DNA of 64,000 bases from Kiritimatiellia bacterium (lineage in GTDB: Bacteria > Verrucomicrobiota > Kiritimatiellia > UBA8416 > JAWODU01). This document shows, piece after piece, positions 1-64,000 of this stretch. Both the position numbers and the translations under genes were made by a program. The DNA lies in contig JAWODU010000019.1 of the NCBI GenBank assembly GCA_046483125.1, forward strand, positions 1,911 to 65,910, written 5' to 3'. Position 1 is the first letter of the stretch, and the number at the start of each line of letters is the position of its first letter. The notes under the pieces were generated by a model. It saw only the letters and a list, made by a program, of their open reading frames with translations, did no database searches and was not told the DNA's origin.

Positions 1-716
1 GCCATGATATCCGAGCCTTTTGTCACGGCGGATTCCATGTCCTCGACAAGCACCGCCCCGGCGCCCTCGCTGAACAGCGTCCCCGAACGGTCCGCGTCAA
101 AGGGGCGGATTTCGTCACGGGTCATCGTGCGCAGGGAACTGAGCCCGCTCCACGCGAAACGGCTCAGGGCGTCAAAGCCCACGGTAAGAACGGCCTTCGC
201 CTTTCCCGACGCGATCATTTCGGCCGCTGTCGCCAGGGCCGCGGTGCCGGATGCGCACGACAGGGACACGACGGAGCGATGACCCCTGAAACCGAGTTCC
301 GAGGCCATCCGGTCCGCGCAACTCTGAAAATTCAGTCCGTCAAAGCCCTCCGGAATATCGTCTTTTTCGCCGCACGCGTAAGCGAGAAAATCCCCGGCCG
401 CATCAATGCCGCCGAAATTCGTGGCCAGAACCAGCGCGGTATCTTCGCCGGAACCGCGCCCGTTCCGGGCCTCAAGAGCGGCTGTAACCCCGAAAGACTC
501 CGCCCGGCTTAATCCGGAGTTTTTCACCCCGTCCGGGAGCTCGAAACCGGTGACTTCCCCGGCGCGTTTGAATTTATATTCACTTGTATCGAAACAGGTA
601 ATATCCCTGATTCCCGACCGGCCGGAACACAGCGCTTCCCAGAGCTTATCCGCCCCCGCGCCGAAAGGTGAAACCGCGCCCATTCCGGTAACGGCTATTC
701 GGGGTGCCGCTTTCAC
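1..716 (-). CDS. fabF: 3-oxoacyl-ACP synthase II (FabF), 3' partial (runs off window start)
   Basis: Reverse-complement translation from a GTG at 716 gives MKAAPRIAVTGMGAVSPFGAGADKLWEALCSGRSGIRDITCFDTSEYKFKRAGEVTGFE, a classic KAS II N-terminus. The GTG overlaps the fabG stop codon. The gene is absent from the ORF track because no stop codon falls inside the window. Confidence 0.8.
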   Translation of the reverse strand, partial: MKAAPRIAVTGMGAVSPFGAGADKLWEALCSGRSGIRDITCFDTSEYKFKRAGEVTGFELPDGVKNSGLSRAESFGVTAALEARNGRGSGEDTALVLATNFGGIDAAGDFLAYACGEKDDIPEGFDGLNFQSCADRMASELGFRGHRSVVSLSCASGTAALATAAEMIASGKAKAVLTVGFDALSRFAWSGLSSLRTMTRDEIRPFDADRSGTLFSEGAGAVLVEDMESAVTKGSDIM

Positions 717-1456
717 ATGCACATCCCTCCGTCAACGCGCAGTACCTGGCCGGTTATATAGGCGGCGTCATCTGAAACCAGGAACAGGACCGCCGCGGCA
801 ACCTCGCCCGGCAGACCTGCCCTTGCCATGGGCACCGTTTCAAGTTGTTTACATTTTCTGGATTCGGGAAGAGAAGCGGTGAGGTCAGTGTCTATAAACC
901 CGGGCGCCACGGCGTTGACGCGAATTCCGGAACCCGCCAGTTCGCGCGCCGCGGTCCTGGTGAGACCCAGCATGCCCGCCTTGGCGGAGGAATAATTGGC
1001 GCGCATTACATCTCCCGCCAGTGCCGCGTCCGAAGATATGTTCACTATACAGCCGCGGCGGCGGCGCGCCATTTCGCGGGCCGCCGTTTTGGTGCAGTAA
1101 AACGCGCCCGTAAGGTCCGTGTCTATTACCTCCTGCCACTGTTCGCGTTTCATGAACGTCAGCAGGTTGTCGCTCGTGAAACCGGCGTTGTTCACCAGGA
1201 CGTCAACCGGTCCCAGTTCTTCTTCGGTTTCGGCGAACATGGCTTTTACTTCTTCAAACCGGGAGACGTCGGCTTTACACGCAAGGGCCTTTACTCCAGG
1301 TTTACGGGCTTCGTAGACAGTCTCTTTCGCGGCGTCTTCATTGCGCAGGTAGTTGACGGCCACGTCCATGCCCTTTCCGGCCAGGGCAAGCGCGACCGCC
1401 CTGCCGATGCCGCGCGATCCGCCGGTTACCAGAGCCGTTTTACCGCTGAATTCCAT
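713..1456 (-). CDS. fabG: 3-oxoacyl-ACP reductase, SDR family
   Basis: 247 aa with TGGSRGIGRAVA Rossmann motif, NNAG and S...YSSAKAG catalytic tetrad. Sits immediately upstream of fabF on the same strand. Confidence 0.9.
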   Translation of the reverse strand: MEFSGKTALVTGGSRGIGRAVALALAGKGMDVAVNYLRNEDAAKETVYEARKPGVKALACKADVSRFEEVKAMFAETEEELGPVDVLVNNAGFTSDNLLTFMKREQWQEVIDTDLTGAFYCTKTAAREMARRRRGCIVNISSDAALAGDVMRANYSSAKAGMLGLTRTAARELAGSGIRVNAVAPGFIDTDLTASLPESRKCKQLETVPMARAGLPGEVAAAVLFLVSDDAAYITGQVLRVDGGMCM

Positions 1457-1462
1457 GTTTAT

Positions 1463-1975
1463 TCAGTGCCTCCCGGGCGGTTCAGCTCTCCCCGCGCCAC
1501 GCATTTCGTTCGCAAACCGTTTCACATCCTCTTCCGTAATCGTTTCAGACTCCGTTTGCTTCCTGACGTCTTTCAGATCCACTCCCATCTCCGCCGCCAG
1601 CCTCCTTGCCGCGGGGGTAGCCCTGATTCTTTCTCTCAGGCGGGACCGTTGCCGGCGCGGTTTCCTTTCCACGGCCGCGGAACGGTGTTTTTCCATAAGT
1701 TTCCGGTTTGATCCGGAAACATCGGGCAGTTTATCGCCGAGCGGTCCGATCAACGCGACTATGTAGCCGGTCGGAACAACCGATTTTTCGGCCGCGAGAA
1801 CCGAACGGAGCACGCCGGAGCACGGCGCTTCAAGTTCAAAAGCCGCTTTCTCTGTTGTCAGCTCGGCTATGGCGTCGCCCTTGCGGACCTTTTCCCCTTC
1901 CCCGGCCAGCCATGAAGTGACCGTAACTTCGTTAACGTTCGCGCTCAGCTTCGGTATTTTCACCTTCTTTATCAT
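1463..1975 (-). CDS. Lipoyl-attachment domain plus E3-binding (PSBD) domain protein with no acyltransferase catalytic domain
   Basis: 170 aa. N-terminal lipoyl-type domain (AIAELTTEKAAFELEAPCSGVL) followed by a PSBD-like segment (ATPAARRLAAEMGVDLKDV). The start overlaps the 3' end of the upstream giant gene by 44 nt. Confidence 0.65.
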   Translation of the reverse strand: MIKKVKIPKLSANVNEVTVTSWLAGEGEKVRKGDAIAELTTEKAAFELEAPCSGVLRSVLAAEKSVVPTGYIVALIGPLGDKLPDVSGSNRKLMEKHRSAAVERKPRRQRSRLRERIRATPAARRLAAEMGVDLKDVRKQTESETITEEDVKRFANEMRGAGRAEPPGRH

Positions 1976-4900
1976 CTGCTTTCACTTCCGTTGTTTCCGT
2001 TTCTTTCAACACGAAAGGTATTCTGACCGGGACTGAAGTATTACCCGCTTTATCAAGCGCCGTCATGAGCATCCACCCCGAGGAGCCGCTTCCGGCAATA
2101 GGGCCCGCAGGGCTCATTTCCACCGCTTGCGATTCCGTTTCGTACCGTACCTCCGTCCCCGCTATGCCGCTGGCGTCGTACGCGTCGAGTTTCACCTTGT
2201 CGGCCCGGGACCACGGGGCATAAACGGCCATTCCCTGCAGGTGCAGGGGTTCCTTCTTGCGCGTGTTCTTCCTGTAGAAAATCAGGTCATCCACCAGCGG
2301 TTTCTCAAGAAGTTCGGCGGCTTCCTCTTCTTCCTTTTCCGAAAGTATCGAGGATACAAGTTCCCGCGCGTTCAGCGTGACCGTATGCCAGCGGTTCGAT
2401 TCCCATTCCACCGGCTCGGGCAGATAAACTTCGCCGTCTTTCCGTCCCGGGGAAGCCAGCAAGACCGCGCACTTTGTCTTCTTCCCCATTGAAAAGATCA
2501 TCTGTATCCTGGTTTTATCCTCCGGCTTCAGGTCGGGGCGCCTGATTCGAAACGAGAGATAAGGGTACTTGCGAAGATCCCATTTTTCCTTGCCGAAACT
2601 CCGCCATATCTTTGCTTTCTTACCGTGGGCCAGTGTGCAGAGATACGGTTCCCCGTCATCCGACACGACATACGTATCATTCCCCCCGTGGTGTTTGAGA
2701 CCCGTTTCGCCTCGACCGGCGGTCTCCCAGCCGGCATGCCACAGGACGTTGGCGGGATACTCGGCTTCCAGAAGGGTCGGCGGAAGATCATCGCTTTCGT
2801 AATCGACAGTCATGGCGACCCTGTAATCGGGCGAACTGTTTCCGGCCCCGTCCCTGATGTTTGAAACCACGATTTCAAAACTCATGTGATTGGTTGATTC
2901 ATTCAGTGCCTCGCGGAAAATATACGGCCAGTTCAGGTGCAGGACGTCGCTTTCAGGAGAATGCCCGCACGAAGAGCCCAGCTTTTCCGGTTTCACCGGG
3001 CAATCGCCCCAACCCAGGGTCAGGGCGCTGAAGTCAAGGGGTGAGCCGCCGTCATTGGCGAAAGAAACCCTGAGCAGTGACCCGTTGCATTCCCGGGAAT
3101 CCGTGCTGACGATTTCATGCTCTATTTCGAGGGGTTTGCGGTCAAGCAGGAAAGGAAGCTCCGTCACCGCCGATCCGGCGCCGCTGTTGTCTTCCGCGCG
3201 GAGACACAGGCGGTACAGACCGTCATTCAGACCCGAAAGATCCGGAATGGACCCGGATCCGTTTCGCATCGGGCTCCAGTCCGCCGTCTGAATATCCGCG
3301 TTCCCGGGCAGGATCGCAAAGCGTACGTTCTTTACGCCGTCCGGGTCGTAATACTCCGGAGTGAAAGCCAGATCAGGCCCGGCGGACACGGCGGGACCGA
3401 CACTGATATCGTCCACGTTCCATTCCGTAAACCTGCCCGTCTGGTCGACCCTTGCATAGGAACCGAGCCCGAATTTTCCGGATTTGAACAGACCGAAATT
3501 CAGCCGCCCGTTCCCTCTTACCGCGTCGCTTACCATGCCGCGCCACGTATGCCACGAATCGTCCGCTGTGAATTCCGGGGAGTATCTGACCTTTGCTGCC
3601 CCGCGGCGCGTTTCGCTGAGGTGGGCGAAGTGGTGCCGGTCGGCCATGAAAGAAACGTTCACCATGCCCTCGCCGCGGTAACGGAACTGGAACAGGGGGT
3701 GCGTTGAAAAATCGACGCGACTGCGAAAAACGGCCTTCAGGCGCTCCTTCCCGCCGGAGTTGCAGACATTCAGGCTCGTGCCCTGCAGGGGGTCGAAGTG
3801 CTCGAGGGTCATCGTCTTCCGGGAAGATTCAAGCGATTCCGGAAAGGCCCGTGTTTCAAAATTCTCGAACAGGCACCACGGGCCGCTCAATCCGACGAGA
3901 ACGGGCGGCTCGTTAATGCTCCTGTCACGCCAGGAGAGCCGGAATTCACGTTTGCCCCCTCCCCTGTATTCCGCGTCCACGCAAAGGTCGTTGGTTGCCG
4001 TGAATTTTTCACCGCGCGGAAGCGGCAAACGAAGCCTGCCTTTACCGGTCTTCAACGGTTCAACGTCAAGGCCTTCGATCGAATACGCGGCAAAGGCGAA
4101 CCTGCGGTCCGGGTAGGGAAAACTCGAGACCAGGTCCACGGCCCCCGGCTTGTCGGCGGACCACGAACAGGCAACTTCCGGCTCCGCCGGCGGAACAATC
4201 CATTCCAGCGGAATGGAAAGGGACCCGCTGGAACCGCGTATTGTCAGTTCAGCTTCCAGGAGGCCCGTACCGTCCGTTGCGTTTATCCACGCCTGCAGTG
4301 GAGCCGGAACGGGAGCGGACACGACGGCGTCCCCGGCGTCTCCGCTTTTAATACTCAGCGAGTCCGGCCGGGCCGCATCGCCTGAAAATGACAGAAGAGG
4401 CCTGCCGTACCCGATTCGCCTGAAACCGGCCACGGCGTATGCCTCGCCAGGACCGTTTCCCTCGACCCCCTGCAGAACACGGCTGGGCTGAAGGTTGCCG
4501 AAACCCTCTACCCTCACCAGGAGACCCGTATTGCCGGCGGATTCCCGGAGATCAAAAGACGGCAGTATTACGCGGACCGTCCGCCAGTCATCACTTTTAA
4601 ACCATTTTTCAGACGGTTCGCCTGCCGCTGTGATTTCCGTCCAACCGTGCTCCCGCCTTCGCCCCCTGCCGAAATCCGTTCCGCTTATCCGGTGAAAATA
4701 ACGCCTCGATTCCCTGTACTCCCCCTTATCGTCCCGCGTGCCCAGCGAATAATGAAAGTTGAATTTCGCCCCGGAGGTCCTCTTTATATCAAACTCCCAG
4801 CCGGCTGTCCGTGCGTAGGGGGTCGGCTCGGCCCGGCACCGGGTCAGCATCCTTCCGCTTCCCAGCACGTTCCTGAATTCGAAAAAAGGCCCGCGAGCGC

Positions 4901-7895
4901 CTTCATGCCACAGCAGGCGGCCGCGGCCCACCGGATCATGCGCTTCCCACAGCTCAGCCGTATTCATGTTGACCCTGCTCCCATTGTTCAGAAGCGAAAA
5001 GTACTCCGCCTTCCGTGCGCTGGCCGGAGGTTCGGGTGCCGGGACGATCCCGGGCTCCGCCTTGAAGAACTCCGGTTCCCGGCGCCTGATTTCCTCCGCG
5101 GCCATCTTGATTCTCGCCACGACCATGGAGTTCATGAACGTCCAGATACCGACGGAGCCGCTTTCGAGGGGATCGGGATCGACGACTTCAAAGACCTTCT
5201 GATTGTCGAAAAAATACTCCAGCTTGCCGTTGATTCGCCGTATTTTGATATAGTACCAGGCGCCGTGCATATCGCGCCCGCCCTTGATCCACGGTGTATA
5301 GCCGCGGCGCTTCCGCCCTTCCCTGTCGCGCGGAATGAGGTACCTGTCCGAACGGGCCATGGTTTCCCCGTTTCTGTAAAGAGTGGTGTAAAGCTCTGAA
5401 TGATCGGGGTCCCACTCCGTGCACGTTACCGTGTAGCCGCGGCTGGGCGTCGTTTTGTCGTTCATAACCGTAACGTTCAAATCACCCGACCGTCCGTACC
5501 AGCCGTGTCTTATGCCTGCGTACATTTCCACGCAGAAATCGCCGCCGAACCTGTACTTGCTCCATATGGCGGCCAGGTTGTCGTCCGACTGGCCGTTCAT
5601 GTGCGACCACCGCGGCTGGCATTGAAACCTGTTTACCACTTCCCACCTGCCCCCGTTTACCGTCCACTCGTGGAGGGATTCCTCGAAGAGCACGTCTTTC
5701 ACGTTGTAACGCCGCACCCGGGTCAGGCTCAAATCTTCGACTTCAAAACCTTCGAGCCGTATTCTGGTGCCCTGCATGGGCCTTTCCAGGGGACTCTTCA
5801 GCAGGATGTCTTCGCCGCTGGTAAGCCAGATCCACAGCCCTTCATAGTGAATTGTAAACAGCTTCCGGCTTTCGGTTTCCTCGTCTTCATCTTCTTCGTC
5901 TCCCACCTCGAATTCCTTCAGCAGGTCCGTTTCGACAGCGGCGAGGACCTCCGGTTCTTTGCCGTCCCGGGCCGGTTCAAGGAGACTTATCTCATTTGTA
6001 CCTGCCGCCACGGCCAGAAAACCGTTGGTGCGGCCTTCTTCAACACCGAGGTGTATTTCCGTGCCCGGCGCGTAAGGCATGCGGAGGCTGAACCTGCCGA
6101 AAAAATCGCTTTTGTGCCAGACTAGCGAATTTGTCGTCTCCAGCCACTGTCCTTCCGGAGAGGCCCAGTGGCGCATAAAGGGGTCCTCTATGAACTTCGT
6201 GTTGCCGACAGCCTGGTTGTGATGTACGCCTTCACGCTCGAAAACGTACTCGGGATCGCTGATCTTCACGCTGGTATCCGGTCCCACGTACAGTCCCGAG
6301 GCCCCGCGGGTTTCGCGGCCGGGATGATGTATCAGCACCATCTGCCCGTTCGCGTAAAGGCGCATTTCGCCTTCCCCGGCGGTGTCGCACATCATCTTCA
6401 GTCCTTTCGCTTGCCGGTCTTCCCGGAAGGGCAGGCGAAGCTGTTCCAGGACCTTCGCCGAATCGCCCTTAACGTCTTCAAGCACGTATATTTCGGACCC
6501 GGAAGAACGCCGGCAGGTAAAACGGTAATAAGGGTCTTCTTCGCTTTTGTAACCGGACAGCAGTCCAACCTCAAAGGTTTCTCTTTCCGGAACAAACGAC
6601 GCCGAAAATACGTGGCCTCCGTGCAGACTGGAACCCAGGACAAGCCACTGCCCTTCGTCCGAAACGTACGGCTCCAGCTCGTTGCCTATTCTGCGCGGAG
6701 GAAAAATATGGAAGAAGCGGCGCCTGGGAAAGAAGCGGCCGTGTTCCTCAAGTGTACAGCGGCGCAGTTCGCTTACTCCCTTGAAATCCAGGTCATGGTT
6801 CGTCCGCGCCGAAACGTCGTCAAACCTCACCCCCTCGCCGCCGTCGGCGTAAAGGCCGAACCTGCCGCCGACCGGCAACTCCGTCGTAACGTCTATTGCC
6901 TTTACCCCGTCAACCCGGCATTCCATTCTGTTCTGGAAAGATTTGACTCCGAGTCTTATCCACTGTCCCCTCGTCAACGGCGCCCGCACGGCCCCCAGGA
7001 CCTGATTCTTCCCGCGCCCGACCCTGCGCAGTCTGAACAGGCCGGTAGGGGAACCTTCGTCCAGGGTGACGGTGAAAACGTAATAACGCTCCGCATCCAC
7101 GAAGTGACTGACTACTCCCATTTCTCCTTCGGTTGTTTCGAGGCTGACCTCCACGACGTAAGAATCGTAAAAGCTTCTCCCGGAAGTCATGACCGCGTTT
7201 GTCCCCGAGCCTTTCACGCTGTAGAAATTGGGACTGAAAGCCGGTTCGGGAGCGCGTTTCTTGTCGGGCTTTATGTCTCCCCATTCAACCGCGCTGTCGG
7301 CGGCAGTGTGCAGGACCCACTTTCCCGATTCGATCTTCCAGCGCGGCAGGTCCGTCTCCGCTTCTTCGGGTCTCAGAAAATCGTCTTCAAACGTGAAATC
7401 GTCGACGTTCTGAAAATAAGCTTCGCGTTCATCGGAAGGAAGCGTTTCACTTTCCGGGGCCGAGACGGTTACCGGCGGCACAAACGGGGCGGGAAACAGC
7501 GCCACGGGAGAACCTTCAACGTAAACCGCCCAGGTCTCGGGCCGGAACTTGAGGACAGCCGCCGCGTTCTCGACTTCCCCGTCCGGAAGCGCCGGGAGAT
7601 CGAACTGACTGCCGGAAAGTACCGAGAGAGGAAAATCCTCCTCGGGTTCAAGCGTCAATTCGCCGTCTTCAGGCGTAAGCGACAGTTTTACGCAGGAACG
7701 GGAGCCGACAGGCACCATTTTGAGATGGAGGCCGCGCGCCGGGGACCATCTGAATTGGAACTCAAGGTTGCCGGACCTGTGTTCCGTGGTAAGGCTTTTC
7801 TTTTCGATCCGGTATACCTCTGTATACTTCACCTCGCCCGCCGCCGCCCCTGCAAGCACAAACCAGGCAATTACGATATACCTCAAGTTTTTCAT
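1932..7895 (-). CDS. Giant secreted protein (about 1990 aa) with repeated LamG/DUF1080-like jelly-roll modules
   Basis: The ORF track extends to a GTG at 7970. The likely true start is the ATG at 7895 (MKNLRYIVIAWFVLAGAAAG signal peptide). Several modules resemble DUF1080 (concanavalin-like) domains. A long antisense shadow ORF lies on the plus strand. Confidence 0.7.
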   Translation of the reverse strand: MKNLRYIVIAWFVLAGAAAGEVKYTEVYRIEKKSLTTEHRSGNLEFQFRWSPARGLHLKMVPVGSRSCVKLSLTPEDGELTLEPEEDFPLSVLSGSQFDLPALPDGEVENAAAVLKFRPETWAVYVEGSPVALFPAPFVPPVTVSAPESETLPSDEREAYFQNVDDFTFEDDFLRPEEAETDLPRWKIESGKWVLHTAADSAVEWGDIKPDKKRAPEPAFSPNFYSVKGSGTNAVMTSGRSFYDSYVVEVSLETTEGEMGVVSHFVDAERYYVFTVTLDEGSPTGLFRLRRVGRGKNQVLGAVRAPLTRGQWIRLGVKSFQNRMECRVDGVKAIDVTTELPVGGRFGLYADGGEGVRFDDVSARTNHDLDFKGVSELRRCTLEEHGRFFPRRRFFHIFPPRRIGNELEPYVSDEGQWLVLGSSLHGGHVFSASFVPERETFEVGLLSGYKSEEDPYYRFTCRRSSGSEIYVLEDVKGDSAKVLEQLRLPFREDRQAKGLKMMCDTAGEGEMRLYANGQMVLIHHPGRETRGASGLYVGPDTSVKISDPEYVFEREGVHHNQAVGNTKFIEDPFMRHWASPEGQWLETTNSLVWHKSDFFGRFSLRMPYAPGTEIHLGVEEGRTNGFLAVAAGTNEISLLEPARDGKEPEVLAAVETDLLKEFEVGDEEDEDEETESRKLFTIHYEGLWIWLTSGEDILLKSPLERPMQGTRIRLEGFEVEDLSLTRVRRYNVKDVLFEESLHEWTVNGGRWEVVNRFQCQPRWSHMNGQSDDNLAAIWSKYRFGGDFCVEMYAGIRHGWYGRSGDLNVTVMNDKTTPSRGYTVTCTEWDPDHSELYTTLYRNGETMARSDRYLIPRDREGRKRRGYTPWIKGGRDMHGAWYYIKIRRINGKLEYFFDNQKVFEVVDPDPLESGSVGIWTFMNSMVVARIKMAAEEIRRREPEFFKAEPGIVPAPEPPASARKAEYFSLLNNGSRVNMNTAELWEAHDPVGRGRLLWHEGARGPFFEFRNVLGSGRMLTRCRAEPTPYARTAGWEFDIKRTSGAKFNFHYSLGTRDDKGEYRESRRYFHRISGTDFGRGRRREHGWTEITAAGEPSEKWFKSDDWRTVRVILPSFDLRESAGNTGLLVRVEGFGNLQPSRVLQGVEGNGPGEAYAVAGFRRIGYGRPLLSFSGDAARPDSLSIKSGDAGDAVVSAPVPAPLQAWINATDGTGLLEAELTIRGSSGSLSIPLEWIVPPAEPEVACSWSADKPGAVDLVSSFPYPDRRFAFAAYSIEGLDVEPLKTGKGRLRLPLPRGEKFTATNDLCVDAEYRGGGKREFRLSWRDRSINEPPVLVGLSGPWCLFENFETRAFPESLESSRKTMTLEHFDPLQGTSLNVCNSGGKERLKAVFRSRVDFSTHPLFQFRYRGEGMVNVSFMADRHHFAHLSETRRGAAKVRYSPEFTADDSWHTWRGMVSDAVRGNGRLNFGLFKSGKFGLGSYARVDQTGRFTEWNVDDISVGPAVSAGPDLAFTPEYYDPDGVKNVRFAILPGNADIQTADWSPMRNGSGSIPDLSGLNDGLYRLCLRAEDNSGAGSAVTELPFLLDRKPLEIEHEIVSTDSRECNGSLLRVSFANDGGSPLDFSALTLGWGDCPVKPEKLGSSCGHSPESDVLHLNWPYIFREALNESTNHMSFEIVVSNIRDGAGNSSPDYRVAMTVDYESDDLPPTLLEAEYPANVLWHAGWETAGRGETGLKHHGGNDTYVVSDDGEPYLCTLAHGKKAKIWRSFGKEKWDLRKYPYLSFRIRRPDLKPEDKTRIQMIFSMGKKTKCAVLLASPGRKDGEVYLPEPVEWESNRWHTVTLNARELVSSILSEKEEEEAAELLEKPLVDDLIFYRKNTRKKEPLHLQGMAVYAPWSRADKVKLDAYDASGIAGTEVRYETESQAVEMSPAGPIAGSGSSGWMLMTALDKAGNTSVPVRIPFVLKETETTEVKADDKEGENTEAERER

Positions 7896-7924
7896 TCTAC
7901 TGTTACCCCTGCACTTACCCCGTC

Positions 7925-8006
7925 GTAGCTCTCTGGGCTCTTTGTGTACCCTTTCCCCCGCGTCATGCACTAAAAATCCTGTTGATCCCGCTGATCCTGC
8001 CTGAAA
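7925..8006. repeat. Partial copy of the GC-rich intergenic repeat family plus three 9-bp tandem repeats (ATCCTGTTGATCCCGCTGATCCTGCCTGAAA at 7976-8006)
   Basis: ctctgggctctttgtgtaccctttcccccgcgtc matches the element at 13921-13960. The tandem TGATCCTGT-like units are shared with 15651-15676 and 54031-54052. Confidence 0.6.
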
Positions 8007-8077
8007 GCTTCTCTTCTTCCCGTCCTTCCCGCGCTTCCTGTAAATCTCCCTCCCTTTTGTGCCTTTTTGCGGCCATT

Positions 8078-9949
8078 CTACTCCCCAACATACATCAATT
8101 CAGGGCTCAATTCCCAGTTCGCGTCAAAAAACCCCGCGCAAAGCGCCGTATTGGACCCGTCTTCATCCCTTTCGTCCGAATACACCATGTAATCGGGAAG
8201 AAAATCGTACTTGTGATTGTTCGAAAGGCCCGCCCCCCACTGCAGTCCCGACTGCACAACAACGAGCATTGACCTGTTCCACGGACTCGGCCGTGTCAGC
8301 CACAGTCCGTTTCCCCGCCTGGCAAACCGGCGTTTCCCGACCACGTAATTGTCCTGCGTGATCCTTACGGGTGACCCTTCAAGCGCCTTCTGCATCAAAA
8401 CACTATCCTCAGGCTCTCCGAATACAAAAACGTTGTAATCGACGAGCTCCTTTTTCGTAATGCTTCCTTCCGAAGCCACGCGCGGGAGGGCGTCCGCGTA
8501 CCAGTACCAGTCCGCCACGCTGCCTATGAATCTCCGGCGGCTGTCCGGTGAGTCCGCCGAGGCCCGGACAAAAACAAACGGAGACAGAAACGCCTCGTTC
8601 ACCGGTCCCCTGGCCTTCCGCGGCCCGTACCTGCCGCTTTCTCCCAGCCGGTACCTGATGTTGAAACGGCCGGCCGCGTTGACGGGCACATTACGGAGCC
8701 GTTCCGGCATCAGGTCCGGATATATTGCAAGCGTATCGGCGCCTTCCACCGAAGCGGCGATTGCGTTCCCTCCGGCTTCAAGCGTAAGGACGGCCGCTTT
8801 TCTTCTCCTGCGAAAGTCCGACATGCGCGCCCACCGGTATCCCCTGTACCTGGGATGATATGAAATATACCTGAAGCGCGCGGGGTCCGGCCTGCGCCTT
8901 TTCTTCATCCAGTCCCTGAGCCCGCGCATGGCAAATGCCTTTTCGTATATCCAGTGGTCTCCTTCCTCGATTTCAACGTATTCGACACTGGAGTTGATTT
9001 GCTCCAGCGCCTTTATGAAATGCCTGGCTTCTTCAACCGGTATCAATGAATCCGCGGTTCCATGAACGCAGAAGGCGGGCAGGTTCGAAAGGTTCGGCAG
9101 AAGCGAGTAACCGAAGTGCGTGTCCACGAACATCCGTTTGTAAAACGGCACTTCGTCGCGCTCCACTCCGTGCCAGAAATAGTAATCTCCGCGACCCGCC
9201 ACAACCGCCAGCCCCGCGAACATGTCCGGATAATGAGCGCCCACCGTCCATACGCCCATGCCCCCCATGGAAATACCCGCCAGTACAATGCGATCTTCGT
9301 CTATATTGTATCTTCTAGTCATCTCGGCCATAACATTCAAGACGTCCTGTTCGCCTATTCCCTGGAAATCGGTGTTTCCCCGGCCGTATGGAACAGCGAC
9401 GCAGAAACCTTCCGTCTCCGCGAATTCGATAAGGGAAGAGGGTATATACTCCCAGTTGATGATGTTGAGGTCCGGAGAATAGCCGTGCAGGTAGACTACC
9501 ATCGGGTATCCGTCGGCAGGGGCGCCTCGAGACGGTAAAAATCGCACGAACGGCTGAAAAGAACCGTCGTTTTCCGCGAGATATCCCTCCTCTCGCAAAC
9601 CCGCAACAAGCGGGGGCGCCTCGCCCTGTCTCACGGCCCGGGCCGATGCTTCCGCTTTTCGTTTTTCCCGGGCTATTACCGTCGCGGCGTTGGTCGGCCC
9701 GTAAACCCGCTGGGCGTACGCCGCCTTGCGCAGGTAAAGGTGCATGTTCTGCCATTCGAACCGCAGTACGGGGTCATCCGGCTCGGACGGGATGCCGCCG
9801 GAACCCGCCGCTTCAGGCTGGTCCTCCAGAGACGGGTTCGGCTTTTGGGGACCTGTCGTCCGGCAGGACAGCGCGAGAAAAAAAAAGAGCGCCGACATCC
9901 GCGTAATCGAGATAAGAAAGCCGGATTTCCTGTTGCGAAGTGATCTCAT
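8078..9949 (-). CDS. Alpha/beta-hydrolase (esterase/S9-like) lipoprotein
   Basis: 623 aa. Signal peptide with a LALSC lipobox and a GISMGG nucleophile-elbow motif inside an alpha/beta-hydrolase core. The start overlaps the purL stop codon (ATGA). Confidence 0.7.
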
Positions 9950-12900
9950 CCCGCGTACTCGCGCGCGTTTTCGAACAGCCTGAGCCAGGGCCCTTCCTCG
10001 CCTTCACAGAAACCCTCAGGGCGATAGGACATCTGCACCGACCTGAACACCCGTTCCGGGTGAGGCATCATTATAGTCACACTTCCGTCCGGAGTGGTTA
10101 GCCCCGTGAGTCCCTCCGGGGAACCGTTGGGGTTATAAGGATACCTCCGGGTCGATTTGCCGTAATTGTCCACGAAACGGACGCAGGCCAGCCGCTTCTT
10201 ACGCAGGTCCTTTTCCGAACCGGTGACCCCGAAGTCCGCCCGGCCCTCCCCATGCGCCACAGGAACCCCGATTCTCGAACCCTCCATGCCTTTCAGAAGC
10301 ACCGAAGGGCTCTTTTCAATCCGGACCGTTATGTACCTGGCCTCGAACTGCTCGGAAAGATTGCCCGTAAAGGCCGGCCAGTGTTCGGCGCCGGGTATAA
10401 TCTCCTTCAACTGTGACATCATCTGGCACCCGTTGCACACTCCCAGGGCAAAGGTGTCTTCCCGCGCGAAGAACTCCGCGAATATCTCCTTGAGGCGCGG
10501 GTTGAAAAGTATCGATCTGGCCCACCCGGAGCCGGCTCCCAGCACGTCCCCGTAGGAAAACCCTCCGCAGACAGCCAGTCCGGCGAAACCGCACAGGTCC
10601 CCGCCGCCGAGAAGGTCCGTCATGTGAACATCAACGCAGGAGAAGCCCGCCCGGTCAAACGCCGCGGCCATTTCGAAGTGACCGTTTACGCCCTGTTCCC
10701 TCAGGATGGCAACCTTCGGCGCGGGACCCGGACGGAATGTCTCGCGTTTTGACGGATCGAACGACAGGGCGAAATTCATGCCGGGATCCTTTTCGTCGAG
10801 AAAGTTGTCGTACTCTTCCCCGGCGCATTGCGGGTTGTCGCGAAGCTTCTGCATCCGGCTTGTCAGCTCGGACCATGACCTGTGCATTTGCGTAAGGCTT
10901 CGTTTCAGAACCGGCCGGTCTTCCCTGAGGAAGGTTATTTCCCGTTGCCGAACGGGAGACCCCGCGACAAAACTGTGCTTTGCCAGGCCGTGCTCATCGA
11001 GGATTTCTCTCGCCCGCCCGGCCGCGTTTTCCGGGATCTGGAGCACCGCCCCCAGTTCCTCCGAAAACAGGACGGCCAGATCATCGTCCCCGAGTTCGTC
11101 CATATGCATCTTCGCGCCCGTTCCCCCGCCGAAACACATCTCGGCAACCGTCACCAGCAGTCCGCCGTCCGAACGGTCGTGATACGCAAGGAGTATTCCT
11201 TCATCCCTTAGACGTCCGACGGCGCTGAAAAAGGCCTTCAGCGTATCCGGGTCCTCCAGATCGGGACAATCCGCGCCCATCCGGTTGTAGACCCTGGCCA
11301 GCGCGGAACAGCCGAGCCTGTTTTTCCCAAGCCCAAGGTCTACCACGAACAGCAAGGAAGCTTCTCCCGTTTTAAGGTCGGGGGTCACGGTCCTGCGGAC
11401 GTCCTTCACCGGAGCAAACGCGCTTACAACAAGGCTCATCGGGGCGGTGATTTTCCGGCTCTCGCCGGCGGACGTCTGCCATACCGTCCGCATGGAAAGG
11501 GAATCCTTGCCCACCGGGATCGAGATTCCCAGGGCCGGACAGAGGTCCTCTCCGAGGGCCTTGACCGTGTCGTACAGGTTGGCGTCCTCGCCCTCCTCGC
11601 CGCACGGGCACATCCAGTTCGCGGACAATTTCACATCCCCGATATTGCGCACATCCGCCGATAGTATGTTCGTAATCGCCTCCCCTACTGCCATCCTTCC
11701 GGAGGCCGGAGCCGAAACTACGGCAATGTGAGTGCGTTCGCCCATGGCCATGGCCTCTCCCGTTACCGAGCCGCACGATGTGGAGGTCACGGCGGCGTCC
11801 GAGATCGGAACCTGGTAAGGACCGGCCATCTGGTCCCGGCACACGGTCCCGGTAATGGACCTGTCGGCAATCGTTATGAGAAAAGTCTTGTCCGCCACTG
11901 CCGGCAGTCTCAGCACCCTGTCCACGGCTTCGTCCACTTCCACATCCGACAGGTCAAGGGGAGCGTGCTTCTCCTCGAGGTGAGAGACATTCCTGACCAT
12001 CCGGGGCGGTTTACCGAACAGTACCTGCATATCCAGGTCTATGGGTTTATTATCAAAATGCCCGTCATGCAGTACAAGCCGCGCATCACCCGTGGCCTCT
12101 CCGATCAGCGACACCGGGCACCTCTCGCGTCTGCACAGTGCCAGGAAAGTCTCCAGCTCCGCGGACTTTACGGCCATAACGTACCTTTCCTGCGCCTCAC
12201 AGCACCATATCTCCATGGGGCTCATTGAAGAATCCTCGCTGTAAACCCTGCGTAATTCAAAACGCGCGCCCGTTTCCCGGACCAGTTCGGGACAGCCGTT
12301 GGAAAGGCCTCCCGCCCCCAGGTCGTGAATGCTCAATACCGGGTTCTGTTCTCCCGCCGCCATGCACGCGTCTATAACGCCCTGGCATCTTCTCTGCATT
12401 TCCGCGTTGTCGCGCTGTACGGAATCATAATCCAGGTCGGCCACGTTGCTCCCCGAGGCCATGGACGAAGCCGTTCCCCCTCCGAGCCCGATGCGCAGTG
12501 CGGGGCCGCCGATCTGGACAATATGCGCCTCGGGCGGAATGTCTTCCTTGTTTACGTGCTCGCGCCTGATGTTTCCCATGCCTCCCGCCACCATTATCGG
12601 TTTGTGATAGCCCCGGTAACGCCCGTTGTAGAATTCCTCGAATGTTTTAAATATACCTACAAGCTGTGGACGGCCGAACTCATTGCCGAAACGCGCCCCG
12701 CCAATGGGACCCTCGGTCATTATTTCAAGCGGGGTCGAAAGGCGCCCGGGAAACTCCGCGTAGTCTTTTTCCCAGGGCATGATGAAATCGGGAACCCGCA
12801 GGTTGGAAACCATGAACGCGCTGAGCCCGGCCTTGCTCCTCCCGCACCTTCCGGTAGCCGCCTCGTCCCTGATTTCGCCGCCCACTCCCGTGGCCGCTCC

Positions 12901-13815
12901 GGGATAGGGACATATGCCGGTGGGATGGTTGTGAGTTTCAACTTTCATTACGATATCCAGAATTGCCGGGACCCGGCGGTATTCGCGTCCGCCACTGCCG
13001 GACTGCCACCATCTGTCTTCGAAACCTTCAAGGATCGCGGCGTTGTCGCTGTAGGCGAGCAGTGTCCCTTCCGGATGTTTTTGGTGCGTGTTCCTGATCA
13101 TGGAAAAAAGGGATTTCTCCGCCTCTTTTCCGTCCAGAATCCAGTCGGCGTTGAATATCTTGTGCCTGCAGTGTTCGGAATTCACCTGCCCGAACATTAC
13201 CAGCTCCACGTCCGTGGGATTGCGCTTCATGGCGCGGTAAGATTCGTACAGGTAGTCTATTTCATCTTCGCTGAGCGCCAGTCCCATACTCGCGTTGGCC
13301 TCGGCAAGGGCCGGGCGGCCCCGCCCTGTCACGTCAACCTCCACAAGCGGAGCCGGCTCCATGCGGTCGAATATGTCCGACACATCCCTGTAAACGCCCT
13401 CGGTCATGCGGTCGTGCAGGAGCGGCAAAACCGGTTTGAGGGAATCAGCGCCGGGCTCCCTGCCCGAGCCGTCGATCAGGGAATACCTTATACCGCGCTC
13501 GACTCTCAGAATTTCCTTCAGACCGCAGTTCCTGAAAATATCGGTCGCCTTGGAGGACCAGGGCGAAATGGTCCCCTTCCTCGGCGTTACCAGCACTCCC
13601 CCGCCCTCACCGTCTCCTTCCCGTGCGCCCAGCAGTAAGCGCGCTTTCTCGAGGACATCGTCCGGCGGAGCGGATTCACAGCCCAGGAAGTAGACATACC
13701 CGGCGCGAATATTGCGGATATCGAGGCCGGGAGCCGCAGTGCGGATGCTGTTAAGCAGGGCGGCCTCCCTGAAGCCGGAAAGAGCGGCCCTGCCGTTGAG
13801 AATGATCGGTTTCAA
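9946..13815 (-). CDS. purL: Phosphoribosylformylglycinamidine synthase, large single-chain form
   Basis: Roughly 1290 aa with an FGAM synthase core and a C-terminal class I glutamine amidotransferase (GVCNGCQMM). A PurL-like N-terminus ([17 protein letters not shown]) begins at a TTG at 13815, preceded by a GGAGGAG RBS. The track ORF reaching 14148 is a spurious N-terminal extension through a repeat element. Confidence 0.9.
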
Positions 13816-13879
13816 AGGTTGCGCTCCTCCGTGTGTTGTGAGACGGGTCCTTAATACCACGGAGCGCCCGAGAACGTCA

Positions 13880-14160
13880 ACGCCCCTCGTCACGCAGGCC
13901 GGGGTGCGGGAGGGGTTCGGGTTCTCTGGGTTCTGCTTGTGCCCTTTCCCCCGCGTCGCGGGCGGCGTACTGGAGGTACTGTAGCGCCGCTTGTCCACGA
14001 TGCAAGGGGAGTGGAGCAGTAGGGACGTTGTCGGTTTTCCCATACATCCGTGAAATCTGTGGTTGCTCCCCTCCCCTCCCATCTTAATCGTAATCATAAT
14101 CCCAATCTTAATCTCTCCCTCCGTCCTCCGTCCTCTGCCATCTGCCATCTGTCGTCTTTT
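13880..14160. repeat. GC-rich mosaic intergenic repeat element (copy A) with a hairpin-capable core and a CT-rich tract
   Basis: gcgggaggggttcggg...ccctttcccccgcgtcgcgggcggcgtactggaggtactgtagcgccgc...gatgcaagggga recurs at 15481-15660 in the same orientation and at 27400-27450 in reverse orientation. The CT-rich tract ctccctccgtcctccgtcc is shared with 54061-54090. Confidence 0.75.
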
Positions 14161-14174
14161 GTCCCTCTTTGCGG

Positions 14175-14840
14175 CTATCCTCCGGATTGTCTGCGAATTT
14201 CCTCCAGCAATTCGGCCGCCGCCGCCGCCGGATCCGGCGCCGCGGTCACGGCGCTTACCACCGCAATGGTGCGCGCCCCCGCCGCGAGCAGTGAGGGCAC
14301 GTGTTCCTTTCGTATGCCGCCCATGACCGTAAACGGAATTTTCACGTGGCTTGATATTTCCCTCAGTCCCTCCATTCCCAGACAGCGGCCGGCGTACTCC
14401 TTGGTGGCCGTGGGGAAAAGCGGCCCGATGTTCACGTACGAAGCACCGTCTTCCTGCGCCCTGACGGCTTCGTCGACGGAATGAGTTGAAGCCCCTATTA
14501 CTAAATCGGGCGCGAGCCGTCGCGCTTCTTTCACCGGAAGATCATCGGTACCCAGGTGTACTCCGTCGGCCTCAGCGGCCAGGGCCGCGTCAAGCCTGTC
14601 GTTCACGATCAGAAGCGCACCCGACCTCCGGGTCATCTTTCTTATCCGGCGGGAAAGGTCCGTAAGCTCGCGCGCCGTCATCTCCTTTTCCCTGACCTGC
14701 AGGAGTCTGACGCCGGAGGCCAGGACTGCTTCGGCAATTTCTTCCGTGCTCCTGCCCCTGGACGCCGGCGACGACGTCACAACATACAGCCCGGCGCGGC
14801 CGAACAGTTTCATTCTGCGGTCATGAAGCGAAATGTTCAT
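14175..14840 (-). CDS. thiE: Thiamine-phosphate synthase
   Basis: 221 aa with the ThiE TIM-barrel pattern ([19 protein letters not shown]). An alternative start exists at the ATG at 14813 ([13 protein letters not shown]). Confidence 0.85.
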
Positions 14841-14876
14841 AAATACAAGCGAAGCGGAAGGAGGGGGATCTGCCGG

Positions 14877-15455
14877 TCAGTTTCCGGCATGCGGACCCGA
14901 AAGGCGGTCTATTTCGTCCCTGAGCTTCGCCGCTTCTTCGTAGCGTTCCTCTTTAACCGCCTTTTTCAGCTCCGCCTGCAGTTCTTCCAGCGGTGTCAGG
15001 GCTTCTTTTTTCTTTTCTCCGCCGGTTTTTTTGCTTTCGTTTTTTTGTGCCTGAAGGTTTTCCAGAACGCGCGCCGCCCTGTCCATAACGTGCTCAGCCA
15101 CGTAAATCGGCGCCGAGGTCCTCAGCGCCAGCGCTATGGCGTCGCTGGGCCGGGAATCCATCTCCATTTCACTGCCGTCGCGTTCCAGGATAAGGCGGGC
15201 GTAGAATGTATTGTCCTTCAGGTCGCTGACTTCGACCCTGTGAAGGCGGCATTCCAGGAAATCCAGCGCATTTTTCAGAAGATCGTGCGTGAGGGGGCGG
15301 GGCAGATCGACGCCTTTCATTTTCAATGCTATCGCCTGGGCTTCGGAAGCGCCTATGAATATGGGGAGTACGCGCTCCTCGCCTTCTTTCCGGAGCATTA
15401 AAACGAAGTTCTTGTTTGCCAGGAGAAGAAGCTGGTCTACTTTAACGGGTATCAT
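14877..15455 (-). CDS. Bifunctional nuclease (DUF151/BFN) domain protein with C-terminal UVR motif
   Basis: 192 aa. LPIFIGASEAQAIALKMKGVDLPRPLTHDLL matches the BFN family. The C-terminal EERYEEAAKLRDEI is a UvrB/UvrC-type motif. Confidence 0.7.
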   Translation of the reverse strand: MIPVKVDQLLLLANKNFVLMLRKEGEERVLPIFIGASEAQAIALKMKGVDLPRPLTHDLLKNALDFLECRLHRVEVSDLKDNTFYARLILERDGSEMEMDSRPSDAIALALRTSAPIYVAEHVMDRAARVLENLQAQKNESKKTGGEKKKEALTPLEELQAELKKAVKEERYEEAAKLRDEIDRLSGPHAGN

Positions 15456-15480
15456 GTCTCTTTCTTAGCATATGATCCCA

Positions 15481-15760
15481 CATCGCGCAACCCGTTTGCG
15501 CCCCTCCCCGCGTCACGCAGGTCGCGGCTTGGAGCGCGGGAGGGGTTCGGGGTCTCCGGGTTGTGCTTGCGCCCTTCCCCCCGCATCGCCGGCGGCCACT
15601 GGAAGATGATAGCGCCGCCGGACGCGATGCAAGGGAAACAGACCTCCCCCCATCCTGTAGATCCTGTTGATCCTGTCAAAAAATCCCCATGAGAATCCTG
15701 CGGAAGCGAAATGCGTGACGCAACAGCCCGCATCGCCGGCGGCTATTCCCCGGCGAAAAG
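15481..15760. repeat. GC-rich intergenic repeat element (copy B, about 1.5 tandem units) containing three 9-bp tandem repeats at 15651-15676
   Basis: High identity to 13880-13990. The core cgcatcgccggcggc occurs twice (about 15591 and 15728). gaagcgaaatgcgtgacgcaacagcc is the reverse complement of 27443-27468. Spurious ORFs on both strands share the peptide AEAKCVTQQPAS because of this repeat. Confidence 0.75.
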
Positions 15761-17356
15761 GCTCCGGACGAACTCCGATTCAAGGGAATCCATGCCCTTC
15801 GTATTCTGCGCCTTGTCAAGCAGATCCTTCAATTCAACTATTTCCTCCAGCAGGATCATCCGGGCGAGGTGGGAATTCTTCCTTGCGGTATTCAGAACCA
15901 GTTTGGATTGTTCTTCGGTCAGTGTGATAACTATGTCTTCCTTGCGCATCTGGCACATTGGCCGGTCCATGTCCAGCCGGTGCACAAAAAACTCCTCGTT
16001 GCGGAAAGCCTGCTCCACGCGCAAACGCATGAAATGGCACACCTCGCGGGACGGAAAATCCATCACGATTGTATCCGTCTCTTCCTGTTTCCTTCCGGCA
16101 AGCTCGCCCCTGACACCCGTGCCGCCGCTGAAAGTGCCGCTGATAAGCCCCGGCGCGATAATACTTGATATGAAAAGGGCCATTACCGCCACGCCGAAAA
16201 GATCTCTTCCGATTATGCCGGACGAAAGCCCGATCCCGGCCACGATCATTGTCACTTCGCCCCTGGGAAGCATTCCCGCGCCTATCCGGGCCGCGCCCCT
16301 CGCGTTGAATCCAAGCGCCAGCGCCGGCAGTCCACAGCCGAAAAACTTCCCGGCTACGGCCGCGGCGGTATAGACGCACCCGAACAGCAAAACGGGCATC
16401 AGGGCGCTGAAATCCACCATCATGCCCATAACGCAGAAGAAAACCGGAACAAAGAACTGGTACACCCCGCTCAGTCTCTCGTGGATTTCGTGCACAACAT
16501 CCGTACGTGCCAGCGAAAAGCCCGCCACGTAAGCGCCGATTATCATGGCCAGCCCCGCGAGTTCGAACAGTCCCGCCAGGAACAGGGCAACGCCGAAAGC
16601 AGTGGCCGCTATCACGTCGTTGGATTTGAACCATTTCAGCAGGCGCGTCAGCCTCGGCGCCAGCAGAATCCCTAACAGCGAACAGCCGATCCACAGTCCC
16701 AGGGCCTTACCGGCCACCCCCGCAGCATTTCGCCAGCCGGGACCTCCCGACGAACCTGCCCGCTGGGAAACGCTTACGACTACCGCAAGAACCACCATTC
16801 CCAGCACGTCATCCAGAACGGCGCCGGACAGTATTGTCACACCCTCCGGTGAAGACATTTTCCTGTTTTCCGAAAGTATACGCGCGGTAATGCCCACGGA
16901 AGTTGCCGTGGAAACGGTTCCCAGGAAGAGCGCCGGAGGGTCCAGAAACGAATCGGCGACCCCCCACCACACTGCTATGAGATCGCCAAGCGCGAACGAC
17001 ACAACCACACCCCCCACGCCTATACCCGTGCCGACCAGCGAGTACTTCGCGAACAGTGAAAGATCCGTTTCCAGGCCAGCGCGGAAAAGCAGAACAACCG
17101 ACGCTATCGCCGCCAGGCTGTAAAGCTCCATGCTGACCGGCAGTGTTCCGTGGCTTCCGTTAAGCGGAAAAAGAGCTTTGCCGATCAGCGGAATGCTCAT
17201 GCCCCCCAGGGCGTACGGTCCTATCACCATGCCCGCTATCACTTCGCCCAGGACCCGCGGCTGTTTCAGGTAACGCGTAAACAGGCATCCGAAAGTTTTG
17301 GCGACAATCAGGATGACGGCGAGCTGGAAAACAAGCCGTATTATTGAACTGAGCAT
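15743..17356 (-). CDS. Cation:proton antiporter (CPA/NhaP-Kef type) with C-terminal soluble domain
   Basis: 537 aa, polytopic, with a VIAGMVIGPYALGG N-terminal motif typical of the Na_H_exchanger family. Confidence 0.8.
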   Translation of the reverse strand: MLSSIIRLVFQLAVILIVAKTFGCLFTRYLKQPRVLGEVIAGMVIGPYALGGMSIPLIGKALFPLNGSHGTLPVSMELYSLAAIASVVLLFRAGLETDLSLFAKYSLVGTGIGVGGVVVSFALGDLIAVWWGVADSFLDPPALFLGTVSTATSVGITARILSENRKMSSPEGVTILSGAVLDDVLGMVVLAVVVSVSQRAGSSGGPGWRNAAGVAGKALGLWIGCSLLGILLAPRLTRLLKWFKSNDVIAATAFGVALFLAGLFELAGLAMIIGAYVAGFSLARTDVVHEIHERLSGVYQFFVPVFFCVMGMMVDFSALMPVLLFGCVYTAAAVAGKFFGCGLPALALGFNARGAARIGAGMLPRGEVTMIVAGIGLSSGIIGRDLFGVAVMALFISSIIAPGLISGTFSGGTGVRGELAGRKQEETDTIVMDFPSREVCHFMRLRVEQAFRNEEFFVHRLDMDRPMCQMRKEDIVITLTEEQSKLVLNTARKNSHLARMILLEEIVELKDLLDKAQNTKGMDSLESEFVRSLFAGE

Positions 17357-17362
17357 CTGTGA

Positions 17363-17809
17363 TCACCCCGCAAGGATTCTGATAATTTCCGCGGCGGATT
17401 CGGCCTGCAGGATACGTTCGCGGATTTTCGGGTTGCTGAGCAGTTTGCTGATCTCCGACAGGTACTGAATATGCGGTCCGCTGTGATCGACCGGCGAAAG
17501 CGTCATCACGAAAATCCTCGACGGTTTTCCGTCCATGGCCTCGAAATCGACGCCTTCTTTTTTGAGGCCAATGGCAGTCGCGAGTTTTTTTACCGCCGAA
17601 GTCTTGCCGTGGGGTATGGCAACGCCGCACTGCATCCCGGTCGACATCTTTCTCTCGCGGGACATTACGGATTCAAGCGCCTCAACGCGATCCCTTATAA
17701 GCCCCGCGGATTCCAGCATGCCGATCATCTCCTCGATTATGGCTTCTTTGGTCTCACCTTTCAGGTGGGCCGTACAGCATCCTTCCTTGAGAGCTTTCTT
17801 GAAATTCAT
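17363..17809 (-). CDS. PTS EIIA type-2 (PtsN/fructose-like) domain protein
   Basis: AIPHGKT phosphorylatable-His motif and the EIIA-2 fold pattern. The track ORF starts at 17845; the ATG at 17809 (MNFKKALKEG) is the more plausible start. Ends 6 nt before the antiporter gene. Confidence 0.75.
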   Translation of the reverse strand: MNFKKALKEGCCTAHLKGETKEAIIEEMIGMLESAGLIRDRVEALESVMSRERKMSTGMQCGVAIPHGKTSAVKKLATAIGLKKEGVDFEAMDGKPSRIFVMTLSPVDHSGPHIQYLSEISKLLSNPKIRERILQAESAAEIIRILAG

Positions 17810-17948
17810 ATCACGTTTCCGATGCGGCAAAAAACAAGTTGCCAACGTATCACCGCCGCACGGCTTTGGCTATGGAAAATTTCGCGGCGTCCTGGTGCCG
17901 GCTTTCGGCCCTTTACCGCGTTCCATCAGGGGGCGGCTCACCCGCAAC

Positions 17949-18926
17949 TCATTCAAACACCGCCGTCCGCATTGAACTGTTGGAGCGGATATCACGCCTG
18001 AGAAGCCCGCTCAACTGCGAATGGATTTTCCCCGGCTGACCCGCGCCGATCGTCTCACCGTCAAATTCCTTCACCGCCACCACGTCAAGGGTCGTGCCGA
18101 CGACCAGCATTTCATCCGCTTCCTTCATGTCTTTTTTTGTGATATCCGAATATTCCGCGGCGGCAAGCCTGCCGGAACACACCAGCTCCTGCGCCAGTTC
18201 CAGTACCCTTACCATGGTTGTGCCCCTGAGAATACCGTCCAGGCGCGGGAAAAGAAGCCGTCCGTCCTTCGTGACGATGCCCATGTTCTCCGTGGCTCCC
18301 TCGGCCAGCAATCCTTCGTCGTCAAATCCGGCGGCAAAATCGGCTTCCCTTTCAAGGGCCTCTTTCTTCATCAGCACATTCGGAAGGTAATTACAGCATT
18401 TCACGCGGGCGTATTCCGGGCGCTTCACCGGTATGGAACTGGAGATAACCCGCGCCCCTTCCGGGTGTGTATTCATGAAAGGCTCTTTCAGAACGGCCGC
18501 GACCACGTACAGGCCGGTCTGCGGACAGTCCGCCGGACTCACACCAAGACTGCCCGGCCCCCGGGAAACCAGGACGCGAATAGAGCAGTTCCGTCTTCCG
18601 CCGGCACGCGCGGTTTCCAGTACCAGAGCGCCGATTTCATCCATGTTCCCGGCCGGCTCAAGGTCAAGGGCCTCCGCCGACCGGCCTAGCCTCTCCAGAT
18701 GCGCATTCATGTTGTACACCGCGCCGTTTACGCATTTCAGGCTTTCAAACACGCCGTCGCCGCGATGAACCACGTGATCGTCGAAGGGGACAGTCATCAG
18801 CACGGGATCGGTTACTATCCCGTCCCACGCGTTTGAATACATGGCCAGGTACCGGTCGTGAAAAGGCCGCCTGGCTTTTTCGGCCAGGAGAAAGAAGGAA
18901 TCGAGATCAAACCGCCTGATTTTCAA
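17949..18926 (-). CDS. Class IV (fold type IV PLP) aminotransferase, BCAT/ADC-lyase-like
   Basis: 325 aa. HRGDGVFESL and ERLGRSAEAL motifs are typical of IlvE/PabC/Dat-family enzymes. Confidence 0.75.
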   Translation of the reverse strand: MKIRRFDLDSFFLLAEKARRPFHDRYLAMYSNAWDGIVTDPVLMTVPFDDHVVHRGDGVFESLKCVNGAVYNMNAHLERLGRSAEALDLEPAGNMDEIGALVLETARAGGRRNCSIRVLVSRGPGSLGVSPADCPQTGLYVVAAVLKEPFMNTHPEGARVISSSIPVKRPEYARVKCCNYLPNVLMKKEALEREADFAAGFDDEGLLAEGATENMGIVTKDGRLLFPRLDGILRGTTMVRVLELAQELVCSGRLAAAEYSDITKKDMKEADEMLVVGTTLDVVAVKEFDGETIGAGQPGKIHSQLSGLLRRDIRSNSSMRTAVFE

Positions 18927-19797
18927 TTTTCGCTTTTGCCCTTTCCGCCGTGTACGACGCCTGCTCTTCGGAGTAGTAGGAACTCCTTATCAGGGGCCCG
19001 GACACAACAACTTCCAGTCCCTTCGCGAGCCCGGACTTTTTGAGCCCTTCGAATTCCTCCGGCGTCACGTAACGGCTCACCGGAAGGTGCAAAGCCGTCG
19101 GCTGAAGGTACTGCCCGGCGTAGAATATCCCGCATCCCGCCCCGGCCGCGTCCTCCATCAACCCGTCCACTTCCTCCATTGTTTCGCCGAGTCCCAGCAT
19201 TACAGCCGTTTTCGTAACCAGCCCGTATTCGCGTGCCGCCCTGATTACGTCAAGGGACCTGTCGTAATCCGCCTGCGGCCTTGCCGCCGGATACAGCGAA
19301 CGGACCGTTTCGAGATTGTGGCCGAACACATCCGGCTCCGCCTCGAACACCGCGCCGAGCGCTTCATCCGATCCGCGGAAATCCGGCACCAGCACTTCAA
19401 CGGTAATGTCCGGTGAAATCTCCCGGACACGCCTTATGGTTTCGGCCCATATCGCGGCCCCGCCGTCGGGCATATCGTCCCGGGTCACGGAAGTCAGGAC
19501 CACGTTTTGCAGTCCCGCTCTGCGAATCGCCTCGGCCGCCCGCCGCGGCTCGTCCGGGTCGGCCTTTTCCGGCTTTCCCGAGCCGACGCCGCAGAAGGCG
19601 CAGTTGCGGGTGCAGGTATCGCCCAGGATCATCAAAGTGGCATGGCCGTGTTCCCAGCATTCTCCGATGTTGGGGCACATCGCTTCCCGGCAGACCGTGT
19701 GCAGGCCCAGCGAATCCACGATGTTCCTGAGGCGCGAGTACTCCGGGCCCGTCGGGATCTTCGCCCTCAGCCACTCCGGCTTCTTGAGTTTCTGCAT
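18907..19797 (-). CDS. lipA: Lipoyl synthase
   Basis: 296 aa. CPNIGECW and CTRNCAFC radical-SAM and auxiliary cluster motifs, plus a conserved LipA C-terminus. Confidence 0.9.
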   Translation of the reverse strand: MQKLKKPEWLRAKIPTGPEYSRLRNIVDSLGLHTVCREAMCPNIGECWEHGHATLMILGDTCTRNCAFCGVGSGKPEKADPDEPRRAAEAIRRAGLQNVVLTSVTRDDMPDGGAAIWAETIRRVREISPDITVEVLVPDFRGSDEALGAVFEAEPDVFGHNLETVRSLYPAARPQADYDRSLDVIRAAREYGLVTKTAVMLGLGETMEEVDGLMEDAAGAGCGIFYAGQYLQPTALHLPVSRYVTPEEFEGLKKSGLAKGLEVVVSGPLIRSSYYSEEQASYTAERAKAKIENQAV

Positions 19798-19853
19798 ACC
19801 AACCGCCGCACTTCTCCATCCTGCCGATCCGGGAAAATCCTGACTGCTGAATA

Positions 19854-19929
19854 TGGAGCCAGCTGTCAGATTCGAACTGACGACCTAGTGATTACAAATC
19901 ACTTGCTCTGCCGACTGAGCTAAGCTGGC
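19854..19929 (-). tRNA. tRNA-Thr (anticodon UGU), 76 nt, CCA encoded
   Basis: The reverse complement folds as a cloverleaf: acceptor GCCAGCT/AGCTGGC, D-arm GCTC..GAGC, anticodon stem AGTGA/TCACT with loop TTTGTAA, T-arm GTCAG-TTCGAAT-CTGAC, discriminator T, CCA. Confidence 0.85.
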
Positions 19930-20160
19930 CCCGGTCCAGTATCATGCCTGCACCAAAAACATAATACGCGAGCGCCCCCTGCGCAATACACAAAAGAGAG
20001 AAGGAAAAGTGCACCTGTGCGGCCGGATAAGTGTCTACAGCCGCTCGTCGACATTATTTCTCAAAAACGTTACCGTTAAACGAAATTGTACCTTGCAAAC
20101 CGGTAAGACAATGCTCTAGCATGATACATGTGAAGCGTGTGATTATCACAACAGCAGGAG

Positions 20161-20589
20161 ATGACATCCGTGTCGACTAAAGCACGTGCACCGATGGGAG
20201 TTGCCCTGGTTATTTGCGATCAGGTGATGACAGAGGCAGGCACAAACAAGAAGAGCCTGATCGGGATCTTCAACCAAATCTCTGCGAAGCAATTTCCATG
20301 TCGCCACCCTCGATTATGTATCTTTGTATCGTTAACCGGTGGTCACGGCAAAGGAAAAGCTAAGGTCCGGTGTGTCAACGAAAACAACGAAGACGAAGAA
20401 CTATTCGGCGCAGAGGGAGAAATCAACTTTCAGAGTCCCCTTCATGTAGTGGAGATAAACTTTGAGTTCAACAACGCACCTTTTCGAGCTCCCGGCAAAC
20501 ACCGAATTGACTTTTTATATGAGGGGGCCCCGGTATTGCAGAGGCCGTTTCGTGTAACGCAAACCAAAACCAGGGGGAACCAGACATGA
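20161..20589 (+). CDS. Hypothetical protein, first gene of a three-gene operon ending in a MazF-like toxin
   Basis: 142 aa with no recognisable family. The stop overlaps the next start (ATGA). Lies in lower-GC DNA. Confidence 0.4.
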   Translation: MTSVSTKARAPMGVALVICDQVMTEAGTNKKSLIGIFNQISAKQFPCRHPRLCIFVSLTGGHGKGKAKVRCVNENNEDEELFGAEGEINFQSPLHVVEINFEFNNAPFRAPGKHRIDFLYEGAPVLQRPFRVTQTKTRGNQT

Positions 20590-20810
20590 GTATCCTTGTC
20601 AAAGAAAAACCCGCTGTTCGTATCGAGGGTAGCCCACGGGATGCAGATCAAGTGTTTTTCGATGATGATTTCGCATCATCGTTCTTCGAATTCAAGATTT
20701 TTATGGCACAGGAACTCTCGGACGATGAGGTTATCAGATCTGCCGTGGAGTCCGGCGCTTACCAGTTCCTGGATTCACCAGAAGAAGACCTGTATTCCAG
20801 TACGGATTGA
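20586..20810 (+). CDS. Small acidic protein, putative antitoxin of the downstream MazF-like toxin
   Basis: 74 aa, D/E-rich. Overlaps both neighbours by 4 nt, the typical position of an antitoxin upstream of a PemK/MazF gene. Confidence 0.4.
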   Translation: MSILVKEKPAVRIEGSPRDADQVFFDDDFASSFFEFKIFMAQELSDDEVIRSAVESGAYQFLDSPEEDLYSSTD

Positions 20811-21160
20811 TAAGGATGAAGAAATGGGACGTCGTTCTTCTTTCATATCCATTCACTGACCTAACTGGTACTAAGGTGCGGCCCGCTGTAGTCCTGTCGC
20901 CTGACTCCGAAAATTCTGCGCAGGATGACGGGCTTTTCCTTTTGGTGACTTCAAACACCGCACGTATTTCAAGATATGATCTAGTGGTGGATTCAGGCCA
21001 TAAGGAATTCACTAAAACGGGCCTCAGAAAATCATCGGCCCTTAGAATTAACAAGCTGGTAACACTTAAGCAGACCCTGATCAGGAGGACGCTGGGCAAG
21101 ATTGGCCCAGAACTGCGGAAAGATATTACGTCTAGGCTTAGGGGCTACCTTGATCTCTAA
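20807..21160 (+). CDS. MazF/PemK-family type II toxin (endoribonuclease)
   Basis: 117 aa. WDVVLLSYPFTDLTGTKVRPAVVLS followed by LLVTSNT matches the PemK/MazF signature. Confidence 0.75.
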   Translation: MIRMKKWDVVLLSYPFTDLTGTKVRPAVVLSPDSENSAQDDGLFLLVTSNTARISRYDLVVDSGHKEFTKTGLRKSSALRINKLVTLKQTLIRRTLGKIGPELRKDITSRLRGYLDL

Positions 21161-21237
21161 GACAGACGTCTTACTTGAAGCGACAGCGGAAGTGGGCGGG
21201 CGGCGAGGACTACGACTAAGCCCAATTTCGTCGTTCG

Positions 21238-21492
21238 CTATCTGTAGACTTCTTTTCGATCTCCGATCGCGACCACCAAGACTACAAGCCTGTCATCATG
21301 GATTTCGTAAATCACGCGGTATGAACCGATGCGAATACGCCAAGCAGGCCGGCCCGAAAGCTTCTTGCAGCCGGGAGGGCGAGGATTCTCCGCAAGGGAT
21401 TCAATGGCTGCAATGATGCGTGCGTGGTCCTGACGGTTGATTTTCGCGAGTTGCCGTTGAGCCCGACGCAGAATATCGACTGCGTACGTCAC
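21238..21492 (-). CDS. RelE/ParE-family type II toxin
   Basis: 84 aa. LAENP..GCKKLSGRPAWRIRIGSYRVIYEIHDDRLVVLVVAIGDRKEVY is a canonical RelE/ParE core. Confidence 0.85.
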   Translation of the reverse strand: MTYAVDILRRAQRQLAKINRQDHARIIAAIESLAENPRPPGCKKLSGRPAWRIRIGSYRVIYEIHDDRLVVLVVAIGDRKEVYR

Positions 21493-21695
21493 GTATCATA
21501 TCCCTCTCGAATCTCTCGCACGGCTTGCTCGAAAGGGATGGCGTCCTGAGGGCCGGCTTTCGCCTTGTCGTAGGTTCTGATATCGTCGAGTTCCTCGAGA
21601 TCCTCGACAACGCGTTGCCACTCGGAAACAGGAAGGATGACAGATTTGGGGTTCTGTTTTTCGTCAACCACGTATTCTGGATGGACTTTAATCAT
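21489..21695 (-). CDS. Phd/YefM-type antitoxin paired with the RelE-like toxin
   Basis: 68 aa. Overlaps the toxin start by 4 nt and carries a GGAGGAAATAAT RBS. The acidic C-terminus is typical of these antitoxins. Confidence 0.65.
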   Translation of the reverse strand: MIKVHPEYVVDEKQNPKSVILPVSEWQRVVEDLEELDDIRTYDKAKAGPQDAIPFEQAVREIREGYDT

Positions 21696-21749
21696 ATTAT
21701 TTCCTCCAACTGACAGGCTTCTCGATCTTGCAGATCAATTCTTTTCGCT

Positions 21750-21942
21750 TCATGCGATTTGAAGCTCCGCCACCTTGCGGACACCAGGGATGTGCCCGCC
21801 TGTGAGGTCGTCATAAAGATCCTTAAGATTTTCCTGAAGGTTCCTCAAGGGTTTCTCCTTGAGTCATGTAATCGGGATAATCCTCCAGATATCCCAACCA
21901 CATATTTTCATATTGCCAGTGGACATATCGTATTGTTTTCAT
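21750..21942 (-). pseudogene. HicB-like (HicB_lk_antitox-type) antitoxin gene with an apparent +1 frameshift
   Basis: Frame A gives MKTIRYVHWQYENMWLGYLEDYPDYMTQGETLEEPSGKS*. Shifting one nucleotide at about 21835 continues the family-conserved ...TLEELQENLKDLYDDLTGGHIPGVRKVAELQIA*. This is consistent with an extra C in a CC run. Confidence 0.5.
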
Positions 21943-22009
21943 GTTATTAATATACACCTTGTTTGGATTTTTAGCAATCTTCTCTTTTGACACAACGCAA
22001 TCGGGGGAT

Positions 22010-22204
22010 TCATACCCGGCGTAGGCCGCATCTGCCATACCCGCCGGTCTGCCCCAGCTGCCTCCAGCCACTGACCCGGTACGCCGTGCCTCGAAAAAAC
22101 TGCCCGTCAACAAAGCTCTCGGCCACCAGGATCGGATGTTTATACCGCTGTTGCCAGTCGTTACTCAGACGCTGCAGGCACAACTTCATCGTCCGGCTGG
22201 CCAA
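22010..22204 (-). mobile_element. Possible IS/transposase-associated remnant (DUF4338-like C-terminal fragment)
   Basis: The 64-aa ORF VAESFVDGQFFRGTAYRVSGWRQLGQTGGYGR resembles the conserved C-terminus of IS-associated proteins. No intact transposase or terminal inverted repeats were recognised. Confidence 0.25.
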
Positions 22205-22390
22205 GTTCGCATAGTGACAGTCCGGCAGGAGCTTATGTGTTTTTTAAGGGACGCTGACCCCGTGGCCCCGTCGCTGATTTGTCTTCTTCGCAAGGCAGAA
22301 TAATGCTTAAATACTAATTCAAGGGTTGGCCCCACGGTCCACCACGGTCCATCTTAAAACGAGCATTTCCTTCCGTTTGTCCAAGTAAGT

Positions 22391-23908
22391 TCAGCGGATA
22401 ACACGCCGGTCGGAGATTTTCAGCAATTCTTCGGCCATGGCGTCCGAGCGCGCCACCCGCGGCACCTTGTGCTGGCCGCCCAGCTTGCCTTTTTCCTTCA
22501 TCCACTCGTAAAACGTGCCGGGAGACACCGTTATCATGACCGGCGGCCTGAGCCCGTAATCGCCGCGGCGATGGGTGTCGTAGTCCTCGCTCCGCGCGCG
22601 GATTTCGGAGTCCACGGTTTTCATGAATTCGCTTTCGTTTCCGGGCGGCGAGTCGAATTCAAATATCCACCTGTGAACCGGAACGGGTTCTTCAACAGAA
22701 GGATAACGCGGCCACACGGTGTAGTCGCTGAGAACCGCCCCGGTTTTTTCGCAGGCTTTTCCCACGGCTTTTTCCATCATCTCAAGGGTCACGTGTTCTC
22801 CGAAAGCGCTCAAGCCGATCCTGGTGCGCCCCGCGAATCTCACCCGCGGCGGCTGTACGCTTTCGAAACGTATCACGTCGCCAAGAGGATAGGCCCAGAT
22901 GCCGCCGTTTGTGGAAACGACTAAAGCGTAGTCCCTGCCCGTTTCCACCTCGCCGAAATGCAGGCGCGGCGCTTTCGCGTCTCCGGCCCGCTCCGCGGGA
23001 ATGAATTCGTAGTAGACACCGTTGTCCACGAGCATCCGCAACGGCCCGCCCGGTTCTTCCTGTATGGCCGTCATTCCCGCTTCGGAGGATGAATACGTGT
23101 CCATGTAAGCTATTCGGCGGCCTATGTATTCTTCAAAGGACTTCCCATAGGGTTCAAAGGCCATGCCGTATGACACGAAACACGCAAAGTCCGGCCACAG
23201 GGTCCCCGCGTTGCCGCCTCCCGAAGCAATCATTTCCTTAAACAGAAGCGCCGCCCAGGAAGGACAGGCGGACAGCACGCGGACCCTGGAGGTCAGGTAA
23301 CGTTCCACGATCATACGAATCTTCCGCTCCCAGTCGGCAACACACGCTATGTCCGCCTCCGGCAGATACCTGCCGTGCGCGTAAAACGGTATGTGTCTGC
23401 CCATTATTCCGGAGGCGTCGCCGTAGAGGCTTCTGCCCCGTTTCCTCAGGGAAGTCGAACCGCCGAGGTAAAAGAATTTCCCGTCCAGAATCGTCTCCGC
23501 GCCGACCCGCCGCGCCATAAAGGCGAGAAGCGCCGCGCCGGACCTCTTGTTGGAAGCGATGGCTTCTCTGGTAACAGGCAGGAGCTTGTTGCCGGCGGTA
23601 GTGCCCGAAGAAAGGGCAAAATAGCGGACGTGTCCCGGCCAGGTCACGTCGCGGGCGCCTTCAAACGCCTCGTGCCATTCGGGGGAGGCGGTTTCGTAGT
23701 CGGCAAGGGGCACGGCCGAGCGGTATTCTTCGGGGGTACGGATCTTCGAAAAACCGTGTTTACGGCCCAGGCGCGTAGCAGCCGCGCGCCCAAGCAGGCC
23801 GCGCAGAAGACGCGACTGGGAAGCGGCCGGATCGCGGCCGGATTCTTCCAGCTGTGCCGTGCGGCGCCGTATTGCCGCCTCTACCGCCAGTACCGCGAGT
23901 TTTTTCAC
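22391..23908 (-). CDS. GH3-family acyl-acid amido synthetase (adenylate-forming)
   Basis: 505 aa. SSGTTAGNKLLPVT AMP-binding motif and overall GH3-like architecture. Confidence 0.8.
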   Translation of the reverse strand: MKKLAVLAVEAAIRRRTAQLEESGRDPAASQSRLLRGLLGRAAATRLGRKHGFSKIRTPEEYRSAVPLADYETASPEWHEAFEGARDVTWPGHVRYFALSSGTTAGNKLLPVTREAIASNKRSGAALLAFMARRVGAETILDGKFFYLGGSTSLRKRGRSLYGDASGIMGRHIPFYAHGRYLPEADIACVADWERKIRMIVERYLTSRVRVLSACPSWAALLFKEMIASGGGNAGTLWPDFACFVSYGMAFEPYGKSFEEYIGRRIAYMDTYSSSEAGMTAIQEEPGGPLRMLVDNGVYYEFIPAERAGDAKAPRLHFGEVETGRDYALVVSTNGGIWAYPLGDVIRFESVQPPRVRFAGRTRIGLSAFGEHVTLEMMEKAVGKACEKTGAVLSDYTVWPRYPSVEEPVPVHRWIFEFDSPPGNESEFMKTVDSEIRARSEDYDTHRRGDYGLRPPVMITVSPGTFYEWMKEKGKLGGQHKVPRVARSDAMAEELLKISDRRVIR

Positions 23909-24028
23909 GGAGGCAGGATACCAGAGCGGCGGTGCGGAATGCCAAAGGAAATTCCTTGCGTTTTATTCTCAAATAACATCTACTTCCCACACTGTCGGCA
24001 GTGGCGGGTGAACGGAAAGAAGGAAGTT

Positions 24029-25261
24029 ATGGCCGATATTTTCGACAAATGCGTGAAGTTCCATAAGGAGTCGCGGATAGTAAGACAGGAAGACAGGGCC
24101 ATGGCGGAAAGTACCCTGTTCCGCCGCTCCCCCTTGAACAACGCGGGCCCCTGGATCAACCTGAACGGACGCCGCGTCCTGCAGTTCAGCACCAACGACT
24201 ATCTGGGCCTTGCCAGCCACGCCAAAGTGCGGAAAGCCGCCGTTGAAATAGTAAAAAAATACGGTGTGAGCGCTCCGATGGGTGCCCGGCCCCTGACGGG
24301 TACCATAGATCTGCACCTGGAACTGGAACAGCAGATCGCGGAATTCAAGCGCACCGAAAGATCCCTTGTCTTCAGTAACGGCGCCCATACCATGATGGGA
24401 ACCATAGCGGCCCTTGCCAGTCCGAGAGACCTGCTGATTCTTGACCGTTACGCTCACGCCAGCCTGCTGGCGGGCGCGAAAATGTCGGGGGCCCGGGTGC
24501 GTTTCTTCCGGCACAACGATCTGGAGCATCTCGAGGCGATACTTCTTGAAATCCCCTCCTCACAGGCCCGCATGGTGGTAGTTGACGGTGTGTACTCCAT
24601 GCAGGGGGACGTTGCGCCCCTGCCGGAACTGTGCGACCTGTGCGAGAAATACGGAGCAAGGCTTCTGGTCGACGACGCGCACGGAACGGGGGTCTGCGGT
24701 GAAAACGGCCGAGGCACGGCCGAAATGCTGGGCGTGGAAGACCGCGTGGACCTTCACCTAGGTACTTTCAGCAAGGCCGTTGCCACAACCGGCGGTTTCG
24801 CGGCTGGAGAAGCATCAGTCATAGAGTATCTCAAATACACCGCTCCCACGATTCTCTTTACCAAGGCCATGCCCGCGTGCGTGGCCGCCGCTACCCTTGA
24901 ATCCCTTCAGCTTCTGCGAAAGGCCAAGCGGCGACGGAAAGCGCTGTGGCGCAACGCACAGCATCTGCAGGAAGGCCTCCGCAAGGCAGGCTACGACATC
25001 GGCAGTACTCAATCCCCGATAACGCCGATAACCGGAAATGGAATCGATGCCGTTCACATGTCCACCGCTCTTTTTAACGAGCACAACATATGGGCCAGCG
25101 CCGTGCTCTACCCGGCCGTCCCGATGGGCACTTCCATTCTTCGCGTTATTCCCACCGCCGCTCACGCGCGCCACGACGTGAATGTCTTTCTTAAAGCAAT
25201 GAACAGGCTTAGGCATCCGCACTTGAACGTCTCTGAAAACACCGCTTATTCGGCCGCATGA
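24029..25261 (+). CDS. Alpha-oxoamine synthase (BioF/Kbl/SPT-family PLP enzyme)
   Basis: Roughly 410 aa from the ATG at 24029 (MADIFDK). GTFSKA PLP-lysine motif and the DDAHGTG motif. The track ORF starts at 23375, which is a spurious extension overlapping the GH3 gene. Confidence 0.85.
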   Translation: MADIFDKCVKFHKESRIVRQEDRAMAESTLFRRSPLNNAGPWINLNGRRVLQFSTNDYLGLASHAKVRKAAVEIVKKYGVSAPMGARPLTGTIDLHLELEQQIAEFKRTERSLVFSNGAHTMMGTIAALASPRDLLILDRYAHASLLAGAKMSGARVRFFRHNDLEHLEAILLEIPSSQARMVVVDGVYSMQGDVAPLPELCDLCEKYGARLLVDDAHGTGVCGENGRGTAEMLGVEDRVDLHLGTFSKAVATTGGFAAGEASVIEYLKYTAPTILFTKAMPACVAAATLESLQLLRKAKRRRKALWRNAQHLQEGLRKAGYDIGSTQSPITPITGNGIDAVHMSTALFNEHNIWASAVLYPAVPMGTSILRVIPTAAHARHDVNVFLKAMNRLRHPHLNVSENTAYSAA

Positions 25262-26403
25262 GTCCGGACCTGGAAATCGTTTCCGCCGGCAAACGGGCTG
25301 AACTTGAAGATTTTCTCGATCTGCCTTTCCGCCTTTACAGAGGCAATCCGAACTGGGTTCCCCCTCTGCGGAGTTCCCGGATGCGGACCCTGAAAGGGAA
25401 AACTGCCTTTTTCGAACACGGTGAAATGAAGCTCTTCCTCGCCGTGCGCGGCGGACAACCCGTCGGCAGAATCGCGGCCATAAAGAATGACGCTCACAAC
25501 CGCCGCTACAGCGACCGTACCGGGTTTTTCGGTTTTTTCGAATGCGACACCGAAGACGCCGAGGCCGCGGTAGAACTGTTCCGGCGCGCCGAGCGCTGGC
25601 TGAAGGAGAAGGGCATGGATACCGCTCGCGGACCCGTGAACCCTTCAATGAACTCGGAATGCGGACTGCTGATCCAGGGCTTTGACCACCCGCCGATGGT
25701 TCTGATGCCGTACAATCCGCCCGGGTATGAGGTTTTTTTTGAAAACGCCGGTTACGGGAAATGCAGGGATCTTTACGCTTATCTTGTAAAGGCCGAAGCG
25801 CTCATGCCTGAAAGCTCCCTGCACCGCCGCCTTCAGAAAATAGCCGACGGGCTGAAGCGCCGGCATCCCGAGATCTCCGTCAGGCCGCTCGACATGAAAA
25901 ACTACACCGCGGACATAATAAACGTGATGAACGTGTTCGAAGAGGCCAGGAAATCGAACTGGGGCTACGTGCCCGTTGCGCGGCGTGAAGTCCTTGAAAC
26001 AGCTTCGGATTTGAAACGGGTAGTTGATCCGGAAATAGTGCTTCTGGCGGAAGTAAACGGCGAACAGGCCGGAGTGTCCCTGGCCCTGCCCAACGTCAAC
26101 AGGGGGCTACTGAAAGCCCGGGGCCGCCTCTTTCCCGCCGGTTACTTAAGGTTCAGGCGGGAGATGAAAAAGAACCGGGAGGTCAGGATATTCGGCATAG
26201 CCGCTCTGCCGAAATACCGCCACATGGGAATTGCGGCCCTGCTGACCCTGGAAACCGTAAAGAGGGGATCGGCGCGCGGCTATAACCGGGGAGAGGCTTC
26301 CTGGGTGCTCGAAGATAACGACCTGTCAAACAGGACCATCACGCACGCGCTGGATCCCGATCACTACAAAACCTACCGTATATACGATAAAAAGCTCGCG
26401 TGA
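25258..26403 (+). CDS. GNAT-fold N-acyltransferase (FemAB/BioF2-like family)
   Basis: 381 aa. C-terminal GNAT-like motif RIFGIAALPKYRHMGIAALL. The start overlaps the upstream alpha-oxoamine synthase stop by 4 nt. Confidence 0.5.
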   Translation: MSPDLEIVSAGKRAELEDFLDLPFRLYRGNPNWVPPLRSSRMRTLKGKTAFFEHGEMKLFLAVRGGQPVGRIAAIKNDAHNRRYSDRTGFFGFFECDTEDAEAAVELFRRAERWLKEKGMDTARGPVNPSMNSECGLLIQGFDHPPMVLMPYNPPGYEVFFENAGYGKCRDLYAYLVKAEALMPESSLHRRLQKIADGLKRRHPEISVRPLDMKNYTADIINVMNVFEEARKSNWGYVPVARREVLETASDLKRVVDPEIVLLAEVNGEQAGVSLALPNVNRGLLKARGRLFPAGYLRFRREMKKNREVRIFGIAALPKYRHMGIAALLTLETVKRGSARGYNRGEASWVLEDNDLSNRTITHALDPDHYKTYRIYDKKLA

Positions 26404-26506
26404 AGGGACAATTTAAAAAATCTATTTTCCCCCTTCCCACCCCCGTATGATTCTGATAAGAATTCCGCCGATTGGTTAAAGAGTTTGAATAAGGAGGTGA
26501 ATTATC

Positions 26507-26719
26507 GTGCAGGTTAAAGTCACTGAAGACTGCATCGCGTGCGGACTCTGTGTGGAATTGTGCCCGGACGTTTTTCAGATCGGCGACCAGTACGCGGAAG
26601 TCCAGTTGGATCCGGTTCCACAGGAGTTCGCCAACGATGTTGAGCACACCGCCGATGAATGCCCGGTTTCCGCAATTGTAATCGACGAAGATCTGATAGG
26701 CGAAGAAAACGGCAACTGA
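26507..26719 (+). CDS. Small ferredoxin (single CxxCxxC...CP cluster)
   Basis: 70 aa. CIACGLCVELCP plus a distal CP. GTG start preceded by an AAGGAGGTG RBS. Confidence 0.8.
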   Translation: MQVKVTEDCIACGLCVELCPDVFQIGDQYAEVQLDPVPQEFANDVEHTADECPVSAIVIDEDLIGEENGN

Positions 26720-26725
26720 AACCGT

Positions 26726-27313
26726 CTACCAGCCGCCTCTTACTATGGGAAGCATTCGCCAGTGATACCGGTCGGTTATCACATTGGCCAGGCCGATTTG
26801 AAATCCTTTCAGGTAGCCGGTTATATTAACTACCCCGATCTGGGTCCCGGTTACCCGCCAGGCGTAATTGTATCCTCCAATCTGGAAACCTCTCAGCGTA
26901 TCGCACAGGTTGAGCAAGCCGATCTGGCAACCCATGATTTCCATGCCCATGGTGTTGAGCAGGCCTATCTGGGCGCCCTTGGCGTCATACTCCACAGCGT
27001 TCCACGGGGATATGGTCATGCCCCGCATTCCGTCCCGACAGCTGTTCATCAGGACACCTATACCTAAACCTTCGAAGTATCCTTCCGCACGATTGACAAA
27101 CCCTAAATCCAGGCCTCTTACGTTGCGGTTGCGGGAGTAAGGCAGGCTCAGACGCAGGCCTTCTATCGAGGCGTACTCATTGACTATTTGTCTCTTGGGA
27201 CTCAAGGATATCTGGAAATGCCCGATTTCCTCCTTGTCCTGCGCCCGGCCCGCGGCCGGGATCAGAAACATGATACTCGCGAGAAAAAGAATAAAACGGG
27301 ATGGTTTCATCAT
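26726..27313 (-). CDS. Secreted protein with about 7 tandem G-x-Q-I-G-L-x-N type repeats
   Basis: 195 aa. Signal peptide MMKPSRFILFLASIMFLIPAAGRAQ. Repeats include GAQIGLLN, GCQIGLLN, GFQIGGYN, GTQIGVVN and GFQIGLAN. Confidence 0.6.
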   Translation of the reverse strand: MMKPSRFILFLASIMFLIPAAGRAQDKEEIGHFQISLSPKRQIVNEYASIEGLRLSLPYSRNRNVRGLDLGFVNRAEGYFEGLGIGVLMNSCRDGMRGMTISPWNAVEYDAKGAQIGLLNTMGMEIMGCQIGLLNLCDTLRGFQIGGYNYAWRVTGTQIGVVNITGYLKGFQIGLANVITDRYHWRMLPIVRGGW

Positions 27314-27399
27314 TAATGTCCTCCTGATTGATTCCGCATACTATAAACTGCCGCCCTGTTATGCAAACATTTTAACTTGCGGTTTTTCATTTTTGCATC

Positions 27400-27600
27400 G
27401 CGGATAAGCGGCGCTACAGTACCTCCAGTACGCCGCCAGCGATGCAGGCTGTTGCGTCACGCATTTCGCTTCCGGAGGATTCGCAAATCGGATCGCAAGC
27501 CTGCCGCTTCTGCAAGGCCCCGCGCTCCGGGCTCCAACCCGCGTGTGGCGCGGGGGAGTGGCCGTACCGAACCTGCCCGGCATGCCCCTTGCCTCAATCC
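27400..27600. repeat. GC-rich intergenic repeat element (copy C, reverse orientation) in the nadA 5' leader
   Basis: aagcggcgctacagtacctccagtacgccgcc is the reverse complement of 13951-13995. ggctgttgcgtcacgcatttcgcttc is the reverse complement of 15706-15731. Its orientation relative to the downstream gene matches copies A and B. Confidence 0.7.
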
Positions 27601-27640
27601 ACAAAGAAATGTACATTACACCAAACAAGGAGGAATCACC

Positions 27641-28570
27641 GTGTCTTCTTCAGCTTCAGCAGAACCCGCACCGCTCATCGCGGAGATAAACAGCCTCCGC
27701 AGGTCCGCAAACGCCGTCATACTGGCCCACAATTACCAGATCCCCGAAATCCAGGACATAGCCGACTTCACCGGCGATTCCCTCCAGCTCAGCCGCCGCG
27801 CGGCCGGCACCGACGCGGATGTCATTGTCTTCTGCGGCGTTCACTTCATGGCTGAAACCGCCGCCATCCTCTGCCCCGGGAAAAAAGTCCTGATCCCCGA
27901 CCCGGAGGCGGGCTGTCCCATGGCGGACATGATCACGGCCGAAGAACTGCGCAGGATGAAATCGGAACACCCGGGGGCGAAGACGGTCTGTTACGTCAAC
28001 AGTACGGCCGAAGTCAAAGCGGAAAGCGACGTCTGCTGTACGTCGTCAAACGCGACAGCGGTTGTAGAATCGCTGTCTGAAAGCGAAGAAATAATTTTCG
28101 TTCCCGACGGAAATCTCGGAGAACACGTCCGGGATAAAACCGGGCGGCCTCTCCTGCTGTGGCCCGGCTATTGCCCCACCCACGTTGCCATTACCCCCGG
28201 GGCAATACTCGCCGTTAGGAACGCGCACCCGGACGCCGTGGTCATAGTGCATCCCGAGTGCCCGGCTCCCGTTCGGAAGACAGCCGATGAGATACTGTCC
28301 ACCGGCGGCATGCTCAAGTTCGCGCGCTCATCGCCCAAGAAGGAATTCATAGTCGGCACCGAATCGGGTCTTCTTTACACGCTGGAAAAAGCAAATCCCG
28401 GCAAGCTCTTTTACGGAATGCCCGAGCCGGCGGTATGCGCGGATATGAAACGTATAACCCTGGAAAAAGTGCGGGCCTCTCTCGCGGAAAAACGCTGTGA
28501 GGTAAACGTTCCCGAACACACGGCCCGGGGCGCCCGTAAAGCCGTGGAGCGCATGCTTTCAGTTGCGTAA
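27641..28570 (+). CDS. nadA: Quinolinate synthase
   Basis: 309 aa from a GTG at 27641 (RBS AGGAGG). NadA motifs VILAHNYQ and FCGVHFMAE with the three-fold pseudo-repeat architecture. The track ORF from 27377 is a spurious extension through the repeat. Confidence 0.9.
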   Translation: MSSSASAEPAPLIAEINSLRRSANAVILAHNYQIPEIQDIADFTGDSLQLSRRAAGTDADVIVFCGVHFMAETAAILCPGKKVLIPDPEAGCPMADMITAEELRRMKSEHPGAKTVCYVNSTAEVKAESDVCCTSSNATAVVESLSESEEIIFVPDGNLGEHVRDKTGRPLLLWPGYCPTHVAITPGAILAVRNAHPDAVVIVHPECPAPVRKTADEILSTGGMLKFARSSPKKEFIVGTESGLLYTLEKANPGKLFYGMPEPAVCADMKRITLEKVRASLAEKRCEVNVPEHTARGARKAVERMLSVA

Positions 28571-28586
28571 TGAAGCACTCACGCCT

Positions 28587-29636
28587 ATGCCGAACGCACC
28601 GACAACAAAAATAATCGCCACACTGGGGCCGGCCAGCGATACATACGGCGTAATTCGCCGCATGGTCAGACAGGGCCTCGACATTGTCCGTCTTAACTTT
28701 TCCCACGGCAGTCACGCCTCGCATCTGCGTCTTCTTCAGACCGTCCGGAAAATCAACGCTAAATACCGCCGCCGCGTAAAAATAATGCAGGATCTCGAAG
28801 GCTTCCGCATACGCGTGGGACGGATTGAAAGCGAGGAGGGAATGGAACTGGCCAAGGGCAGGCGGATTGTCCTTAACAGGTCCGCGAAGGCATCAGGGGC
28901 TTCAACCGTACCCTTCGATTATTCAGGCGACCTGAACCGGATACCGAAAGGACAGCTTATATTCATAGACGACGGCAACCTGGTCCTGAGAGCCGATTCC
29001 AGAACCGCTCATACCGTGAGAACCACCGTTATCGAAGGCGGAAGGCTCTTCAGCCGCAAAGGGGTGAACATGCCCGGCGTAAAGCTGGACTTCCCGGTGC
29101 CCACGGAAAAGGACCGCGAGGACATCGAATTCGGAGTTGAGCACGAAGTTGATTTCATCGCGCTTTCCTTTGTGCGGACCGGCGCGGACGTGGCGGCCGT
29201 ACGCGACTTGGTGAAAAAACGTCATCCCGACTGCGGCATAATAGCCAAGATAGAATCGCGTGACGCCGTCAGAAACCTGGAATCTATCATAAAAGCGTCC
29301 GACGGCATTATGATCGCCCGGGGAGACATGGGCATAGCCATGCCCGTCTACAAGGTGCCCATGATTCAGAAGGACATTATCCGCAGATGCAATGAGTGCG
29401 GTAAACTCGTGATAACCGCCACTCAGATGCTCGAGAGCATGGCCCGGAGGAAACGCCCCAGCCGCGCGGAAGCGGCCGACGTGGCAAACGCGGTTCTGGA
29501 CGGCACCGACTGCGCCATGCTTTCGGGTGAAACGGCTTCGGGCAAATACCCTGTGGAATCGGTGAAAATGATGAACGATATCATAAAATACACGGAATCG
29601 CGGAGGTCTTCGGCCGGTGAAGGATACCGGAGATAA
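28587..29636 (+). CDS. pyk: Pyruvate kinase, short form lacking the C-terminal domain
   Basis: TKIIATLGP, the NFSHG motif, MIARGDLG-like MIARGDMG and TQMLESM. The protein ends after the A domain (about 350 aa). Confidence 0.8.
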   Translation: MPNAPTTKIIATLGPASDTYGVIRRMVRQGLDIVRLNFSHGSHASHLRLLQTVRKINAKYRRRVKIMQDLEGFRIRVGRIESEEGMELAKGRRIVLNRSAKASGASTVPFDYSGDLNRIPKGQLIFIDDGNLVLRADSRTAHTVRTTVIEGGRLFSRKGVNMPGVKLDFPVPTEKDREDIEFGVEHEVDFIALSFVRTGADVAAVRDLVKKRHPDCGIIAKIESRDAVRNLESIIKASDGIMIARGDMGIAMPVYKVPMIQKDIIRRCNECGKLVITATQMLESMARRKRPSRAEAADVANAVLDGTDCAMLSGETASGKYPVESVKMMNDIIKYTESRRSSAGEGYRR

Positions 29637-30549
29637 GAAACCGTCCACCAAGCGCTTCAGGCGCGCGGCGCTCGCGCTTATCGCCGCGGCGGTAATTGCC
29701 GCCTGCTGGTTCGGGGGGCCCGCCGGTATCCTGCTCAGGAAAATCCTTTCCGGATATCTGCCTTACGAAACCCGTGAAGTAACCGTCACAGCCATCAGGC
29801 GCCGGAAAGCGTCCGAAAGCCTCAAAAGGGGCCTGTCTCTCCGGATAGAGCCTGAGCGGCTTATGGAAATAATCACCGCCGCGTATCCGGCCGCGGCGGC
29901 TCTGCCCCGGAAACTGGTCGAAAAAGGACTGTGCGTCGACGGTTACTGGCGGCCCGGGGAGTTCTCCCTGCCCGGAGGCGAATCGATACCGCTGAAACTC
30001 ATCCTGGAAGACACCCGTAACGGACCGGTGCTCGAAGGCAGGCTTCCGGTTGAGGAGGTCAACAGATCGCTGGAAACGGAACTTGTCGAGAAACTGAGGC
30101 GGAAGAAGAAATGGTTTCTTGGACATTATGAAGTAGTTTATGAGCCCGAATTCGTAACGTTCGCGCTGAGGTCACAGTCCGGTCCAGTTCTTACTCCCGT
30201 CACGAGCCGTAAATTCTTTTTCGAGGCCTCCGGACGCGTGAAAATATGGTTTGAGGACAGCCTGATTGCCGCCCGCAAAACCGCCGACGTAAAGAACCTC
30301 TTCGGGACAATAAACGTGAAAGTCGTCCGCGAAGACTCCCGGACGCGTCTTTCGTACGAAGCAGTCGTCGACATTCTGGAAGCCGATCTGCACGACACGC
30401 CGCCGTGGCTGGAAAGAGACCTGATTGACGACCTTCGGGAATCCCTGGAAAAATCACTGAACCGCGACAAGAACAGGAAACGCGTGGAAAGTCTCCCGAT
30501 TCCGGAATGGGCGCCCATGGATCTCGCAGTGAATCTAAGATTCGACTGA
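29617..30549 (+). CDS. Membrane-anchored hypothetical protein
   Basis: 310 aa with one N-terminal TM helix (AALALIAAAVIAACWF) and no recognisable family. Confidence 0.45.
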   Translation: MKDTGDKKPSTKRFRRAALALIAAAVIAACWFGGPAGILLRKILSGYLPYETREVTVTAIRRRKASESLKRGLSLRIEPERLMEIITAAYPAAAALPRKLVEKGLCVDGYWRPGEFSLPGGESIPLKLILEDTRNGPVLEGRLPVEEVNRSLETELVEKLRRKKKWFLGHYEVVYEPEFVTFALRSQSGPVLTPVTSRKFFFEASGRVKIWFEDSLIAARKTADVKNLFGTINVKVVREDSRTRLSYEAVVDILEADLHDTPPWLERDLIDDLRESLEKSLNRDKNRKRVESLPIPEWAPMDLAVNLRFD

Positions 30550-33500
30550 ACCATCTGCGGCGAGATACACGGTGATCTCGCTGACGTCGCCTTCGCGGAT
30601 GCGGCGGGCAAGCGGGTCATCGACGGAGCATCCGCTTGCCTCCGCTGAACCGCCGTCTTCGAACCGGAGCACGTAACGCGCGGGAGAGACCCCGTCTTCG
30701 CCGAAGGTGTTCTTCTTCCCGGGGTTCACGTAAACCACCAGGGTCCTGTTGAAAAGCACGAAGGCGTAGTGATCGGCGGGCAGAACGGATTCTCTTGTTT
30801 CTCCATCCCTGAGCCAGTTGACCTTCCGTTCCGCGCGGGCGAACAGCCACGCGGGCAGTACGGGCCGGAGACGGAAACGAAGGCGGCCCCCGCCGTCCGT
30901 CTCAAAAGGCGCGTTGCCGCAGTTGGCGTGTATCCACATGTCGTGAAACTCCGCAGTGGCCCCGCTGAGACGCGCATAGAAACCCCGGCCGTGCCACTCC
31001 CGGCACGGATGCGCGGAAGTGACCAGGAAGGAGGAATTCTCCAGGACCGAGCGGCCGTAGCGTTCCGGGGGCTGGAAGGGAATGAGGGCTTTTCGCATGT
31101 CCCGCCAGAACTCGGAATGCAGTCCGGATTTCAGGACCTCCAGCAGGAACTTGTACTCCATGTGCAGCCATATGGACGCGTTTTCGAGATACCCCGGCGG
31201 CCAGGCGCATGCCGCTCCCATCTGTTCGTAAACTCTGCCGAGGGGCTCGCTGACCCGGTACATTTCAAGCTCGGTATCGTAAAGCGGGGAGTTGCGCACC
31301 GCCAGATACTGGCTCCGGGCTTCATCCTCATCCCGGGAGGACCTGAGGTAATGCATCGGCCCTTCCAGAAAGTCCGTCAGGCCGTGCTGTTCAAATCGTC
31401 CGGGCACCACCACGACGCGGCCGTCTTTTTTCACGGTCTCGTACTCGACAAGCCGGTGATAGAAGTAGCTCGTAATAAGACCGGTTTTCCCGTCAATGGC
31501 GCGTTCAATGCCGCTGTCCAGTTTTTCGCGGCACGCCTTCAGAAAAGCCGCGGCCGCGTTCGCCCCAAGTGTCTTTTCCTCCCCGTCTATGCCGTCACGT
31601 GTTGAAGCACGGAAGGTTTCCTTGGCGGTGTTCGTGCGGTCCCAGTATTCAAACAGCGAATCCGGATCGTCGCCCGCCGTATCCCGGAGCGCCGCGCTCA
31701 CCGCGTCCACGAGGTCCGCGACTTCCCCGGGCAGTCGTATTTCAGCCGACCCGGCGTCCGGGAGGACGTCCGTCAACAGGTCCACAAGCCTTCGAAGCTC
31801 TATAGTTTCGTTTATGCTGGACCCGAAGTGGCGGGACATATCGTGCAGAGCGTCGTTCCAGTTGGCTTTTCCCGCTTCGAATTCAATGCCCATTCCGAAG
31901 GGATCCAGCGTGGCCATTTTCACCGGCACCAGCGCGAAGAGCCTCTCGAACAGAGACGTTTCGTAGACTTCTCCGGCGCCGCGGCCGATCCTTACTCCCT
32001 GGACCGGAAGCGGCAGAGGCGGCCAGGGCTCGCGGTTCGTATCCAGGAAATTCTTTTGTACCGGTATGCCGTCTTCAATCACTACGCGTTCTGAACGCGG
32101 TCTGACAAACGCTTCGCCGCGGCAGAAACGGTAAGTCCTGTCGTCGAAGAAAAGTTCTTTCCTGCAGTCGGGATAGAGGGAGAGAAAGCTGTCTATGAAA
32201 TCCAGGTTGTAGTGGAAATGGTCCGTCCAGAAACCGCTGATGGTGTCGGCTTTGTGCACGGCAAAGCTTTTCGCCATTACCCGGCCGAGAAATTCCAGCG
32301 GCTGTACGGCGGTTTTAATTCTGTTTTCGGCAACGGCCGTAAGAAGCCCTCCCGGGGTGAATTCTCTTTTCAGTATCTCCGTCAACACGGCCGTACCTTC
32401 ACCTCCCGCCCCGGCTTCGGCAGCGGCTTCGCCCGGAACGACGCCCTCTTCAAGCCTGAACACAGTTCCGAAAAGGTAATGCGGATTGTAACCGTCCAGG
32501 AAAATCATATCTGTATAGGTCCGGATATTGCTCTCGAGGACGTCGGGGTTCACGTAAATGGCGTTGCGCTGGTTCTGCGCTATATCCCGGTACCCGCCGT
32601 TGCCCTGGGACCAGAAACACGGTTCCACTTCGAAATGATTGTAGTCGCGCTCAAGGTCCCCGTGAATTCTGGAATAGACGTAAAAGACCCGTTTGCGGCC
32701 CGAAGCATCCGGAAGGTTAACCGGCAATCCGCCCCGCAGTACGTTATCCAGAAAAGTCGCCCGGCAGTAGTTGTCGTACGTAACGTCCGCGGAGAAAACG
32801 GCGCAGGGATTGGTAATCTCACTGATCAGGCGGCGGTTTTCCTCCCGCTTCTGCTTAAACCAGCCCGGGGTACACGCGGAGGCGGAGATACTCTCCAGTT
32901 TTGCCCGCCCGTTGACGTGCCCGTAAAGCGCGTGAATTGCGACGGTTTCGCCGGGGGGGATTTCCACGGATTTTGCCATCATCGCGGTGAAGAGAAGCCC
33001 TTCGCAAAGCTGGCCGCGCGGCACACTGAAAGGCGCGTCGAGAAAAGCGCGGGGAAGGTCAAGGCCGGTGTCCGGCCCGAACACGCATGCGGGATCCACA
33101 ATCGGCGGCATCAGCCCCTCTTCGTCACAGTGAAGGGCGAAATGTCCGCCGCCTTCCGCGCCCTGCGCCGACAGTTTGCGGGTCTGGAAGACGGGCGCGC
33201 GGTTTTCCAGGTTGGCCGCCACCGCCGTGCCCGAACGCGTGTTCATCATGTGCTTGATGTCCATGTGGTCAAGGCCGAACGGCAGGACCCTTGGAAGACC
33301 GTCGATCCATTCAATTGAGACTGTTTCACTGCCGGTATTGGTGACGCTGACGCGGCGGGCAAGAGCAGGGTACAGTTCCCGCGGGACAGTCATGAAGGTA
33401 ACGTTGACTTCAACGTTGAGACGCGGGTTTATTTCTTTCAGGTTCAGCTCGGCAGGATTAAAGGAAAGAGTAGATACACAGCCGTACTCGCGGGGACCCC

Positions 33501-33792
33501 TTCCGGGCCGGAACGGTTCGTAATACTGCCCCGCGACTTTCAGGAACGTGCGGAAACCGCCCAGGGGCGTCAACCGGTAAGCGTCCACCGCCGGTGAAAA
33601 ATCCAGCATGGCTCCGGACTTGTTGCGCACGCCGAATGAACTCACGCACTGTCCGCGGTTGACGAAGAAACACCAGAGCGGCACGCCGTCCAGGCCGGCC
33701 ACTCCCGGAAAGAAATTCGCGAAAGGCGCGGCGTTGTTGTAGTTCTCGATGGTTGTGGAACCATCTTCGGAGATATCATAGCTCACTTTCAA
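30535..33792 (-). CDS. Large (1085 aa) uncharacterised protein, possibly (alpha/alpha)6-barrel glycoside hydrolase/phosphorylase-like
   Basis: Long ORF with a soluble composition and weak resemblance to toroid glycosidase/phosphorylase families. Last gene of a co-directional array. Confidence 0.5.
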   Translation of the reverse strand: MKVSYDISEDGSTTIENYNNAAPFANFFPGVAGLDGVPLWCFFVNRGQCVSSFGVRNKSGAMLDFSPAVDAYRLTPLGGFRTFLKVAGQYYEPFRPGRGPREYGCVSTLSFNPAELNLKEINPRLNVEVNVTFMTVPRELYPALARRVSVTNTGSETVSIEWIDGLPRVLPFGLDHMDIKHMMNTRSGTAVAANLENRAPVFQTRKLSAQGAEGGGHFALHCDEEGLMPPIVDPACVFGPDTGLDLPRAFLDAPFSVPRGQLCEGLLFTAMMAKSVEIPPGETVAIHALYGHVNGRAKLESISASACTPGWFKQKREENRRLISEITNPCAVFSADVTYDNYCRATFLDNVLRGGLPVNLPDASGRKRVFYVYSRIHGDLERDYNHFEVEPCFWSQGNGGYRDIAQNQRNAIYVNPDVLESNIRTYTDMIFLDGYNPHYLFGTVFRLEEGVVPGEAAAEAGAGGEGTAVLTEILKREFTPGGLLTAVAENRIKTAVQPLEFLGRVMAKSFAVHKADTISGFWTDHFHYNLDFIDSFLSLYPDCRKELFFDDRTYRFCRGEAFVRPRSERVVIEDGIPVQKNFLDTNREPWPPLPLPVQGVRIGRGAGEVYETSLFERLFALVPVKMATLDPFGMGIEFEAGKANWNDALHDMSRHFGSSINETIELRRLVDLLTDVLPDAGSAEIRLPGEVADLVDAVSAALRDTAGDDPDSLFEYWDRTNTAKETFRASTRDGIDGEEKTLGANAAAAFLKACREKLDSGIERAIDGKTGLITSYFYHRLVEYETVKKDGRVVVVPGRFEQHGLTDFLEGPMHYLRSSRDEDEARSQYLAVRNSPLYDTELEMYRVSEPLGRVYEQMGAACAWPPGYLENASIWLHMEYKFLLEVLKSGLHSEFWRDMRKALIPFQPPERYGRSVLENSSFLVTSAHPCREWHGRGFYARLSGATAEFHDMWIHANCGNAPFETDGGGRLRFRLRPVLPAWLFARAERKVNWLRDGETRESVLPADHYAFVLFNRTLVVYVNPGKKNTFGEDGVSPARYVLRFEDGGSAEASGCSVDDPLARRIREGDVSEITVYLAADGSVES

Positions 33793-33810
33793 GGGTACGA
33801 TGCTTTCCTG

Positions 33811-34326
33811 TTACCTGATCTCGCGGCCCGGCTTTTCGATACGCGACTCTATCACGGGAAGAACGTCGTACATGCGTATCAGCATCTGCTCTTCGGTTGC
33901 GTCGGGCGAAACCACGAATATAACATTGCCCCGGACGAAGTACCTTAACCCCGCCATTTCCGTAACGACATCAAGAGTTTCTCCCAGCTTCAGTCCCCTG
34001 GCCCTGAGGGTGAGCGCGGGCAGGGTGATTTTTTCTCCGGCGCGCGGTTTCAGGGCCAGCACTATGTTGACGCCCTTCATATTTCCCGCGCCGGGATCGA
34101 GGTCCGCGCTTTTTGCCGTGAGAAAATCAAGGATATCCCGAACATCCGCCTGCCTGAAATCGATCTTCGGTATGGTTATATTTTCAAGTTTCCAGTTTGT
34201 GAGCCGGGTTCTTGCGGCTTCGCTGTTTTCACCCTCGCCGCACATGCCGGAAAGAGCGGAAGCGCATAGAACAAGAACAAATAAACCGCAAAACGGAAAA
34301 CGGTCACTGGATCTAAATAAACTCAT
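33811..34326 (-). CDS. Small secreted protein or lipoprotein with a single secretin-N/STN-like domain
   Basis: 171 aa. The signal peptide is followed by IDFRQADVRDILDFLTAKSADLD...NIVLAL...ITL...LGLRYFVRGNVIFV, which fits the secretin N-domain pattern. Confidence 0.5.
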   Translation of the reverse strand: MSLFRSSDRFPFCGLFVLVLCASALSGMCGEGENSEAARTRLTNWKLENITIPKIDFRQADVRDILDFLTAKSADLDPGAGNMKGVNIVLALKPRAGEKITLPALTLRARGLKLGETLDVVTEMAGLRYFVRGNVIFVVSPDATEEQMLIRMYDVLPVIESRIEKPGREIR

Positions 34327-34327
34327 C

Positions 34328-35791
34328 CTATTTGCCGGGGTCCCACCTGCCTACGAGCTTCTCGAAGGCAGGGCCGGGAAAGTTCTCCTTGAAAATCCTG
34401 TAATACCACATTTCCTTCGGAGAATTGAGCCTGTAACCGCCTTCCGTGTTCCGGCTCTCTTCCGTGAATGCGTCCTTTTCGAGCTTCCTGCCGGCTATTT
34501 CGTCCATCAGGTCGTCCGTTCCCGTACCGGCGGAAAATCTCAGTTTGACCCTCCTGTATATTCTGTCGGGCAGAAGGTCTCTGAAAGCTTCGCGAAGTAT
34601 CCATTTTTCCACGAGCGTACCGTTCCCGGACGGATGAATTTTCCATTGCACAGGCGCTGAGTCCGCGAAAGCTATCACGTGCGGATCGATGAAAGGAGTC
34701 CTGTAATTTATGCCGTTACCCATCATCGCCCTGTCTAGCCGCTGTACGGCAGTGTTGTAAGCTATGGCCACGAGCTTGTGCATCATATGCAGGCGGTCGA
34801 GATCCGTGGGCAGTTCCTTCAGAAGATGATATCCTCCGAAAAGCTCGTCTCCCCCTTCCCCGCTCAAGATGCAGTTTGTGAATCCGCTTGCCAGCCTGGA
34901 AGCGAACAGATTTGATATCGCCCCGCTGACGCAATCCTCGTCGAATGATTCCAGGATCCGGACCGCTTCCGGCACCATTGTCTCTATTTCCGAAGCGTCG
35001 AAAATGTGGACCTCGTGTTTCATGTTAAGGTGTTTAGCCATCAGTTCCGCGTTCTCCAGGTCCTGCGCCCCTTCCACCCCAACGGTCACCGCGGGCACTT
35101 CCGCTCCAATCTCTCTTGCCGCGGCGGCTATTACCGAACTGTCCAGGCCGCCGCTCAGAAGGCAGGCGCCGACGGCCCCGTCCTCTATGCGGCGTTTCAC
35201 CGATTCGCTGAGAATTACGCGCAGTTTTTCAGCGGCTTCCCCCGCTTCGGCCGGCATGGTTATGTCCGGCTGGCGCGCCACGTACCCGCCGGTTCCGTGC
35301 CTCGCCGAATACGTAGTTGAAGGATGCATTTCCCACACGTCCTCAACCAGCCCGGACAGCGCCTTCATTTCGGAAGCGAAACACAGCGCGCCGTTCTTAG
35401 CCGTTCCAGCGTACAGGGGACGCACACCGACGGGATCCCTGGCAAGAACCACGTCTTTGCCGTCGTAAACCGCGCTGGCGAATACCCCCTCCAGATAGGC
35501 GGGAAAAGCCAGTCCGTGTTTCTCAAACTCATCCATCACAACATCCGCGTCGGACTGTCCCCGCGGCCGGTCGTTGTAAATTTCCCCATCCAGCAAAACA
35601 GCAATGTTGTCCTTTTGGGTAAACCCGTTCCCCCGCGCCGGAGAAAGACGCCCGGCGCAGACACCCAGGGCCGCCTGTTCGTACTGCCTGATTTCACGGC
35701 TGTCGGCTCCCCGGTGCCGCATGGTTTCGATCATACCGGCTGCACGTTCTTTATCGCTTCCCGCCCCGAACATTCCCGCTATTCCCGCCAT
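34328..35791 (-). CDS. Asparagine-synthase-family amidotransferase homologue lacking the N-terminal Cys nucleophile
   Basis: 487 aa. Starts MAGIAG rather than MCGI. SGGLDSS PP-loop ATP pyrophosphatase motif. Its stop overlaps the downstream start by 1 nt. Confidence 0.8.
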   Translation of the reverse strand: MAGIAGMFGAGSDKERAAGMIETMRHRGADSREIRQYEQAALGVCAGRLSPARGNGFTQKDNIAVLLDGEIYNDRPRGQSDADVVMDEFEKHGLAFPAYLEGVFASAVYDGKDVVLARDPVGVRPLYAGTAKNGALCFASEMKALSGLVEDVWEMHPSTTYSARHGTGGYVARQPDITMPAEAGEAAEKLRVILSESVKRRIEDGAVGACLLSGGLDSSVIAAAAREIGAEVPAVTVGVEGAQDLENAELMAKHLNMKHEVHIFDASEIETMVPEAVRILESFDEDCVSGAISNLFASRLASGFTNCILSGEGGDELFGGYHLLKELPTDLDRLHMMHKLVAIAYNTAVQRLDRAMMGNGINYRTPFIDPHVIAFADSAPVQWKIHPSGNGTLVEKWILREAFRDLLPDRIYRRVKLRFSAGTGTDDLMDEIAGRKLEKDAFTEESRNTEGGYRLNSPKEMWYYRIFKENFPGPAFEKLVGRWDPGK

Positions 35792-35821
35792 AGTCCAACT
35801 CCCTTCTTTTTTTCTCCCTGT

Positions 35822-36715
35822 TCAGAGCAGGCCCTGCTCTTTCAGAAACTGTTCCGCCACTTCTTCCGGTTCGCGTTTTTTTTCATCGACCTGGTAGTTG
35901 AGCTTTCTCATCGTCTTATCGTCAATCAAACCGCCGAGACGTTCCAGGGCATCGACCGCGTCCGGATACTTCTCTTTAAATTCAATGCGAATTACCGGGG
36001 CCGCGAAATACGGCGGGAAGAACTGCTTGTCGTCTTTCAGTTTTTGCAGATTGTAAGCGGCAATGCGTCCGTCGGTGGCAAAGGCGCAGATTACGTCCAC
36101 GTTGCCCTGCTCCGCCGCTTCATACATGATCCCGGGGTCCATGTCCATGGTGTTCCCGAAATCAAGCCCGTAGCGGTTCTTGAGACCGGGGTACCCGTCC
36201 TCACGTTCCATGAATTCGGCCGTGAATCCGGCCGTCAGGGTATCGCCAATGGCCCCGAGGTCGCTTATGGTGTCCAGGTTTTTTTCTTCGGCGAAGCTTT
36301 CGCGGACCGTTATGGCGTAAGTGTTGTTGAAGCCGAAGGGTTCCAGCCAGTCGCATTGATAGCGCTCCCTGTAAGCCCGGTCCACAGCCTCGTACGCTTC
36401 TTCGGGGTCCCGTATCACGTCTTTTTTCAGAATGGCCGTCAGGGCGGTTCCTGTGTATTCGGCGTACACGTCAAGGCTTCCGGATTCCAGCCCTCCGTGG
36501 CAGATCATTGTGCCTCCGAGGTTGAACACTCTCTTAACGTCCATGTCTGTTTCCGCCTCGATCACAAGGGCCATCAGTTCGCCCAGTATCAGCTGTTCGG
36601 TAAAGTTTTTCGACCCTACCCGGATAACGCCTTCCGTGTTGCCGCCGCCGCATCCGGATCCGGCTAGAATCGCGGCCGCCGCCGCGCACGCCGTTATGTT
36701 TTTTATTATATGCAT
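35822..36715 (-). CDS. Glycine betaine/quaternary-amine ABC transporter substrate-binding lipoprotein (OpuAC/ProX-like)
   Basis: 297 aa with a LAGSGC lipobox and IRVGSKNFTEQLILGEL typical of OpuAC. Confidence 0.85.
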   Translation of the reverse strand: MHIIKNITACAAAAAILAGSGCGGGNTEGVIRVGSKNFTEQLILGELMALVIEAETDMDVKRVFNLGGTMICHGGLESGSLDVYAEYTGTALTAILKKDVIRDPEEAYEAVDRAYRERYQCDWLEPFGFNNTYAITVRESFAEEKNLDTISDLGAIGDTLTAGFTAEFMEREDGYPGLKNRYGLDFGNTMDMDPGIMYEAAEQGNVDVICAFATDGRIAAYNLQKLKDDKQFFPPYFAAPVIRIEFKEKYPDAVDALERLGGLIDDKTMRKLNYQVDEKKREPEEVAEQFLKEQGLL

Positions 36716-36728
36716 AACTTAACTCCCG

Positions 36729-37370
36729 TTATTCCGACTGCCTCAGTTTCTTTTTCAGTGCTTTCTCCGCGAGATGGAGCAGAAAATCGACCAGCAACGC
36801 CAGTATCGAAGCCCCGACGACTCCCAGCAGTATGAGGTCGCGACTGCGTATGCTGAGTCCGCGGTTAATGAAATCGCCCAGGCCTCCGGCGCCGATAAGC
36901 GTGGAAAGTGTCGCGATACCGATATTGATCACGGTCGCCGTGCGGATGCCGGCCATGATAATGGGTGAAGCAAGCGGCAGTTCCACCTTCCATAACCTCT
37001 GTGTACGGGTATATCCCAGGCCGTTGGCGGCTTCCAGAATGGCCGGGCCCACATTCTGAAGCCCAGCATAGGTGTTGCGCACAATAGGCAGAAGCGCGTA
37101 TAGCACCAGCGCCGTAAAGGCGGGAAGAAAGCCCATCGCGTTCATCCATACCTGCAGGAGGGCCAGCATGGCCAGACTGGGGATGGTCTGCACGACCCCC
37201 GCGATCCCCATCACCGGGCCGGCAAGCTTTTGATGCCGCCCCACCAGCATGCCAAGCGGCACGCCCACGGCCACGGCGAGCCCGCAGGCCGAACCCACCA
37301 GCAGTACATGCTCCAGTGTTTTACTCAGCAACATCGTGTGCCGTTCGGCGATAAGGTTCAGGAATTCCAT
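36729..37370 (-). CDS. ABC transporter permease (OpuAB/ProW-like)
   Basis: 213 aa with 5-6 TM helices and a BPD-transporter EAA-like loop. Confidence 0.85.
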   Translation of the reverse strand: MEFLNLIAERHTMLLSKTLEHVLLVGSACGLAVAVGVPLGMLVGRHQKLAGPVMGIAGVVQTIPSLAMLALLQVWMNAMGFLPAFTALVLYALLPIVRNTYAGLQNVGPAILEAANGLGYTRTQRLWKVELPLASPIIMAGIRTATVINIGIATLSTLIGAGGLGDFINRGLSIRSRDLILLGVVGASILALLVDFLLHLAEKALKKKLRQSE

Positions 37371-38128
37371 GACGCTTCCCGGTTAAGCTGTTTCAGTTGA
37401 TTCGCCGGTTTTTCAAACAGGCTTTTTACAAAATCGGAGGCGGGGCGCTGAAGGATGTCATCTTTTGTCCCTACCTGTTCCAGCCGGCCCTCATGCATCA
37501 CCGCCACGCGGTCGGCCAGTGTCAGCGCTTCGAAAATATCGTGGGTAACGAAAATAATCGATTTGCTGATTTCCCTCTTCAGCGAAAGGAATTCCTGCTG
37601 AAGCTCGTCCCTGGTCAGCGCGTCCAGGGCGCCGAAAGGCTCGTCCATCAGGAGGTATTTCGGATCGGCCGCCAGACCCCGCGCAACTCCCACCCGCTGT
37701 TTCTGTCCCCCGGAAAGCTGATCGGGGTATTGAGAGCCGTACCGGTCGGGGGGCAGTTTAACCAGCTCCATAAGCTTCCGTGAACGATCACGGCGTTTCT
37801 GCCGGTCCCAGCCAAGAAGGCGCGGCACGGTTTCAATGTTTTCCTCAACGGTCATGTGAGGAAACAGGCCGATGCCCTGGAAAACATATCCGATGGACCT
37901 GCGAAGTTCTACCTCGTCGCGGTCCATGATATTCCGGCCGTCCACCGTAATGATACCGCCCGAAAGTTCAATCAGGCGGTTGATCATCTTGAGCGTGGTG
38001 GTCTTGCCGCATCCGGAGGACCCCAGCAGAACGAGCGTTTCATCCTCTTCAACGGTCAGGGAAACGCCGTCCACCGCGTATGTACTGCCGCCGTCAAAGG
38101 ACTTTCTGACTTCCTCGAGCTCAATCAT
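37358..38128 (-). CDS. ABC transporter ATP-binding protein (OpuAA/ProV-like, no CBS domains)
   Basis: 256 aa. Walker A GSSGCGKTT, signature LSGGQKQRV and Walker B LLMDEP. Confidence 0.9.
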   Translation of the reverse strand: MIELEEVRKSFDGGSTYAVDGVSLTVEEDETLVLLGSSGCGKTTTLKMINRLIELSGGIITVDGRNIMDRDEVELRRSIGYVFQGIGLFPHMTVEENIETVPRLLGWDRQKRRDRSRKLMELVKLPPDRYGSQYPDQLSGGQKQRVGVARGLAADPKYLLMDEPFGALDALTRDELQQEFLSLKREISKSIIFVTHDIFEALTLADRVAVMHEGRLEQVGTKDDILQRPASDFVKSLFEKPANQLKQLNREASWNS

Positions 38129-38976
38129 GTCCGGGATTCCGTCGAAGGCGTTTTGAGGGTGAAGTCCTCGGGAATTTCTCCGAACCTGACGAGACCTTCG
38201 ATAATTCCCGAAACATAGTAACCATTCAATTCGCCCATTCCCTCCGCCACCCGCAGGAGATGCTCCATGCCGTTTGAACGCATTGCCTCTTTCACGGCGG
38301 TTTTTACTTCGGGAATGGCGTTTCGCACTACTATGGCCCTGTACCCCGCCGTCAGGGGAAGCAGATCGTTCCCGCTGTCTCCGCAGTAAATAATTTCCTC
38401 TTTTTGAACTTTCATGGATCCCCGCAGGTATTCCAGAGCTTCAAGTTTACTGGCGGCGCGAGGCAGTACGTCCAGAAGACCCCGGCCCCTTGTTTCGTCG
38501 ACGCTGTAGATAACGCGGAAATCCGGACAGATCTCTCCAATAGCTTTCTTTACCGCTTCGACAGTATCGGACCCCTTTTCCGGATGGTCCAGGTAATAGC
38601 TCAATTTGAACTCGTTCTGATTCCGCGCTTCCTGGAGCCGGAGATCCGCCAGCGAGGCCAGGGCGTTTTTGAAAGCTTCGACGTCCCAGTTGCGCGTCGA
38701 TTCCTCGATTAAACGGATGTACCCTTTGTCTTCGGTGAACTCCCTTCCGTCCAGGTCGTATATTTTCGTGCCCACCTCCGCCACCGCGTACAGCGGCAGG
38801 GGAGGATCGTATTTTTCCATGCCTTCGAGTATCTGGTCGCGGTTGCGGCCGGTTACGTAAATCAGCGGAATTTCCCGTTTGCGGACGATTTCGCCGAACA
38901 GCCGCATGGAGTTATCGTATTCCTGTTTCCCGTTGGGGAAAAGGGTCCGGTCCAGGTCGGTGGCAATCACCGTCAT
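38125..38976 (-). CDS. HAD-IIB phosphatase, sucrose-6-phosphate-phosphatase-like
   Basis: 283 aa. DLDRTL (DxDxT) motif and an SPP-like cap. Translationally coupled to the flanking genes. Confidence 0.7.
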   Translation of the reverse strand: MTVIATDLDRTLFPNGKQEYDNSMRLFGEIVRKREIPLIYVTGRNRDQILEGMEKYDPPLPLYAVAEVGTKIYDLDGREFTEDKGYIRLIEESTRNWDVEAFKNALASLADLRLQEARNQNEFKLSYYLDHPEKGSDTVEAVKKAIGEICPDFRVIYSVDETRGRGLLDVLPRAASKLEALEYLRGSMKVQKEEIIYCGDSGNDLLPLTAGYRAIVVRNAIPEVKTAVKEAMRSNGMEHLLRVAEGMGELNGYYVSGIIEGLVRFGEIPEDFTLKTPSTESRT

Positions 38977-38991
38977 GGTTCGTTCCTCCGG

Positions 38992-41508
38992 TTACTCTTC
39001 AAGGATTTCCTTGATGTCTCTTGTGCACATCCCGGGCGAAGCCTGGCAGATGTAAAGGCCGATCTGTTCGTACCCCCCGCATTCCTGGCTGTACGGCAGG
39101 AACTCGAAGAAGAGACCCGCGCCCGGACCGTTGGCCGTCGTAACGTTGAAAGCGACTTCCCGGCCCAGCATAAGCAGTATTCTGTGCATCGCCCTTGAAG
39201 CATCGTGCCAGCCCTGGGCCACGGCCTCCAGTTCCTGGTCGTTCAGCTCGAAAATGTGGGACTTCTCCGTGTCTTTCACCAACAGCATCATGTCGTAGGG
39301 ACGGCGCATGAAGTAAGGCACGGCCAGGACTGCCGGGCCGTAGTCACGCAGGGTGAATTCCGGAGGATTTGTCTCCTGCATGTAAGCGGAAAAGAATTTG
39401 CCTTCCTTTTCCCGGAATTTCACCAGGTCGTCGTTTCTCCGCGGCATGACGTTGGCGTAGACTATCTGCTGATGGCCGTGGGCTATCGATCCGCCCACCA
39501 GCCGCCCGTGATTTTTGATAATTGAAACGTACCTGTCTTCCCGCCCTCCGTTATCCCCGGAAAGCAGAACTTTTTCCAGCTTCCCCAGTCTCCGCATAAC
39601 TATTTTACAGTCCGATACCGGCATATTGTGCCAGTCCCTGTCCTGGTAGGAAGAAGTCCACTGCAGAAAATGACAGCCGGACACTTCTTTTCCCTCCGGA
39701 CCGCCGCCGGTCTTCGAGCCCTTCTGTTTCCGGCTTTCCTTTCCGTCGGGACAGACCACGGGAAACAGGTTGAAGTTTATGAACGTGAAACCCTGGCTCA
39801 GATCCGCGACGTCCACAGCCCCGGTGGTCTTTCCCTTGGAAATAATGGAAGGGGCCCTGTTGGGATCCTCCTGGGGCGCTTCTTCCACGTTCCCCGATTC
39901 GTGGGGCCGGCGGGCCCTTGCCAGACTGTACAGGATGCGGTCGCCGTTACGCGGGTCGACCTGGTATCTTTTTTCGGGCCGGTAATCCCCGATATCGGGC
40001 TCTTCCTTCGCCAGTTTTATAATCCCGTCCCGGTCCAGTCTTTCGATGTTTTCGTTGCGGAGTATGCCCTTCAGTTTGTCGCGGGAAAAAGAAAAGCGAA
40101 TCTGCAGTTCAACCGGCTTCAGTTCTATCCCGATGCTTTTCAGGAACTGGGTGCTCAGGTTCTCCCATGTAAAATGAGGTATCGTGATATTGTAGGCTTT
40201 TCTGCCCATCTCCCTGCGCAGTGAATCGTCGCTCAGCAGTATTTCCAGCGCGCCGGCGAAGCCTTCAACGCTGTTGGCCGGCACCACAATGACCCCGTCT
40301 CCCCGCCGCACCTTTTCTCCGCCGTCTACAGGCACCTCTTCGGCTTCCCTGCCCAGGAGATGCTCCACGGCGAACGGAACAAGGTCGCTCGCCACGGCCG
40401 GAACGCCCGTGGCCGCCGCCTCCTCAACCGACATTCCGAAGCCTTCCATTACCGAAGGCGTGCAGTACACACTGCTTGCCGCGTATATCTTCGGAAGAAC
40501 GTCCCATACCGAACCGACGACTATGACGTCGTCCTCCACTTTCAGCTCCGAAATCAGCCCTCGAAGTTTCTGGGCCAGTTCCCTCTTGTTGTCGTCTATG
40601 GAGACTACAAGGAGGCTGTCTTCCGCCTTTTCATGCATCCGGGCGAAGGCGCGAATCAGAATGTCCTTCTTCTTGGTGTCGTCGGTCCTGCTGATCTCGG
40701 TTATGATCCTGCGCTTCTTTATTTCTTCGGGCTTCAGGCGGCTGTGCTCGCTGAAGAAGCACCATATCTCGCTGTCGTGAGAGAGGTCCGCGGGGTGAAA
40801 ACGCCTGGGATTGACGCAGGGCGGCAGAAAGAGATCGGTGTCGTATTCGTAATCGTTTTTCAGCGAATCTCTGATAACCGATGACGTGGCGGCGATATCG
40901 TCCACGGTTTTGACGATGCCTTTTTCTTCCTCTATGCGTTCGTCGATGCGCAGGGATTCCCATGTGGACCGGTCTACGTTGCGTTTCTTCAGCGCTCCCA
41001 GGGAATGGGGTATCCAGATGTGCTTCTGATTGTACGGCAGGCGCTGATTCAGCAGAAGGCCCAGCTTCGCCCCGTCCCAGTAATGGGAAATGATCAGATC
41101 TACCTGCGTGTCCTCCTGTATCACGTACTGTTCCAGGTTTTCCGCCAGTTTCGGAAGCTGTTCATTCATGTCTTCCTTGCGGACGAATTCCTTTTTGTCG
41201 TCCTCGACGTATAGAATCCTCTGGAGTTCGTCCTGATAATCGAGTCCCCTCCGCAGAAGCCCCGTGTTGGGATGCAGATAACCTCCCCTGTTTACTATGG
41301 TGACCTTGAACCCGGCCCTGACCAGGGCGTGTGTCATCTGGTTGACGAAAACGTTCTGCCCTCCCGTGTCGGGAAGTCCCGGTATGACGTCCCACTGATG
41401 AATACCGTGATTGGTTATCATCAGCAGATGGGGGCGTTTTGAAGCCAGAAAATCCTTGTGAAATCTTCTCCTGCGAATCTGCCTTTCGGACTGCGGAATA
41501 TCCAGCAC
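38992..41508 (-). CDS. Fusion protein: sucrose-phosphate-synthase-like GT4 glycosyltransferase plus C-terminal GalT-like (HIT superfamily) nucleotidyltransferase domain
   Basis: 838 aa. The N-terminal HGIHQWDVIPGLPDTGGQNVFV is the SPS/GT4 hallmark. The C-terminal KNHGRLVGGSIAHGHQQIVYANVMPRRNDDL aligns with the GalT active-site region (NPHPHGQIWAN) and an upstream Cys pair. Confidence 0.7.
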   Translation of the reverse strand: MLDIPQSERQIRRRRFHKDFLASKRPHLLMITNHGIHQWDVIPGLPDTGGQNVFVNQMTHALVRAGFKVTIVNRGGYLHPNTGLLRRGLDYQDELQRILYVEDDKKEFVRKEDMNEQLPKLAENLEQYVIQEDTQVDLIISHYWDGAKLGLLLNQRLPYNQKHIWIPHSLGALKKRNVDRSTWESLRIDERIEEEKGIVKTVDDIAATSSVIRDSLKNDYEYDTDLFLPPCVNPRRFHPADLSHDSEIWCFFSEHSRLKPEEIKKRRIITEISRTDDTKKKDILIRAFARMHEKAEDSLLVVSIDDNKRELAQKLRGLISELKVEDDVIVVGSVWDVLPKIYAASSVYCTPSVMEGFGMSVEEAAATGVPAVASDLVPFAVEHLLGREAEEVPVDGGEKVRRGDGVIVVPANSVEGFAGALEILLSDDSLRREMGRKAYNITIPHFTWENLSTQFLKSIGIELKPVELQIRFSFSRDKLKGILRNENIERLDRDGIIKLAKEEPDIGDYRPEKRYQVDPRNGDRILYSLARARRPHESGNVEEAPQEDPNRAPSIISKGKTTGAVDVADLSQGFTFINFNLFPVVCPDGKESRKQKGSKTGGGPEGKEVSGCHFLQWTSSYQDRDWHNMPVSDCKIVMRRLGKLEKVLLSGDNGGREDRYVSIIKNHGRLVGGSIAHGHQQIVYANVMPRRNDDLVKFREKEGKFFSAYMQETNPPEFTLRDYGPAVLAVPYFMRRPYDMMLLVKDTEKSHIFELNDQELEAVAQGWHDASRAMHRILLMLGREVAFNVTTANGPGAGLFFEFLPYSQECGGYEQIGLYICQASPGMCTRDIKEILEE

Positions 41509-41541
41509 TGTAACTGTGCTCCTTTCTGTTATCTCGTTTAC

Positions 41542-42993
41542 TTACTCAAAAACCGATACCGCCGGGGTAAGCCTTCCCTCCACCAGGCGCAATAGCTGTT
41601 GGGCTATGCCCGTCCACGTGAACAGACTGCGGACCTTTCGCGCTCCGTGCATGGAAAGCCTCTGCCTGATGTCCGCGAACTGCAGGATTTTCGTTACGGC
41701 TATGCCGAAATCCTCCGAGTCCAGCGGGTCCGCGTAAAGAGCTTCTATCCCGTAGGCTATTGTTCTGTACAGCCCGCCCCGCGTGGTGACTACCGTGGGC
41801 GTGCCGCAGGCCATGGCCTCCACCGCCGTCATGCCGAAAGGTTCGTACCTGCTTGGAACCGCGAATACGTCCGCGGCCCTGTAATAATCCGCCATGGCCT
41901 CGTCCGGCAGGGAGCCGGATATCCGCACTCTGTCTTCGAGCCTGTACTTCCTCACCAGCCCGTGCAGTTCCTCGCACATCGGATCTTCGGTGCTCTTGTC
42001 GTCCTCTTTGCCCACCGCCAGTCTTAAACGTGCCTTGGGTATGCGTTTGGCCGTCACCGCGAAGGCGTCTATAAGAAGATCGAACCCCTTGTTGCGGCTC
42101 AATCGACCTATTGAAGCCACCACTGGTCCCTCGTAGCCGAAGTCGCCGCGAATACGCCGTCTCATGGGTTCACCCACAGGGTAAAACCGGCTGTCGTCGT
42201 AGCCGGGCGGAATCATGCGCACTCCGTCCCGCGGCACCTCGTAATCTTTTTTCAGCATGTCTATCTGCATCGGAGAAGTGGCGATCACCATATCGGCGTC
42301 GCGGTAAAGAAGGCGTTCGTTATGAATGCGCTCGGTGAAATTGTAAGTCTTGTCCAGTTCCTCTTCCGACGCCGAACCGTCCGCCTGCATCTGCCTCTTT
42401 TTCCACAAGCCCAGCGAATGCGGCGTGTGCACGTGCGGAATATCAAGCGCCGCGGCCATCTTCTGCCCTGCCATGCCGCCGTCCCAGTAGTGACTGTTCA
42501 CGAACTGGTAAGTCAGGCCGTTGTCCCTGATATATCTCAGGGCGCGCTCTCCCCACTCGCCCAGTTCCCTGTACAGGTGCTCTTTGGGTATGAAATCACG
42601 GCCGCCGCAGGGTATTCGAATAATACGTACGTTCTCGGCGACTTCCTCGGTTTCGGGCTGGTCCTCGAACCGCCTGGTCCAGATATCCACCCTGTATCCC
42701 AGCTCGGCGAGTTTTACGGACAGCTCCAGGAGATAAACCACCTGTCCCCCCGTATCCGGTGCGCCCAGCGGCGGCTCGGCGGCCACGTACCCGTGAGTCG
42801 ACACCATTGCTATCCCCTCGCGGGCCTCTCCGGGTTCGTCGTGTTTCCTTATCGGTGTGAATTCTTCTCTTTCCACGGACATCCCTTCTCCTTCCCCATT
42901 GTCTCCGCTTACCGTTTCCGGTTCCATGGAATGCTCAATTGCGGCTTCCTCGTCTTCTTTCATGACAACTGCGCTTTCCGCCCCGCCGGCCAC
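41542..42993 (-). CDS. Sucrose-phosphate-synthase-like GT4 glycosyltransferase (catalytic domain only)
   Basis: 483 aa. APDTGGQVVY motif and a GT-B retaining-GT pattern (EPFGMTAVEAMACG). Confidence 0.8.
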   Translation of the reverse strand: MAGGAESAVVMKEDEEAAIEHSMEPETVSGDNGEGEGMSVEREEFTPIRKHDEPGEAREGIAMVSTHGYVAAEPPLGAPDTGGQVVYLLELSVKLAELGYRVDIWTRRFEDQPETEEVAENVRIIRIPCGGRDFIPKEHLYRELGEWGERALRYIRDNGLTYQFVNSHYWDGGMAGQKMAAALDIPHVHTPHSLGLWKKRQMQADGSASEEELDKTYNFTERIHNERLLYRDADMVIATSPMQIDMLKKDYEVPRDGVRMIPPGYDDSRFYPVGEPMRRRIRGDFGYEGPVVASIGRLSRNKGFDLLIDAFAVTAKRIPKARLRLAVGKEDDKSTEDPMCEELHGLVRKYRLEDRVRISGSLPDEAMADYYRAADVFAVPSRYEPFGMTAVEAMACGTPTVVTTRGGLYRTIAYGIEALYADPLDSEDFGIAVTKILQFADIRQRLSMHGARKVRSLFTWTGIAQQLLRLVEGRLTPAVSVFE

Positions 42994-43003
42994 GGCGGGA
43001 CTG

Positions 43004-44293
43004 CTACCGTTTGTCTATTTCCAGTATACCCACCAGTCCATGCGCGCATCCCTGACCCTGTTGAAGTTTTGTGGCCACGTGCCTCAGCGCGTAACCGAGC
43101 TGAGGTTCGATAATATTTTCCCTCGGAAGACCCATACCCAGCCACCCCGTGCCCTGAATGACTCTCTGCATTCTCCTCAGCATGTCGCGTACCGGCTCCG
43201 GGGCCGCGGGCAGAGGTTCCGGCAGGGGGCCCCCGAACCTTTCGCTTTCCTCGTCGAACAGTTCAAGCAGTTCGGCCGTGTAGCTTATCAGGTAGTTCCA
43301 GCAGGCCTGCATATTCTCGAAATACCTGTTCAGAAAGTCAAAACCCTGCCTGGGGACGTAATCAATCTTAACATTCTGCAGGTCGGTCCGCACATTCACC
43401 TCGTGAAGCGAGTTGATGCCGCTCCGGATAGGCTGTGCGTACGGGTTGTAGTCGCCGGTGTCCATATGGCGCCCGGTAAAAATGGACCTGTCGTAAAAAC
43501 ATACGGGGTTGATCTTCACGCGGGCACGGCGGCTTGCTTCAGTTATGATATTCTCCGCTTCCGCGCGGCTCATTAATCTCAGCGTCAGGTGTTCCAGCTC
43601 GCTTCGCCTCGCTTCCCGCTCATCCTCGTCATAGATATAGGACACCACGTAGTCCATGTTCTTCAGTTCCGAGGGCTCTTTTTTCCACAAACTCTGCCAC
43701 TCGTACGAATACCGCCCTATCCAGTCGCAGTGCACAATAGTGTAATTCCTCGCCTGCGAAGCGATATCGCATAAAAGCTGGATCATCGTCTCATCGTCAT
43801 TGAGATGCGAACAGGTCCCGAATGACGAAAAATAAAGATCATACGGATCCTCGCCGTCCACCGCGGGCAGTCCTTGTGTGAAATCGCCTTGTTCAAACAT
43901 CACTTTCGGCTCGTTCCCGTAGATTCCAGCGGCCTGGTCCAGCAGGTCCCTGTTGAGATCGACGCCCTTGTAAAGTCCAAGGACATCGGGCGAAAGCAGG
44001 TCCGTTTCCACCTGCTGTAGATCGGCGTCACGCTGACGTACACCCGCCAGGAGCTCGTAACCGTCCGCGCTCCCACAGCCAAGGTCCAGGATTCTCACCC
44101 TTCTCAGGTCCCGCCTGCAGTTCTTTATCAGCTTCAACAGATACGGGCGGAGATAATGACGCGTGATTTCGTCCTCCCAGAACCGCCGCACGTTGTCGTA
44201 TTTGCCTACAAGCCCGGATTTCTTCGCGTAAAGCCCGCTTTTCACCGCTTCGGTATAAGCAGACATCTGGTCGTTTTCGGGGTTTTCGCTCAC
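43004..44293 (-). CDS. Class I SAM-dependent methyltransferase
   Basis: 429 aa with motif I ILDLGCGSADG. The substrate is unknown. Confidence 0.65.
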   Translation of the reverse strand: MSENPENDQMSAYTEAVKSGLYAKKSGLVGKYDNVRRFWEDEITRHYLRPYLLKLIKNCRRDLRRVRILDLGCGSADGYELLAGVRQRDADLQQVETDLLSPDVLGLYKGVDLNRDLLDQAAGIYGNEPKVMFEQGDFTQGLPAVDGEDPYDLYFSSFGTCSHLNDDETMIQLLCDIASQARNYTIVHCDWIGRYSYEWQSLWKKEPSELKNMDYVVSYIYDEDEREARRSELEHLTLRLMSRAEAENIITEASRRARVKINPVCFYDRSIFTGRHMDTGDYNPYAQPIRSGINSLHEVNVRTDLQNVKIDYVPRQGFDFLNRYFENMQACWNYLISYTAELLELFDEESERFGGPLPEPLPAAPEPVRDMLRRMQRVIQGTGWLGMGLPRENIIEPQLGYALRHVATKLQQGQGCAHGLVGILEIDKR

Positions 44294-44302
44294 GATATAC
44301 TC

Positions 44303-45778
44303 CTATTTCAGTGTCTGCGGCAGTATGCCCGGTATTTCTCTTCTGATGTGCTCCGCCACTTCATCGGGCAGAGGATTGCGTTCCTGCTCCATGATCTGCT
44401 CGTACTGCCGGTGCGCGGCCCAGAGTGCTCCATGCTCTTCGTCTTCCAGCGGGTACTTTACGTAAACGGACTCACGGGACGGGAGCGGAAGGTGGTAGAT
44501 AAAGGTTTTCTGGTCTTCCGCCATTACTTCCCTGATCGTGGAAAGGACTTCTTCGGTCCCGTCCTCGGAAAAGCCGGGCTCCTTGAGCATATGCTTAATG
44601 AACCCTATGTGGGCGTCGTCCATGACCGCCTGTTCCGGGCAGAAAATGTTGGTCCTTTCCAGGAGACCGAAGGCGTAATGAATGTACTGGGCGCCCCCGC
44701 GCGGCACCGAAGCCAGCGTCAGGATCTTTTCAGCCGTCGCCTGTATGCCCGGAGCGGGCGCATCCGCCACACCCGCCGTGGAATAACACGGAATGCCGTA
44801 GAAGCGCGCCATCTGCGCGCAGTCGATATTGTAGTGGCTGAATTCGGGCGCGCCGTACATGTCGTTCAGGTTGTCGAGCCTCGTGCGCACGGGAACGGCG
44901 CCGTAGAGTATGGAACTGCCGGGCTGGACCATCTGGTTGAGTGTTATGCCGGCGAGCAGTTCCGCGTTTATCAGCGCCGTCATGCCGAATTCGTCGAACG
45001 GTCCCGTGGCCCCTCCCATGGGACAGCTCGATATGACAACGGGCTGGCGCCGCCTGGCTATTTCCATAAACGTCTCCGCCGTGTCCTCCACCAGCTGTAA
45101 AGGGCTCTTGACCGCACAGCAGATAAACGAAATCACCGGATTGGTCTTGAAAGCTTCCTTCCCGCCGGCCACTATTTCGGCCATTTTCAAGACTTCGTCG
45201 AGCGAGTCGATATCCGTCAGTCCGGCCTGAACGTGCTTCGTTATGTTGTTAAGGCTGGCCAGGAACTTGTTCACGTCCTTGTTGCGTGCGGTAACTTCCT
45301 CATCCTGAATGTTGACACAGCGGATGAAGAAGTCGAGATTGGGCAGATGATCGCACAGATGGGCGGCCCTGCACAGCCGTTGGATGGAACCGTTCTCTCT
45401 GCTGAATACCGGCTTGCCGTCTTCAAAAGAGACGTCCAGCCATATGTTCGTCTCCGACCCGCTCCCGAACCGCACGCGCGGCTCCCCGGCATTCAGGATA
45501 AGCCGGTTGTCCGGGTTTCTCGCGCCCAGCACCACCGTGGAAGGCGCCGATTCCACCGCCCTGCTTACCATGTCGGACGGAATGCGGACACGACTGCAGT
45601 CTTTGGCGTCTTCAACCGCCGCGCCGGCCTTTTGGAATACCTTCGCGGCCTTTTCGTTGTAACACAGAAGCCCGGGATCCTGGAGCATCTCCCTGGATGC
45701 CGCGTCTACCTGGGCAATCTGCTTCTCCGAGAGTCGCAGGTAGGGTTTTACGAGCACTCCCTCACGCTGTTTCTTCAT
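44303..45778 (-). CDS. MttB-superfamily (non-pyrrolysine) quaternary-amine:corrinoid methyltransferase homologue 1
   Basis: Roughly 490 aa from the ATG at 45778 (MKKQREG...). TIM-barrel MttB-family similarity and no in-frame amber codon. The track ORF extends to 45859. Confidence 0.8.
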   Translation of the reverse strand: MKKQREGVLVKPYLRLSEKQIAQVDAASREMLQDPGLLCYNEKAAKVFQKAGAAVEDAKDCSRVRIPSDMVSRAVESAPSTVVLGARNPDNRLILNAGEPRVRFGSGSETNIWLDVSFEDGKPVFSRENGSIQRLCRAAHLCDHLPNLDFFIRCVNIQDEEVTARNKDVNKFLASLNNITKHVQAGLTDIDSLDEVLKMAEIVAGGKEAFKTNPVISFICCAVKSPLQLVEDTAETFMEIARRRQPVVISSCPMGGATGPFDEFGMTALINAELLAGITLNQMVQPGSSILYGAVPVRTRLDNLNDMYGAPEFSHYNIDCAQMARFYGIPCYSTAGVADAPAPGIQATAEKILTLASVPRGGAQYIHYAFGLLERTNIFCPEQAVMDDAHIGFIKHMLKEPGFSEDGTEEVLSTIREVMAEDQKTFIYHLPLPSRESVYVKYPLEDEEHGALWAAHRQYEQIMEQERNPLPDEVAEHIRREIPGILPQTLK

Positions 45779-45866
45779 GACTTCCCTTCTGTTTTCTTTT
45801 TTCGGAATAGGTCCCACGGTTGCCACAGCAGTTGCCATGCGCCCCGGCCGCGGAGACACGATCGCC

Positions 45867-47333
45867 TCATTCTACACCGGGTGTACGGATCTCCGGGCAG
45901 GTTTTCAGAATATCGCTCCGCAGAGACGGCTCTATCAGTTCGGGCGCCTGCCCCTTGCGCACCTCGGCCACGAAGGCCCTTGCCCTGGACAGGGCGTCGT
46001 CATCCGGCCCCATGCTTTCGCGCCTGTCCCGGTTGGAGAGTTTCGGCTCGAAAAATTCGCCGCGCATATATCTGATCGTGTGCTCCTCCGCGAGGTAATC
46101 TTTCCCCGGCCCCTTTTTGATCATTACGTCGGTTGCCAGGGTGCCCCTGTCCACCTCGATTCCCCTGAGTACTCTCTGGCACATCCCCAGTATTTCGTTG
46201 TCCATCGCAAGCTTTTCGTAGGAGACCGTAAGGTCCGTTTCCATCAGCCCGGCAATATCGTGAATATAATTCGCCCCGCTCATGGCCACCAGCAGACTGG
46301 ACATTGCGCTCTCGTACGCCGCCTGGATATCCACTTCTTTGGCGTCGGTCGTTCCGCCGGTCGAATACAGAGGTATCTCGAAATACTGGGCCATTTGAGA
46401 AACCGCGGCGTTTATCATGGCCCTTTCTATGGCGCCGCCCACGTGGTTCATGGTGCGGAGATTCGTGACCGATCCCACGCTCCCGCATATGCCGGGAGCC
46501 CCCCTGCGCACCGACTGAACCAGCGCTATCCCGCCGAGTGTTTCGGCAATGTGGGTCAGGACGTTCCCGGCCAGTGTTATCGGAGATGTGGTTCCGCATA
46601 TCGGCTCGGTAGGCATTACAACCGGCAGGCCCTTCCCCGCAAGGTAACAGCTTATTTCGCCGTAGTGGTCGTCTATTTTAAAAGGGCTGATAACCAGCGT
46701 AATGAAAGATACAAATGGCTTCTCGGCCAGCGCCTCGGCGCCGCCGGCCAGTTTTTCCGCGATTTCAACGGCCCGACGGCATCCGTTCATGGTGTATATA
46801 CCGCCCATCACGTGCTTGGTGGTGTTGTCAAAGGCATGAAAGAACCGGTTGGCGTCGATTTCCTCCCTCTCTTCTATGTCGTTGGGAAACACGTTAATGG
46901 TAAAAAGATGGATATTCTCAAGAGCCTGCACCATACGGGCGTTAAGTATGACGTCGGTAACCGTCGAAGGCCGCCTTTCCCCGGTGTCAGGGTCCAGTAC
47001 GTATATCGCCGTTCCCCCGGTGCCGTAATGGACGCGGTTTTTTTCGAGCACGCAGTCGGTTTTTCCGTCACGCGAGTAAAGAGTTACGCTTGAAGGGTTG
47101 GAGGAAACCGCGTCTTCAACCAGGCTCCGGGACAGCTTGACCGTGGACGTTTCCTCGTCAACTTCGGCTCCCGCATTCCTGAAGGCCTCCCTTGCGGCCT
47201 TTGAATAGACCAGCATGCCCGCCTTTTCCAGAATCTCGAAAGCCGATTCGGCTATTTCCTTTACATCCCGGTCCGAAAGGGGCCTGTACAGCGATGACCT
47301 GAGCCCGTGTTTTTCATGTTTCAATTCAGTCAT
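45867..47333 (-). CDS. MttB-superfamily (non-pyrrolysine) methyltransferase homologue 2
   Basis: 488 aa, paralogue of the downstream gene. No adjacent corrinoid-protein gene is visible. Confidence 0.8.
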   Translation of the reverse strand: MTELKHEKHGLRSSLYRPLSDRDVKEIAESAFEILEKAGMLVYSKAAREAFRNAGAEVDEETSTVKLSRSLVEDAVSSNPSSVTLYSRDGKTDCVLEKNRVHYGTGGTAIYVLDPDTGERRPSTVTDVILNARMVQALENIHLFTINVFPNDIEEREEIDANRFFHAFDNTTKHVMGGIYTMNGCRRAVEIAEKLAGGAEALAEKPFVSFITLVISPFKIDDHYGEISCYLAGKGLPVVMPTEPICGTTSPITLAGNVLTHIAETLGGIALVQSVRRGAPGICGSVGSVTNLRTMNHVGGAIERAMINAAVSQMAQYFEIPLYSTGGTTDAKEVDIQAAYESAMSSLLVAMSGANYIHDIAGLMETDLTVSYEKLAMDNEILGMCQRVLRGIEVDRGTLATDVMIKKGPGKDYLAEEHTIRYMRGEFFEPKLSNRDRRESMGPDDDALSRARAFVAEVRKGQAPELIEPSLRSDILKTCPEIRTPGVE

Positions 47334-47600
47334 AATACCTTTTCCCTTCTCAATCGGCCCCTACGCCACACGGCCGGCCGGGCTTTTCGGCCCGCCGGTC
47401 GCTGTACCGTCCGGTACGCGGATTTTCGAGCAATATAACCCCCGACCCGCCTGCCGGTTAAAACCTGTAGCGTCTACAGTACCCGCGGGCGCCGGTGAAT
47501 TCAAGCCTAAATACGCGGGCGTACGAAGTGCTCGTCGTAAAATTACATGACATGATGGCCCGTTGGCTGATATTCTTACATTTGAAACAGGAGCAAAGAT

Positions 47601-47777
47601 ATGAGGGAAAACCTGATATTGGCCTTCGTTTTGACTGCTTTGGCCGCCGGCCTGGCCACCGGTATAGGCAGTATTCTGGATCTTTTCGCGAAAAATACAA
47701 ATCACCGCTATTTATCGGTGTCCCTGGGTTTTTCGGCGGGAGTAATGATCTACGTGTCTTTCGCGGGAACCGGTTGA
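47601..47777 (+). pseudogene. N-terminal fragment of a ZIP-family (ZupT-like) metal transporter
   Basis: The 58-codon ORF MRENLILAFVLTALAAGLATGIGSILDLFAKNTNHRYLSVSLGFSAGVMIYVSFAGTG* matches the first two TM helices of ZIP transporters and then stops. An inverted repeat follows (acgattacgg...ccgtaatcgt). Confidence 0.35.
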
Positions 47778-47874
47778 CGACTGCGGGCGACGATTACGGA
47801 TTACGAGAAAAACGCTCTCAATCGTCCGCCGTAGTCGTCGCCGTAATCGTTAACCGGAAGGGAAGAGGAATAAC

Positions 47875-48036
47875 ATGAAAAAATACGTATGCGATGTCTG
47901 CGGTTATATCTACGATCCGGAAAAAGGCGATCCCGAAAACGGCATACAGCCCGGCACCGCTTTTGAGGAAGTGCCCGGCGACTGGGTATGCCCGGAATGC
48001 GGTGTGGGAAAGGAAGATTTCTCGCCCGCGGAATAA
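47875..48036 (+). CDS. Rubredoxin
   Basis: 53 aa: [53 protein letters not shown]. Two CxxCG knuckles and a GGAAGAGGAATAAC RBS. Too short to appear in the ORF track. Confidence 0.85.
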
Positions 48037-48061
48037 GTTCCCCCGGCGGCAAACCGTTTTC

Positions 48062-48814
48062 ATGGCAAAAGTAACAAAAGCGGAACTGGAACGGATTTAC
48101 CGGAAGTATAACCGCAGGAAATACGTAATCCCGGACCCTCTGCAGTTTTTGTACGCCTATTCCGAAGTTCGCGACCGTGAAATAGCCGCGCTTATAGCCT
48201 CTTCACTCGCCTACGGCCGCGTAACCCAGATAGTAAACAGCGTGCAAAAAGCACTGGCCGTTGCCGGGCCCTCCCCGCGGAAGTTTATTGAGGAAACAGC
48301 CCCCCGCGAAATTGACCGGCGCCTGGCGCATTTTACCCACCGCTTCACGACCGGTGTGCACCTTGCCGGTATGCTCAAGCGAGTCAGAAAAGTTCTCCGC
48401 CGTTACGGTTCGCTCAACCGCTGTTTCCTGGAGGGACTTGACACCTCCGAAGAAACCGTCCTGCCCGCCCTTGCCGAATTTGTTCGGCGGCTGGACTGCA
48501 GAGACAATTATCTACTTCCCGATCCCCGGCGGGGAAGCGCCTGCAAGCGCCTGAACCTTTTTCTCAGGTGGATGGTCCGAAAGGACACGGTGGACCCCGG
48601 CGGCTGGCGCGGCGTTCCGGCGGCCATGCTGATTGTTCCGCTCGACACTCATATGGCCGCGAAGGGCCGTGAGCTTGAAATAACCGACAGGAAAGCTCCG
48701 GACATTAAAATGGCACTGGAAATGACCGCGTTCTTCCGGTCACTGTGCCCCGGGGACCCGGTGAAATACGATTTCGCCCTGACCCGGCCGGGAATCCGGC
48801 GCGAAAGCGAGTAG
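48062..48814 (+). CDS. DUF2400/TIGR02757-family protein
   Basis: 250 aa from the ATG at 48062 (MAKVTKAELE). DPLQFLY...DREIAALIASSLAYGRV matches the family pattern. The track ORF from 47894 is an in-frame extension. Confidence 0.5.
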   Translation: MAKVTKAELERIYRKYNRRKYVIPDPLQFLYAYSEVRDREIAALIASSLAYGRVTQIVNSVQKALAVAGPSPRKFIEETAPREIDRRLAHFTHRFTTGVHLAGMLKRVRKVLRRYGSLNRCFLEGLDTSEETVLPALAEFVRRLDCRDNYLLPDPRRGSACKRLNLFLRWMVRKDTVDPGGWRGVPAAMLIVPLDTHMAAKGRELEITDRKAPDIKMALEMTAFFRSLCPGDPVKYDFALTRPGIRRESE

Positions 48815-48819
48815 TCGCT

Positions 48820-49947
48820 TTACTTCTTTGCGGCTTCTTTTCTCGCCGCTTCCACTTCTCCCGCTATTTCCTTCAGCCGTTCCCGGATGGGCAGTTTCTG
48901 GGTGCATCTTTCCTCGCACTGCCCGCACTCGGTACAGCGGTCCAGGTAATCGTCTTCGAGCGATATTCCCCAGTGAAAACGCAGGCGGTTTAACGCCTGC
49001 CGCAGTTTGCCGCTCAGAATGTAATGATTGTACGCCTCCATGTACTTGGGTACCGGGATCCCTTCCGGGCAATCGTCGCAGTAACGACAGCTCGTGCACA
49101 TCGCGTCGAAAGAGTCGCTCAGGCTTCGGCGTATCCGGTCCACCTCCTTCTCCGGGATCGGGCGCATGCCTTCGACGGCGCTTACGGCCTCTTTGACCTG
49201 GTCCTCCGTGCTGAACCCGACCAGGGCCACGGTGATACGCGGATCGTTTATCAGGAATCTCAGGGCGCCTTCGACTACGCTCTCCTCTTCGCGCGTCTTG
49301 ACGAATGAAAACCGGTCCGCGTGCTCGGGAATAATGCCCCCGCCCAGCGGGTTCATCACCACCACGCCCATGCCGCGCTCCGCCGCGGCGGCGATTCCCG
49401 CTTCCCTGTAAGCGAAATTCATCGCGCAGTAACCGGCCAGCAGGCCGTCAAAAGGGTAATCGTTCACCATCTCAGTGATTTCGTTTCCCGACATGTGTGA
49501 AGAAACGCAGATATGCTTAATCAGGCCCTCGTCCCTGAACTTTTCCATTGCCTTCAGCACGCCCTTGTTTTTGCGGTTCGCGTAGTCTTCCGGCGTCAGC
49601 ACGCACCACACGTGATAGAAATCAATGTAGTCCAGGCCCATCCGTTCGAGCGAATTTTCAAGGTTGCGGCGCATTCCTTCCGCGTCCTTGGCCATTGTCT
49701 TCGTAGACACGTAAAACGGCTTTTCCCCGCGGGTCTTCTTCATTTCCTTGAACGCGGTGCCGTAAATATCCTCGGATTTCCCGTACCCCGGGGCGGTGTC
49801 GAAATAGTTGATTCCCGCGTCGTAAGCGGCCTTTACCACCGCCGCCCCCGCGTCCCAGTTGTCGTGGTCCGGAAAACGCATGCCCCCGAAACCTATGCTT
49901 GATACTTCCGGTCCGTTTGCCCCGTATTTACTGCATTTCATTGCCAT
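48820..49947 (-). CDS. Aldo/keto reductase with C-terminal Fe-S (ferredoxin-like) Cys cluster domain
   Basis: 375 aa with an AKR core (GINYFDTAPGYG) and C-terminal CTSCRYCDDCP...CTECGQCEERC. Confidence 0.8.
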   Translation of the reverse strand: MAMKCSKYGANGPEVSSIGFGGMRFPDHDNWDAGAAVVKAAYDAGINYFDTAPGYGKSEDIYGTAFKEMKKTRGEKPFYVSTKTMAKDAEGMRRNLENSLERMGLDYIDFYHVWCVLTPEDYANRKNKGVLKAMEKFRDEGLIKHICVSSHMSGNEITEMVNDYPFDGLLAGYCAMNFAYREAGIAAAAERGMGVVVMNPLGGGIIPEHADRFSFVKTREEESVVEGALRFLINDPRITVALVGFSTEDQVKEAVSAVEGMRPIPEKEVDRIRRSLSDSFDAMCTSCRYCDDCPEGIPVPKYMEAYNHYILSGKLRQALNRLRFHWGISLEDDYLDRCTECGQCEERCTQKLPIRERLKEIAGEVEAARKEAAKK

Positions 49948-50080
49948 ATCCCGCTTCTCCTTCCGGTATTTCGCGTTTCATCTGCCCCCTTACCGTAACA
50001 CCGGAAAGACGCAGTGTCGAGATGCGAAATGCGGAATGCGGGTGTTGTGTGTCTGGCGGAAAGTCGCTGTACCATCACAG

Positions 50081-50998
50081 CTACGCGTCGGGGAGGAAGC
50101 GCTTGAGCACCTGGAGGTCCTCTTCCTTCCTGTAGCTGAACGCCCACACGATGAGCTGGTTATTCTGCTTCTCGACCCTGCAGTGCACCTTCAGTTTGAA
50201 ACACCACCGGCTGATCTCGTCGCGGTGCGCTATCACATGCGGGGCCCTTCTCCGCCACAGTATCTCGCCGTTCTTCCCGGGCCTGAACACTATGCCGGGG
50301 AACCCGCGGAAGGTGTTGAGGTAGCCTGTTACCCACTCTTCCATTGATTTGTCCCCTTTAAGGAACCGGTCCGCGCAGGAGAAATGCCAGAGGTGGAACC
50401 GGCGCATCTTCCAGCGGAAAATCATGAGTTTCGAACCGATGTCGAACTTGGTGTTTTCGAGAAGAAAGTCATGGGGCACCTCAAAAGAAATGTCGTAAAG
50501 CTGCCACGGCACCAGCCCCGCCTCATTGTGCTTTATGAAGTCCGAAGAAAGCACCTTCATTATCTTAACGGGGCTTTCCCTGTCGCCAGGCATGAAATGC
50601 ACAAAGAAACAGCCCACCAGTGTTGATCGCGGGCAGAGATAAAAAGCAGTCACCAGGCTGTGTTCCACGGCGCTGAGCTCTTTTTTGTTACTTCGGGTGG
50701 GAAGGGTTTCGCGCATAATGTACTGCGTGGCGTGCCAGTCCGGAGGAAGTCCGGATATGCGTTTCGTGCGGCTGGCGCGCATCGTGAGCTTGCGCGTGGA
50801 TTTTTCGTAACGATCCAGAATCTGTTTGGGCGTGATTTTCCTGCCGGGCCTTATCCATTCCGCCTCCATGCGAACCGCGTACTCGTCTTCCAGCTCCAGG
50901 CGCGTAACTCCTTTTTTAAGGAACCTGTAGAGCGCGACTTCCCAGTTCTCCGGCACCAGAAAAGACACTCTGTCCCAGGAAATCCGGCGGGTATTCAT
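50081..50998 (-). CDS. Hypothetical soluble protein, last gene of the novel membrane-protein operon
   Basis: 305 aa with no TM helix and no recognisable family. Lies 15 nt downstream of the 985-aa membrane-protein gene. Confidence 0.5.
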   Translation of the reverse strand: MNTRRISWDRVSFLVPENWEVALYRFLKKGVTRLELEDEYAVRMEAEWIRPGRKITPKQILDRYEKSTRKLTMRASRTKRISGLPPDWHATQYIMRETLPTRSNKKELSAVEHSLVTAFYLCPRSTLVGCFFVHFMPGDRESPVKIMKVLSSDFIKHNEAGLVPWQLYDISFEVPHDFLLENTKFDIGSKLMIFRWKMRRFHLWHFSCADRFLKGDKSMEEWVTGYLNTFRGFPGIVFRPGKNGEILWRRRAPHVIAHRDEISRWCFKLKVHCRVEKQNNQLIVWAFSYRKEEDLQVLKRFLPDA

Positions 50999-51013
50999 CG
51001 GGTTTGCCGTTTG

Positions 51014-53971
51014 TCAGAACCTGTTGAGGGTCACGCCGAACAGGCACATGAAAAGTTCACCCAGTATCAATCCGATAAACATGGCGCGAAACTGGGCGTA
51101 GGTCCGGTTGTCGCCGTACTTGCTGACCATCGTCTTGAACAGCCAGCCCAGCAGAATGGAAAACCAGTACTGCCACATCAGCGGGTTGACCCACATTATC
51201 AGGCCGATAGGGTGCGGAAGCCAGAAAACGCGCTGGCGCAAGAATATCAGCGCCCCCATCACGATAACGCCGGTAAGAAGCCAGTACTTGCCGCCGGCCA
51301 CGTCCGTGGGCTCACTCTGGGCCATGTTTTTGATCTCGCTGAATATGTCCGTAAGGGCGGTGCTGTAGAACCACCCATGCATTCCGTCGGCCCCGTTTTT
51401 GTATCCCAGAATAATGTGAGTGGCAATGGCAACGACGGTGGCCGCCAGAATGCCGAATGCCACCGCGGTGTGGAACCTGAGGCGTCCCATTTTCACGTTG
51501 TCCCTCACCTTGAGCGCGTTGGCCATGGCCGGGGCTATGAAAGCCTTTATGTCCCAGAAGAAAATATACAGGTAGCACACCAGCGGAGCCAGAAGCGGAG
51601 CGGCGGTCCAGGCCTTGTTCATGCCGACAACGTGCCTGATAAGGTGAAACGGTCCGAAGAAACACTGGAATCCCAGCAGGCCCCCCTCCGTCACCGCCCT
51701 GACCAGCCCGATCGTGATAACCAGCACTACCAGGTAAACGAAAATGGAAAAGTAGATGTTGGCGCCCAGCCCCCAGGTCAGCACTCCTACCAGCCCCGCG
51801 GAACAGAAAACAAAGAGAAAGGACGAAATCCTGAGTTCCGTGCGCTCCGGCTTCTCCAGTTCGGAGACGGCCCCGGGCCTGAACGCGCAGAAAAGGTACT
51901 GGCGGCATTTCCACAATATCACCGCGGCGAACGCGGTGAGGGCGCCTCCGCCTATGGCGGTACGGAAATTCAGGAGCGAAGTCATGCCCTTGGGAAAGGA
52001 ATTCAGGTTTTCCCCGTAGCCCATCCACACCAGCACGAGCGTCAGGACCATGAAAACAAGATGAAAGAACCAGAGGGAAAAGGATATCTTTGCCGGAATC
52101 AGGAAGGTGAGACCTACCAGCGTAAAAATTATCTGATGGTGGGCGTTAGGTAAGAGCCCCGCAAACGGGCTGTTCTGAATGTACGGCGTCCAGTCATACC
52201 TGAGAGCTATATCACCCGCTCCGGGAATAATCTGCTTTGTGGCCAGCAGGTTCCACCCCATAACCCCTATGGATATCGCCGCACCCGTCCAGAACATTCC
52301 GTTTCTGTAAAGCGCCGGTACCCGTCCGCCGTTCTCGTCGTAGGCGCCGCTGAGATAAGTGGGCAGTTCCGCCAGAGGATAGATCAATTTCTCGTTATAG
52401 GCCCACTGGCGGAATATCAGGACGTTAAACGTCATGAGCACCGTATAGGTAAGGAGAATCACCACCGCCCACTTCGCGAGAGGGCCGACCCACTTTTTCC
52501 ACGGCACGTTACCGGCCGCGAAAGTGCGCAGGTCGCCGTCGAAAGTCCTGAACGCGGCCATTTCCGATTCGATCTTTTCGACAAGAGCGGGGCAACCCCC
52601 GGGCACCGCCGTTTCGGACTCGGCCGAAAGTTCCTCAAGGTTTTCCATGGTCTCGGCAACGACCCCGGCGGTCGCCAGGGACGGTTTCACTTTGCGGTCC
52701 AGTCTGGAGTTAAGCGATTCAAGATTTTTCTTCTTCTTGTCTACCCACTTCTGTACTTTCTTTATTCTCCTGGTAAGCTCTTCGGCAGTTTCGTCCATTG
52801 CGTACCGTCTCTGCTCCCTGAGCAGTCTCAAGTGCTTTTCTTCGTCCCCTATCTCCTCGCGCAGGTTGTTTATTTTCGCTTCCAGGTCCGCCTGGCGCTC
52901 TTCAAGTTCGGGAAGACCTGCCAATGGTTCAAGCATTCCGGCGGCTTCGGCAATCAATGCCGCCGCCTCTTTGCCCGTCCGGGGCCCTGAACTGTCTTCA
53001 AGCATGCTGCGGGCCTTTTCCAGCAACTCGAGCGAGTCGGTGCCGCGGCTGAAACGGCGTACGCGGTACATGTACGAGTGAAGTCCCTCTCCGGGATCGT
53101 ATATGAACCCGGGCACAGCCCGCAGTTCGCCCGGAAGGCCCCTGCGGAATTGCTCCACGGTTTCAAAAGTGCCGGCCTTTGCCTCGGCCAGTTCCCCGGC
53201 GCGTTCGTCCTTTGTCTCCTGAAGTAACCGGATTTTTTCCGGAAAAGTATCCAGGACTTTCCCGCGGTTGTACTCGCCTTCGTATTCTTTCCAGGCTTCG
53301 CGCGCCCTCTCCAGCGCCTGCCTGATTACCAAAACCTGGTGTCTCAGCGGCTCCGCCCGAAGCGTTCTTTCTTTCTCGTCGGGAATCTTCTCGAGTTCGT
53401 GAAGTTTCGCGGTGACTTCTTCGAGATTTTCCGCCGCCGCCTGCACGTTCGCGGCGGCGCGGTATACCTTCTTTGCCCTGTCCCACTTGAGTTCAGCGTC
53501 CCTTGCCTCGATGGCGGCCTCGCGGATCCCGTCCTCGGCCACGAAGAAGTCGTCGTTGACGTAAGGTTCCACGTAAAGGTCCCAGCGGGACTGCATATTG
53601 TTCCAGTCCGGGTTGAATAGGCCCGAGGTAAGCGGCACGAGCTGTGAAGCCAGCCCGAAAGTGGAAACCCCGCCCGAAACAGCCCCCATAACAAAAACTA
53701 TGAGGAGTTCGGTTGGTGTGAACCTGCGTATGAAGCGGACAAATTTCAGCAGTGGGTTAATCAGCACTACTCCAACGGCAAGCAATATGTAAGGCAGGAC
53801 CGCAATCTGAGTAGAGGTGATGATGTGGCCCGGCACGTTCTCCTGATACACGGTGTACCAGGCAAAAAGACCCGCGAAGATCATGCCCAGCAGAAAGGAC
53901 CGCAGTGTTATGCGGTTCCTCTTCGGCTCCTCGCCCCATTTCCCGGATTTATCTTTCACACCATTACTCAT
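51014..53971 (-). CDS. Large polytopic membrane protein (985 aa) with a roughly 350-aa coiled-coil insertion, paralogue of 54113-56122
   Basis: More than 12 predicted TM helices. The E/K/R-rich heptad-like insert lies between TM helices. The C-terminus VSKYGDNRTYAQFRAMFIGLILGELFMCLFG is homologous to the C-terminus of the upstream paralogue. Confidence 0.6.
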   Translation of the reverse strand: MSNGVKDKSGKWGEEPKRNRITLRSFLLGMIFAGLFAWYTVYQENVPGHIITSTQIAVLPYILLAVGVVLINPLLKFVRFIRRFTPTELLIVFVMGAVSGGVSTFGLASQLVPLTSGLFNPDWNNMQSRWDLYVEPYVNDDFFVAEDGIREAAIEARDAELKWDRAKKVYRAAANVQAAAENLEEVTAKLHELEKIPDEKERTLRAEPLRHQVLVIRQALERAREAWKEYEGEYNRGKVLDTFPEKIRLLQETKDERAGELAEAKAGTFETVEQFRRGLPGELRAVPGFIYDPGEGLHSYMYRVRRFSRGTDSLELLEKARSMLEDSSGPRTGKEAAALIAEAAGMLEPLAGLPELEERQADLEAKINNLREEIGDEEKHLRLLREQRRYAMDETAEELTRRIKKVQKWVDKKKKNLESLNSRLDRKVKPSLATAGVVAETMENLEELSAESETAVPGGCPALVEKIESEMAAFRTFDGDLRTFAAGNVPWKKWVGPLAKWAVVILLTYTVLMTFNVLIFRQWAYNEKLIYPLAELPTYLSGAYDENGGRVPALYRNGMFWTGAAISIGVMGWNLLATKQIIPGAGDIALRYDWTPYIQNSPFAGLLPNAHHQIIFTLVGLTFLIPAKISFSLWFFHLVFMVLTLVLVWMGYGENLNSFPKGMTSLLNFRTAIGGGALTAFAAVILWKCRQYLFCAFRPGAVSELEKPERTELRISSFLFVFCSAGLVGVLTWGLGANIYFSIFVYLVVLVITIGLVRAVTEGGLLGFQCFFGPFHLIRHVVGMNKAWTAAPLLAPLVCYLYIFFWDIKAFIAPAMANALKVRDNVKMGRLRFHTAVAFGILAATVVAIATHIILGYKNGADGMHGWFYSTALTDIFSEIKNMAQSEPTDVAGGKYWLLTGVIVMGALIFLRQRVFWLPHPIGLIMWVNPLMWQYWFSILLGWLFKTMVSKYGDNRTYAQFRAMFIGLILGELFMCLFGVTLNRF

Positions 53972-53984
53972 TGCAGTATTCAGT

Positions 53985-54110
53985 ACACGGTACCGTTCCC
54001 CTGAACCGCCCAGCCTCCCTCTTGCTCCCCATCCTGTTGATCCTGTCTGAAATTCCCCTCTTCTCTCTTCCTCTCCTCCGTGCCTCCGTGGTTCAATTCT
54101 CCCCTCCGCC
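53985..54110. repeat. Intergenic repeat element (copy E) with two 9-bp tandem repeats (54031-54052) and a CT-rich tract
   Basis: atcctgttgatcctgtctgaaa and cttcctctcctccgtgcctccgt match the elements at 7976-8006, 15651-15676 and 14101-14130. Confidence 0.6.
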
Positions 54111-54112
54111 GC

Positions 54113-56122
54113 CTACCACGGCGTCGGACTCAACATCCTGGATATCACGTTAAAAGACAACGCTATCATGGACGTCAGTCCCAACCCGCATCCAAACCCC
54201 GCCATGATCGCCGTCATGTACTTGAGCCACATGTCCTTGTACTTGCGCTTGAAATGAAAACGCGCCACGGCCGCGCCCAGCATCGTGCAGAAAACCGCAC
54301 CCGGGTTGCTCTGCGCCAGCCCCCATACCGCCCCGAATATAAGCATTATGGGCATTCCCACGGCCGAAAGGATCGCAAAAAGCGACGAACCCGATATGAA
54401 ACCCCATAGCGCGTAGTCCAGGTTCATGGCCTCCAGGAACTGCGATCCTCCCTCCTGCGTGGCGGTAATCATAACCGCCCAGTTTCTCAGCTTAAGCGGC
54501 CACATCTTCTGCGTGTACGGATACGCCCCGGAAGGCACCTCCGCCATCCGCCAGAGAATCTCGGAGGTCAGGAAAGAGGCTATAAGTATAATGGGAACCG
54601 TAAGAATAAGTGTCTTGACCTGGCTCTTGATCTTGGTCCCGGTCAGTTCCAGAACACGAAAACCCACCGTTTCAGAGCCGAGGTTCTGTATGGGCATGGG
54701 CACGAACCATATGTCCGTCCCCTTGTATCCGGTGAGTATAATGGTCAACTCCTTCAGGTACGGTATGTTTACCGCCCGCCCGCATATGCCTTCCAGCTTG
54801 GCGGTGGCATACGAGATAAGAGGCGTGTACAGAAGGGCGTAGAACGTCATGATCTTCCACGGATAGCTGTTGCCTATCAGGAAGACGCCCAGCAACACCC
54901 AGGAAAAGGTACTGAACAGGTATATGAACAGGGCAACGAAAATTGAAAAATCACCCCTCGCGGCGTTGCCCATCACAAGCGTTCGCCAGGTTTCCCTGGC
55001 GCGCCGGCCGAAGCTCTTGGTGTGAGTCAGTTCCCTCGACCGGGGCCTCACGGCGTTTTTCACCGTTGTGGTCAGAAACACCACGAGCTGGCTGAATGTA
55101 ACCGCAAGGGTCAACCCGATACCGAAAGCGAGGTAAAAATCAATGTGGTTGGAAAACTGCGCGTTGACGAAACCCATCTCCGGACGCCAGGTCGTCAGTA
55201 TTCCGGCCTCGTAAAGCAGGGGATTCGCCACCCAGGTCATTACCAGCCCCACGAACGCCCCCACCACGCTCCAGAACGGCACTATCATGCCTACCATGAA
55301 AGCGGCAAAATCGAGTTTCAGGTTAAAGGGAACCGCGGGAAGCACGCGCCCGATCTGCTGTGTGTAATCTATGAAAATCATCGGGATGAGTTCTATGCGC
55401 TTGGGAAGCACCGCCTGGGTTATCATCGGAACGCAGATGTAAAGCAGGCCCCATATCATTCCCAGTACGCCCCCTATGGAGAAACACCGCCAGCGCCACG
55501 TCGTCTCTTCGCCCCTGTCGGTGGAAAGGGCCACTATTCCCGCGGCCCCCACGGGCGCGAACGGGAAAGGCAGTCTTTCCACGTCGTTTACCATCCGGTA
55601 CAGGACGTACCCGAGACCGTAGTTGTCTATCCGGGTTATGAAAATGCGGAACATGGTGATGCCGATAACCGGAAGCCAGGCCAGGCTGAAAAGCGTCCGT
55701 CCGGCGCTTTGTATATCGGCGGCACGCGGGAAAGCCCACGTCGGCAGATCAACCAGGCCCAGCCCCTGAATGTATTCGGACTGCGCGACGTACTGCTTGA
55801 ACAGGAAACCGGCGAAGGGATCGGCCAGCACCGCCCCGGCCATGAAATGAAGCGTATAGAGTTCCTGGCTCTTAAGCGTGGTGAACGAACGCTTGGCAAT
55901 CTCGGCGAAGAGAATCACAAGCACCCATTTCATGGCGTTTCCGATCTGGGCGTCGTTGCCTATCACGAGCACGAGGTAATCGGTGGCCGGGTTGACTATG
56001 AACCCGAGCAGGATGGCGCCCACTACCGTCTTCCAGCTGAAACCGTCCCGGAACTCCGTGATGTCCGGGGGTTTCATAATGTCCCGGTACTCGTTGAGTT
56101 CCTTGTCGTCAACCCATGACAT
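54113..56122 (-). CDS. Large polytopic membrane protein (669 aa), paralogue of 51014-53971
   Basis: About 14 predicted TM helices. N- and C-terminal blocks align with the 985-aa protein (FMAGAVLADPFAGFL versus MGAVSGGVSTFGL; KRKYKDMWLKYMTAIMAGFGCGLG versus VSKYGDNRTYAQFRAMFIGLILGE). Confidence 0.6.
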   Translation of the reverse strand: MSWVDDKELNEYRDIMKPPDITEFRDGFSWKTVVGAILLGFIVNPATDYLVLVIGNDAQIGNAMKWVLVILFAEIAKRSFTTLKSQELYTLHFMAGAVLADPFAGFLFKQYVAQSEYIQGLGLVDLPTWAFPRAADIQSAGRTLFSLAWLPVIGITMFRIFITRIDNYGLGYVLYRMVNDVERLPFPFAPVGAAGIVALSTDRGEETTWRWRCFSIGGVLGMIWGLLYICVPMITQAVLPKRIELIPMIFIDYTQQIGRVLPAVPFNLKLDFAAFMVGMIVPFWSVVGAFVGLVMTWVANPLLYEAGILTTWRPEMGFVNAQFSNHIDFYLAFGIGLTLAVTFSQLVVFLTTTVKNAVRPRSRELTHTKSFGRRARETWRTLVMGNAARGDFSIFVALFIYLFSTFSWVLLGVFLIGNSYPWKIMTFYALLYTPLISYATAKLEGICGRAVNIPYLKELTIILTGYKGTDIWFVPMPIQNLGSETVGFRVLELTGTKIKSQVKTLILTVPIILIASFLTSEILWRMAEVPSGAYPYTQKMWPLKLRNWAVMITATQEGGSQFLEAMNLDYALWGFISGSSLFAILSAVGMPIMLIFGAVWGLAQSNPGAVFCTMLGAAVARFHFKRKYKDMWLKYMTAIMAGFGCGLGLTSMIALSFNVISRMLSPTPW

Positions 56123-56126
56123 GGTC

Positions 56127-59100
56127 TTATTCCTCTTTTCCGGAGAAAAGCTTTTCGCTTTCCTTAACGTACCAGCTGTGCTGTGTGGGGTCTATATTCC
56201 GCCACCGCATCAGGGCTTTTCTCATCCTCTGCAGGAACGGTCTGTTCGTGGTGGCCCAGTTGGTGTCCTGGCCGGAAACACGGTAAATGTCCATATACAG
56301 CCTGTAGCTTTCCACCGTTTCGTCGTAGCGGGCGTTGAATATGACCTTCTGGGTCACGCCAAGGTCAAAAGGCGCCAGCGCTACCGAGTATTCCAGGGTG
56401 TAGGCAGGACGTCCTGAATCATCCTTACTTTTATGTATTCTTTTACATGAAGCTATAAGATCGCCTATGGACTGCTCGGTAAAGTCGGAAAAATACTCGT
56501 AAAGGTAATACACGACGCCCGCGGCCAGCTCCAGCTGGTAAATAAAGGGAAACGCAACGTGCATTTTCTCTCCGTCGTTGTCGGGGAGCGACCACTTCCG
56601 GCGTCCCGAAGGCACCGCCGTGCGCGTCGCGACGTAAGCGGGGTACACCGTCGAAAGCAGAACCAGTCCCACGGTAAACAGAATGGCCCACACCACGATA
56701 AGCGAGGAGAAGTTTATGTTTATTCCCTGAATAAGACCCGCGGACTTCACCGCTATCGCCCCGATCTGGCCTATAAGGTACCCGCCTATGGCGCCGATGA
56801 AACTGTACACAAGGGCCTCGGCCAGGAAAAACGTGAAAATGTGCAGGGGGTTCAGGCCTATGGCGTTGTAAACGGCTATCTCCGAACGCCGCTCATACAC
56901 GGTCCCCAGCATCGTGTTGAAAATAATCAGCCCCGCTATCAGAAGGGGTATTACAAGTCTTGATACCCCGCCTATGGTGGTCCTGTAACTGCTCCCCACG
57001 TAGTAAACCCCCTGGTCCGTGTCCTGCTCGGCGTCTTCCCCGAGCCTGAACGGTTCCCGGCTCCCCAAGAAGAACTTCGCCCCGGTTATGCCCAGCAGAA
57101 AGTCCGCGGCCTCCCACAGCGCGGTGTCGCTACGTTCCTCTTTTCTTGTCCGGAGCCTTATGGAAACCGTGTAGGGGTCCGCGTCCATGTCTTCGGCAAG
57201 TTCCGCGGGCAGGAGTACCAGCGAAGCCATATCTATTGTGGACATCCCAACGTAGTCGGTATCGGATTCTTCAACCCCCTGGGATTTCTGCTGTGCCTCG
57301 GCTGCCTTTTCCTGAAACGGAACCAGGGGAAGCTTCGGATCCAGGTCCCGCAGAGCGCGGTACCTGCTGTCGTCAAGGATACCCGCCACCTTCAGGTCCC
57401 GGCCAAGGAACCGGACGTACGTTTCCCCGGCGTCATCCGGATGGAGCCCCAGCGCCTCGGCCATGGCCGCGGTTATTATGATTTCCTCCGCGCACGGCCC
57501 CGAAAAGAACTCACCGCCCAGAAGAGGAAACGGGCCCAGGAAATACCTGTCTTCCTGAGGCAGGCCCACTACCGCTTTCACGTCGACATTCTGCGCTTCT
57601 TCGCCCGCGAGATCGAGCCTCCAAGTAATGCGCGCATCCTTGGCGCCCCTCGGCGGCAGTTTGATCCTGCGGACAAGTACCTGGGCTTTCCCGGTAAAGA
57701 GCGTGTTAAAAACTTCCGCGGTGGCCTCGTCCATGGATTTACCGCCGGGAGCGCGGTAAAAGAGTCCCGTATAGGGGCTGTTTTCGGACTTCGATATGAG
57801 GGTCGGCTTCGCCTTCCTGGATACGCTGGAAAATGCCAGCATGGTGAATACCACCAGCACGATGGTTCCCGTGGTCAGCGAGGTGCGCACCCTGCGGCGC
57901 TTCATGTTGTTTACGCCGATAATCATCGCCGTCTGTCCCACGGTTCCGTAAGCCACGTCGAATTCCATACTGCCGGAGGTCTTGAACAGAAGTTCCATTT
58001 CGGTCTGGAACCGCTTCTTCAGAACCCAGGCTATAAACAATCCCATGGCTCCCAGAACGAAGGCTATGAATATGGCCTCTGCGTTCATTGCTATGGCAAA
58101 CGCCGGGTGGATAAAGCGGAACCCGACGTATGTGACCAGAAACAGGAGTGTAAATGCCCCCAGTTCGTGCTGAAGCTTGGTGAAATTGAAAATCAGCTTC
58201 TGAAGAAAATAACAGAACGGCACCATCATCGCCATGTACAGCATGATCGCCTTGAGCATGTCCGCGTTCATGCCCCTTATCTGGGAGTACGCCTTCACTT
58301 CCGCGCCCAGCGCCCCGTAAAGCGCGAGAAGGTATCCGGTGTGGTCCCGCTGGGCTTTTTCGGCTTCCATTCGATTGAGGGCGGATTTTCCCTTTTCAAG
58401 AAAAGTATCCAGGAGTTCGTTGGCGACGCCCTTCATTTCGTTCTTGCGGTAACGGTTGAGTTTGTCCATGTCCCGCGCCGCGACGGCGAAGAAATCCGCT
58501 CCAAGCTCTTCGGCGTTTTTATATCCGTAACCCCCCGGCTCCTTTTCCTTGGGATTGAGCGCGCACCTTTTATTTCCGGTAAGCAGGAGCAGGCGGTCTT
58601 CATGGAATCCCTCCTGCTTTTTCTTCCACAGGTAAACCGCCACCGGCCCCGTGGAAACATGGCTTTTCGCGGGCGAAAGTGAAATCGCCCCGTGCACCCC
58701 GTATTCCTCCGGCTCCGACTGCATCTGGGCGCTCTTGGGCCACCATTGATCAACTTTAACCTGGGAGCTTCCCGCCAGGGTCGGATCCTTGCGGGTATAA
58801 ACCGGGAACTCCCTGCATGGGAACATGGGCAGGGTGGTACTCGGCCCGGGCACTATGTTGCTGGTAATTTCTTCGGATTCCTGGACCCGTCCCTTGTCGA
58901 TGGTGTGGGTGACTTTTCTGAAACCTTCGCCCATGCGGTATGCCGTGGAACAAAGCTGGCCGTCATTGAGGCCGTAAATGTACGTGGAGCCGCTTATGTC
59001 GGTAATAGCCGGGTAGCAGTTGACGACGTCACCGTCAACAAGCGGAGGAACAAGCGTGTTCCCGCCGGGATAAAGGGTCACCATACAGCCGGGCACCGGA

Positions 59101-61511
59101 AGATCCGGACTGCCCTGCGAAGAGAACTCGTCGATGGCGTAGGTGCGGACCAGCGTTGACCACAGCCAGTACTGGTGCTTTCGTTCGACCTTTCCGATGG
59201 TGTCCGGAGAAGCCAGTACGGGCTCGTCTATCAGCCGGGGAAGGTAGCGGCTCAGCCATTCCATGTTCCGTTCCGCCGTGTCTGAATCCAGTCTTTCGGC
59301 CGTGTCCGCCGGGCTGAATGCGGCCCCCTCGTTCACAAACACTCCTTTAAGGGCCATCGCCGGTGTCCGGCCCGAATGGAACACCGCCGAGGGTGATTCC
59401 CATCCCGGGAAAAAACGTTTCTGGCTCTTGCCCGCGGCTCCGCCCAGGGTTTCCAGGAACGGACTTTTCTCTGTTCCCGTTTCTTCGTCTATCTCGCCGG
59501 CGACACGCAGGCACAGGTTCCCCAGCCCCCTTTCCCAGTCGGTGGTAACGTTGGGGTCCAGGGAACAGAAACCCGCCTGCTCCGCGCGCCAGTTCATGTC
59601 CAGGTTTATAACCAGGGCCACCTGCCGCATCTGGAGGGCTTCGCGCAGATTGTCATTCGATGTATCAAGCGACAGCACCTCTTCTTTTTTCCGCTCGAAC
59701 TCCCCGAACCTCTCGACCAGCGTGTCCCGGTAATCCTTCAGAATGTTCCTGTGGATATCGCTGAGCGCGATTTCACGGTAGCGCACCTTGCTTCGTCCGA
59801 TGCCCACGTCAATTTTGTTGAAAAGCCTCAATACTTTTGCCAGATCATCTTTTCTTTTTATGGCTTTTTTCCGCAGATCTTCCAGGCGCTCATCATCCAT
59901 ATCTTCCACGCGGGCTAAATCAAGAAGGCGCAGTTTCGACATGTTGAGTTCACGCTTGGCCTTTGTCTGGAGCTTGTCCTTGACCGGAAGCCTTTTCCCC
60001 GTGCTGGCGTCCATCTCGCTGCGCCATTCCTCCAGGAGTTTTTCGTCGTCGAACACCGTCTTCGCCCGCCTGAGAAGGATGAATATTTTCTCGGCGGGCC
60101 ATTGCTTCATTTCCTCGACGTGACGCCGGTCCTTTTTGAGCATCCGGATCGCCTCGCTGTCCGTGGAAAACATGGCCAGAAATCCGCCGGCTTCTTTGGA
60201 CAGTTCCTCGACTACACGGTCTATTGCGGCATAAACGTCTTCGGCGTCGAACTCGGAAAGATCAAGCTTCCAGTCTATTTCCGGCACCGGCTGAAGTTCG
60301 ATCTCCGAGGTGTCTTTTTCCTGATCCTCCAGCCGCTCAAGTTCGTTTCTTCTTTCCTCGAGCAGTTTCTCGTGCTCGGCTTCGCGTTTTTCCTGCTGGA
60401 TCTCGTCAAGTCTGCCCATGATTTCCACGGCGGCGTAAAGGTCCGAAGCCGGTATGTCCACCGGTTCGAGCTTGAGCAGGCTGTACTTATCGTGAAAAAG
60501 CCTGGCTATCCGCATTTCCGTGCCGATGGAGTCTCTGAATTTGGCGATATCTTTCATACCGGCCAGAAGGTGCCATGCCAGGACGCGCTCTCCCCGGAAG
60601 TTCTGAGTATGGGCGTTCACGGCGCAGAGCAGGACCGTCCGGGCCGGCGGCTCCCGGCGAAGTTTTTCGAGAATCTCCAGCAGAAGGCAGAGGTTTCCCG
60701 CCCCCTGGGCGCCCCAGGACCTGTCGGGCACCGCGGAGGCGGCGTCCAGCGGGGCGGTAATCACCACCACTTCCCGTCCGAGGTCAGGGTCGTTTCCCGG
60801 TATCAATACCCAGGGGCTTTCGAGCACGCTGTTGGTCCAGATCGATGGAGAAGAATGGACCCGGCATTCGAGTTCGCCGCCGCCTTCCCCGCACAGTTCC
60901 CGGAGCACAAGCCCGTCCGAATGCGTAAGGAAAAACCGGGGAAATCCGACTTCGGTATTGTAAATCTTGGACAGGGAATCTTTGTACTGGTACCTGCCCT
61001 CGCCCAGCCCCATGAAGATAACACCCGCCGGATTAAACCTCAGAAGGTCCAGCCACGCGCCGCCGCAGTCGTAATCCATAAGGAAAAAAGCCCGGTCCAG
61101 TTCAATTCCGTTCACCGCCTTCAGGTCCCGGTACCCGCCCTTACGAAGGTCCACGAGACGGGTTGTTACGGTATCGCGAGGCAGGTTCCCGGGCCGCATG
61201 AGAGTGGGATGCATTACCGACAGGTTCACAGGGAGGGCGCCTTCGGCTTCAAGCCGCCCGCTCCCCGGCTCAAAGACCGGGGCTGTGAACCGGATTACCC
61301 CGTTGGTGAACCCGGAATCCGCGAAAACGCCCGCGACTTCCCGCTGAAGAGCGAGATTCCCCTTCATTCCCGGAGCGCGGGGCTGTGCGGAAATGCTCTC
61401 CATGTCGGCGGAGAACCCCGCAAAAGCCGCGGAGACGCCCTGCAGAAGTGCAATGGAACACAACCATGAAAAACAGCGGACCACCGCTGATCCTGCCCGG
61501 CCTGAATGCAC
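56127..61511 (-). CDS. Giant (1794 aa) MacB/FtsX-type permease fusion with a roughly 1000-aa N-terminal PA/M28-like ectodomain (catalytic residues not conserved) and a coiled-coil region
   Basis: N-terminal signal anchor. PA-like (GIELDRAFFLMDYDCGGAWLDLLRFNPAGVIFMG) and M28-like (VVVITAPLDAAS...GAQGAGN) segments lack the His/Asp/Glu zinc ligands. The C-terminal half holds TM clusters and the FtsX hallmark ERRSEIAVYNAIGL followed by three TM helices, with a MacB-like periplasmic domain between TM helices. Confidence 0.65.
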   Translation of the reverse strand: MHSGRAGSAVVRCFSWLCSIALLQGVSAAFAGFSADMESISAQPRAPGMKGNLALQREVAGVFADSGFTNGVIRFTAPVFEPGSGRLEAEGALPVNLSVMHPTLMRPGNLPRDTVTTRLVDLRKGGYRDLKAVNGIELDRAFFLMDYDCGGAWLDLLRFNPAGVIFMGLGEGRYQYKDSLSKIYNTEVGFPRFFLTHSDGLVLRELCGEGGGELECRVHSSPSIWTNSVLESPWVLIPGNDPDLGREVVVITAPLDAASAVPDRSWGAQGAGNLCLLLEILEKLRREPPARTVLLCAVNAHTQNFRGERVLAWHLLAGMKDIAKFRDSIGTEMRIARLFHDKYSLLKLEPVDIPASDLYAAVEIMGRLDEIQQEKREAEHEKLLEERRNELERLEDQEKDTSEIELQPVPEIDWKLDLSEFDAEDVYAAIDRVVEELSKEAGGFLAMFSTDSEAIRMLKKDRRHVEEMKQWPAEKIFILLRRAKTVFDDEKLLEEWRSEMDASTGKRLPVKDKLQTKAKRELNMSKLRLLDLARVEDMDDERLEDLRKKAIKRKDDLAKVLRLFNKIDVGIGRSKVRYREIALSDIHRNILKDYRDTLVERFGEFERKKEEVLSLDTSNDNLREALQMRQVALVINLDMNWRAEQAGFCSLDPNVTTDWERGLGNLCLRVAGEIDEETGTEKSPFLETLGGAAGKSQKRFFPGWESPSAVFHSGRTPAMALKGVFVNEGAAFSPADTAERLDSDTAERNMEWLSRYLPRLIDEPVLASPDTIGKVERKHQYWLWSTLVRTYAIDEFSSQGSPDLPVPGCMVTLYPGGNTLVPPLVDGDVVNCYPAITDISGSTYIYGLNDGQLCSTAYRMGEGFRKVTHTIDKGRVQESEEITSNIVPGPSTTLPMFPCREFPVYTRKDPTLAGSSQVKVDQWWPKSAQMQSEPEEYGVHGAISLSPAKSHVSTGPVAVYLWKKKQEGFHEDRLLLLTGNKRCALNPKEKEPGGYGYKNAEELGADFFAVAARDMDKLNRYRKNEMKGVANELLDTFLEKGKSALNRMEAEKAQRDHTGYLLALYGALGAEVKAYSQIRGMNADMLKAIMLYMAMMVPFCYFLQKLIFNFTKLQHELGAFTLLFLVTYVGFRFIHPAFAIAMNAEAIFIAFVLGAMGLFIAWVLKKRFQTEMELLFKTSGSMEFDVAYGTVGQTAMIIGVNNMKRRRVRTSLTTGTIVLVVFTMLAFSSVSRKAKPTLISKSENSPYTGLFYRAPGGKSMDEATAEVFNTLFTGKAQVLVRRIKLPPRGAKDARITWRLDLAGEEAQNVDVKAVVGLPQEDRYFLGPFPLLGGEFFSGPCAEEIIITAAMAEALGLHPDDAGETYVRFLGRDLKVAGILDDSRYRALRDLDPKLPLVPFQEKAAEAQQKSQGVEESDTDYVGMSTIDMASLVLLPAELAEDMDADPYTVSIRLRTRKEERSDTALWEAADFLLGITGAKFFLGSREPFRLGEDAEQDTDQGVYYVGSSYRTTIGGVSRLVIPLLIAGLIIFNTMLGTVYERRSEIAVYNAIGLNPLHIFTFFLAEALVYSFIGAIGGYLIGQIGAIAVKSAGLIQGININFSSLIVVWAILFTVGLVLLSTVYPAYVATRTAVPSGRRKWSLPDNDGEKMHVAFPFIYQLELAAGVVYYLYEYFSDFTEQSIGDLIASCKRIHKSKDDSGRPAYTLEYSVALAPFDLGVTQKVIFNARYDETVESYRLYMDIYRVSGQDTNWATTNRPFLQRMRKALMRWRNIDPTQHSWYVKESEKLFSGKEE

Positions 61512-61553
61512 TGTGCCCCCTATCCGATTTACGCCCGGCGGCGCGTCCCCTGC

Positions 61554-61943
61554 TTATCCGGCAGCCGTTTCTTCCCGTTTCAGCATGACGCTCACCAGAT
61601 TGCGTTTCATGAGTATTTTTATGAAGGCCACGACCCCGAGTTCCGATTCCCGGTAGCTCATGCCGAACTGCTTCTGAAAAGCGCGGATTATCTCAAGAAC
61701 GGTTCGTTCGTGATCTATGTTATCCACTACAAAACTACCGAATTCATCCAGCTCAAACCGCTTGTTTATGACCCGCGGCCGGAATCTTTCGAGAAAATGG
61801 TTCCGCCTGGTTTCCCTGATTTTAACACTGGACAAGCCTGAATCGGCCTTCTCGATTTTGACATTGTCCGAAATCACGGGCACCCCGGCCAGGGCGGCGC
61901 GGCGATCGATGCTGTTTCTGTGCCTTTTCCAGAATAAAGACAT
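61554..61943 (-). CDS. PqqD-family (RiPP recognition element-like) small protein, first gene of the minus-strand operon
   Basis: 129 aa. The C-terminal segment LDEFGSFVVDNIDHERTVLEIIRAFQKQFGMSYRESELGVVAFIKILMKRNLV fits the PqqD/RRE winged-helix pattern. Ends 42 nt upstream of the giant permease gene. Confidence 0.5.
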   Translation of the reverse strand: MSLFWKRHRNSIDRRAALAGVPVISDNVKIEKADSGLSSVKIRETRRNHFLERFRPRVINKRFELDEFGSFVVDNIDHERTVLEIIRAFQKQFGMSYRESELGVVAFIKILMKRNLVSVMLKREETAAG

Positions 61944-62083
61944 TCTTTGAGTTCCCCCGGCCGCGGCTCCGGCGGTTTTTTCTTGCCGCCCTGTTGCCGG
62001 GGCCCTATTAGAAACTTGCCCGGTTGAGTAATTCCATGATATATGAAGTTTTCCTGGGTCAGGTCAAGACGGATTCGAGACTA

Positions 62084-62842
62084 ATGGAAACAGCGGCAAC
62101 AAAAGACATAGTAATTCGCGCCCTTGGCGTAAAGCGCTACTACGGTGAGGGGGAAAACCTCACCAAAGCCCTCGACGGCGTAAGTCTGAACATCTACAGG
62201 GGTGAATATCTTTCGATTATGGGGCCTTCGGGATCCGGTAAAAGCACGCTTTTCAACATGATCGGCGGCATAGATTCGCCCACCGAAGGCATGGTGTTCA
62301 TTGACGAAATCGACGTGGCACAGCTCGATTCCTTTGAACTTGCCTGGATGCGCTGTCACAAAATCGGCTACATATTCCAGACCTACAATATACTTCCGGT
62401 GCTGACAGCGCTGGAAAACGTTACTTTGCCCATGACGTTCGCGGGGCTTTCACCGGACGAAGCCAGGGAAAAAGGGCGTGAAATCCTGCGGATCGTCGGT
62501 CTCGGCGACAGGGTCTTTCACCGCCCCTTCGAGCTTTCGGGCGGTCAACAGCAGAGGGTAGCCGTGGCAAGGGCCATAGCCAACGATCCGGTCATCGTTC
62601 TTGCCGACGAACCGACCGCCAACCTGGACGTGGACACCGGCCAGGAAATCATTGATCTCCTGGCCAAACTCAAGGAAGAGCGGGGAATGACCGTGATTTC
62701 GGCGACTCACGACATGAAGATGCTCGATATCTCCGACCGGATACTCTGGATAAGAGACGGACGCGTCCAGAGGCTGGAGGACCGCAGGAATCTGGACATC
62801 AACGTGGGCGGCATCGGGGGCAGATCAAAGCAGGCAGTCTGA
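62084..62842 (+). CDS. ABC transporter ATP-binding protein (MacB/LolD-type)
   Basis: Walker A GPSGSGKST, signature LSGGQQQRV and Walker B LADEPT. Likely start at the ATG at 62084 (METAATKDIVIRALGV); the track ORF starts at 62024. Confidence 0.85.
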   Translation: METAATKDIVIRALGVKRYYGEGENLTKALDGVSLNIYRGEYLSIMGPSGSGKSTLFNMIGGIDSPTEGMVFIDEIDVAQLDSFELAWMRCHKIGYIFQTYNILPVLTALENVTLPMTFAGLSPDEAREKGREILRIVGLGDRVFHRPFELSGGQQQRVAVARAIANDPVIVLADEPTANLDVDTGQEIIDLLAKLKEERGMTVISATHDMKMLDISDRILWIRDGRVQRLEDRRNLDINVGGIGGRSKQAV

Positions 62843-62855
62843 AAGGAAAACCATC

Positions 62856-63557
62856 TTGGCCGACACAGCAACAGCCAGTCGCGCCGCCGCTCCCGCCGGC
62901 GGCCTCAAGGGAACCATTCCCGAACAGTCCCCTCTGCCGTGGAACATGATCTGCCGGGTGGCGTCCGCCGGAATGAAGCGCCGCATGACGCGCTCCGTTA
63001 TGAGCATATCCATTGTCGTTCTGGCAATCGCCTTCGTGGCCTACATGCTGATTATAGACAACATTACCGTGTCCCTCGTAGCCGTGCGCGACAGTCGTCT
63101 TGCCGTACTGCTCCAGGAGAAAGGGGTCGAGGTATACGGCCGCACCGGAACGGATGAGATGACGGTTCTGCTGATAAGTCTGGCACTGCTTACCTGTACC
63201 GTGGGGATAGTAAACTCCATGCTGATGTCGGTAACCGAGCGGGTCCGTGAAATAGGAACGCTCAAATGCCTCGGCGCCAGGGACCTGTTCATCGTGAAAA
63301 CCTATTTTGTGGAAGCCACACTGCAGGGCATATTCGGCTCCATCTGCGGGATGGTTCTAGGGGTGCTGGTCGCGGTACTCGTCTCCATGACCGATTACCC
63401 CGGTTACGTTCTGCCCAACCTGCCGTACGGGACCATAGGGCGCTCGCTCCTGCTGGCCTTTCTCGCGGGTCTTGTTATATCGGTGATAGCGGCCATAGCC
63501 CCGGCCTATGCCGCCGCCCGCAAACAGCCCGTTGACGCGCTCAGGGTTGAAGAATGA
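62856..63557 (+). CDS. Minimal FtsX-family ABC permease (233 aa, 4 TM, no large periplasmic domain)
   Basis: TERVREIGTLKCLGA FtsX hallmark, with one TM helix before it and three after it. Confidence 0.7.
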   Translation: MADTATASRAAAPAGGLKGTIPEQSPLPWNMICRVASAGMKRRMTRSVMSISIVVLAIAFVAYMLIIDNITVSLVAVRDSRLAVLLQEKGVEVYGRTGTDEMTVLLISLALLTCTVGIVNSMLMSVTERVREIGTLKCLGARDLFIVKTYFVEATLQGIFGSICGMVLGVLVAVLVSMTDYPGYVLPNLPYGTIGRSLLLAFLAGLVISVIAAIAPAYAAARKQPVDALRVEE

Positions 63558-64000
63558 CAGACAACGCTCTCATATCGGTACGCGACGTCGCCAAGGTTTA
63601 CCGCATGGGCGACGAGGAAGTGCACGCCCTGCGGAACATTACCGCCGACATAGCCCGCGGCGAATACGTATCCATCATGGGGCCTTCCGGCTCGGGAAAA
63701 TCCACTCTCTTCAACATGATCGGCGGTCTGGACACTCCAAGCGGCGGTGAAGTTGTCGTGGACGGATGGAAACTGGCGGACCTCAACTCCGACCAGCTCG
63801 CGTGGTTCAGGAACCGCAACATCGGCTTCATTTTTCAGAACTTCAACCTGGTGCCCACAATGACCGCCGCCGAAAACGTGGCCATTGCCAGGATGTTTAC
63901 CGGTGTTTCCGCTCACGAGGCCAACGAAGCCGCCGGCCGGGTCCTGGAAAAAGTCGGGCTGGGGCACCGTCTCCATCACCTTCCCGGGGAAGTGTCCGGA
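63554..64000 (+). CDS. Second ABC transporter ATP-binding protein (MacB-type), 3' partial at window end
   Basis: Its ATG overlaps the permease stop (ATGA). Walker A GPSGSGKST. The frame is open to the end of the window. Confidence 0.85.
   Translation, partial: MTDNALISVRDVAKVYRMGDEEVHALRNITADIARGEYVSIMGPSGSGKSTLFNMIGGLDTPSGGEVVVDGWKLADLNSDQLAWFRNRNIGFIFQNFNLVPTMTAAENVAIARMFTGVSAHEANEAAGRVLEKVGLGHRLHHLPGEVSG

Follow-up and report, generated by a model that had tools for sequence, protein, structure and literature searches.

A predicted glutamine-independent amide synthetase of the AsnB family is the last gene of a widespread cassette of MttB-type methyltransferase and betaine-type import genes

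An AsnB-family protein with a dead glutaminase site, here named AsnX, is encoded by the last gene of a widespread conserved cassette, which is organized, as judged from its predicted gene products, around betaine-type import and MttB-type methyltransferases. AsnX most likely serves this cassette as an ATP-dependent, glutamine-independent amide synthetase (a predicted activity). For the locus as a whole, we favor with moderate confidence the explanation that AsnX would play this role in a spread MttB/importer cassette and that two further genes found behind it, encoding the proteins p171 and GH161, would be passengers. A search of the full-text literature found no description of the association of AsnX with MttB and importer genes, and the cassette is apparently undescribed.

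The window, meaning the whole stretch of 64,000 nucleotides that was analyzed, belongs to a Kiritimatiellia MAG contig and contains a string of 12 co-directional genes on the minus strand, running from 47333 to 30535 over ~16.8 kb (Table 1). The three minus-strand ORFs of 487, 171 and 1085 aa that the initial annotation had pointed out are indeed present and constitute the 3′ end of this string, directly downstream of an OpuAC/permease/ProV-type ABC system as had been stated. The gaps at this end are tight (30, 1 and 18 nt). Based on the spacing, we infer that the 12 genes are co-transcribed, and p171 and the GH161 gene are probably co-transcribed with AsnX. The 1-nt overlap described earlier between AsnX and the 171-aa gene is in fact a 1-nt spacer, with the sequence reading ...AAA TAG g ATG.... 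Moreover, the betaine ABC importer had been treated as a mere neighbor, whereas it belongs to a conserved partnership that also includes AsnX and, further upstream, the genes of a SAM methyltransferase and of two MttB homologues.

Table 1. Genes of the 12-gene string in the window, in the direction of reading.
Gene product	Length (aa)	Coordinates	Strand	Supporting matches
MttB1, non-pyrrolysine MttB-superfamily methyltransferase homologue, first in string	488	45867..47333	-	Pfam MTTB E=2.6e-88
MttB2, second divergent MttB-superfamily paralogue	518	44303..45859	-	Pfam MTTB E=2.6e-61
MT429, class I SAM-dependent methyltransferase, uncharacterised highly conserved family	429	43004..44293	-	Weak Pfam Methyltransf_25/31
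GT4 glycosyltransferase, sucrose-phosphate-synthase-like	483	41542..42993	-	Pfam Glycos_transf_1 / Glyco_transf_4; TIGR02472 sucr_P_syn_N E=7.5e-62, below cut-off
GT4 glycosyltransferase fused to GalT-like hexose-1-phosphate nucleotidyltransferase region	838	38992..41508	-	Pfam GT4 residues 49-457; NCBIfam galT-type residues 512-765
HAD-IIB phosphatase, sucrose-6F-phosphate-phosphohydrolase-like	283	38125..38976	-	Pfam S6PP E=1.7e-43
ABC ATPase, ProV family without CBS domains	256	37358..38128	-	TIGR01186 proV E=6e-93
ABC permease, betaine/choline type	213	36729..37370	-	BPD_transp_1; top matches are choline and ProW permease models
OpuAC-family substrate-binding protein	297	35822..36715	-	Pfam OpuAC E=6e-69; nearest NCBIfam model OsmF, below cut-off
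AsnX, AsnB-family protein with dead glutaminase site, conserved last cassette gene	487	34328..35791	-	Asn_synthase and GATase_7
p171, secreted stand-alone protein (predicted), one secretin-N0/STN-like domain	171	33811..34326	-	NCBIfam Amuc_1098_fam E=2e-18, residues 33-164
GH161-family beta-1,3-glucan phosphorylase (predicted), without signal peptide	1085	30535..33792	-	PDB 9qqk, 9h8v

The conserved unit was delineated from 81 AsnX loci (80 related loci and the window), 65 of them informative. MttB genes lie within 12.5 kb of AsnX in 47 of the 65, and these 47 loci span at least 10 phylum-level labels (Planctomycetota, Lentisphaerota, Kiritimatiellota, Verrucomicrobiota, Chloroflexota, Desulfobacterota, Elusimicrobiota, Armatimonadota, Latescibacterota and Spirochaetota). 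Other frequent companions are MT429 (33/81), a ProV-type ATPase (32/81) and a betaine-type permease (29/81), and in 18 loci an OpuAC gene on the same strand ends <250 nt upstream of AsnX. Complete corrinoid methyltransferase operons, encoding a B12-binding protein, a pterin-binding methyltransferase and a MetH-type activation domain, enclose AsnX in Dehalococcoidia- and Elusimicrobiota-labelled and some other loci. About a quarter of the informative loci have AsnX with no MttB gene nearby; one of these is the locus of Desulfurivibrio dismutans, the only cultured carrier found, in which AsnX adjoins Mrp antiporter genes. AsnX can therefore function outside the cassette. A sucrose-phosphate-synthase-like GT4 gene is present in three of the 81 loci, and its insertion inside the cassette is seen in the window contig only.

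AsnX proteins form a well-conserved family of ~487 aa. The alignment to E. coli AsnB (PDB code: 1CT9) covers AsnX residues 14-478 with E=1.5e-42, and the scores fall below both curated AsnB cut-offs (304.2 vs 499 bits for NF006949 and 222.5 vs 267.1 bits for TIGR01536). The protein starts with MAGIAGMF, has both AsnB-type domains and, as annotated initially, lacks the Cys nucleophile. Among the 120 best database homologues, almost all share a MAGIAG or MAAIAG start and none begins with MCGI. The predicted inability to hydrolyse glutamine is borne out by the family, since none of 76 AsnX genes from related loci has the catalytic Cys after the initiator Met, the residue at this position being Ala in most and Ser, Gly, Thr, Pro or Ile in some. 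An upstream in-frame start that could restore the Cys was looked for and does not exist, because the OpuAC gene ends 10 codons upstream with a stop in the AsnX frame (TGA at 35824-35822), and the intervening codons include no ATG, GTG or TTG. Loss of the Cys is, by these alignments, ancestral to the AsnX family.

The adenylation site of the protein is intact. LLSGGLDSS, E312, D315, E316, R351 and K416 are invariant in the 76 sequences, as is an ESF[DE]EDC motif down to 39% identity, and the equivalents of AsnB E348, D351, E352, Y357, R387, K429 and K449 are kept. By sequence, AsnX thus keeps the full PP-loop machinery for adenylation as well as the acidic pocket in which the α-amino group of aspartyl-AMP is held. 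Seven positions are fixed differently in AsnX than in E. coli AsnB and neighboring bona fide AsnBs, including N74 to D, R324 to S and Q451 to R, and about five of the systematic differences fall in the synthetase domain. D68, in place of the AsnB oxyanion residue N74, is invariant across the family. S289, which replaces the Arg324 of the AsnB YDxTTxR loop (1CT9 numbering), is fixed inside an invariant ESFDEDCVSG motif, and the substrate loop also has E285 and D286 as additional invariant acidic side chains. At the glutamine pocket, the counterpart of R49 varies across the family and a 5-residue deletion follows it; G75 and D98 are kept. The mean top-residue frequency is 0.57 in the N-terminal domain and 0.67 in the C-terminal domain, and by this measure the N-terminal domain is still under constraint.

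At the level of sequence, these comparisons establish AsnX as a paralogue of glutamine-dependent asparagine synthetase B that no longer has Cys1 as nucleophile or Asn74 as oxyanion residue. Like AsnB (E. coli, PDB code: 1CT9; human ASNS, PDB code: 6GQ3), it combines an Ntn-type domain with a PP-loop synthetase domain and aligns over the full length. It differs from AsnB in Ala2 for Cys1, in the Asp and Ser substitutions and the glutamine-loop deletion described above, in being ~65 residues shorter, and in its occurrence in MttB/betaine-transporter cassettes and not in amino-acid biosynthesis contexts.

Enzymes of the β-lactam synthetase, carbapenam synthetase and lasso-peptide cyclase kind are likewise AsnB homologues without a working glutaminase, and the initial annotation had mentioned two of these groups. 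β-Lactam synthetase (PDB code: 1JGT) and CarA (PDB code: 1Q15) resemble AsnX in being AsnB-derived, in having a non-hydrolysing N-terminal domain and in performing adenylation followed by amide formation. The matches of AsnX to 1JGT (E=3e-24), 1Q15 (E=4e-11) and the lasso cyclase model NF033535 (91.8 bits vs a cut-off of 525) are, however, far weaker than that to AsnB, and the alignments are restricted to the C-terminal domain. In addition, no lasso B protein, precursor peptide or clavam/carbapenem genes were identified by general annotation among the neighbors in the window and related loci; the context is one of MttB and ABC transport genes with no antibiotic cluster seen. It is highly improbable that AsnX is an intramolecular cyclase.

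A more serious alternative is that AsnX acts in housekeeping or nitrogen assimilation as an ammonia-dependent asparagine synthetase, with the MttB and betaine transport genes sharing an osmotic- or nitrogen-stress island with AsnX and no common pathway. AsnB is the closest characterized relative, aligned over its full length, and the synthetase catalytic residues and the acidic α-amino pocket are conserved. The C1A mutant of E. coli AsnB, which was used for the 1CT9 structure, retains ammonia-dependent activity. In one cassette (L166), a bona fide AsnB occupies the slot of AsnX, as would be expected if the activity required were simply asparagine synthesis. Osmoadaptation genes also recur around the cassette, namely SPS/SPP-like genes, GH100 invertase, MscS channels, ProA and Mrp. 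On the other hand, a Cys1 AsnB-like paralogue adjoins AsnX in 15 loci; two of these paralogues were scanned and reach 569-597 bits, above the cut-off of 499, compared to 304 bits for AsnX. This side-by-side arrangement argues for non-redundant roles and indicates that AsnX is not an ordinary asparagine synthetase. The patchy distribution of AsnX, with identities of 53-73% across unrelated phyla, looks like that of an accessory, transferred gene. Arg324 is replaced in every AsnX and the EDC motif is invariant; this arginine was reportedly found by Boehlein et al. in 1997 to be needed for β-aspartyl-AMP formation in AsnB, and because it is replaced by Ser, aspartate may not be the acyl substrate. 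It should also be mentioned that MttB-type demethylation releases no ammonia. Taken with these points, a housekeeping role is rather unlikely.

In the mechanism that we propose instead, AsnX would adenylate the side-chain carboxylate of aspartate or a close analogue with ATP and couple the activated carboxylate to a nitrogen nucleophile that does not derive from glutamine, either free ammonia or an amine on which the cassette acts. The product would be asparagine or an N4-substituted asparagine-like amide. The replacement of Arg324, the loci in which AsnX has no MttB gene nearby and the AsnB in the slot of L166 count against this explanation. The cassette itself, ordered MttB1, MttB2, MT429, an OsmF/OpuC-like ABC importer and AsnX, appears to have spread horizontally, and its importer would take up quaternary ammonium compounds. 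The copy in the window would have gained the sucrose-phosphate-synthase-like genes mid-way and p171 and the cytoplasmic GH161 at its end, the latter two standing outside the function of AsnX.

The methyltransferase components of the cassette were compared to the MtgB system of Desulfitobacterium hafniense. Both MttB1 and MttB2 belong, like MtgB, to the non-pyrrolysine MttB superfamily, and MtgB is the nearest solved relative of both (E=1.6e-63 for MttB1). Pyrrolysine-type MttB was considered and rejected: both ORFs are uninterrupted with no UAG, and TIGR02369 scores them at 396 and 258 bits vs a cut-off of 525. A marginal PYLIS_3 match was noted, which lies in coding sequence without UAG. In some phyla the MttB pair is flanked by a corrinoid protein, a pterin-binding methyltransferase and an activation protein, as in the MtgB system. 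In contrast to that system, MttB1 and its conserved partner in related loci, MttB2, always occur as a pair of paralogues, which are ~27% identical. MtgB contacts glycine betaine through Y97, R312, H348 and F356 (PMC13080624). None of these residues is kept, the corresponding positions reading G-Y-D-D (MttB1) and S-Y-Y-T (MttB2). PVC-type orthologues conserve both signatures; Dehalococcoidia-type orthologues have G-Y-D-A and S-Y-C-N. MttB1 and MttB2 are, on this comparison of binding-site positions, two new non-pyrrolysine MttB subfamilies, and unlike the described MttB systems they come with either AsnX or a GCS2/ProA-like module. MT429 carries the SAM motif ILDLGCGSADG and has homologues that are 63-74% identical across phyla; its AF2 model resembles the small-molecule methyltransferases RebM, TleD, phosphoethanolamine N-MT and SDMT.

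The GCS2/ProA-like module defines a second variant of the cassette, in which the MttB1-MttB2-MT429-ABC core is combined with genes annotated as a GCS2-type carboxylate-amine ligase, a ProA-like acyl-phosphate reductase (dehydrogenase) and a DUF362 Fe-S protein. This trio is present in five of the six MT429-centered loci without AsnX and in none of the 81 AsnX loci, a mutual exclusivity that is based on the six MT429-centered look-ups. The MttB1 and MttB2 proteins of this variant are orthologous to those of the window (63-73% identity) and have the signatures G-Y-D-D and S-Y-Y-T (A-Y-Y-T in one), respectively. The carboxylate-activating step of AsnX would hence be interchangeable, at the level of the cassette, with the GCS2/ProA-like/DUF362 module.

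These signatures also bear on the idea that AsnX is a betaine-ammonia ligase, comparable to diphthine-ammonia ligase, which would amidate the imported betaine so that MttB1 and MttB2 then demethylate a net-cationic substrate. The replacement of MtgB R312/H348/F356 by Y/D/D in MttB1 and Y/Y/T in MttB2 removes the carboxylate-binding Arg and His, E285 and D286 add invariant acidic side chains to AsnX, and AsnX usually follows the OpuAC gene directly. However, the variant without AsnX has MttB proteins with essentially the same signatures, and the MttB substrate is therefore independent of AsnX chemistry. The ~5 systematic synthetase-domain differences from AsnB are also few for a switch from aspartate to betaine. 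We regard betaine amidation on its own as very unlikely.

A broader and tentative proposal, which we consider unlikely, is that AsnX, or the GCS2-ligase/ProA-like pair in its place, would supply an ATP-dependent 'priming' or 'capture' step in a so far unknown anaerobic route that would handle quaternary or methylated amines and be based on the two new MttB subfamilies, with AsnX either β-aspartylating a cassette amine or amidating a betaine carboxylate. Gamma-glutamylation in methylamine and putrescine catabolism is an analogue of such β-aspartylation. By functional analogy, GmaS and PuuA (gamma-glutamyl-amide synthetases) and Dph6 (diphthine-ammonia ligase) may be compared to AsnX as enzymes of ATP-dependent amide formation on small nitrogen compounds. 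The GCS2-type carboxylate-amine ligase of the alternative cassette variant fits the same analogy, but GmaS, PuuA and Dph6 belong to protein families unrelated to AsnX. This proposal, if true, would add a new reaction to the AsnB superfamily. It would also point to substrates for two MttB clades that are so far orphans and that occur widely in anoxic sediments, of which many appear to be saline.

The two remaining genes at the 3′ end of the string were grouped with AsnX in the initial annotation. At its N-terminus, MSLFRSSDRFPFCGLFVLVLCASALSGMCGEG, p171 carries the n-region, h-region and ASA motif of a signal peptide. The lipoprotein label of the initial annotation does not hold: a lipobox of the form [LVI][ASTVI][GAS]C is absent, since neither LVLC22 nor SGMC29 fits it, and stand-alone homologues do not conserve the Cys. 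The secretin N/STN-like assignment of its single domain holds. The Pfam STN match is below threshold (E=0.005; 17 vs 28.4), and the model of the PilQ-like Amuc_1098 family is matched at positions 243-379 of 805 with 65.8 bits vs a cut-off of 750. The core of the AF2 model (pLDDT >90) is predicted to adopt a β-α-β-β-α-β(-β) fold, the N0/STN topology. Foldseek with this model finds the PilQ N0 domain as best match (E=3e-3, probability 1.0), followed by XcpQ/GspD N0, DotD and PupA STN, with TM values of 0.3-0.5. The predicted fold is accordingly like those of PilQ N0 (PDB code: 4AR0), GspD/XcpQ N0, the STN domain of TonB-dependent transducers and Amuc_1098.

Unlike secretins and TonB-dependent transducers, p171 has neither a pore domain nor a TonB-dependent barrel. 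Identification as a secretin (PilQ/GspD) or an Amuc_1098 outer-membrane protein was rejected, as there is no C-terminal pore domain and the GH161 gene starts 18 nt after the end of the ORF. Nor is the gene a fragment of a larger secretin gene: the ORF ends at 171 aa, and the 1421 HMMER matches include stand-alone homologues of ~160-190 aa. The protein is a genuine stand-alone protein with one N0/STN-like domain, predicted to be secreted. Its domain family is large, mostly unannotated and often repeated in long proteins.

The 1085-aa protein had been called a possible glycosidase/phosphorylase, of which the phosphorylase part holds. PDB entries 9qqk ('GH161A', E=8.6e-191) and 9h8v (E=2e-190) match residues 14-986, and the relation to GH149 is distant (PDB E=8e-6; NF058639, 55.8 vs 1150 bits). 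By homology, the protein is a GH161 β-1,3-glucan phosphorylase (predicted activity), a family defined in PMC6484121.

The tight 1-nt and 18-nt gaps on the same strand, which make co-transcription likely, would suit a single system of AsnX, the secretin-N-like protein and the glycan enzyme, for instance in glycan or peptide modification or export. The trio is, however, confined to the window contig: p171 and GH161 stand beside AsnX in none of the 80 related loci, and the neighbors in 80 GH161-centered loci include no p171, AsnX, MttB, GT4 or HAD gene. The nearest stand-alone homologue of p171 has an unrelated gene context, and p171 lacks a secretin pore. The absence of a signal peptide in the window GH161 is consistent with the predicted cytoplasmic localization of PapP of Paenibacillus polymyxa, a characterized GH161 enzyme (PMC6484121), and speaks against such a joint system. 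One joint system is thus extremely unlikely, and the three genes do not hold together as the meaningful combination proposed initially. Both p171 and GH161 are lineage-specific passengers, the latter at the 3′ end of the cassette. Described GH161 genes have β-glucosidases, sugar ABC transporters or GH94 genes as neighbors (PMC6484121), whereas the GH161 gene of the window ends an unrelated cassette.

The three minus-strand ORFs that the initial annotation joined into one operon, encoding an AsnB-like protein (AsnX), a presumed secretin-N-like lipoprotein (p171) and a large enzyme (GH161), lie exactly at the positions it gave. The intergenic distances at AsnX, p171 and GH161 are 30, 1 and 18 nt, close enough for co-transcription, and what had been taken for a 1-nt overlap of AsnX and p171 is a one-nucleotide spacer, the junction reading AAA-TAG-g-ATG. 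When 80 genome loci gathered around AsnX relatives were screened with the proteins of the window, homologues of p171 or GH161 were found beside AsnX only in the window itself. Nor were p171-like, AsnB-like, MttB, GT4 or HAD genes present within 6 kb of GH161 relatives (33-43% identity) in the 80 metagenome loci surveyed. All three genes fall in existing families, and their combination is a local accident, ordinary and of little significance; that the three proteins work as one system is unlikely.

The same locus screen shows that AsnX belongs with strongly conserved upstream partners. In the window, a minus-strand gene string from 47333 to 30535, with gaps of -13 to +33 nt, comprises two non-pyrrolysine MttB homologues (MttB1 and MttB2), a 429-aa SAM methyltransferase (MT429), a GT4 gene, a GT4-GalT fusion, a HAD/S6PP-like phosphatase, the ProV-type ATPase, permease and OpuAC binding protein of an ABC importer, and finally AsnX, p171 and GH161. 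A promoter and terminator scan gave counts near the shuffled expectation and no clear operon boundary. MttB-family genes lie at most 12.5 kb from AsnX in 47 of the 65 related loci whose flanks reach 6 kb or more, and several of the remaining 18 loci end early on the relevant side. Among the 81 AsnX loci (the 80 and the window), MT429 is found in 33 and an OpuAC gene in 29, with the end of the OpuAC gene under 250 nt upstream of AsnX in 18 loci. The GT4, GT4-GalT and HAD genes occur within the cassette on this contig only. The MttB1-MttB2-importer core has AsnX as a conserved accessory.

Features discussed in the text (positions in the window unless a locus is named)
Feature	Position	Strand	Description
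MttB1	45867-47333	-	Non-pyrrolysine MttB homologue
PYLIS_3 match	46253-46352	-	Inside MttB1; 41 bits, gathering score 38
MttB2	44303-45859	-	Non-pyrrolysine MttB homologue
MT429	43004-44293	-	SAM methyltransferase
Sugar genes	38125-42993	-	SPS-like GT4, 838-aa GT4-GalT-like hexose-1-phosphate nucleotidyltransferase fusion, S6PP-like HAD phosphatase; between MT429 and ABC transporter
AsnX	34328-35791	-	487 aa, N-terminus MAGIAGMF
p171	33811-34326	-	171 aa
GH161	30535-33792	-	1085 aa
Pyruvate kinase and 310-aa ORFs	28563-30549 region	+	
tRNA-Thr(TGT)	19854-19929		
Low-G+C region	19854-22900		tRNA-Thr(TGT) followed by 2-kb low-G+C stretch
AsnX of Desulfurivibrio dismutans AMeS2	10001-11464 of locus L059		Only cultured carrier found
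Second cassette variant	L165, L167-L170		ProA-like dehydrogenase, GCS2-family ligase, MttB1, DUF362/4Fe-4S, MttB2, MT429, ABC importer

The AsnX loci carry the labels Planctomycetota, Lentisphaerota, Kiritimatiellota, Verrucomicrobiota, Chloroflexota, Desulfobacterota, Elusimicrobiota, Armatimonadota, Latescibacterota and Spirochaetota, and record names suggest that many carriers come from soda-lake, hypersaline or marine sediments. AsnX forms part of complete corrinoid methyltransferase operons in the loci labelled Dehalococcoidia or Elusimicrobiota and in some others, the order being MetH-type activation domain, MttB, pterin-binding methyltransferase, MttB, B12-binding protein and then AsnX. 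In Desulfobacterales, AsnX is accompanied by two highly divergent MttB-like proteins together with a DAO-family flavoprotein, an MBL-fold protein and a CN-hydrolase. A full-text literature search returned no description of the AsnX subfamily or of its link with MttB cassettes.

The initial annotation had read the MAGIAG start of AsnX as loss of glutamine hydrolysis, and this reading extends to the whole family. In 76 of 76 members taken from the loci the residue after the initiator Met is never the nucleophilic Cys, Ala being usual and Ser, Gly, Thr, Pro or Ile occasional. Nor does an upstream start restore Cys2 in the window: a TGA at 35824-35822, the stop of the preceding OpuAC gene, stands in frame 10 codons 5', and none of the ten intervening codons is a start codon, so that no alternative start can supply the residue. 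The ESF[DE]EDC motif is invariant in all 76 members, and relative to E. coli AsnB the protein keeps the PP-loop and the equivalents of E348, D351, E352, Y357, R387, K429 and K449. Compared with E. coli AsnB and the AsnB-like paralogues from the same loci, only seven positions are fixed differently (I52L, N74D, A282N, R324S, H381Y, V401T, Q451R). Judged from these residues, AsnX is unable to use glutamine and keeps an adenylating site. A role as a cyclase is unlikely. The N-terminal pseudo-glutaminase domain is not a decaying relic, since it is still conserved (mean top-residue frequency 0.57 vs 0.67 in the C-terminal domain). D68 and D81 are kept in its pocket, as are R53 and R75 among closer relatives.

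The family, of about 487 aa, shows 53-73% identity across PVC, Chloroflexota- and Spirochaetota-labelled loci and 39-45% in a Desulfobacterota/Dehalococcoidia branch. AsnX is a new subfamily of the AsnB kind, beside beta-LS and CarA, which are likewise glutaminase-dead AsnB homologues and already known. Against the AsnB model it scores 304 bits, the cut-off being 499, and the ~487-aa 'MAGIAG' proteins labelled 'asparagine synthase (glutamine-hydrolysing)' are mislabelled. It should be mentioned that a Cys1 AsnB-like paralogue (MCGI..., NGEIYN) stands upstream or downstream of AsnX in 15 loci (L006, L009-L011, L017, L019-L022, L030, L040, L051, L052, L061, L079), at ~30-270 nt in 14 of them and at ~2.3 kb in L052; two such paralogues that were scanned reach 569-597 bits against the same cut-off. 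This side-by-side occurrence speaks against redundancy of the two proteins and suggests an old tandem duplication whose products have diverged in function. That AsnX is a plain ammonia-dependent asparagine synthetase, merely co-located with the other genes in a stress island, is rather improbable, if by no means negligible.

MscS channels, sucrose-type genes and ProA recur around the cassettes, as do Mrp antiporter genes in D. dismutans, and this recurrence points to a compatible-solute or osmoadaptation setting. The AsnX of D. dismutans AMeS2 is solitary: no MttB gene lies closer than 10 kb, and it adjoins three Mrp/NuoL-like antiporter subunit genes; the strain is a possible experimental system. 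In the window, the GT4, GT4-GalT and S6PP-like genes together with the glucose-1-phosphate-producing GH161 might make up a pathway to a sugar-type compatible solute. Similar sugar-gene neighbours are seen in L070 (GT4 and HAD) and L166 (GT4 and GH100 invertase).

Non-pyrrolysine MttB-superfamily proteins are very numerous in anoxic environments, with substrates known, to our knowledge, for a handful only, namely glycine betaine, proline betaine, carnitine and gamma-butyrobetaine. MttB1 and MttB2 belong to this group, and the best solved relative of both is MtgB, the glycine betaine:corrinoid methyltransferase of D. hafniense, in which glycine betaine is held by Y97, R312, H348 and F356 (PMC13080624). 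With the MtgB numbering verified on the printed alignment, these positions read G-Y-D-D in MttB1-type and S-Y-Y-T in MttB2-type proteins, both conserved among PVC-type orthologues, and G-Y-D-A (MttB1) and S-Y-C-N (MttB2) in the Dehalococcoidia-type. These binding residues rule out MttB1 and MttB2 as MtgB-type glycine betaine enzymes. Because their signatures differ from that of MtgB, the two are orphan MttB subfamilies travelling as a pair, whose substrate would be a quaternary or methylated amine bound unlike glycine betaine in MtgB. The match within MttB1 to Rfam PYLIS_3, the pyrrolysine insertion sequence of mttB, falls in an uninterrupted ORF without UAG (local peptide ...PLYSTGGTTDAKEVD...), which excludes pyrrolysine here; it is most likely conserved coding sequence and not a functional PYLIS.

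A second form of the cassette was found from the MT429 side, in a sample of six MT429-centred loci. Five of the six have no AsnX and carry instead a ProA-like aldehyde dehydrogenase (the one scanned reaches 523 bits with NF001221, cut-off 289), a GCS2-family carboxylate-amine ligase and a DUF362/4Fe-4S protein, the remainder being the same MttB1-MttB2-MT429-ABC core; MarC or MscS genes sometimes follow. In the sixth locus, L166, a bona fide AsnB occupies the AsnX slot, ahead of the GT4 and invertase genes. No ProA-like, GCS2 or DUF362 gene was found in the 81 AsnX loci, and the two variants are mutually exclusive in the sample examined. Since they share one core and neither gene set occurs in the loci of the other, AsnX and the GCS2/ProA-like genes look like alternative accessory modules. 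At the level of the cassette, AsnX is interchangeable with another ATP-dependent carboxylate-activating module. Going by their families, AsnX and GCS2 would each use ATP to activate an acidic amino acid at its side-chain carboxylate, as an adenylate and an acyl-phosphate, respectively.

We favor, with modest confidence, a pathway role in which AsnX would adenylate aspartate or a close analogue and would then couple the activated carboxylate to free ammonia or a cassette-derived amine. An alternative is that AsnX amidates the imported betaine and thereby makes it a substrate for carboxylate-blind MttBs ('carboxylate neutralisation before demethylation'). However, the MttB1 and MttB2 of the second variant, at 63-73% identity to those of the window, have the same binding-site signatures except for A-Y-Y-T in one MttB2, and the idea is weakened because the signatures are thus essentially unchanged between the two variants. 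The locus points to a conserved cross-phylum cassette in which two orphan MttB subfamilies accompany a betaine-type importer, an equally orphan SAM methyltransferase and an AsnB paralogue dead as a glutaminase, the last of these replaceable by a GCS2/ProA-like module. It offers a testable handle on orphan MttB enzymes, as a concrete, cloneable protein set for asking which methylated nitrogen compound is processed and what purpose an ATP-dependent step of amide formation or carboxylate activation serves. It also bears on whether the AsnB superfamily has a further chemistry, in addition to the formation of asparagine, beta-lactams, lasso peptides and hydroxamates.

MT429 shows 63-74% identity among its best 120 database homologues (P0272-P0390), with labels from several phyla, and an alignment of 22 members has ~150 invariant columns. 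Searches gave neither a Pfam family above threshold nor a match among PDB sequences, and by fold it resembled nothing beyond generic class I small-molecule methyltransferases. A B12-binding domain in the C-terminal half was considered and rejected, as neither the Pfam/NCBIfam scans nor the model search returned such a family or fold. MT429 is an unusually conserved orphan enzyme, worth characterizing.

The lipoprotein assignment of p171 does not hold: it has a classical signal peptide, neither cysteine is preceded by a lipobox, and the Cys is not kept in homologues. A fragment of a larger secretin gene is ruled out by its own signal peptide, by stand-alone secreted homologues of 160-190 aa with a common conserved C-terminal tail (R-x-Y-x-V-x-P), and by the start of GH161 18 nt downstream. 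A word-indexed homology search found only p171 itself; exhaustive HMMER against a 50%-identity representative library found 1421 relatives, 298 at E<=1e-10. The ~100-residue domain is often repeated, with 2-5 copies in a single protein and protein lengths reaching ~3100 aa, and corresponds to positions 243-379 of the NCBIfam Amuc_1098 PilQ-like model (E=2e-18). The AlphaFold model (mean pLDDT 76.5, core >90) has the topology beta-alpha-beta-beta-alpha-beta-beta, and its best PDB fold matches are PilQ N0, other secretin N0 domains, DotD and STN domains, at modest scores (E=3e-3, TM 0.3-0.5). From signal peptide, homologues and fold, p171 is therefore a genuine and complete protein, periplasmic or secreted, with a single N0/STN-like domain, and one further member of a large, uncharacterized and mostly unannotated family of periplasmic modules that is greatly expanded (relatives P0122-P0270). 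The closest stand-alone homologue lies in an unrelated genomic setting, and its 1217-aa neighbor has no similarity to GH161, which removes a link between the two by that route.

For the 1085-aa protein Pfam has no model. Residues 14-986 align with two solved GH161 phosphorylases (E=8.6e-191 and 2e-190), by which it is assigned as a new member of this established beta-1,3-glucan phosphorylase family (PMC6484121). It has no signal peptide, and the characterized member PapP is predicted to be cytoplasmic; the usual GH161 neighbors are beta-glucosidases, sugar ABC transporters or GH94 genes (PMC6484121). A plus-strand ORF of 310 aa, which begins with a hydrophobic stretch near its N-terminus and matches no family, converges on GH161 with a 15-nt overlap, and also overlaps the end of a pyruvate kinase ORF of 357 aa, which covers model positions 2-339 of 476 and has no C-terminal domain. 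Further off, the stretch after tRNA-Thr(TGT) has 48% G+C vs ~57-60% elsewhere and holds small ORFs only, one of them DUF6941 and the rest assigned to no family; the stretch is perhaps a small integrated element.

Follow-up and report, generated by a model that had tools for sequence, protein, structure and literature searches.

A glycosyltransferase of the GT4 family and a GalT-like HIT nucleotidyltransferase form a conserved pair, which is present as a single fusion protein (hereafter F) in the window analyzed here, a stretch of 64,000 nucleotides from a Kiritimatiellia bacterium. We propose that the GalT-like part interconverts NDP-hexose plus inorganic phosphate (Pi) and hexose-1-phosphate plus NDP, and that together with the glycosyltransferase it would constitute a reversible hexosyl-fructose-6-phosphate phosphorylase/synthase, a reading to which we assign a probability of about 0.45. 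The domain identities, the intact catalytic motifs, the conserved pairing and fusion, and the two gene contexts in which the pair occurs are established; we infer the acceptor, the donor, and the phosphorolytic chemistry with its direction.

The locus consists of three tightly spaced minus-strand open reading frames (ORFs) that fill positions 38125–42993 exactly. These encode a sucrose-phosphatase-like S6PP-type HAD-IIB phosphatase (38125–38976, 283 aa), F itself (38992–41508, 838 aa), and a second SPS-like GT4 enzyme, GT4b (maximal ORF 41542–42993, 483 aa). F is composed of a GT4 domain (GT-B fold, retaining, SPS/MshA-like; residues 1–462, 40123–41508) followed by the GalT-like domain (residues 463–838, 38995–40122). 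The stop codon of the phosphatase gene overlaps by 4 nt the start of an ABC ATPase gene belonging to an OpuA-type transporter in the same operon. A preliminary description of this DNA had recognized two SPS-type GT4 enzymes and an SPP-like phosphatase here, which Pfam and PDB matches confirm, and had proposed that one of the enzymes is fused to a GalT-like HIT domain, which is borne out by NCBIfam models, profile searches of the PDB, and Foldseek. A protein 100% identical to F exists in a Kiritimatiellia metagenome-assembled genome, where it is labeled only “glycosyltransferase.” Promoter and terminator scans at the locus performed no better than on shuffled sequence. A riboswitch upstream of the operon was considered, but an Rfam search gave none, and a 114-aa ORF (47361–47705) in the upstream intergenic region was judged spurious because of its low complexity.

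The GT4 assignment of F rests on Pfam matches over approximately residues 26–460 (PF00534, E = 4.4e-23, 82.1 bits against a cut-off of 26.4; PF13439 is also matched) and on near-equal PDB matches to SPS (6kih, E = 3e-18) and MshA (E = 2e-17). In an AlphaFold2 model of the whole protein (pLDDT 86), the N-terminal half is likewise placed with SPS and MshA by Foldseek (6kih, E = 2e-25, TM 0.83). The curated SPS models are matched far below their cut-offs (TIGR02472, 73.6 bits against 576; TIGR02468, 97 bits against 1144), and the F-type glycosyltransferases form a family of their own with about 23% identity to 6kih. Residues K111, Y143, S169, K174, and R191 of F align with K78, Y110, T134, and R154 of MshA, which we take to be the binders of its acceptor phosphate, and these positions are invariant in the alignment of 72/72 F-type and 14/14 GT4b-type enzymes. 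The same 72 and 14 sequences keep the E355-x7-E363 motif and the donor-diphosphate residues R274 and K279 with little or no variation. A phosphorylated acceptor is favored both by the invariance of the MshA-type phosphate binders in the 72 F-type enzymes and by the S6PP phosphatase that adjoins them in 29 loci. Since no curated SPS or SPP cut-off is reached, and MshA and SPS match the glycosyltransferase about equally, the acceptor could instead be another sugar phosphate or a polyol phosphate.

The C-terminal half of F matches GalT at approximately residues 512–838 (NCBIfam NF008724, E = 5.8e-8, 32.2 bits against a cut-off of 448; TIGR00209, E = 1.3e-5, 24.3 bits against 102). No Pfam family reaches its threshold over this domain and no curated family cut-off is attained, with PF01087 giving sub-threshold matches in 7/16 family members. 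The best solved relative is the Arabidopsis ADP-glucose phosphorylase 1z84, which is matched by F as a single sequence at E = 5.8e-5 and by the family profile over its full length (E = 9.3e-18, 67 bits, profile positions 44–361 against residues 25–347), whereas the profile scores Escherichia coli GalT lower (E = 8.5e-12, 48 bits). Foldseek searches with this half of the model return 6k5z and 1hxp at about 1e-15 and 2h39 at E = 6e-14 (TM 0.74 for 6k5z, 0.69 for 2h39), and the fold and alignment match to the GalT branch of HIT proteins spans both half-domains. Stand-alone homologs of approximately 350–390 aa exist and carry the same helical N-terminal segment of about 50 residues. The family is small and distinct, with 232 representative clusters among 1.84 billion. 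The H-x-H-x-Q motif noted previously is real: positions 39466–39480 of the minus strand translate to HGHQQ (residues 677–681), of which H679, Q680, and Q681 do not vary among 26 fusion proteins or in either alignment (A1 and A2), nor do some 60 further positions. H679 is the predicted nucleotidylated histidine, and from their sequences both halves of F look catalytically intact. E. coli GalT has a structural zinc site formed by C52, C55, H115, and H164. Most of this site is missing from F, in which the Cys pair and one His are absent and only H677 (equivalent to H164) is kept; F has PSIISKGKTTG at the position of the CxxC, and Q replaces H in SSxHD. Most members of the GalT-like family retain this CxxC despite its loss in F. 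The pTM of 0.58 leaves it uncertain how the two modeled domains lie relative to each other, and channeling between them is not supported by the modeled structure.

The phosphatase is a member of PF05116 (S6PP; E = 1.7e-43, 149.4 bits against 20.3) that falls below the cut-off of the sucrose-phosphatase equivalog TIGR01485 (95.7 bits against 183.65). Its closest solved relative is the Synechocystis sucrose-phosphatase 1s2o (E = 2.3e-14), and HAD motifs I (DLDRT) and IV (GDSGND) are present in its sequence. Homologs with 49–55% identity adjoin F-type glycosyltransferases in six of the surveyed loci (L024, L035, L041, L042, L061, and L063). GT4b matches PF00534 (111.9 bits against 26.4) and the SPS structure 6kih (E = 1.6e-60), and scores 209.6 bits with TIGR02472, below the cut-off of 576. 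Its gene is likely 41542–42807, encoding 421 aa from M63 as in the public annotation; the first 62 residues of the 483-aa ORF are not conserved, its homologs span just 85–92% of that ORF, and a purine-rich stretch precedes both candidate ATG starts. Homologs of GT4b with 45–52% identity adjoin the F-type locus in about 10 of 80 loci. The pathway proposed below does not explain the role of GT4b.

The gene context of the pair was surveyed in 80 species-level genomes carrying an F-type glycosyltransferase. A GalT-like gene lies directly downstream, or is fused, in 61 of them (14 fused, 47 separate), and the gene order of the separate pairs is the domain order of the fusions. The pairing recurs in at least four phyla, and a rough neighbor-joining tree makes the fused forms polyphyletic. 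The frequency of pairing, the preserved order, and the repeated fusion together argue that the two parts are functionally coupled. The fusion, which had been described as unusual, is thus real but not singular, being the fused form of a pair conserved in at least 61 species-level genomes. Literature searches on a GT–GalT fusion or pair found no description of one. Two contexts, almost mutually exclusive, can be distinguished. In the first, a sucrose-phosphatase-like gene accompanies the glycosyltransferase, as it does in 12/12 fused cases with enough flanking sequence. In the second, the pair belongs to an import locus with a LacI regulator, a sugar ABC importer, GH32, and a PfkB or uridine-kinase-like gene. 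The neighbors GH32 (16 loci), PfkB (17), and uridine-kinase-family proteins (11) provide a link to fructose, the last of these families being that of the template used for modeling the sucrose kinase of R. gnavus; a kinase is within reach in only 26/41 importer-type loci. The binding protein of the importer loci matched only generic sugar-binding proteins and pointed to no particular sugar, and a literature search on the substrate range of Pelolinea submarina yielded nothing usable. The SPS-like/SPP-like pairing described earlier holds for the window, but about half of the GT and GalT-like pairs reside in import/GH32/kinase loci devoid of the phosphatase. Making compatible solutes is therefore not an intrinsic function of the pair, which is probably reversible. 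The nearest relatives of the window glycosyltransferase (L035, L041, L061, and L063) have the phosphatase and lack the GalT-like gene, which argues that the GalT-like part is an accessory for donor supply and does not itself act on the product.

Under the proposed mechanism, the three genes would provide a cytoplasmic pathway to a non-reducing hexosyl-fructoside similar to sucrose or mannosylfructose, so that the sugar made may be glucosyl- or mannosyl-fructose. The GT4 domain of F would release NDP from NDP-hexose as it transfers the hexose to a phosphorylated acceptor, for which fructose-6-phosphate is the likeliest candidate. The GalT-like domain, acting through a histidine-NMP intermediate at H679, would then convert NDP and hexose-1-phosphate to NDP-hexose and Pi, the reverse of what an NDP-sugar phosphorylase does. 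In sum, hexose-1-phosphate plus fructose-6-phosphate would give hexosyl-fructose-6-phosphate plus Pi, with a purely catalytic nucleotide and no NTP spent, and removal of the phosphate by the S6PP-like phosphatase would render the pathway irreversible. In the window operon the pathway would yield a compatible solute in parallel with betaine-type uptake, while in importer/GH32/kinase loci lacking the phosphatase the pair would run in the other direction, its two enzymes taking the place of sucrose-6F-phosphate phosphorylase. Within the GalT-like branch of HIT enzymes phosphate often serves as the acceptor, as in the Ap4A, APS, and ADP-glucose phosphorylases (bioRxiv 10.64898/2026.09.13.751320). 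The preliminary description had likewise suggested generation or recycling of the NDP-sugar donor by the GalT-like domain, and this is the best explanation that our inference offers.

As sequence, the GalT-like domain fits a phosphorylase, a true hexose-1-phosphate uridylyltransferase, and an NTP-using variant alike, and it is the gene contexts that favor a closed NDP cycle, the sole option that covers both of them with one chemistry. A true Leloir-type transferase (UDP-glucose + hexose-1-phosphate ↔ UDP-hexose + glucose-1-phosphate), which would provide the glycosyltransferase with an unusual UDP-hexose, for example UDP-galactose, for a galactosyl- or other hexosyl-fructoside, is in our view unlikely. 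The best NCBIfam names of the domain are indeed those of GalT, and Foldseek puts GalT structures slightly above 2h39, but every GalT model scores far below its cut-off and the family profile prefers the ADP-glucose phosphorylase. Furthermore, galK, galE, and other Leloir genes are absent from the recurrent neighbors of the surveyed loci, and in the importer/kinase loci the nucleotide cycle would stay open, with accumulation of UDP-glucose. HIT enzymes accept various NMP-X donors, which would allow the domain to draw its histidine-NMP from an NTP and to make NDP-hexose and PPi at the usual NTP cost, as a HIT-type replacement for GalU, GlgC, or ManC. This would still account for the adjacency to the glycosyltransferase and the accessory status of the domain, but it leaves the pairs in phosphatase-free importer/GH32/kinase loci unexplained, and no solved relative from the PDB profile and Foldseek searches is described with such an activity; we consider it quite improbable.

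Two further explanations bear on the pathway as a whole, and each is very doubtful. The glycosyltransferases might build a glycolipid, cell-envelope, or thiol-type precursor on inositol-phosphate or a similar acceptor, with the phosphatase trimming an intermediate, as the MshA match of F and one source's name for the homologs (“glycosyltransferase involved in cell wall biosynthesis”) could suggest; against this, the phosphatase is of the S6PP type and not another HAD class, the recurrent neighbors are GH32, fructokinase-like, and sugar-importer genes and not lipid or envelope genes, and the operon partners in the window are osmolyte-type transporter genes. Alternatively, the locus in the window might, like the importer-type loci, be catabolic or a turnover system, with GT4b, which resembles SPS more canonically, as a possible synthase of an internal disaccharide phosphate and F phosphorolyzing that compound so as to recover glucose-1-phosphate and fructose-6-phosphate after osmotic stress; the reversibility of the proposed chemistry and the catabolic-looking loci of the separate-gene pairs would allow this, but across the 80 loci the phosphatase tracks the F-type glycosyltransferase and not GT4b, and the fused forms, as far as they can be judged, all go with the phosphatase.

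The osmoprotectant array in which the locus had been placed is present on both sides of it, all on the minus strand, but it resolves into two modules. The OpuA genes (35822–38128) encode an ATPase (37358–38128), a permease (36729–37370), and an OpuAC binding protein (35822–36715), matching PF00005, PF00528, and PF04069 (E = 6e-69), with the ATPase scoring 311.8 bits against the 326.6 cut-off of the proV subfamily model. On the other side lie a 429-aa protein (43004–44293) resembling class I SAM-methyltransferases, for which there were only a weak Methyltransf_25 match and a generic methyltransferase fold, and two non-Pyl MttB homologs (44303–45859 and 45867–47333; PF06253, E = 2.6e-61 and 2.6e-88). 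The latter score 258 and 395.7 bits with the Pyl-type model TIGR02369 (cut-off 525), and their ORFs are uninterrupted, with no in-frame UAG; their sequences place them no more narrowly than in the wider PF06253 family. The order MttB-MttB-methyltransferase-OpuA-(AsnB) is conserved without the sugar genes in four other loci (L081–L084), and the sugar genes are inserted into this separately conserved module.

Among known systems, the closest is the SPS/SPP pathway (SpsA-Spp; 6kih, 2r60, 1s2o), in which, as here, a GT4 GT-B enzyme whose acceptor-phosphate site is of the SPS/MshA type is followed by an S6PP-family HAD-IIB phosphatase; among structures, both window glycosyltransferases match SPS best. 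It differs in that the window proteins score far below the curated equivalog cut-offs and that the F-type enzyme carries or adjoins a GalT-like HIT partner, which appears in no SPS/SPP description found by our literature search. To our knowledge, MfpsA has no GalT-like partner either. MfpsA/MfppA of Agrobacterium (KEGG K13058) also combine an SPS-like GT4 enzyme with an SPP-like phosphatase to make an osmolyte. JGI labels homologs of both window glycosyltransferase families, at 57–69% identity, as mannosylfructose-phosphate synthase, a label that does not discriminate between them, and a tblastn search of plasmids with the GT domain found no annotated MfpsA-like relative above 26% identity. 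A mention of mfpsA in Pontiella in the literature was set aside as it concerns an EPS cluster. Class I GalT (1hxp) and the Arabidopsis ADP-glucose phosphorylase At5g18200 (1z84/2h39) share with F, over the full length, the two-lobed fold of the GalT branch of HIT proteins, as well as the HxHxQ motif, but identity is only about 17–20%, a glycosyltransferase is fused or adjacent in the present family, and F is without the Cys pair of the zinc site. A functional analogy may be drawn with the GH13_18 sucrose 6F-phosphate phosphorylase and sucrose kinase of gut Firmicutes, including the R. gnavus locus (PMC6521584, PMC7688924). Its net reaction is the one proposed here (glucose-1-phosphate + fructose-6-phosphate ↔ sucrose-6F-phosphate + Pi), and that locus also combines a regulator, an ABC importer, a glycosidase, and a uridine-kinase-like kinase; the proteins, in contrast, are unrelated (GT4 and HIT here, GH13 there), and two steps and a nucleotide carrier would be needed.

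Tentatively, and with slightly less assurance than for the chemistry itself, we suggest that the GT4 and GalT-like pair, separate or fused, represents a new mechanistic class of disaccharide-phosphate phosphorylase/synthase, in which a Leloir-type glycosyltransferase and an NDP-sugar:phosphate nucleotidyltransferase share catalytic NDP. The pair would allow anaerobic Chloroflexota, Spirochaetota, Planctomycetota, and Kiritimatiellia to phosphorolyze a sucrose-like sugar, or to make it from hexose-1-phosphate and fructose-6-phosphate without NTP, and its use in biosynthesis would have been accompanied by repeated fusion. If the chemistry holds, it would add a third route to sucrose-type disaccharides, nucleotide-catalytic and reversible, to the two that use GH13 phosphorylases or SPS/SPP supplied with donors by pyrophosphorylases, and would assign a function to a distinct and unannotated GalT/HIT branch. 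A natural self-recycling glycosyltransferase fusion would also be relevant where sucrose synthase is artificially coupled to glycosyltransferases for NDP-sugar regeneration. Should the chemistry fail, the locus would still illustrate cleanly how a betaine-type transporter operon has taken up an SPS/SPP-like solute module; should it be true, it would explain how energy-limited anaerobes can afford sugar osmolytes or gain extra ATP from fructosides.

Ten genes lie in tandem on the minus strand of the window, from 47333 down to 34328, with intergenic gaps of no more than 33 nt if maximal ORFs are taken, and every gene call is backed by both Pfam and NCBIfam. They encode two MttB homologues (45867-47333 and 44303-45859), a SAM-methyltransferase-like protein of 429 aa (43004-44293), an SPS-like GT4 enzyme termed GT4b (41542-42993), the 838-aa fusion protein F (38992-41508), an S6PP-type phosphatase (38125-38976), the ATPase (37358-38128), permease (36729-37370), and OpuAC binding protein (35822-36715) of an OpuA-type ABC transporter, and an asparagine-synthetase-like protein (34328-35791). 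NCBI entries match the window proteins at 100% identity, and the contig is part of a Kiritimatiellia MAG. The N-terminal 62 residues of the maximal GT4b ORF (42808-42993) are acidic and non-conserved, and both public annotation and homologues place the start at M63 (42807); this leaves a gap of approximately 196 nt behind the methyltransferase gene and hence space for an internal promoter, though a promoter scan found none. Elsewhere in the window, a stretch at approximately 19850-22400 is low in GC (48%, versus 57-59% or so in the remainder) and devoid of ORFs of at least 150 aa. It directly adjoins the sole tRNA gene, which encodes tRNA-Thr (19854-19929, minus strand), and may be what is left of an integrated element, or else a region without coding function.

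Protein F combines a GT4 domain of the GT-B type (residues ~26-460), which matches PF00534 and PF13439 and has as its closest solved structures the SPS of Thermosynechococcus (6kih), MshA (3c48), and the SPS of Halothermothrix (2r60), with a C-terminal domain of about 360 residues for which the preliminary description had proposed a GalT-type identity and an H-x-H-x-Q-type motif. As a single sequence, this domain matches GalT weakly (NF008724, E 5.8e-8; 1z84, E 5.8e-5), it scores far under every curated GalT model, and no Pfam family reached threshold, with DUF4931_N, GalP_UDP_transf, and DUF4921 appearing below threshold only. A profile built from 16 members of its family matches Arabidopsis ADP-glucose phosphorylase (1z84) over the whole length at E 9.3e-18 and E. 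coli GalT at E 8.5e-12. In an AlphaFold2 model based on an input of 26 fusion proteins (mean pLDDT 86), the N-terminal half retrieves SPS/MshA structures (E 2e-25, TM 0.83) and the C-terminal half GalT and ADP-glucose phosphorylase structures (E 1e-15 to 6e-14, TM ~0.7), while the pTM of 0.58 means that the model does not say how the two halves are oriented to each other. The motif is HGHQQ at residues 677-681, of which H679, Q680, and Q681 are invariant in alignments of relatives. Both formal search and the structural model thus bear out the proposed GalT/HIT identity, and the domain-level description of the locus is regarded as very probably correct. An exhaustive HMMER search of 1.84 billion cluster representatives returned only 232 relatives of the GalT-like domain at E ≤ 1e-3, mostly stand-alone proteins of 350-390 aa, and the family is a small, distinct branch of GalT/HIT proteins. 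Most members keep a CxxC pair that is missing in F and its nearest relatives P0002, P0003, and P0019 (PSIISKGKTTG; window ~39660-39850, F residues ~553-617), and F has Q where the SSxHD motif carries a conserved His. In E. coli GalT the counterparts of these residues belong to the structural zinc site, so the class I GalT-type zinc site is gone in the F subclade. Against the curated SPS model, F scores 73.6 bits and GT4b 209.6 bits, both below the cut-off of 576; the phosphatase exceeds the Pfam S6PP cut-off and reaches 95.7 bits with the SPP equivalog, below its cut-off of 183.65.

The genes flanking this sugar locus (43004-47333 and 34328-38128) form a module of their own, which is conserved in several phyla. 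In three other contigs the order is MttB, a small ORF or a DUF362/4Fe-4S protein, a second MttB, methyltransferase, OpuA-type ABC transporter, MarC, and AsnB-like or MscS, with no sugar genes inside the module and no corrinoid-protein gene beside the MttBs in any of the three. In the window operon, therefore, three sugar genes (GT4b, F, and the phosphatase) interrupt this module after the methyltransferase and ahead of the ABC ATPase. Both modules lie side by side, in a different order, in a Planctomycetaceae contig (L017), and parts of both are found in a further locus (L016). The osmoprotectant array suggested earlier combines two modules, of which the MttB module also exists without the sugar genes; the recurring association fits a shared osmotic role but is not obligatory. 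The 429-aa methyltransferase-like family is strongly conserved and uncharacterised, with 63-74% identity and at least 1499 matches spread over several phyla, Planctomycetota, Lentisphaerota, and Hydrogenedentes among them; its structural model displays a generic class I methyltransferase fold only. In one module-bearing contig (L081, 14567-17302), genes for a PIG-L deacetylase-like protein, a GT4, and a GH100 enzyme (neutral invertase family) lie downstream of the MttB/methyltransferase/ABC/AsnB module, a further sugar link. Within the MttB gene at 45867-47333, the Rfam model PYLIS_3, the pyrrolysine insertion element of mttB, matches at 46253-46352 (minus strand; 41 bits, gathering score 38). 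The match begins near codon 328, about the position of the Pyl codon in Methanosarcina mttB; as the ORF has no in-frame stop, it is probably conserved coding sequence and not a working element.

A scan limited to one genome per species yielded 191 relatives of F, and the neighbourhoods of 80 of these were read by tblastn and ORF clustering. In 61 of the 80 loci the F-type GT is followed immediately by a GalT-like gene, the two forming a single uninterrupted frame in 14 (Planctomycetota and some Chloroflexota) and separate adjacent genes in 47, mostly from Anaerolineae and Spirochaetota and including the cultured Pelolinea submarina MO-CFX1 (L037, 10001-12450). Domain order in the fusions equals gene order in the separate pairs. 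The fusion, earlier called unusual, is thus real but far from singular. In a rough neighbour-joining tree of GT domains, fused forms are scattered over several places, and F itself groups with GTs of Opitutales and Spirochaetes that have the phosphatase and no GalT-like partner. One stand-alone member of the GalT-like family, 41% identical, again has an F-type GT beside it; a distant member of 31% identity (contig L085, 753-1889) has FtsA/MreB-like and DnaJ-like neighbours and no GT, so the family is not exclusively GT-associated.

The 80 loci show two genomic contexts, which coincide in just one or two cases. An S6PP-type phosphatase is adjacent in 29 loci, and every one of the 12 fused loci whose flanks are long enough to judge is among them. 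Another 41 loci are marked by a LacI regulator, a sugar ABC importer, a clan GH-J/GH32 enzyme whose top PDB match is a Thermotoga beta-fructosidase (16 loci), a PfkB kinase (17), and/or a P-loop protein of 218 aa from the PRK/uridine-kinase family (11: L014 12433-13089, the P. submarina locus, and nine others). In Ruminococcus gnavus AgaSK, the sucrose kinase domain was modelled on a template from the uridine-kinase family, and the enzyme's locus also holds a GH13_18 sucrose-6F-phosphate phosphorylase (PMC7688924); by analogy, the 218-aa protein is a candidate sucrose (disaccharide) kinase. In a HMMER alignment, K111, Y143, S169, and R191 of F correspond to K78, Y110, T134, and R154 of MshA, the residues that bind the phosphate of inositol phosphate, and they sit in motifs common to F and SPS. 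Together with K174 they are invariant in every sequence compared, 72 F-type GTs drawn from the two contexts and 14 GT4b-type proteins, so F-type GTs most likely handle a phosphorylated acceptor in all loci. The S6PP-type phosphatase, GH32, and fructokinase-like neighbours point to fructose-6-phosphate as that acceptor. As to the donor sugar, the JGI label "mannosylfructose-phosphate synthase" is carried by homologues of both GT families and so does not discriminate.

In the GalT branch, a HIT enzyme takes NMP off an NDP-X donor and, via a histidine-NMP intermediate, passes it to an acceptor that carries phosphate. For several members, the NMP acceptor is inorganic phosphate (bioRxiv 10.64898/2026.09.13.751320). 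If the GalT-like part catalysed NDP-hexose + Pi ⇌ hexose-1-P + NDP and shared its NDP with the GT, the net reaction of the pair would be hexose-1-P + Fru-6-P ⇌ hexosyl-Fru-6-P + Pi. Where a phosphatase is present, the pair would be drawn towards synthesis with no NTP; alongside importers and kinases it would act as a phosphorolytic, ATP-saving catabolic step in place of a GH13_18 enzyme. An NTP-using variant of the GalT-like part would leave these catabolic loci unexplained, and a true uridylyltransferase would leave their nucleotide cycle unclosed, with no Leloir genes recurring near the pair. One NDP-sharing chemistry would account for both contexts, the conserved adjacency of the two genes, the fact that they fused more than once where the setting is biosynthetic, and the ability of close GT relatives to manage with no GalT-like gene; the full cycle is proposed tentatively, with a probability of about 0.45. 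No description of an SPS/SPP-type pathway with a dedicated GalT-like HIT partner was found in the literature, and the locus is a variant of that pathway in which such a partner is the new and defining trait.

Follow-up and report, generated by a model that had tools for sequence, protein, structure and literature searches.

Two MttB-superfamily paralogues and a SAM-dependent methyltransferase form a conserved cassette with a probable role in making or remodelling a methylated osmoprotectant

What do two MttB-superfamily paralogues do beside a SAM-dependent methyltransferase when no corrinoid protein is encoded near them? The question is raised by three minus-strand ORFs at positions 43004-47333 of the 64-kb stretch of DNA that we analysed (the window), whose coordinates were checked and which encode MttB1, MttB2, and a predicted class I SAM methyltransferase, MT. 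MttB1 (45867-47333, 488 aa) matches PF06253 with an E-value of 2.6e-88 (296.7 bits; cut-off 25), scores 395.7 bits against TIGR02369, which is less than the cut-off of 525, and finds its best PDB sequence match in D. hafniense MtgB (2qne/9yce, 218 bits); it also matches Pyl-MttB (7xcl, 180 bits). MttB2 (44303-45859) belongs to the same family (PF06253, E = 2.6e-61). Its longest ORF comprises 518 aa, and its true start is probably the ATG at 45778, which has a Shine-Dalgarno-like site (GAAGGGAAG) upstream and would yield a protein of 491 aa. Neither gene contains an in-frame stop. The two genes are old paralogues whose products share 30% identity.

MT (43004-44293, 429 aa) was described in an earlier note on this DNA as a SAM methyltransferase without assignment, and so it stayed in our searches: its Pfam matches (Methyltransf_25/31) were all sub-threshold, and nothing in NCBIfam or the PDB matched its sequence. 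It contains a canonical motif I (ILDLGCGSADG), and the best Foldseek matches of its AlphaFold model (pLDDT 68, pTM 0.72) were the small-molecule methyltransferases CysG, Coq5, PfPMT, GNMT, and SDMT, in alignments that cover the Rossmann core only. Motif I and the fold match together suggest a class I SAM-dependent enzyme. The C-terminal ~230 aa are conserved and have no known relative, and the family is small (320 representatives among 1.84 billion proteins). The predicted fold would be shared with the enzymes of SAM-dependent betaine synthesis (glycine/sarcosine and sarcosine/dimethylglycine N-methyltransferases; phosphoethanolamine N-methyltransferase), small-molecule N-methyltransferases being among the model's best structural matches; an osmolyte-related role, often with a betaine transporter nearby, is a further likeness. 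In contrast to those enzymes, MT has no detectable sequence-family membership, carries the ~230 extra residues, and is obligatorily associated with MttB paralogues or amide ligases.

The trio is a fixed unit rather than a chance neighbourhood, and MT is no bystander. MttB1-MttB2-MT is invariant in ~95 loci from Kiritimatiellia, Lentisphaerae, Planctomycetota, Spirochaetota (where the order is MttB2-MT-MttB1), and other lineages, and all three genes are present wherever the flank exists (80 genome loci). MttB1 and MttB2 each form their own orthologous group, with 60-78% identity across phyla (64-78% for MttB1). Relatives occur in 314 species genomes. The carriers are mostly salt-adapted bacteria, and many were sampled from soda lakes, Great Salt Lake, and other saline or sulfidic sediments.

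Alignment to the sequences of PDB structures and to orthologues places Thr (MttB1) and Val (MttB2) at the pyrrolysine position, and no amber codon was found there in any related locus examined. Together with the PF06253 matches, this bears out the earlier note's description of two non-Pyl paralogues and gives no indication of a true Pyl-MttB. In M. barkeri MttB numbering, the pocket of MttB1 comprises Glu (M249), Tyr (Y329, equivalent to MtgB R312), Thr (Pyl334), Asp (Y364, MtgB H348), and Asp (G372, MtgB F356); that of MttB2 comprises Cys/Ser, Tyr, Val, Tyr, and Thr, and retains both Pyl-MttB tyrosines (Y329, Y364). MtgB binds glycine betaine through Y97, R312, H348, and F356 (PMC13080624). 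The equivalents in MttB1 are Thr or Gly (depending on the alignment), Tyr, Asp, and Asp, invariant in 60 orthologues, and those in MttB2 are Ser, Tyr, Tyr, and Thr, invariant in 75. The carboxylate-binding Arg312, which is reported to be conserved in MtcB, MtpB, MthB, and MtyB (PMC13080624), has no equivalent in either protein. With Arg312 gone and the two MtgB cation-pi positions devoid of an aromatic, acidic or Tyr residues stand in their stead, a composition that would fit protonatable and not acidic quaternary substrates. Neither protein corresponds to a characterised MttB-family enzyme. Both retain a Gly-Thr/Ser loop at the position of Gly110-Thr111 of M. barkeri MttB, which touches the corrin ring (PMC9842639).

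No ORF with a DxHxxG B12 motif was found in the entire window, and Pfam/NCBIfam scans of its called ORFs gave no match to PF02310/PF02607, PF00809, PF01208, or PF02965. The statement in the earlier note that no corrinoid protein or MtgA-like gene lies nearby is thus valid for all 64 kb, in which we found no corrinoid, pterin-binding, or activase gene. Nor does the surrounding DNA of its relatives point to such genes just outside, as none was found within 10 kb of the cassette in ~95 close-relative loci. We refer to this reduced form as type II and infer that its corrinoid, pterin-binding, and activation partners must act in trans. There is precedent: the Ruegeria genes for MtgC and MtgD lie elsewhere than the one for MtgB, and in Ruegeria pomeroyi and Phaeobacter inhibens the MttB-family enzymes, whose genes are at other sites, share one cobalamin-binding protein and a pterin-binding methyltransferase that works in both directions (PMC12478193). 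This split methionine synthase/MtgBCD system serves as our model for partners in trans. It is reactivated by RamA/DUF1638, is proven to be catabolic in aerobes (PMC12478193), and lacks a SAM methyltransferase, AsnB or ProA-GCS2 partners, and paired MttB paralogues.

A sister cassette (type I) carries the components that are missing from the window. It interleaves orthologues of MttB1, MttB2, and MT with a MetH-type activation domain, a pterin-binding methyltransferase, and a corrinoid protein, the last encoded directly upstream of MT in 38 metagenome loci; the full Act-MttB1-Pterin-MttB2-B12bp-MT set is present in 23 loci, and DxHxxG..SxL..GG in 38 of the 39 corrinoid proteins. In effect, type I is a MetH split into its pterin, B12, and activation modules, with the MttB proteins standing in for the homocysteine module. 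Both types keep Glu249/Tyr329/Asp364 in MttB1 and Ser-or-Cys249/Tyr329/Val334/Tyr364/Thr372 in MttB2; their pockets differ at MttB1 position 372, where Cys or Ala in type I becomes an invariant Asp in type II, and in the residue at the Pyl position. In a third form (type III), known from two loci only (L161 and L162), a third MttB paralogue occupies the place of MT, and L162 also has a second corrinoid protein and MTHFR. From the sister cassette with its corrinoid set and the third MttB in these two loci we conclude that the system is corrinoid-dependent by ancestry. The earlier note had left it open whether the corrinoid component is encoded elsewhere or the enzymes function differently; the former is favoured, as the sister cassette carries that component among orthologues. 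Like the MtgB-MtgC-MtgA glycine betaine:THF system (Desulfitobacterium hafniense; also Methanolobus vulcani), the sister cassette combines an MttB-type enzyme of PF06253 with a corrinoid protein and a pterin-binding methyltransferase, and a betaine-class transporter is close by. Unlike that system, the cassette has two distinct paralogues and not one, always has a class I SAM methyltransferase attached, is without the four binding residues, and in the window has no linked corrinoid or pterin gene; the activation module of the sister cassette is a MetH-type domain (PF02965), and the cassettes yielded no gene for a RamA-type activase.

The remainder of the window operon also lies on the minus strand. 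After a gap of 10 nt, MT is followed by a sucrose-phosphate-synthase-like GT4 glycosyltransferase (41542-42993, 483 aa; Glycos_transf_1/Glyco_transf_4; TIGR02472 209.6 bits, below cut-off), a fusion of a GT4 glycosyltransferase with a GalT-like C-terminal region (38992-41508, 838 aa; Pfam/NCBIfam), and a sucrose-6F-phosphate-phosphatase-like HAD hydrolase (38125-38976, 283 aa; PF05116, E = 1.7e-43). As for the 838-aa protein, a homologous gene trio recurs downstream of the cassette at locus L059. The synthase-like and phosphatase genes are co-encoded with gaps of 4-33 nt, and the operon would, to judge by them, also make a sugar osmolyte. Next come a betaine/proline/choline-family ABC ATPase (37358-38128; TIGR01186 proV, 311.8 bits), a choline/betaine-type permease (36729-37370; PF00528, TIGR03416), and a quaternary-amine-binding protein of the OpuBC/OpuCC class (35822-36715), whose PDB matches are the iAChSnFR/iNicSnFR sensors (E ~1e-73) and B. 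subtilis OpuCC/OpuBC, EgtUC, and ProX. The earlier note placed the paralogues next to this importer (35822-38128); it does share their tightly packed operon, but is separated from MT by the three sugar-osmolyte genes (38125-42993). Among the 130 loci of types I and II, many of which are truncated, 87 have an OpuB/C-type quaternary-amine importer beside the cassette. The last gene encodes an asparagine-synthase-B-like enzyme (34328-35791, 487 aa; NF006949 304 bits, below cut-off) with the N-terminus MAGIAG and no N-terminal Cys nucleophile, which is a recurrent partner of the cassette.

The most informative relatives belong to MT, whose place as the fixed third member the earlier note had missed. 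Without any MttB, we found AsnB-MT fusion proteins (P0276, P0284) with an OpuA-type ABC system, a Usp-MT fusion, and a BON-ProA-GCS2-MT locus. AsnB-like and ProA/GCS2 partners never occur together (74 loci with the former, 26 with the latter, 0 with both), and MT sequences show no separation by partner. The link of AsnB or ProA-GCS2 to MT may reflect co-regulated parallel osmolyte modules and not a single pathway. A precedent for an MttB-family enzyme coupled genetically and functionally to a substrate-modifying enzyme is the MthB-MthK phosphocholine system of Eubacterium limosum, in which the kinase MthK creates the acidic substrate of Arg312-containing MthB (PMC12155760); in the cassette, by contrast, it is a SAM methyltransferase and an amide ligase that accompany the MttB proteins, which have no Arg312.

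Taken together, the probable task of the cassette is to make or remodel a methylated osmoprotectant, and our best reading, to which we give a probability of about 0.42, is that it builds a trimethylammonium-type compatible solute. In such a conserved osmostress cassette, three methyl groups would be moved onto (or off) a single amine nitrogen, the acceptor being supplied or modified by the amide-forming ligase (AsnB-like here, ProA and GCS2 in other lineages). Probably acting as a heterodimer, MttB1 and MttB2 would exchange methyls between protonatable amine intermediates and a methyl-corrinoid charged by methyl-tetrahydrofolate; MT would take the step that requires a stronger methyl donor, and the importer would recapture the product. 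The unlinked partners could come from, for example, methionine-synthase-type modules of the Kiritimatiellia genome, as for Ruegeria MtgB. A SAM-dependent methyltransferase only methylates, and MT would therefore serve synthesis, not demethylation. We counted in support the fixed unit and its corrinoid ancestry, the third MttB in the place of MT in L161 and L162, the AsnB-MT and Usp-MT fusions, the BON-ProA-GCS2-MT locus, the mutual exclusion of AsnB-like and ProA/GCS2 partners, the pocket residues, the sucrose genes, the saline habitats, and the precedent for unlinked partners. Against biosynthesis, all characterised MttB-superfamily enzymes run in the demethylating direction, and no amine is known to be N-methylated in a corrinoid-dependent way. 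Since catalysis is reversible, the direction is not fixed by the pocket residues; by our rough estimate, passing a methyl from methyl-THF to an amine is near thermoneutral at best, and molar accumulation would therefore need the SAM step or MTHFR as a pull. Also counted against it were the importer with its binding protein adjoining the MttB genes, which is the classic layout of a catabolic cluster, and the MTHFR of L162, which could run oxidatively on methyl-THF, as has been proposed for Ruegeria MetF2, in a genus where MetF is oxidative in betaine catabolism (PMC12478193).

Canonical catabolism is a possible, if less probable, explanation: MttB1 and MttB2 would demethylate an imported carboxylate-free methylated ammonium compound (choline-like or a methylamine) with a corrinoid protein encoded elsewhere, the methyls passing to tetrahydrofolate and on to carbon/reductant or to methionine/SAM regeneration for the neighbouring MT, which with the AsnB-like enzyme would form a separate solute-building module. 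Six of six characterised family members demethylate and MthK offers a substrate-modifying partner (PMC12155760), the sister cassette is laid out exactly like the known three-component demethylases, with an activation module added, the binding protein is nearest to choline, carnitine, and betaine binders, and the oxidative use of MetF in Ruegeria agrees. However, catabolism leaves an invariant SAM methyltransferase without a direct role and the third MttB of L161 and L162 unexplained, and versions without MttB have kept both this transporter and the AsnB or ProA-GCS2 partners. Being co-transcribed with sucrose-synthesis genes, the cassette is by implication expressed under salt stress, a condition in which osmoprotectant breakdown is counter-productive, and non-Pyl enzymes are not known to act on the tertiary and secondary amines that two to three enzymes in series would require.

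It is unlikely that the type II pair works without a B12 protein altogether, whether as a heterodimer that binds substrate or provides a scaffold for MT or by using free cobalamin directly. Such neofunctionalisation, following loss of the linked corrinoid, pterin, and activation genes, would suit the lack of corrinoid-related genes in the window and within 10 kb in ~95 type II loci, the Asp at MttB1 position 372, and the type II MTs, which form a sequence group apart from type I (47% versus 66% identity). A DUF362-4Fe4S gene lies between MttB1 and MttB2 in 11 loci, in 10 of which (type II) it takes the slot of the type I pterin gene, and MtgB methylates free cob(I)alamin in vitro (PMC13080624). 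Set against this, the other pocket residues and the corrin-contacting loop (PMC9842639) are kept, unlinked corrinoid partners are documented (PMC12478193), and 64-78% identity across phyla suits a retained catalytic role. Ordinary MtgB-type demethylases of glycine betaine, proline betaine, carnitine, or butyrobetaine beside an unrelated methyltransferase, as the earlier note implied, are very improbable despite the 218-bit MtgB match and the betaine-type importer, since replacement of all four binding residues, Arg312 included, effectively refutes that identity at the residue level, MT linkage is invariable, and each paralogue is its own orthologous group.

Finally, the cassette resembles Pyl-MttB/MttC of Methanosarcina barkeri (7xcl) in Tyr329 of both paralogues, Tyr364 of MttB2, and the Gly-Thr/Ser loop, and differs from it in having neither UAG/pyrrolysine nor pyl genes, in the sub-cut-off TIGR02369 score, and in its hosts, which are bacterial heterotrophs and not methanogens. 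DNA similarity around the Pyl codon triggers an Rfam PYLIS_3 (RF02510) match within MttB1 (46253-46352, minus strand; 41 bits, gathering score 38) that begins at the codon equivalent to the pyrrolysine UAG. We rejected it as a functional element: it reflects coding-sequence homology, the UAG of the model aligning to ACG (Thr). The match recurs in MttB1 orthologues and is stronger, at 52-59 bits, in the sister cassette.

The trio opens a minus-strand operon in the window, which comes from the 68.5-kb contig of a Kiritimatiellia metagenome-assembled genome. The first MttB-superfamily paralogue, MttB1 (45867-47333, minus strand; 488 aa), is followed by MttB2 (44303-45859, minus strand; 518 aa as the longest ORF) and then by the adjoining methyltransferase, MT (43004-44293, minus strand; 429 aa). 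The true start of MttB2 is likely the ATG at 45778, which is preceded by a GAAGGGAAG site and would give a protein of 491 aa. Both MttB proteins belong to the MttB superfamily (PF06253), as each gave a full-length match above the curated cut-off of 25 (E 2.6e-88 and 296.7 bits for MttB1; E 2.6e-61 and 207.6 bits for MttB2), and they are only 30% identical to each other. The operon runs to 34328, with spacings of 4-33 nt or small overlaps, and the trio is followed by two GT4 glycosyltransferases (sucrose-phosphate-synthase-like), a sucrose-phosphate-phosphatase-like hydrolase, a ProV-type ABC ATPase, a permease, an OpuAC-fold binding protein and an asparagine-synthase-like gene. Together, the binding protein, ATPase and permease constitute a predicted OpuB/OpuC-type quaternary-amine importer, and the nearest structurally characterized relatives of the binding protein are binders of choline, carnitine, betaine and ergothioneine.

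The sugar genes between MT and the importer (38125-42993, minus strand) encode a sucrose-phosphate-synthase-like GT4 enzyme, an unusual fusion of GT4 with a GalT-like domain (838 aa) and the phosphatase-like protein, and probably form a sugar-osmolyte module. Similar genes occur near the cassette in a few other lineages (L059, 13175-19493; L048, 1614-3822; L105, 168-1610; L-numbers denote related loci fetched from genomes and metagenomes). The asparagine-synthase-like protein (34328-35791, minus strand) begins with MAGIAG and cannot use glutamine in the usual way, because its N-terminal cysteine nucleophile is missing. At related loci, such a Cys-less copy is often paired with a second copy that begins with MCGI (active) or MSG.

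MT has a canonical and invariant SAM motif I (ILDLGCGSADG) which, together with its Rossmann-like fold, places it among the class I SAM methyltransferases. Its Pfam matches fall below the gathering score in the window protein and are significant in relatives. The AlphaFold model (pLDDT 68, pTM 0.72) was matched by Foldseek to many SAM methyltransferases at a probability of 1.00, the predicted similarity being to class I small-molecule enzymes and limited to the Rossmann core; a further ~230 highly conserved residues lack any known relative. Sequence searches with MT gave no NCBIfam match at E 1e-3 and nothing meaningful in the PDB, with either a single sequence or a profile. We did not find MT to be a member of the GSMT/SDMT (glycine/sarcosine/dimethylglycine N-methyltransferase) sequence families, and the resemblance of the model to GNMT/SDMT is at the level of the fold only (TM ~0.23-0.29 when query-normalized, 0.33-0.44 when target-normalized). 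A report of horizontal transfer of a "GSMT" in Planctomycetota could not be tied to MT. The MT family is small, with 320 representatives among 1.84 billion representative proteins.

Homologues of MttB1 and MT share 63-78% identity across phyla, and a scan with an alignment of MT, using one genome per species, found relatives in 314 species. The best 80 of these loci belong to Kiritimatiellae, Lentisphaerae/Victivallales, many lineages of Planctomycetota, Spirochaetota, Anaerolineales, Latescibacterota, Hydrogenedentota and others, with many of the samples taken from soda lakes, Great Salt Lake, the Black Sea and Zodletone. In locus layouts that were homology-anchored on all ORFs, the order MttB1-MttB2-MT was retained wherever the contig extends far enough, save in Spirochaetota, where it is MttB2-MT-MttB1. 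The cassette is usually neighbored by the same ABC importer and by either of two partner sets, namely one or two asparagine-synthase-like (AsnB-like) genes, or ProA (a true glutamate-5-semialdehyde dehydrogenase, at 530 bits) with a GCS2-family carboxylate-amine ligase. Among 156 non-redundant related loci (L001-L162), 74 have the AsnB-like set only, 26 have ProA/GCS2 only and none has both. Such strict exclusivity implies that the two sets are interchangeable routes for one step, or for the supply of one metabolite. MT sequences are not split by partner (identity of 0.674 within groups and 0.668 between them), and MTs beside AsnB-like genes and beside ProA and GCS2 can be up to 86% identical. 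We considered ergothioneine synthesis since GCS2 resembles EgtA, the N-terminal domain of AsnB resembles EgtC, and EgtUC is among the matches of the binding protein. It was ruled out, as there is no EgtB or EgtD-type gene and the EgtA score is only 27.8 bits.

The earlier note had remarked that no corrinoid protein or MtgA-like gene lies near the MttB pair and, indeed, we found no B12-binding, pterin-binding, URO-D or MetH-activation domain in the 64 kb. Nor did corrinoid, pterin-binding or activation genes lie within 10 kb of the cassette in ~95 related loci that have the same reduced gene content (type II). Thus, the three-component corrinoid system (MT1, corrinoid protein, MT2 and reactivation) is absent as linked genes from the window and from these ~95 loci. 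In a contig-level comparison, none of the homologues of the corrinoid protein from the sister cassette (type I, in which corrinoid, pterin and activation genes are interleaved with the trio) could be matched to a type II genome. The sole match to a B12-binding domain near any type II cassette is a weak one, to an ORF in L057 (6869-8041) that is unlike a methyltransferase corrinoid protein. Some type II cassettes (L055, 3059-4525, and three other loci) lie near a conserved protein with a radical-SAM-type CxxxCxxC motif, which likewise bears no resemblance to a methyltransferase corrinoid protein. Rfam searches covering the window and eight loci each of types I and II revealed no riboswitch upstream of a cassette. 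A strong cobalamin riboswitch (92 bits; L117, 13182-13382, plus strand) follows a type I cassette at a distance of ~2.7 kb and precedes, by ~2 kb, an ABC ATPase-like gene that is perhaps part of a cobalamin uptake system. By analogy with type I, we infer that type II cassettes would still use a corrinoid protein together with a pterin-binding enzyme, both from genes elsewhere. Such trans-encoded partners are plausible because there is a direct precedent in Ruegeria, where MtgB genes are apart from those of MtgC and MtgD, and the latter two double as methionine-synthase modules (PMC12478193).

The type I loci L086 and L087 have the order MarR, Met_synt_B12 (the MetH activation domain), MttB1-like, Pterin_bind, MttB2-like, corrinoid protein, MT and ABC importer. 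Identities to the window proteins are 42% (MttB1-like), 52% (MttB2-like), 45% (MT), 69% (ATPase) and 58% (binding protein), and the corrinoid protein has a B12-binding DLHDIG motif. A metagenome scan with the type I MT yielded 69 loci. When the new loci were pooled, 38 type I loci had a corrinoid protein directly upstream of MT, and 23 had the full six-gene set; the canonical B12 motif is present in 38 of 39 corrinoid proteins. Downstream there are usually AsnB-like genes (ProA-GCS2 in L149) and the importer. By sequence, the MTs of type II stand apart as a group of their own, sharing 66% identity among themselves vs 47% with type I. The two types have the same MttB pocket residues except at two positions of MttB1: at position 372, type II has Asp where type I has Cys/Ala, and at the pyrrolysine (Pyl) position, type II has Thr (rarely Met) where type I has Met/Ile. 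In eleven loci (L011, 7163-8461; L013, 7002-8246; L014, L016, L031, L054, L056, L059, L072, L122 and L149), we observed a gene for a protein of ~415-430 aa with DUF362 and two [4Fe-4S] clusters. Ten of them have ProA/GCS2 as the partner set; the eleventh, L016, is truncated upstream. In type II loci, the gene sits between MttB1 and MttB2, which is the slot of the pterin-binding gene in type I, and its product could be an electron donor.

In two loci (type III), a third, distinct MttB paralogue takes the place of MT (L161, 9221-10684, Planctomycetota; L162, 8280-9761, Aminicenantes). Its predicted pocket is Cys/Cys/Val/Ser/Val, with the cysteines at the M249 and R312/Y329 positions, and L162 additionally encodes a second corrinoid protein, MTHFR and a DUF5981 protein. 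There are also versions without any MttB: two asparagine synthase-MT fusions adjoin an OpuA-type ABC system (P0276 and P0284), one locus has the order BON, ProA, GCS2, MT and ABC (L090), and MT is fused to Usp in P0308. The cassette always contains three methyltransferases, or one able to stand alone, with an amide-forming ligase module as constant companion and the quaternary-amine importer in most loci. Judged by sequence comparison, this series shows that the ancestry of the cassette lies in corrinoid chemistry and that the window holds a reduced form. The idea that MT is a SAM-dependent corrinoid reactivator was set aside because type I already has a MetH-type activation domain alongside MT.

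Active-site positions were located with the help of PDB alignments and by MAFFT, which aligned 60 MttB1 with 75 MttB2 orthologues; the reference pocket residues are those of MtgB (PMC13080624) and Methanosarcina barkeri MttB (PMC9842639). At the position of MtgB R312 (MttB Y329) both proteins have Tyr; at H348 (Y364) MttB1 has Asp (60/60) and MttB2 has Tyr (75/75); at F356 (G372) they have Asp and Thr; and at MttB Met249 they have Glu and Cys/Ser, respectively. The assignment of MtgB Y97, which aligned with MttB T111 in the MAFFT alignment (Thr or Gly in MttB1, Ser/Thr in MttB2), is the least certain, since the loop shifts between alignment runs. The same shift applies to the counterpart of the corrin-contact residues Gly110-Thr111, a Gly-Thr loop in MttB1 and Gly-Ser in MttB2. 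The glycine-betaine residues Y97/R312/H348/F356 of MtgB are thus replaced by Thr-or-Gly/Tyr/Asp/Asp in MttB1 and Ser/Tyr/Tyr/Thr in MttB2, invariantly in the 60 and 75 orthologues, and the Arg312 position is Tyr in 135/135 type II and 54/54 type I orthologues. Arg312, the residue with which a substrate's acidic group is paired, is reported to be conserved in MtcB, MtpB, MthB and MtyB (PMC13080624), from which we set MttB1 and MttB2 apart by residue comparison through published alignments. Substrates are known for only six members of this very large superfamily, all of them demethylases, and the five non-Pyl members act on acidic quaternary amines (PMC12155760). Judged by the known recognition logic, then, neither MttB1 nor MttB2 is an enzyme for glycine betaine, proline betaine, carnitine, butyrobetaine or phosphocholine, and the assignment implied by the earlier note, to demethylases of the first four compounds, is not supported. 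Their pockets would seem to fit protonatable amines better than acidic quaternary amines.

The proposal that both are non-Pyl enzymes was borne out: the position of MttB Pyl334 is Thr (ACG) in MttB1 and Val in MttB2, and there is no amber codon there in the 83 loci scanned. Their scores against TIGR02369 (Pyl-MttB; 395.7 bits for MttB1 and 258 bits for MttB2) are under the equivalog cut-off of 525. The only Rfam match in the trio, to PYLIS_3 ("pyrrolysine insertion sequence mttB"; 46253-46352, minus strand), lies within MttB1 and exceeds the gathering threshold. MttB1 orthologues in L020, L024, L029, L045, L058 and the type I loci L099-L120 have it too, and the scores range over 39-42 bits for type II and 52-59 bits for type I. 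We rejected it as an RNA or recoding element, as the UAG of the model is aligned to the sense codon ACG (Thr) in the window. The model detects coding homology, and matches in non-Pyl genes are therefore false positives for recoding.

We propose, with a probability of roughly 0.4, that the cassette makes a trimethylammonium compatible solute. Biosynthesis is favored because a SAM-dependent enzyme can only methylate, because MT is interchangeable with a third MttB (in the two type III loci), because the MttB-less versions retain the same partners and transporter, because fusions to stress domains (Usp, BON) exist, and because the window operon also encodes sugar-osmolyte synthesis, and should thus be expressed under salt stress. 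In such a pathway, the ligase module would supply or modify the amine; MttB1 and MttB2, which by analogy with the homodimers of MttB and MtgB probably associate as a heterodimer, would transfer methyl groups from methyl-corrinoid onto amine intermediates; the hardest methylation step would fall to SAM, via MT; and the importer would salvage leaked product. Several points count against this reading. We know of no N-methylation by a corrinoid system; by a rough estimate, the thermodynamics of methyl transfer are at best neutral without a pull from SAM or MTHFR; pocket residues cannot fix the direction of the reaction; and type III comprises only two loci. The main rival is the canonical direction, in which an imported, non-acidic methylated amine would be demethylated to methyl-THF, perhaps feeding SAM regeneration for MT; with the MttB-less and type III loci on the other side, we consider this somewhat less likely than biosynthesis. 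A corrinoid-independent role of type II would agree with its missing linked genes, but is improbable given the Ruegeria precedent. An ordinary MtgB-like function, for which the neighboring importer might speak, is essentially excluded by the replaced pocket residues.

Returning to biosynthesis, we tentatively entertain a more specific version, in which the MttB enzymes would run "backwards" as corrinoid-dependent N-methylases and the cassette would yield a betaine-type osmolyte while sparing SAM; in the lineage of the window, the cobalamin and folate modules would be borrowed from methionine-synthase-type proteins. Methyl groups would come from methyl-tetrahydrofolate via a cobalamin protein (through MttB1, MttB2 and, in some lineages, the third MttB), with SAM used for at most one step. 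If true, this would account for the ability of energy-limited anaerobes in saline sediments to bear the cost of methylated organic osmolytes.

Our literature search found no paper describing the cassette, and the paper on Kiritimatiella glycovorans goes no further than predicting that glycine betaine and sucrose serve as osmoprotectants. The cassette is a variation on the corrinoid methyltransferase theme, and several of its features are new: the two MttB orthologous groups, the obligatory presence of a class I methyltransferase, activation of the MetH type, and partners (AsnB or ProA-GCS2) that can replace each other. Hundreds of species in at least eight phyla, found mainly in saline, sulfidic or anoxic sediments, carry the two groups, which are always paired, always joined to MT and have a different pocket. 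The series from MT only, through two MttBs and MT with or without linked B12 genes, to three MttBs makes the system experimentally tractable, and points to an unrecognized pathway for a methylated osmoprotectant, possibly with folate and cobalamin, rather than SAM, as the methyl source. MttB1 and MttB2 will be counted by any metagenomic survey in which PF06253 genes are labeled "trimethylamine/glycine betaine methyltransferase", and the proteins of Kiritimatiellia, Planctomycetota, Lentisphaerae and Spirochaetota are, to judge from their residues, unlikely to use either compound.

Elsewhere in the window, the region 19857-22400 has a tRNA gene (19857-19929, minus strand) next to DNA of low G+C content (0.484 in the 20001-22000 bin vs ~0.57 elsewhere) with short ORFs, including one for a DUF6941 protein (20161-20589); the low-G+C stretch may be a small integrated element. 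Very large minus-strand ORFs with little or no annotation are located at 1932-7970 (2012 aa, no Pfam match), 51014-53971 (985 aa, with DUF6785/DUF6784) and 54113-61511 (669 aa, and 1794 aa with an FtsX-like permease domain), the last two of which adjoin ABC ATPase and FtsX genes (62024-63557).
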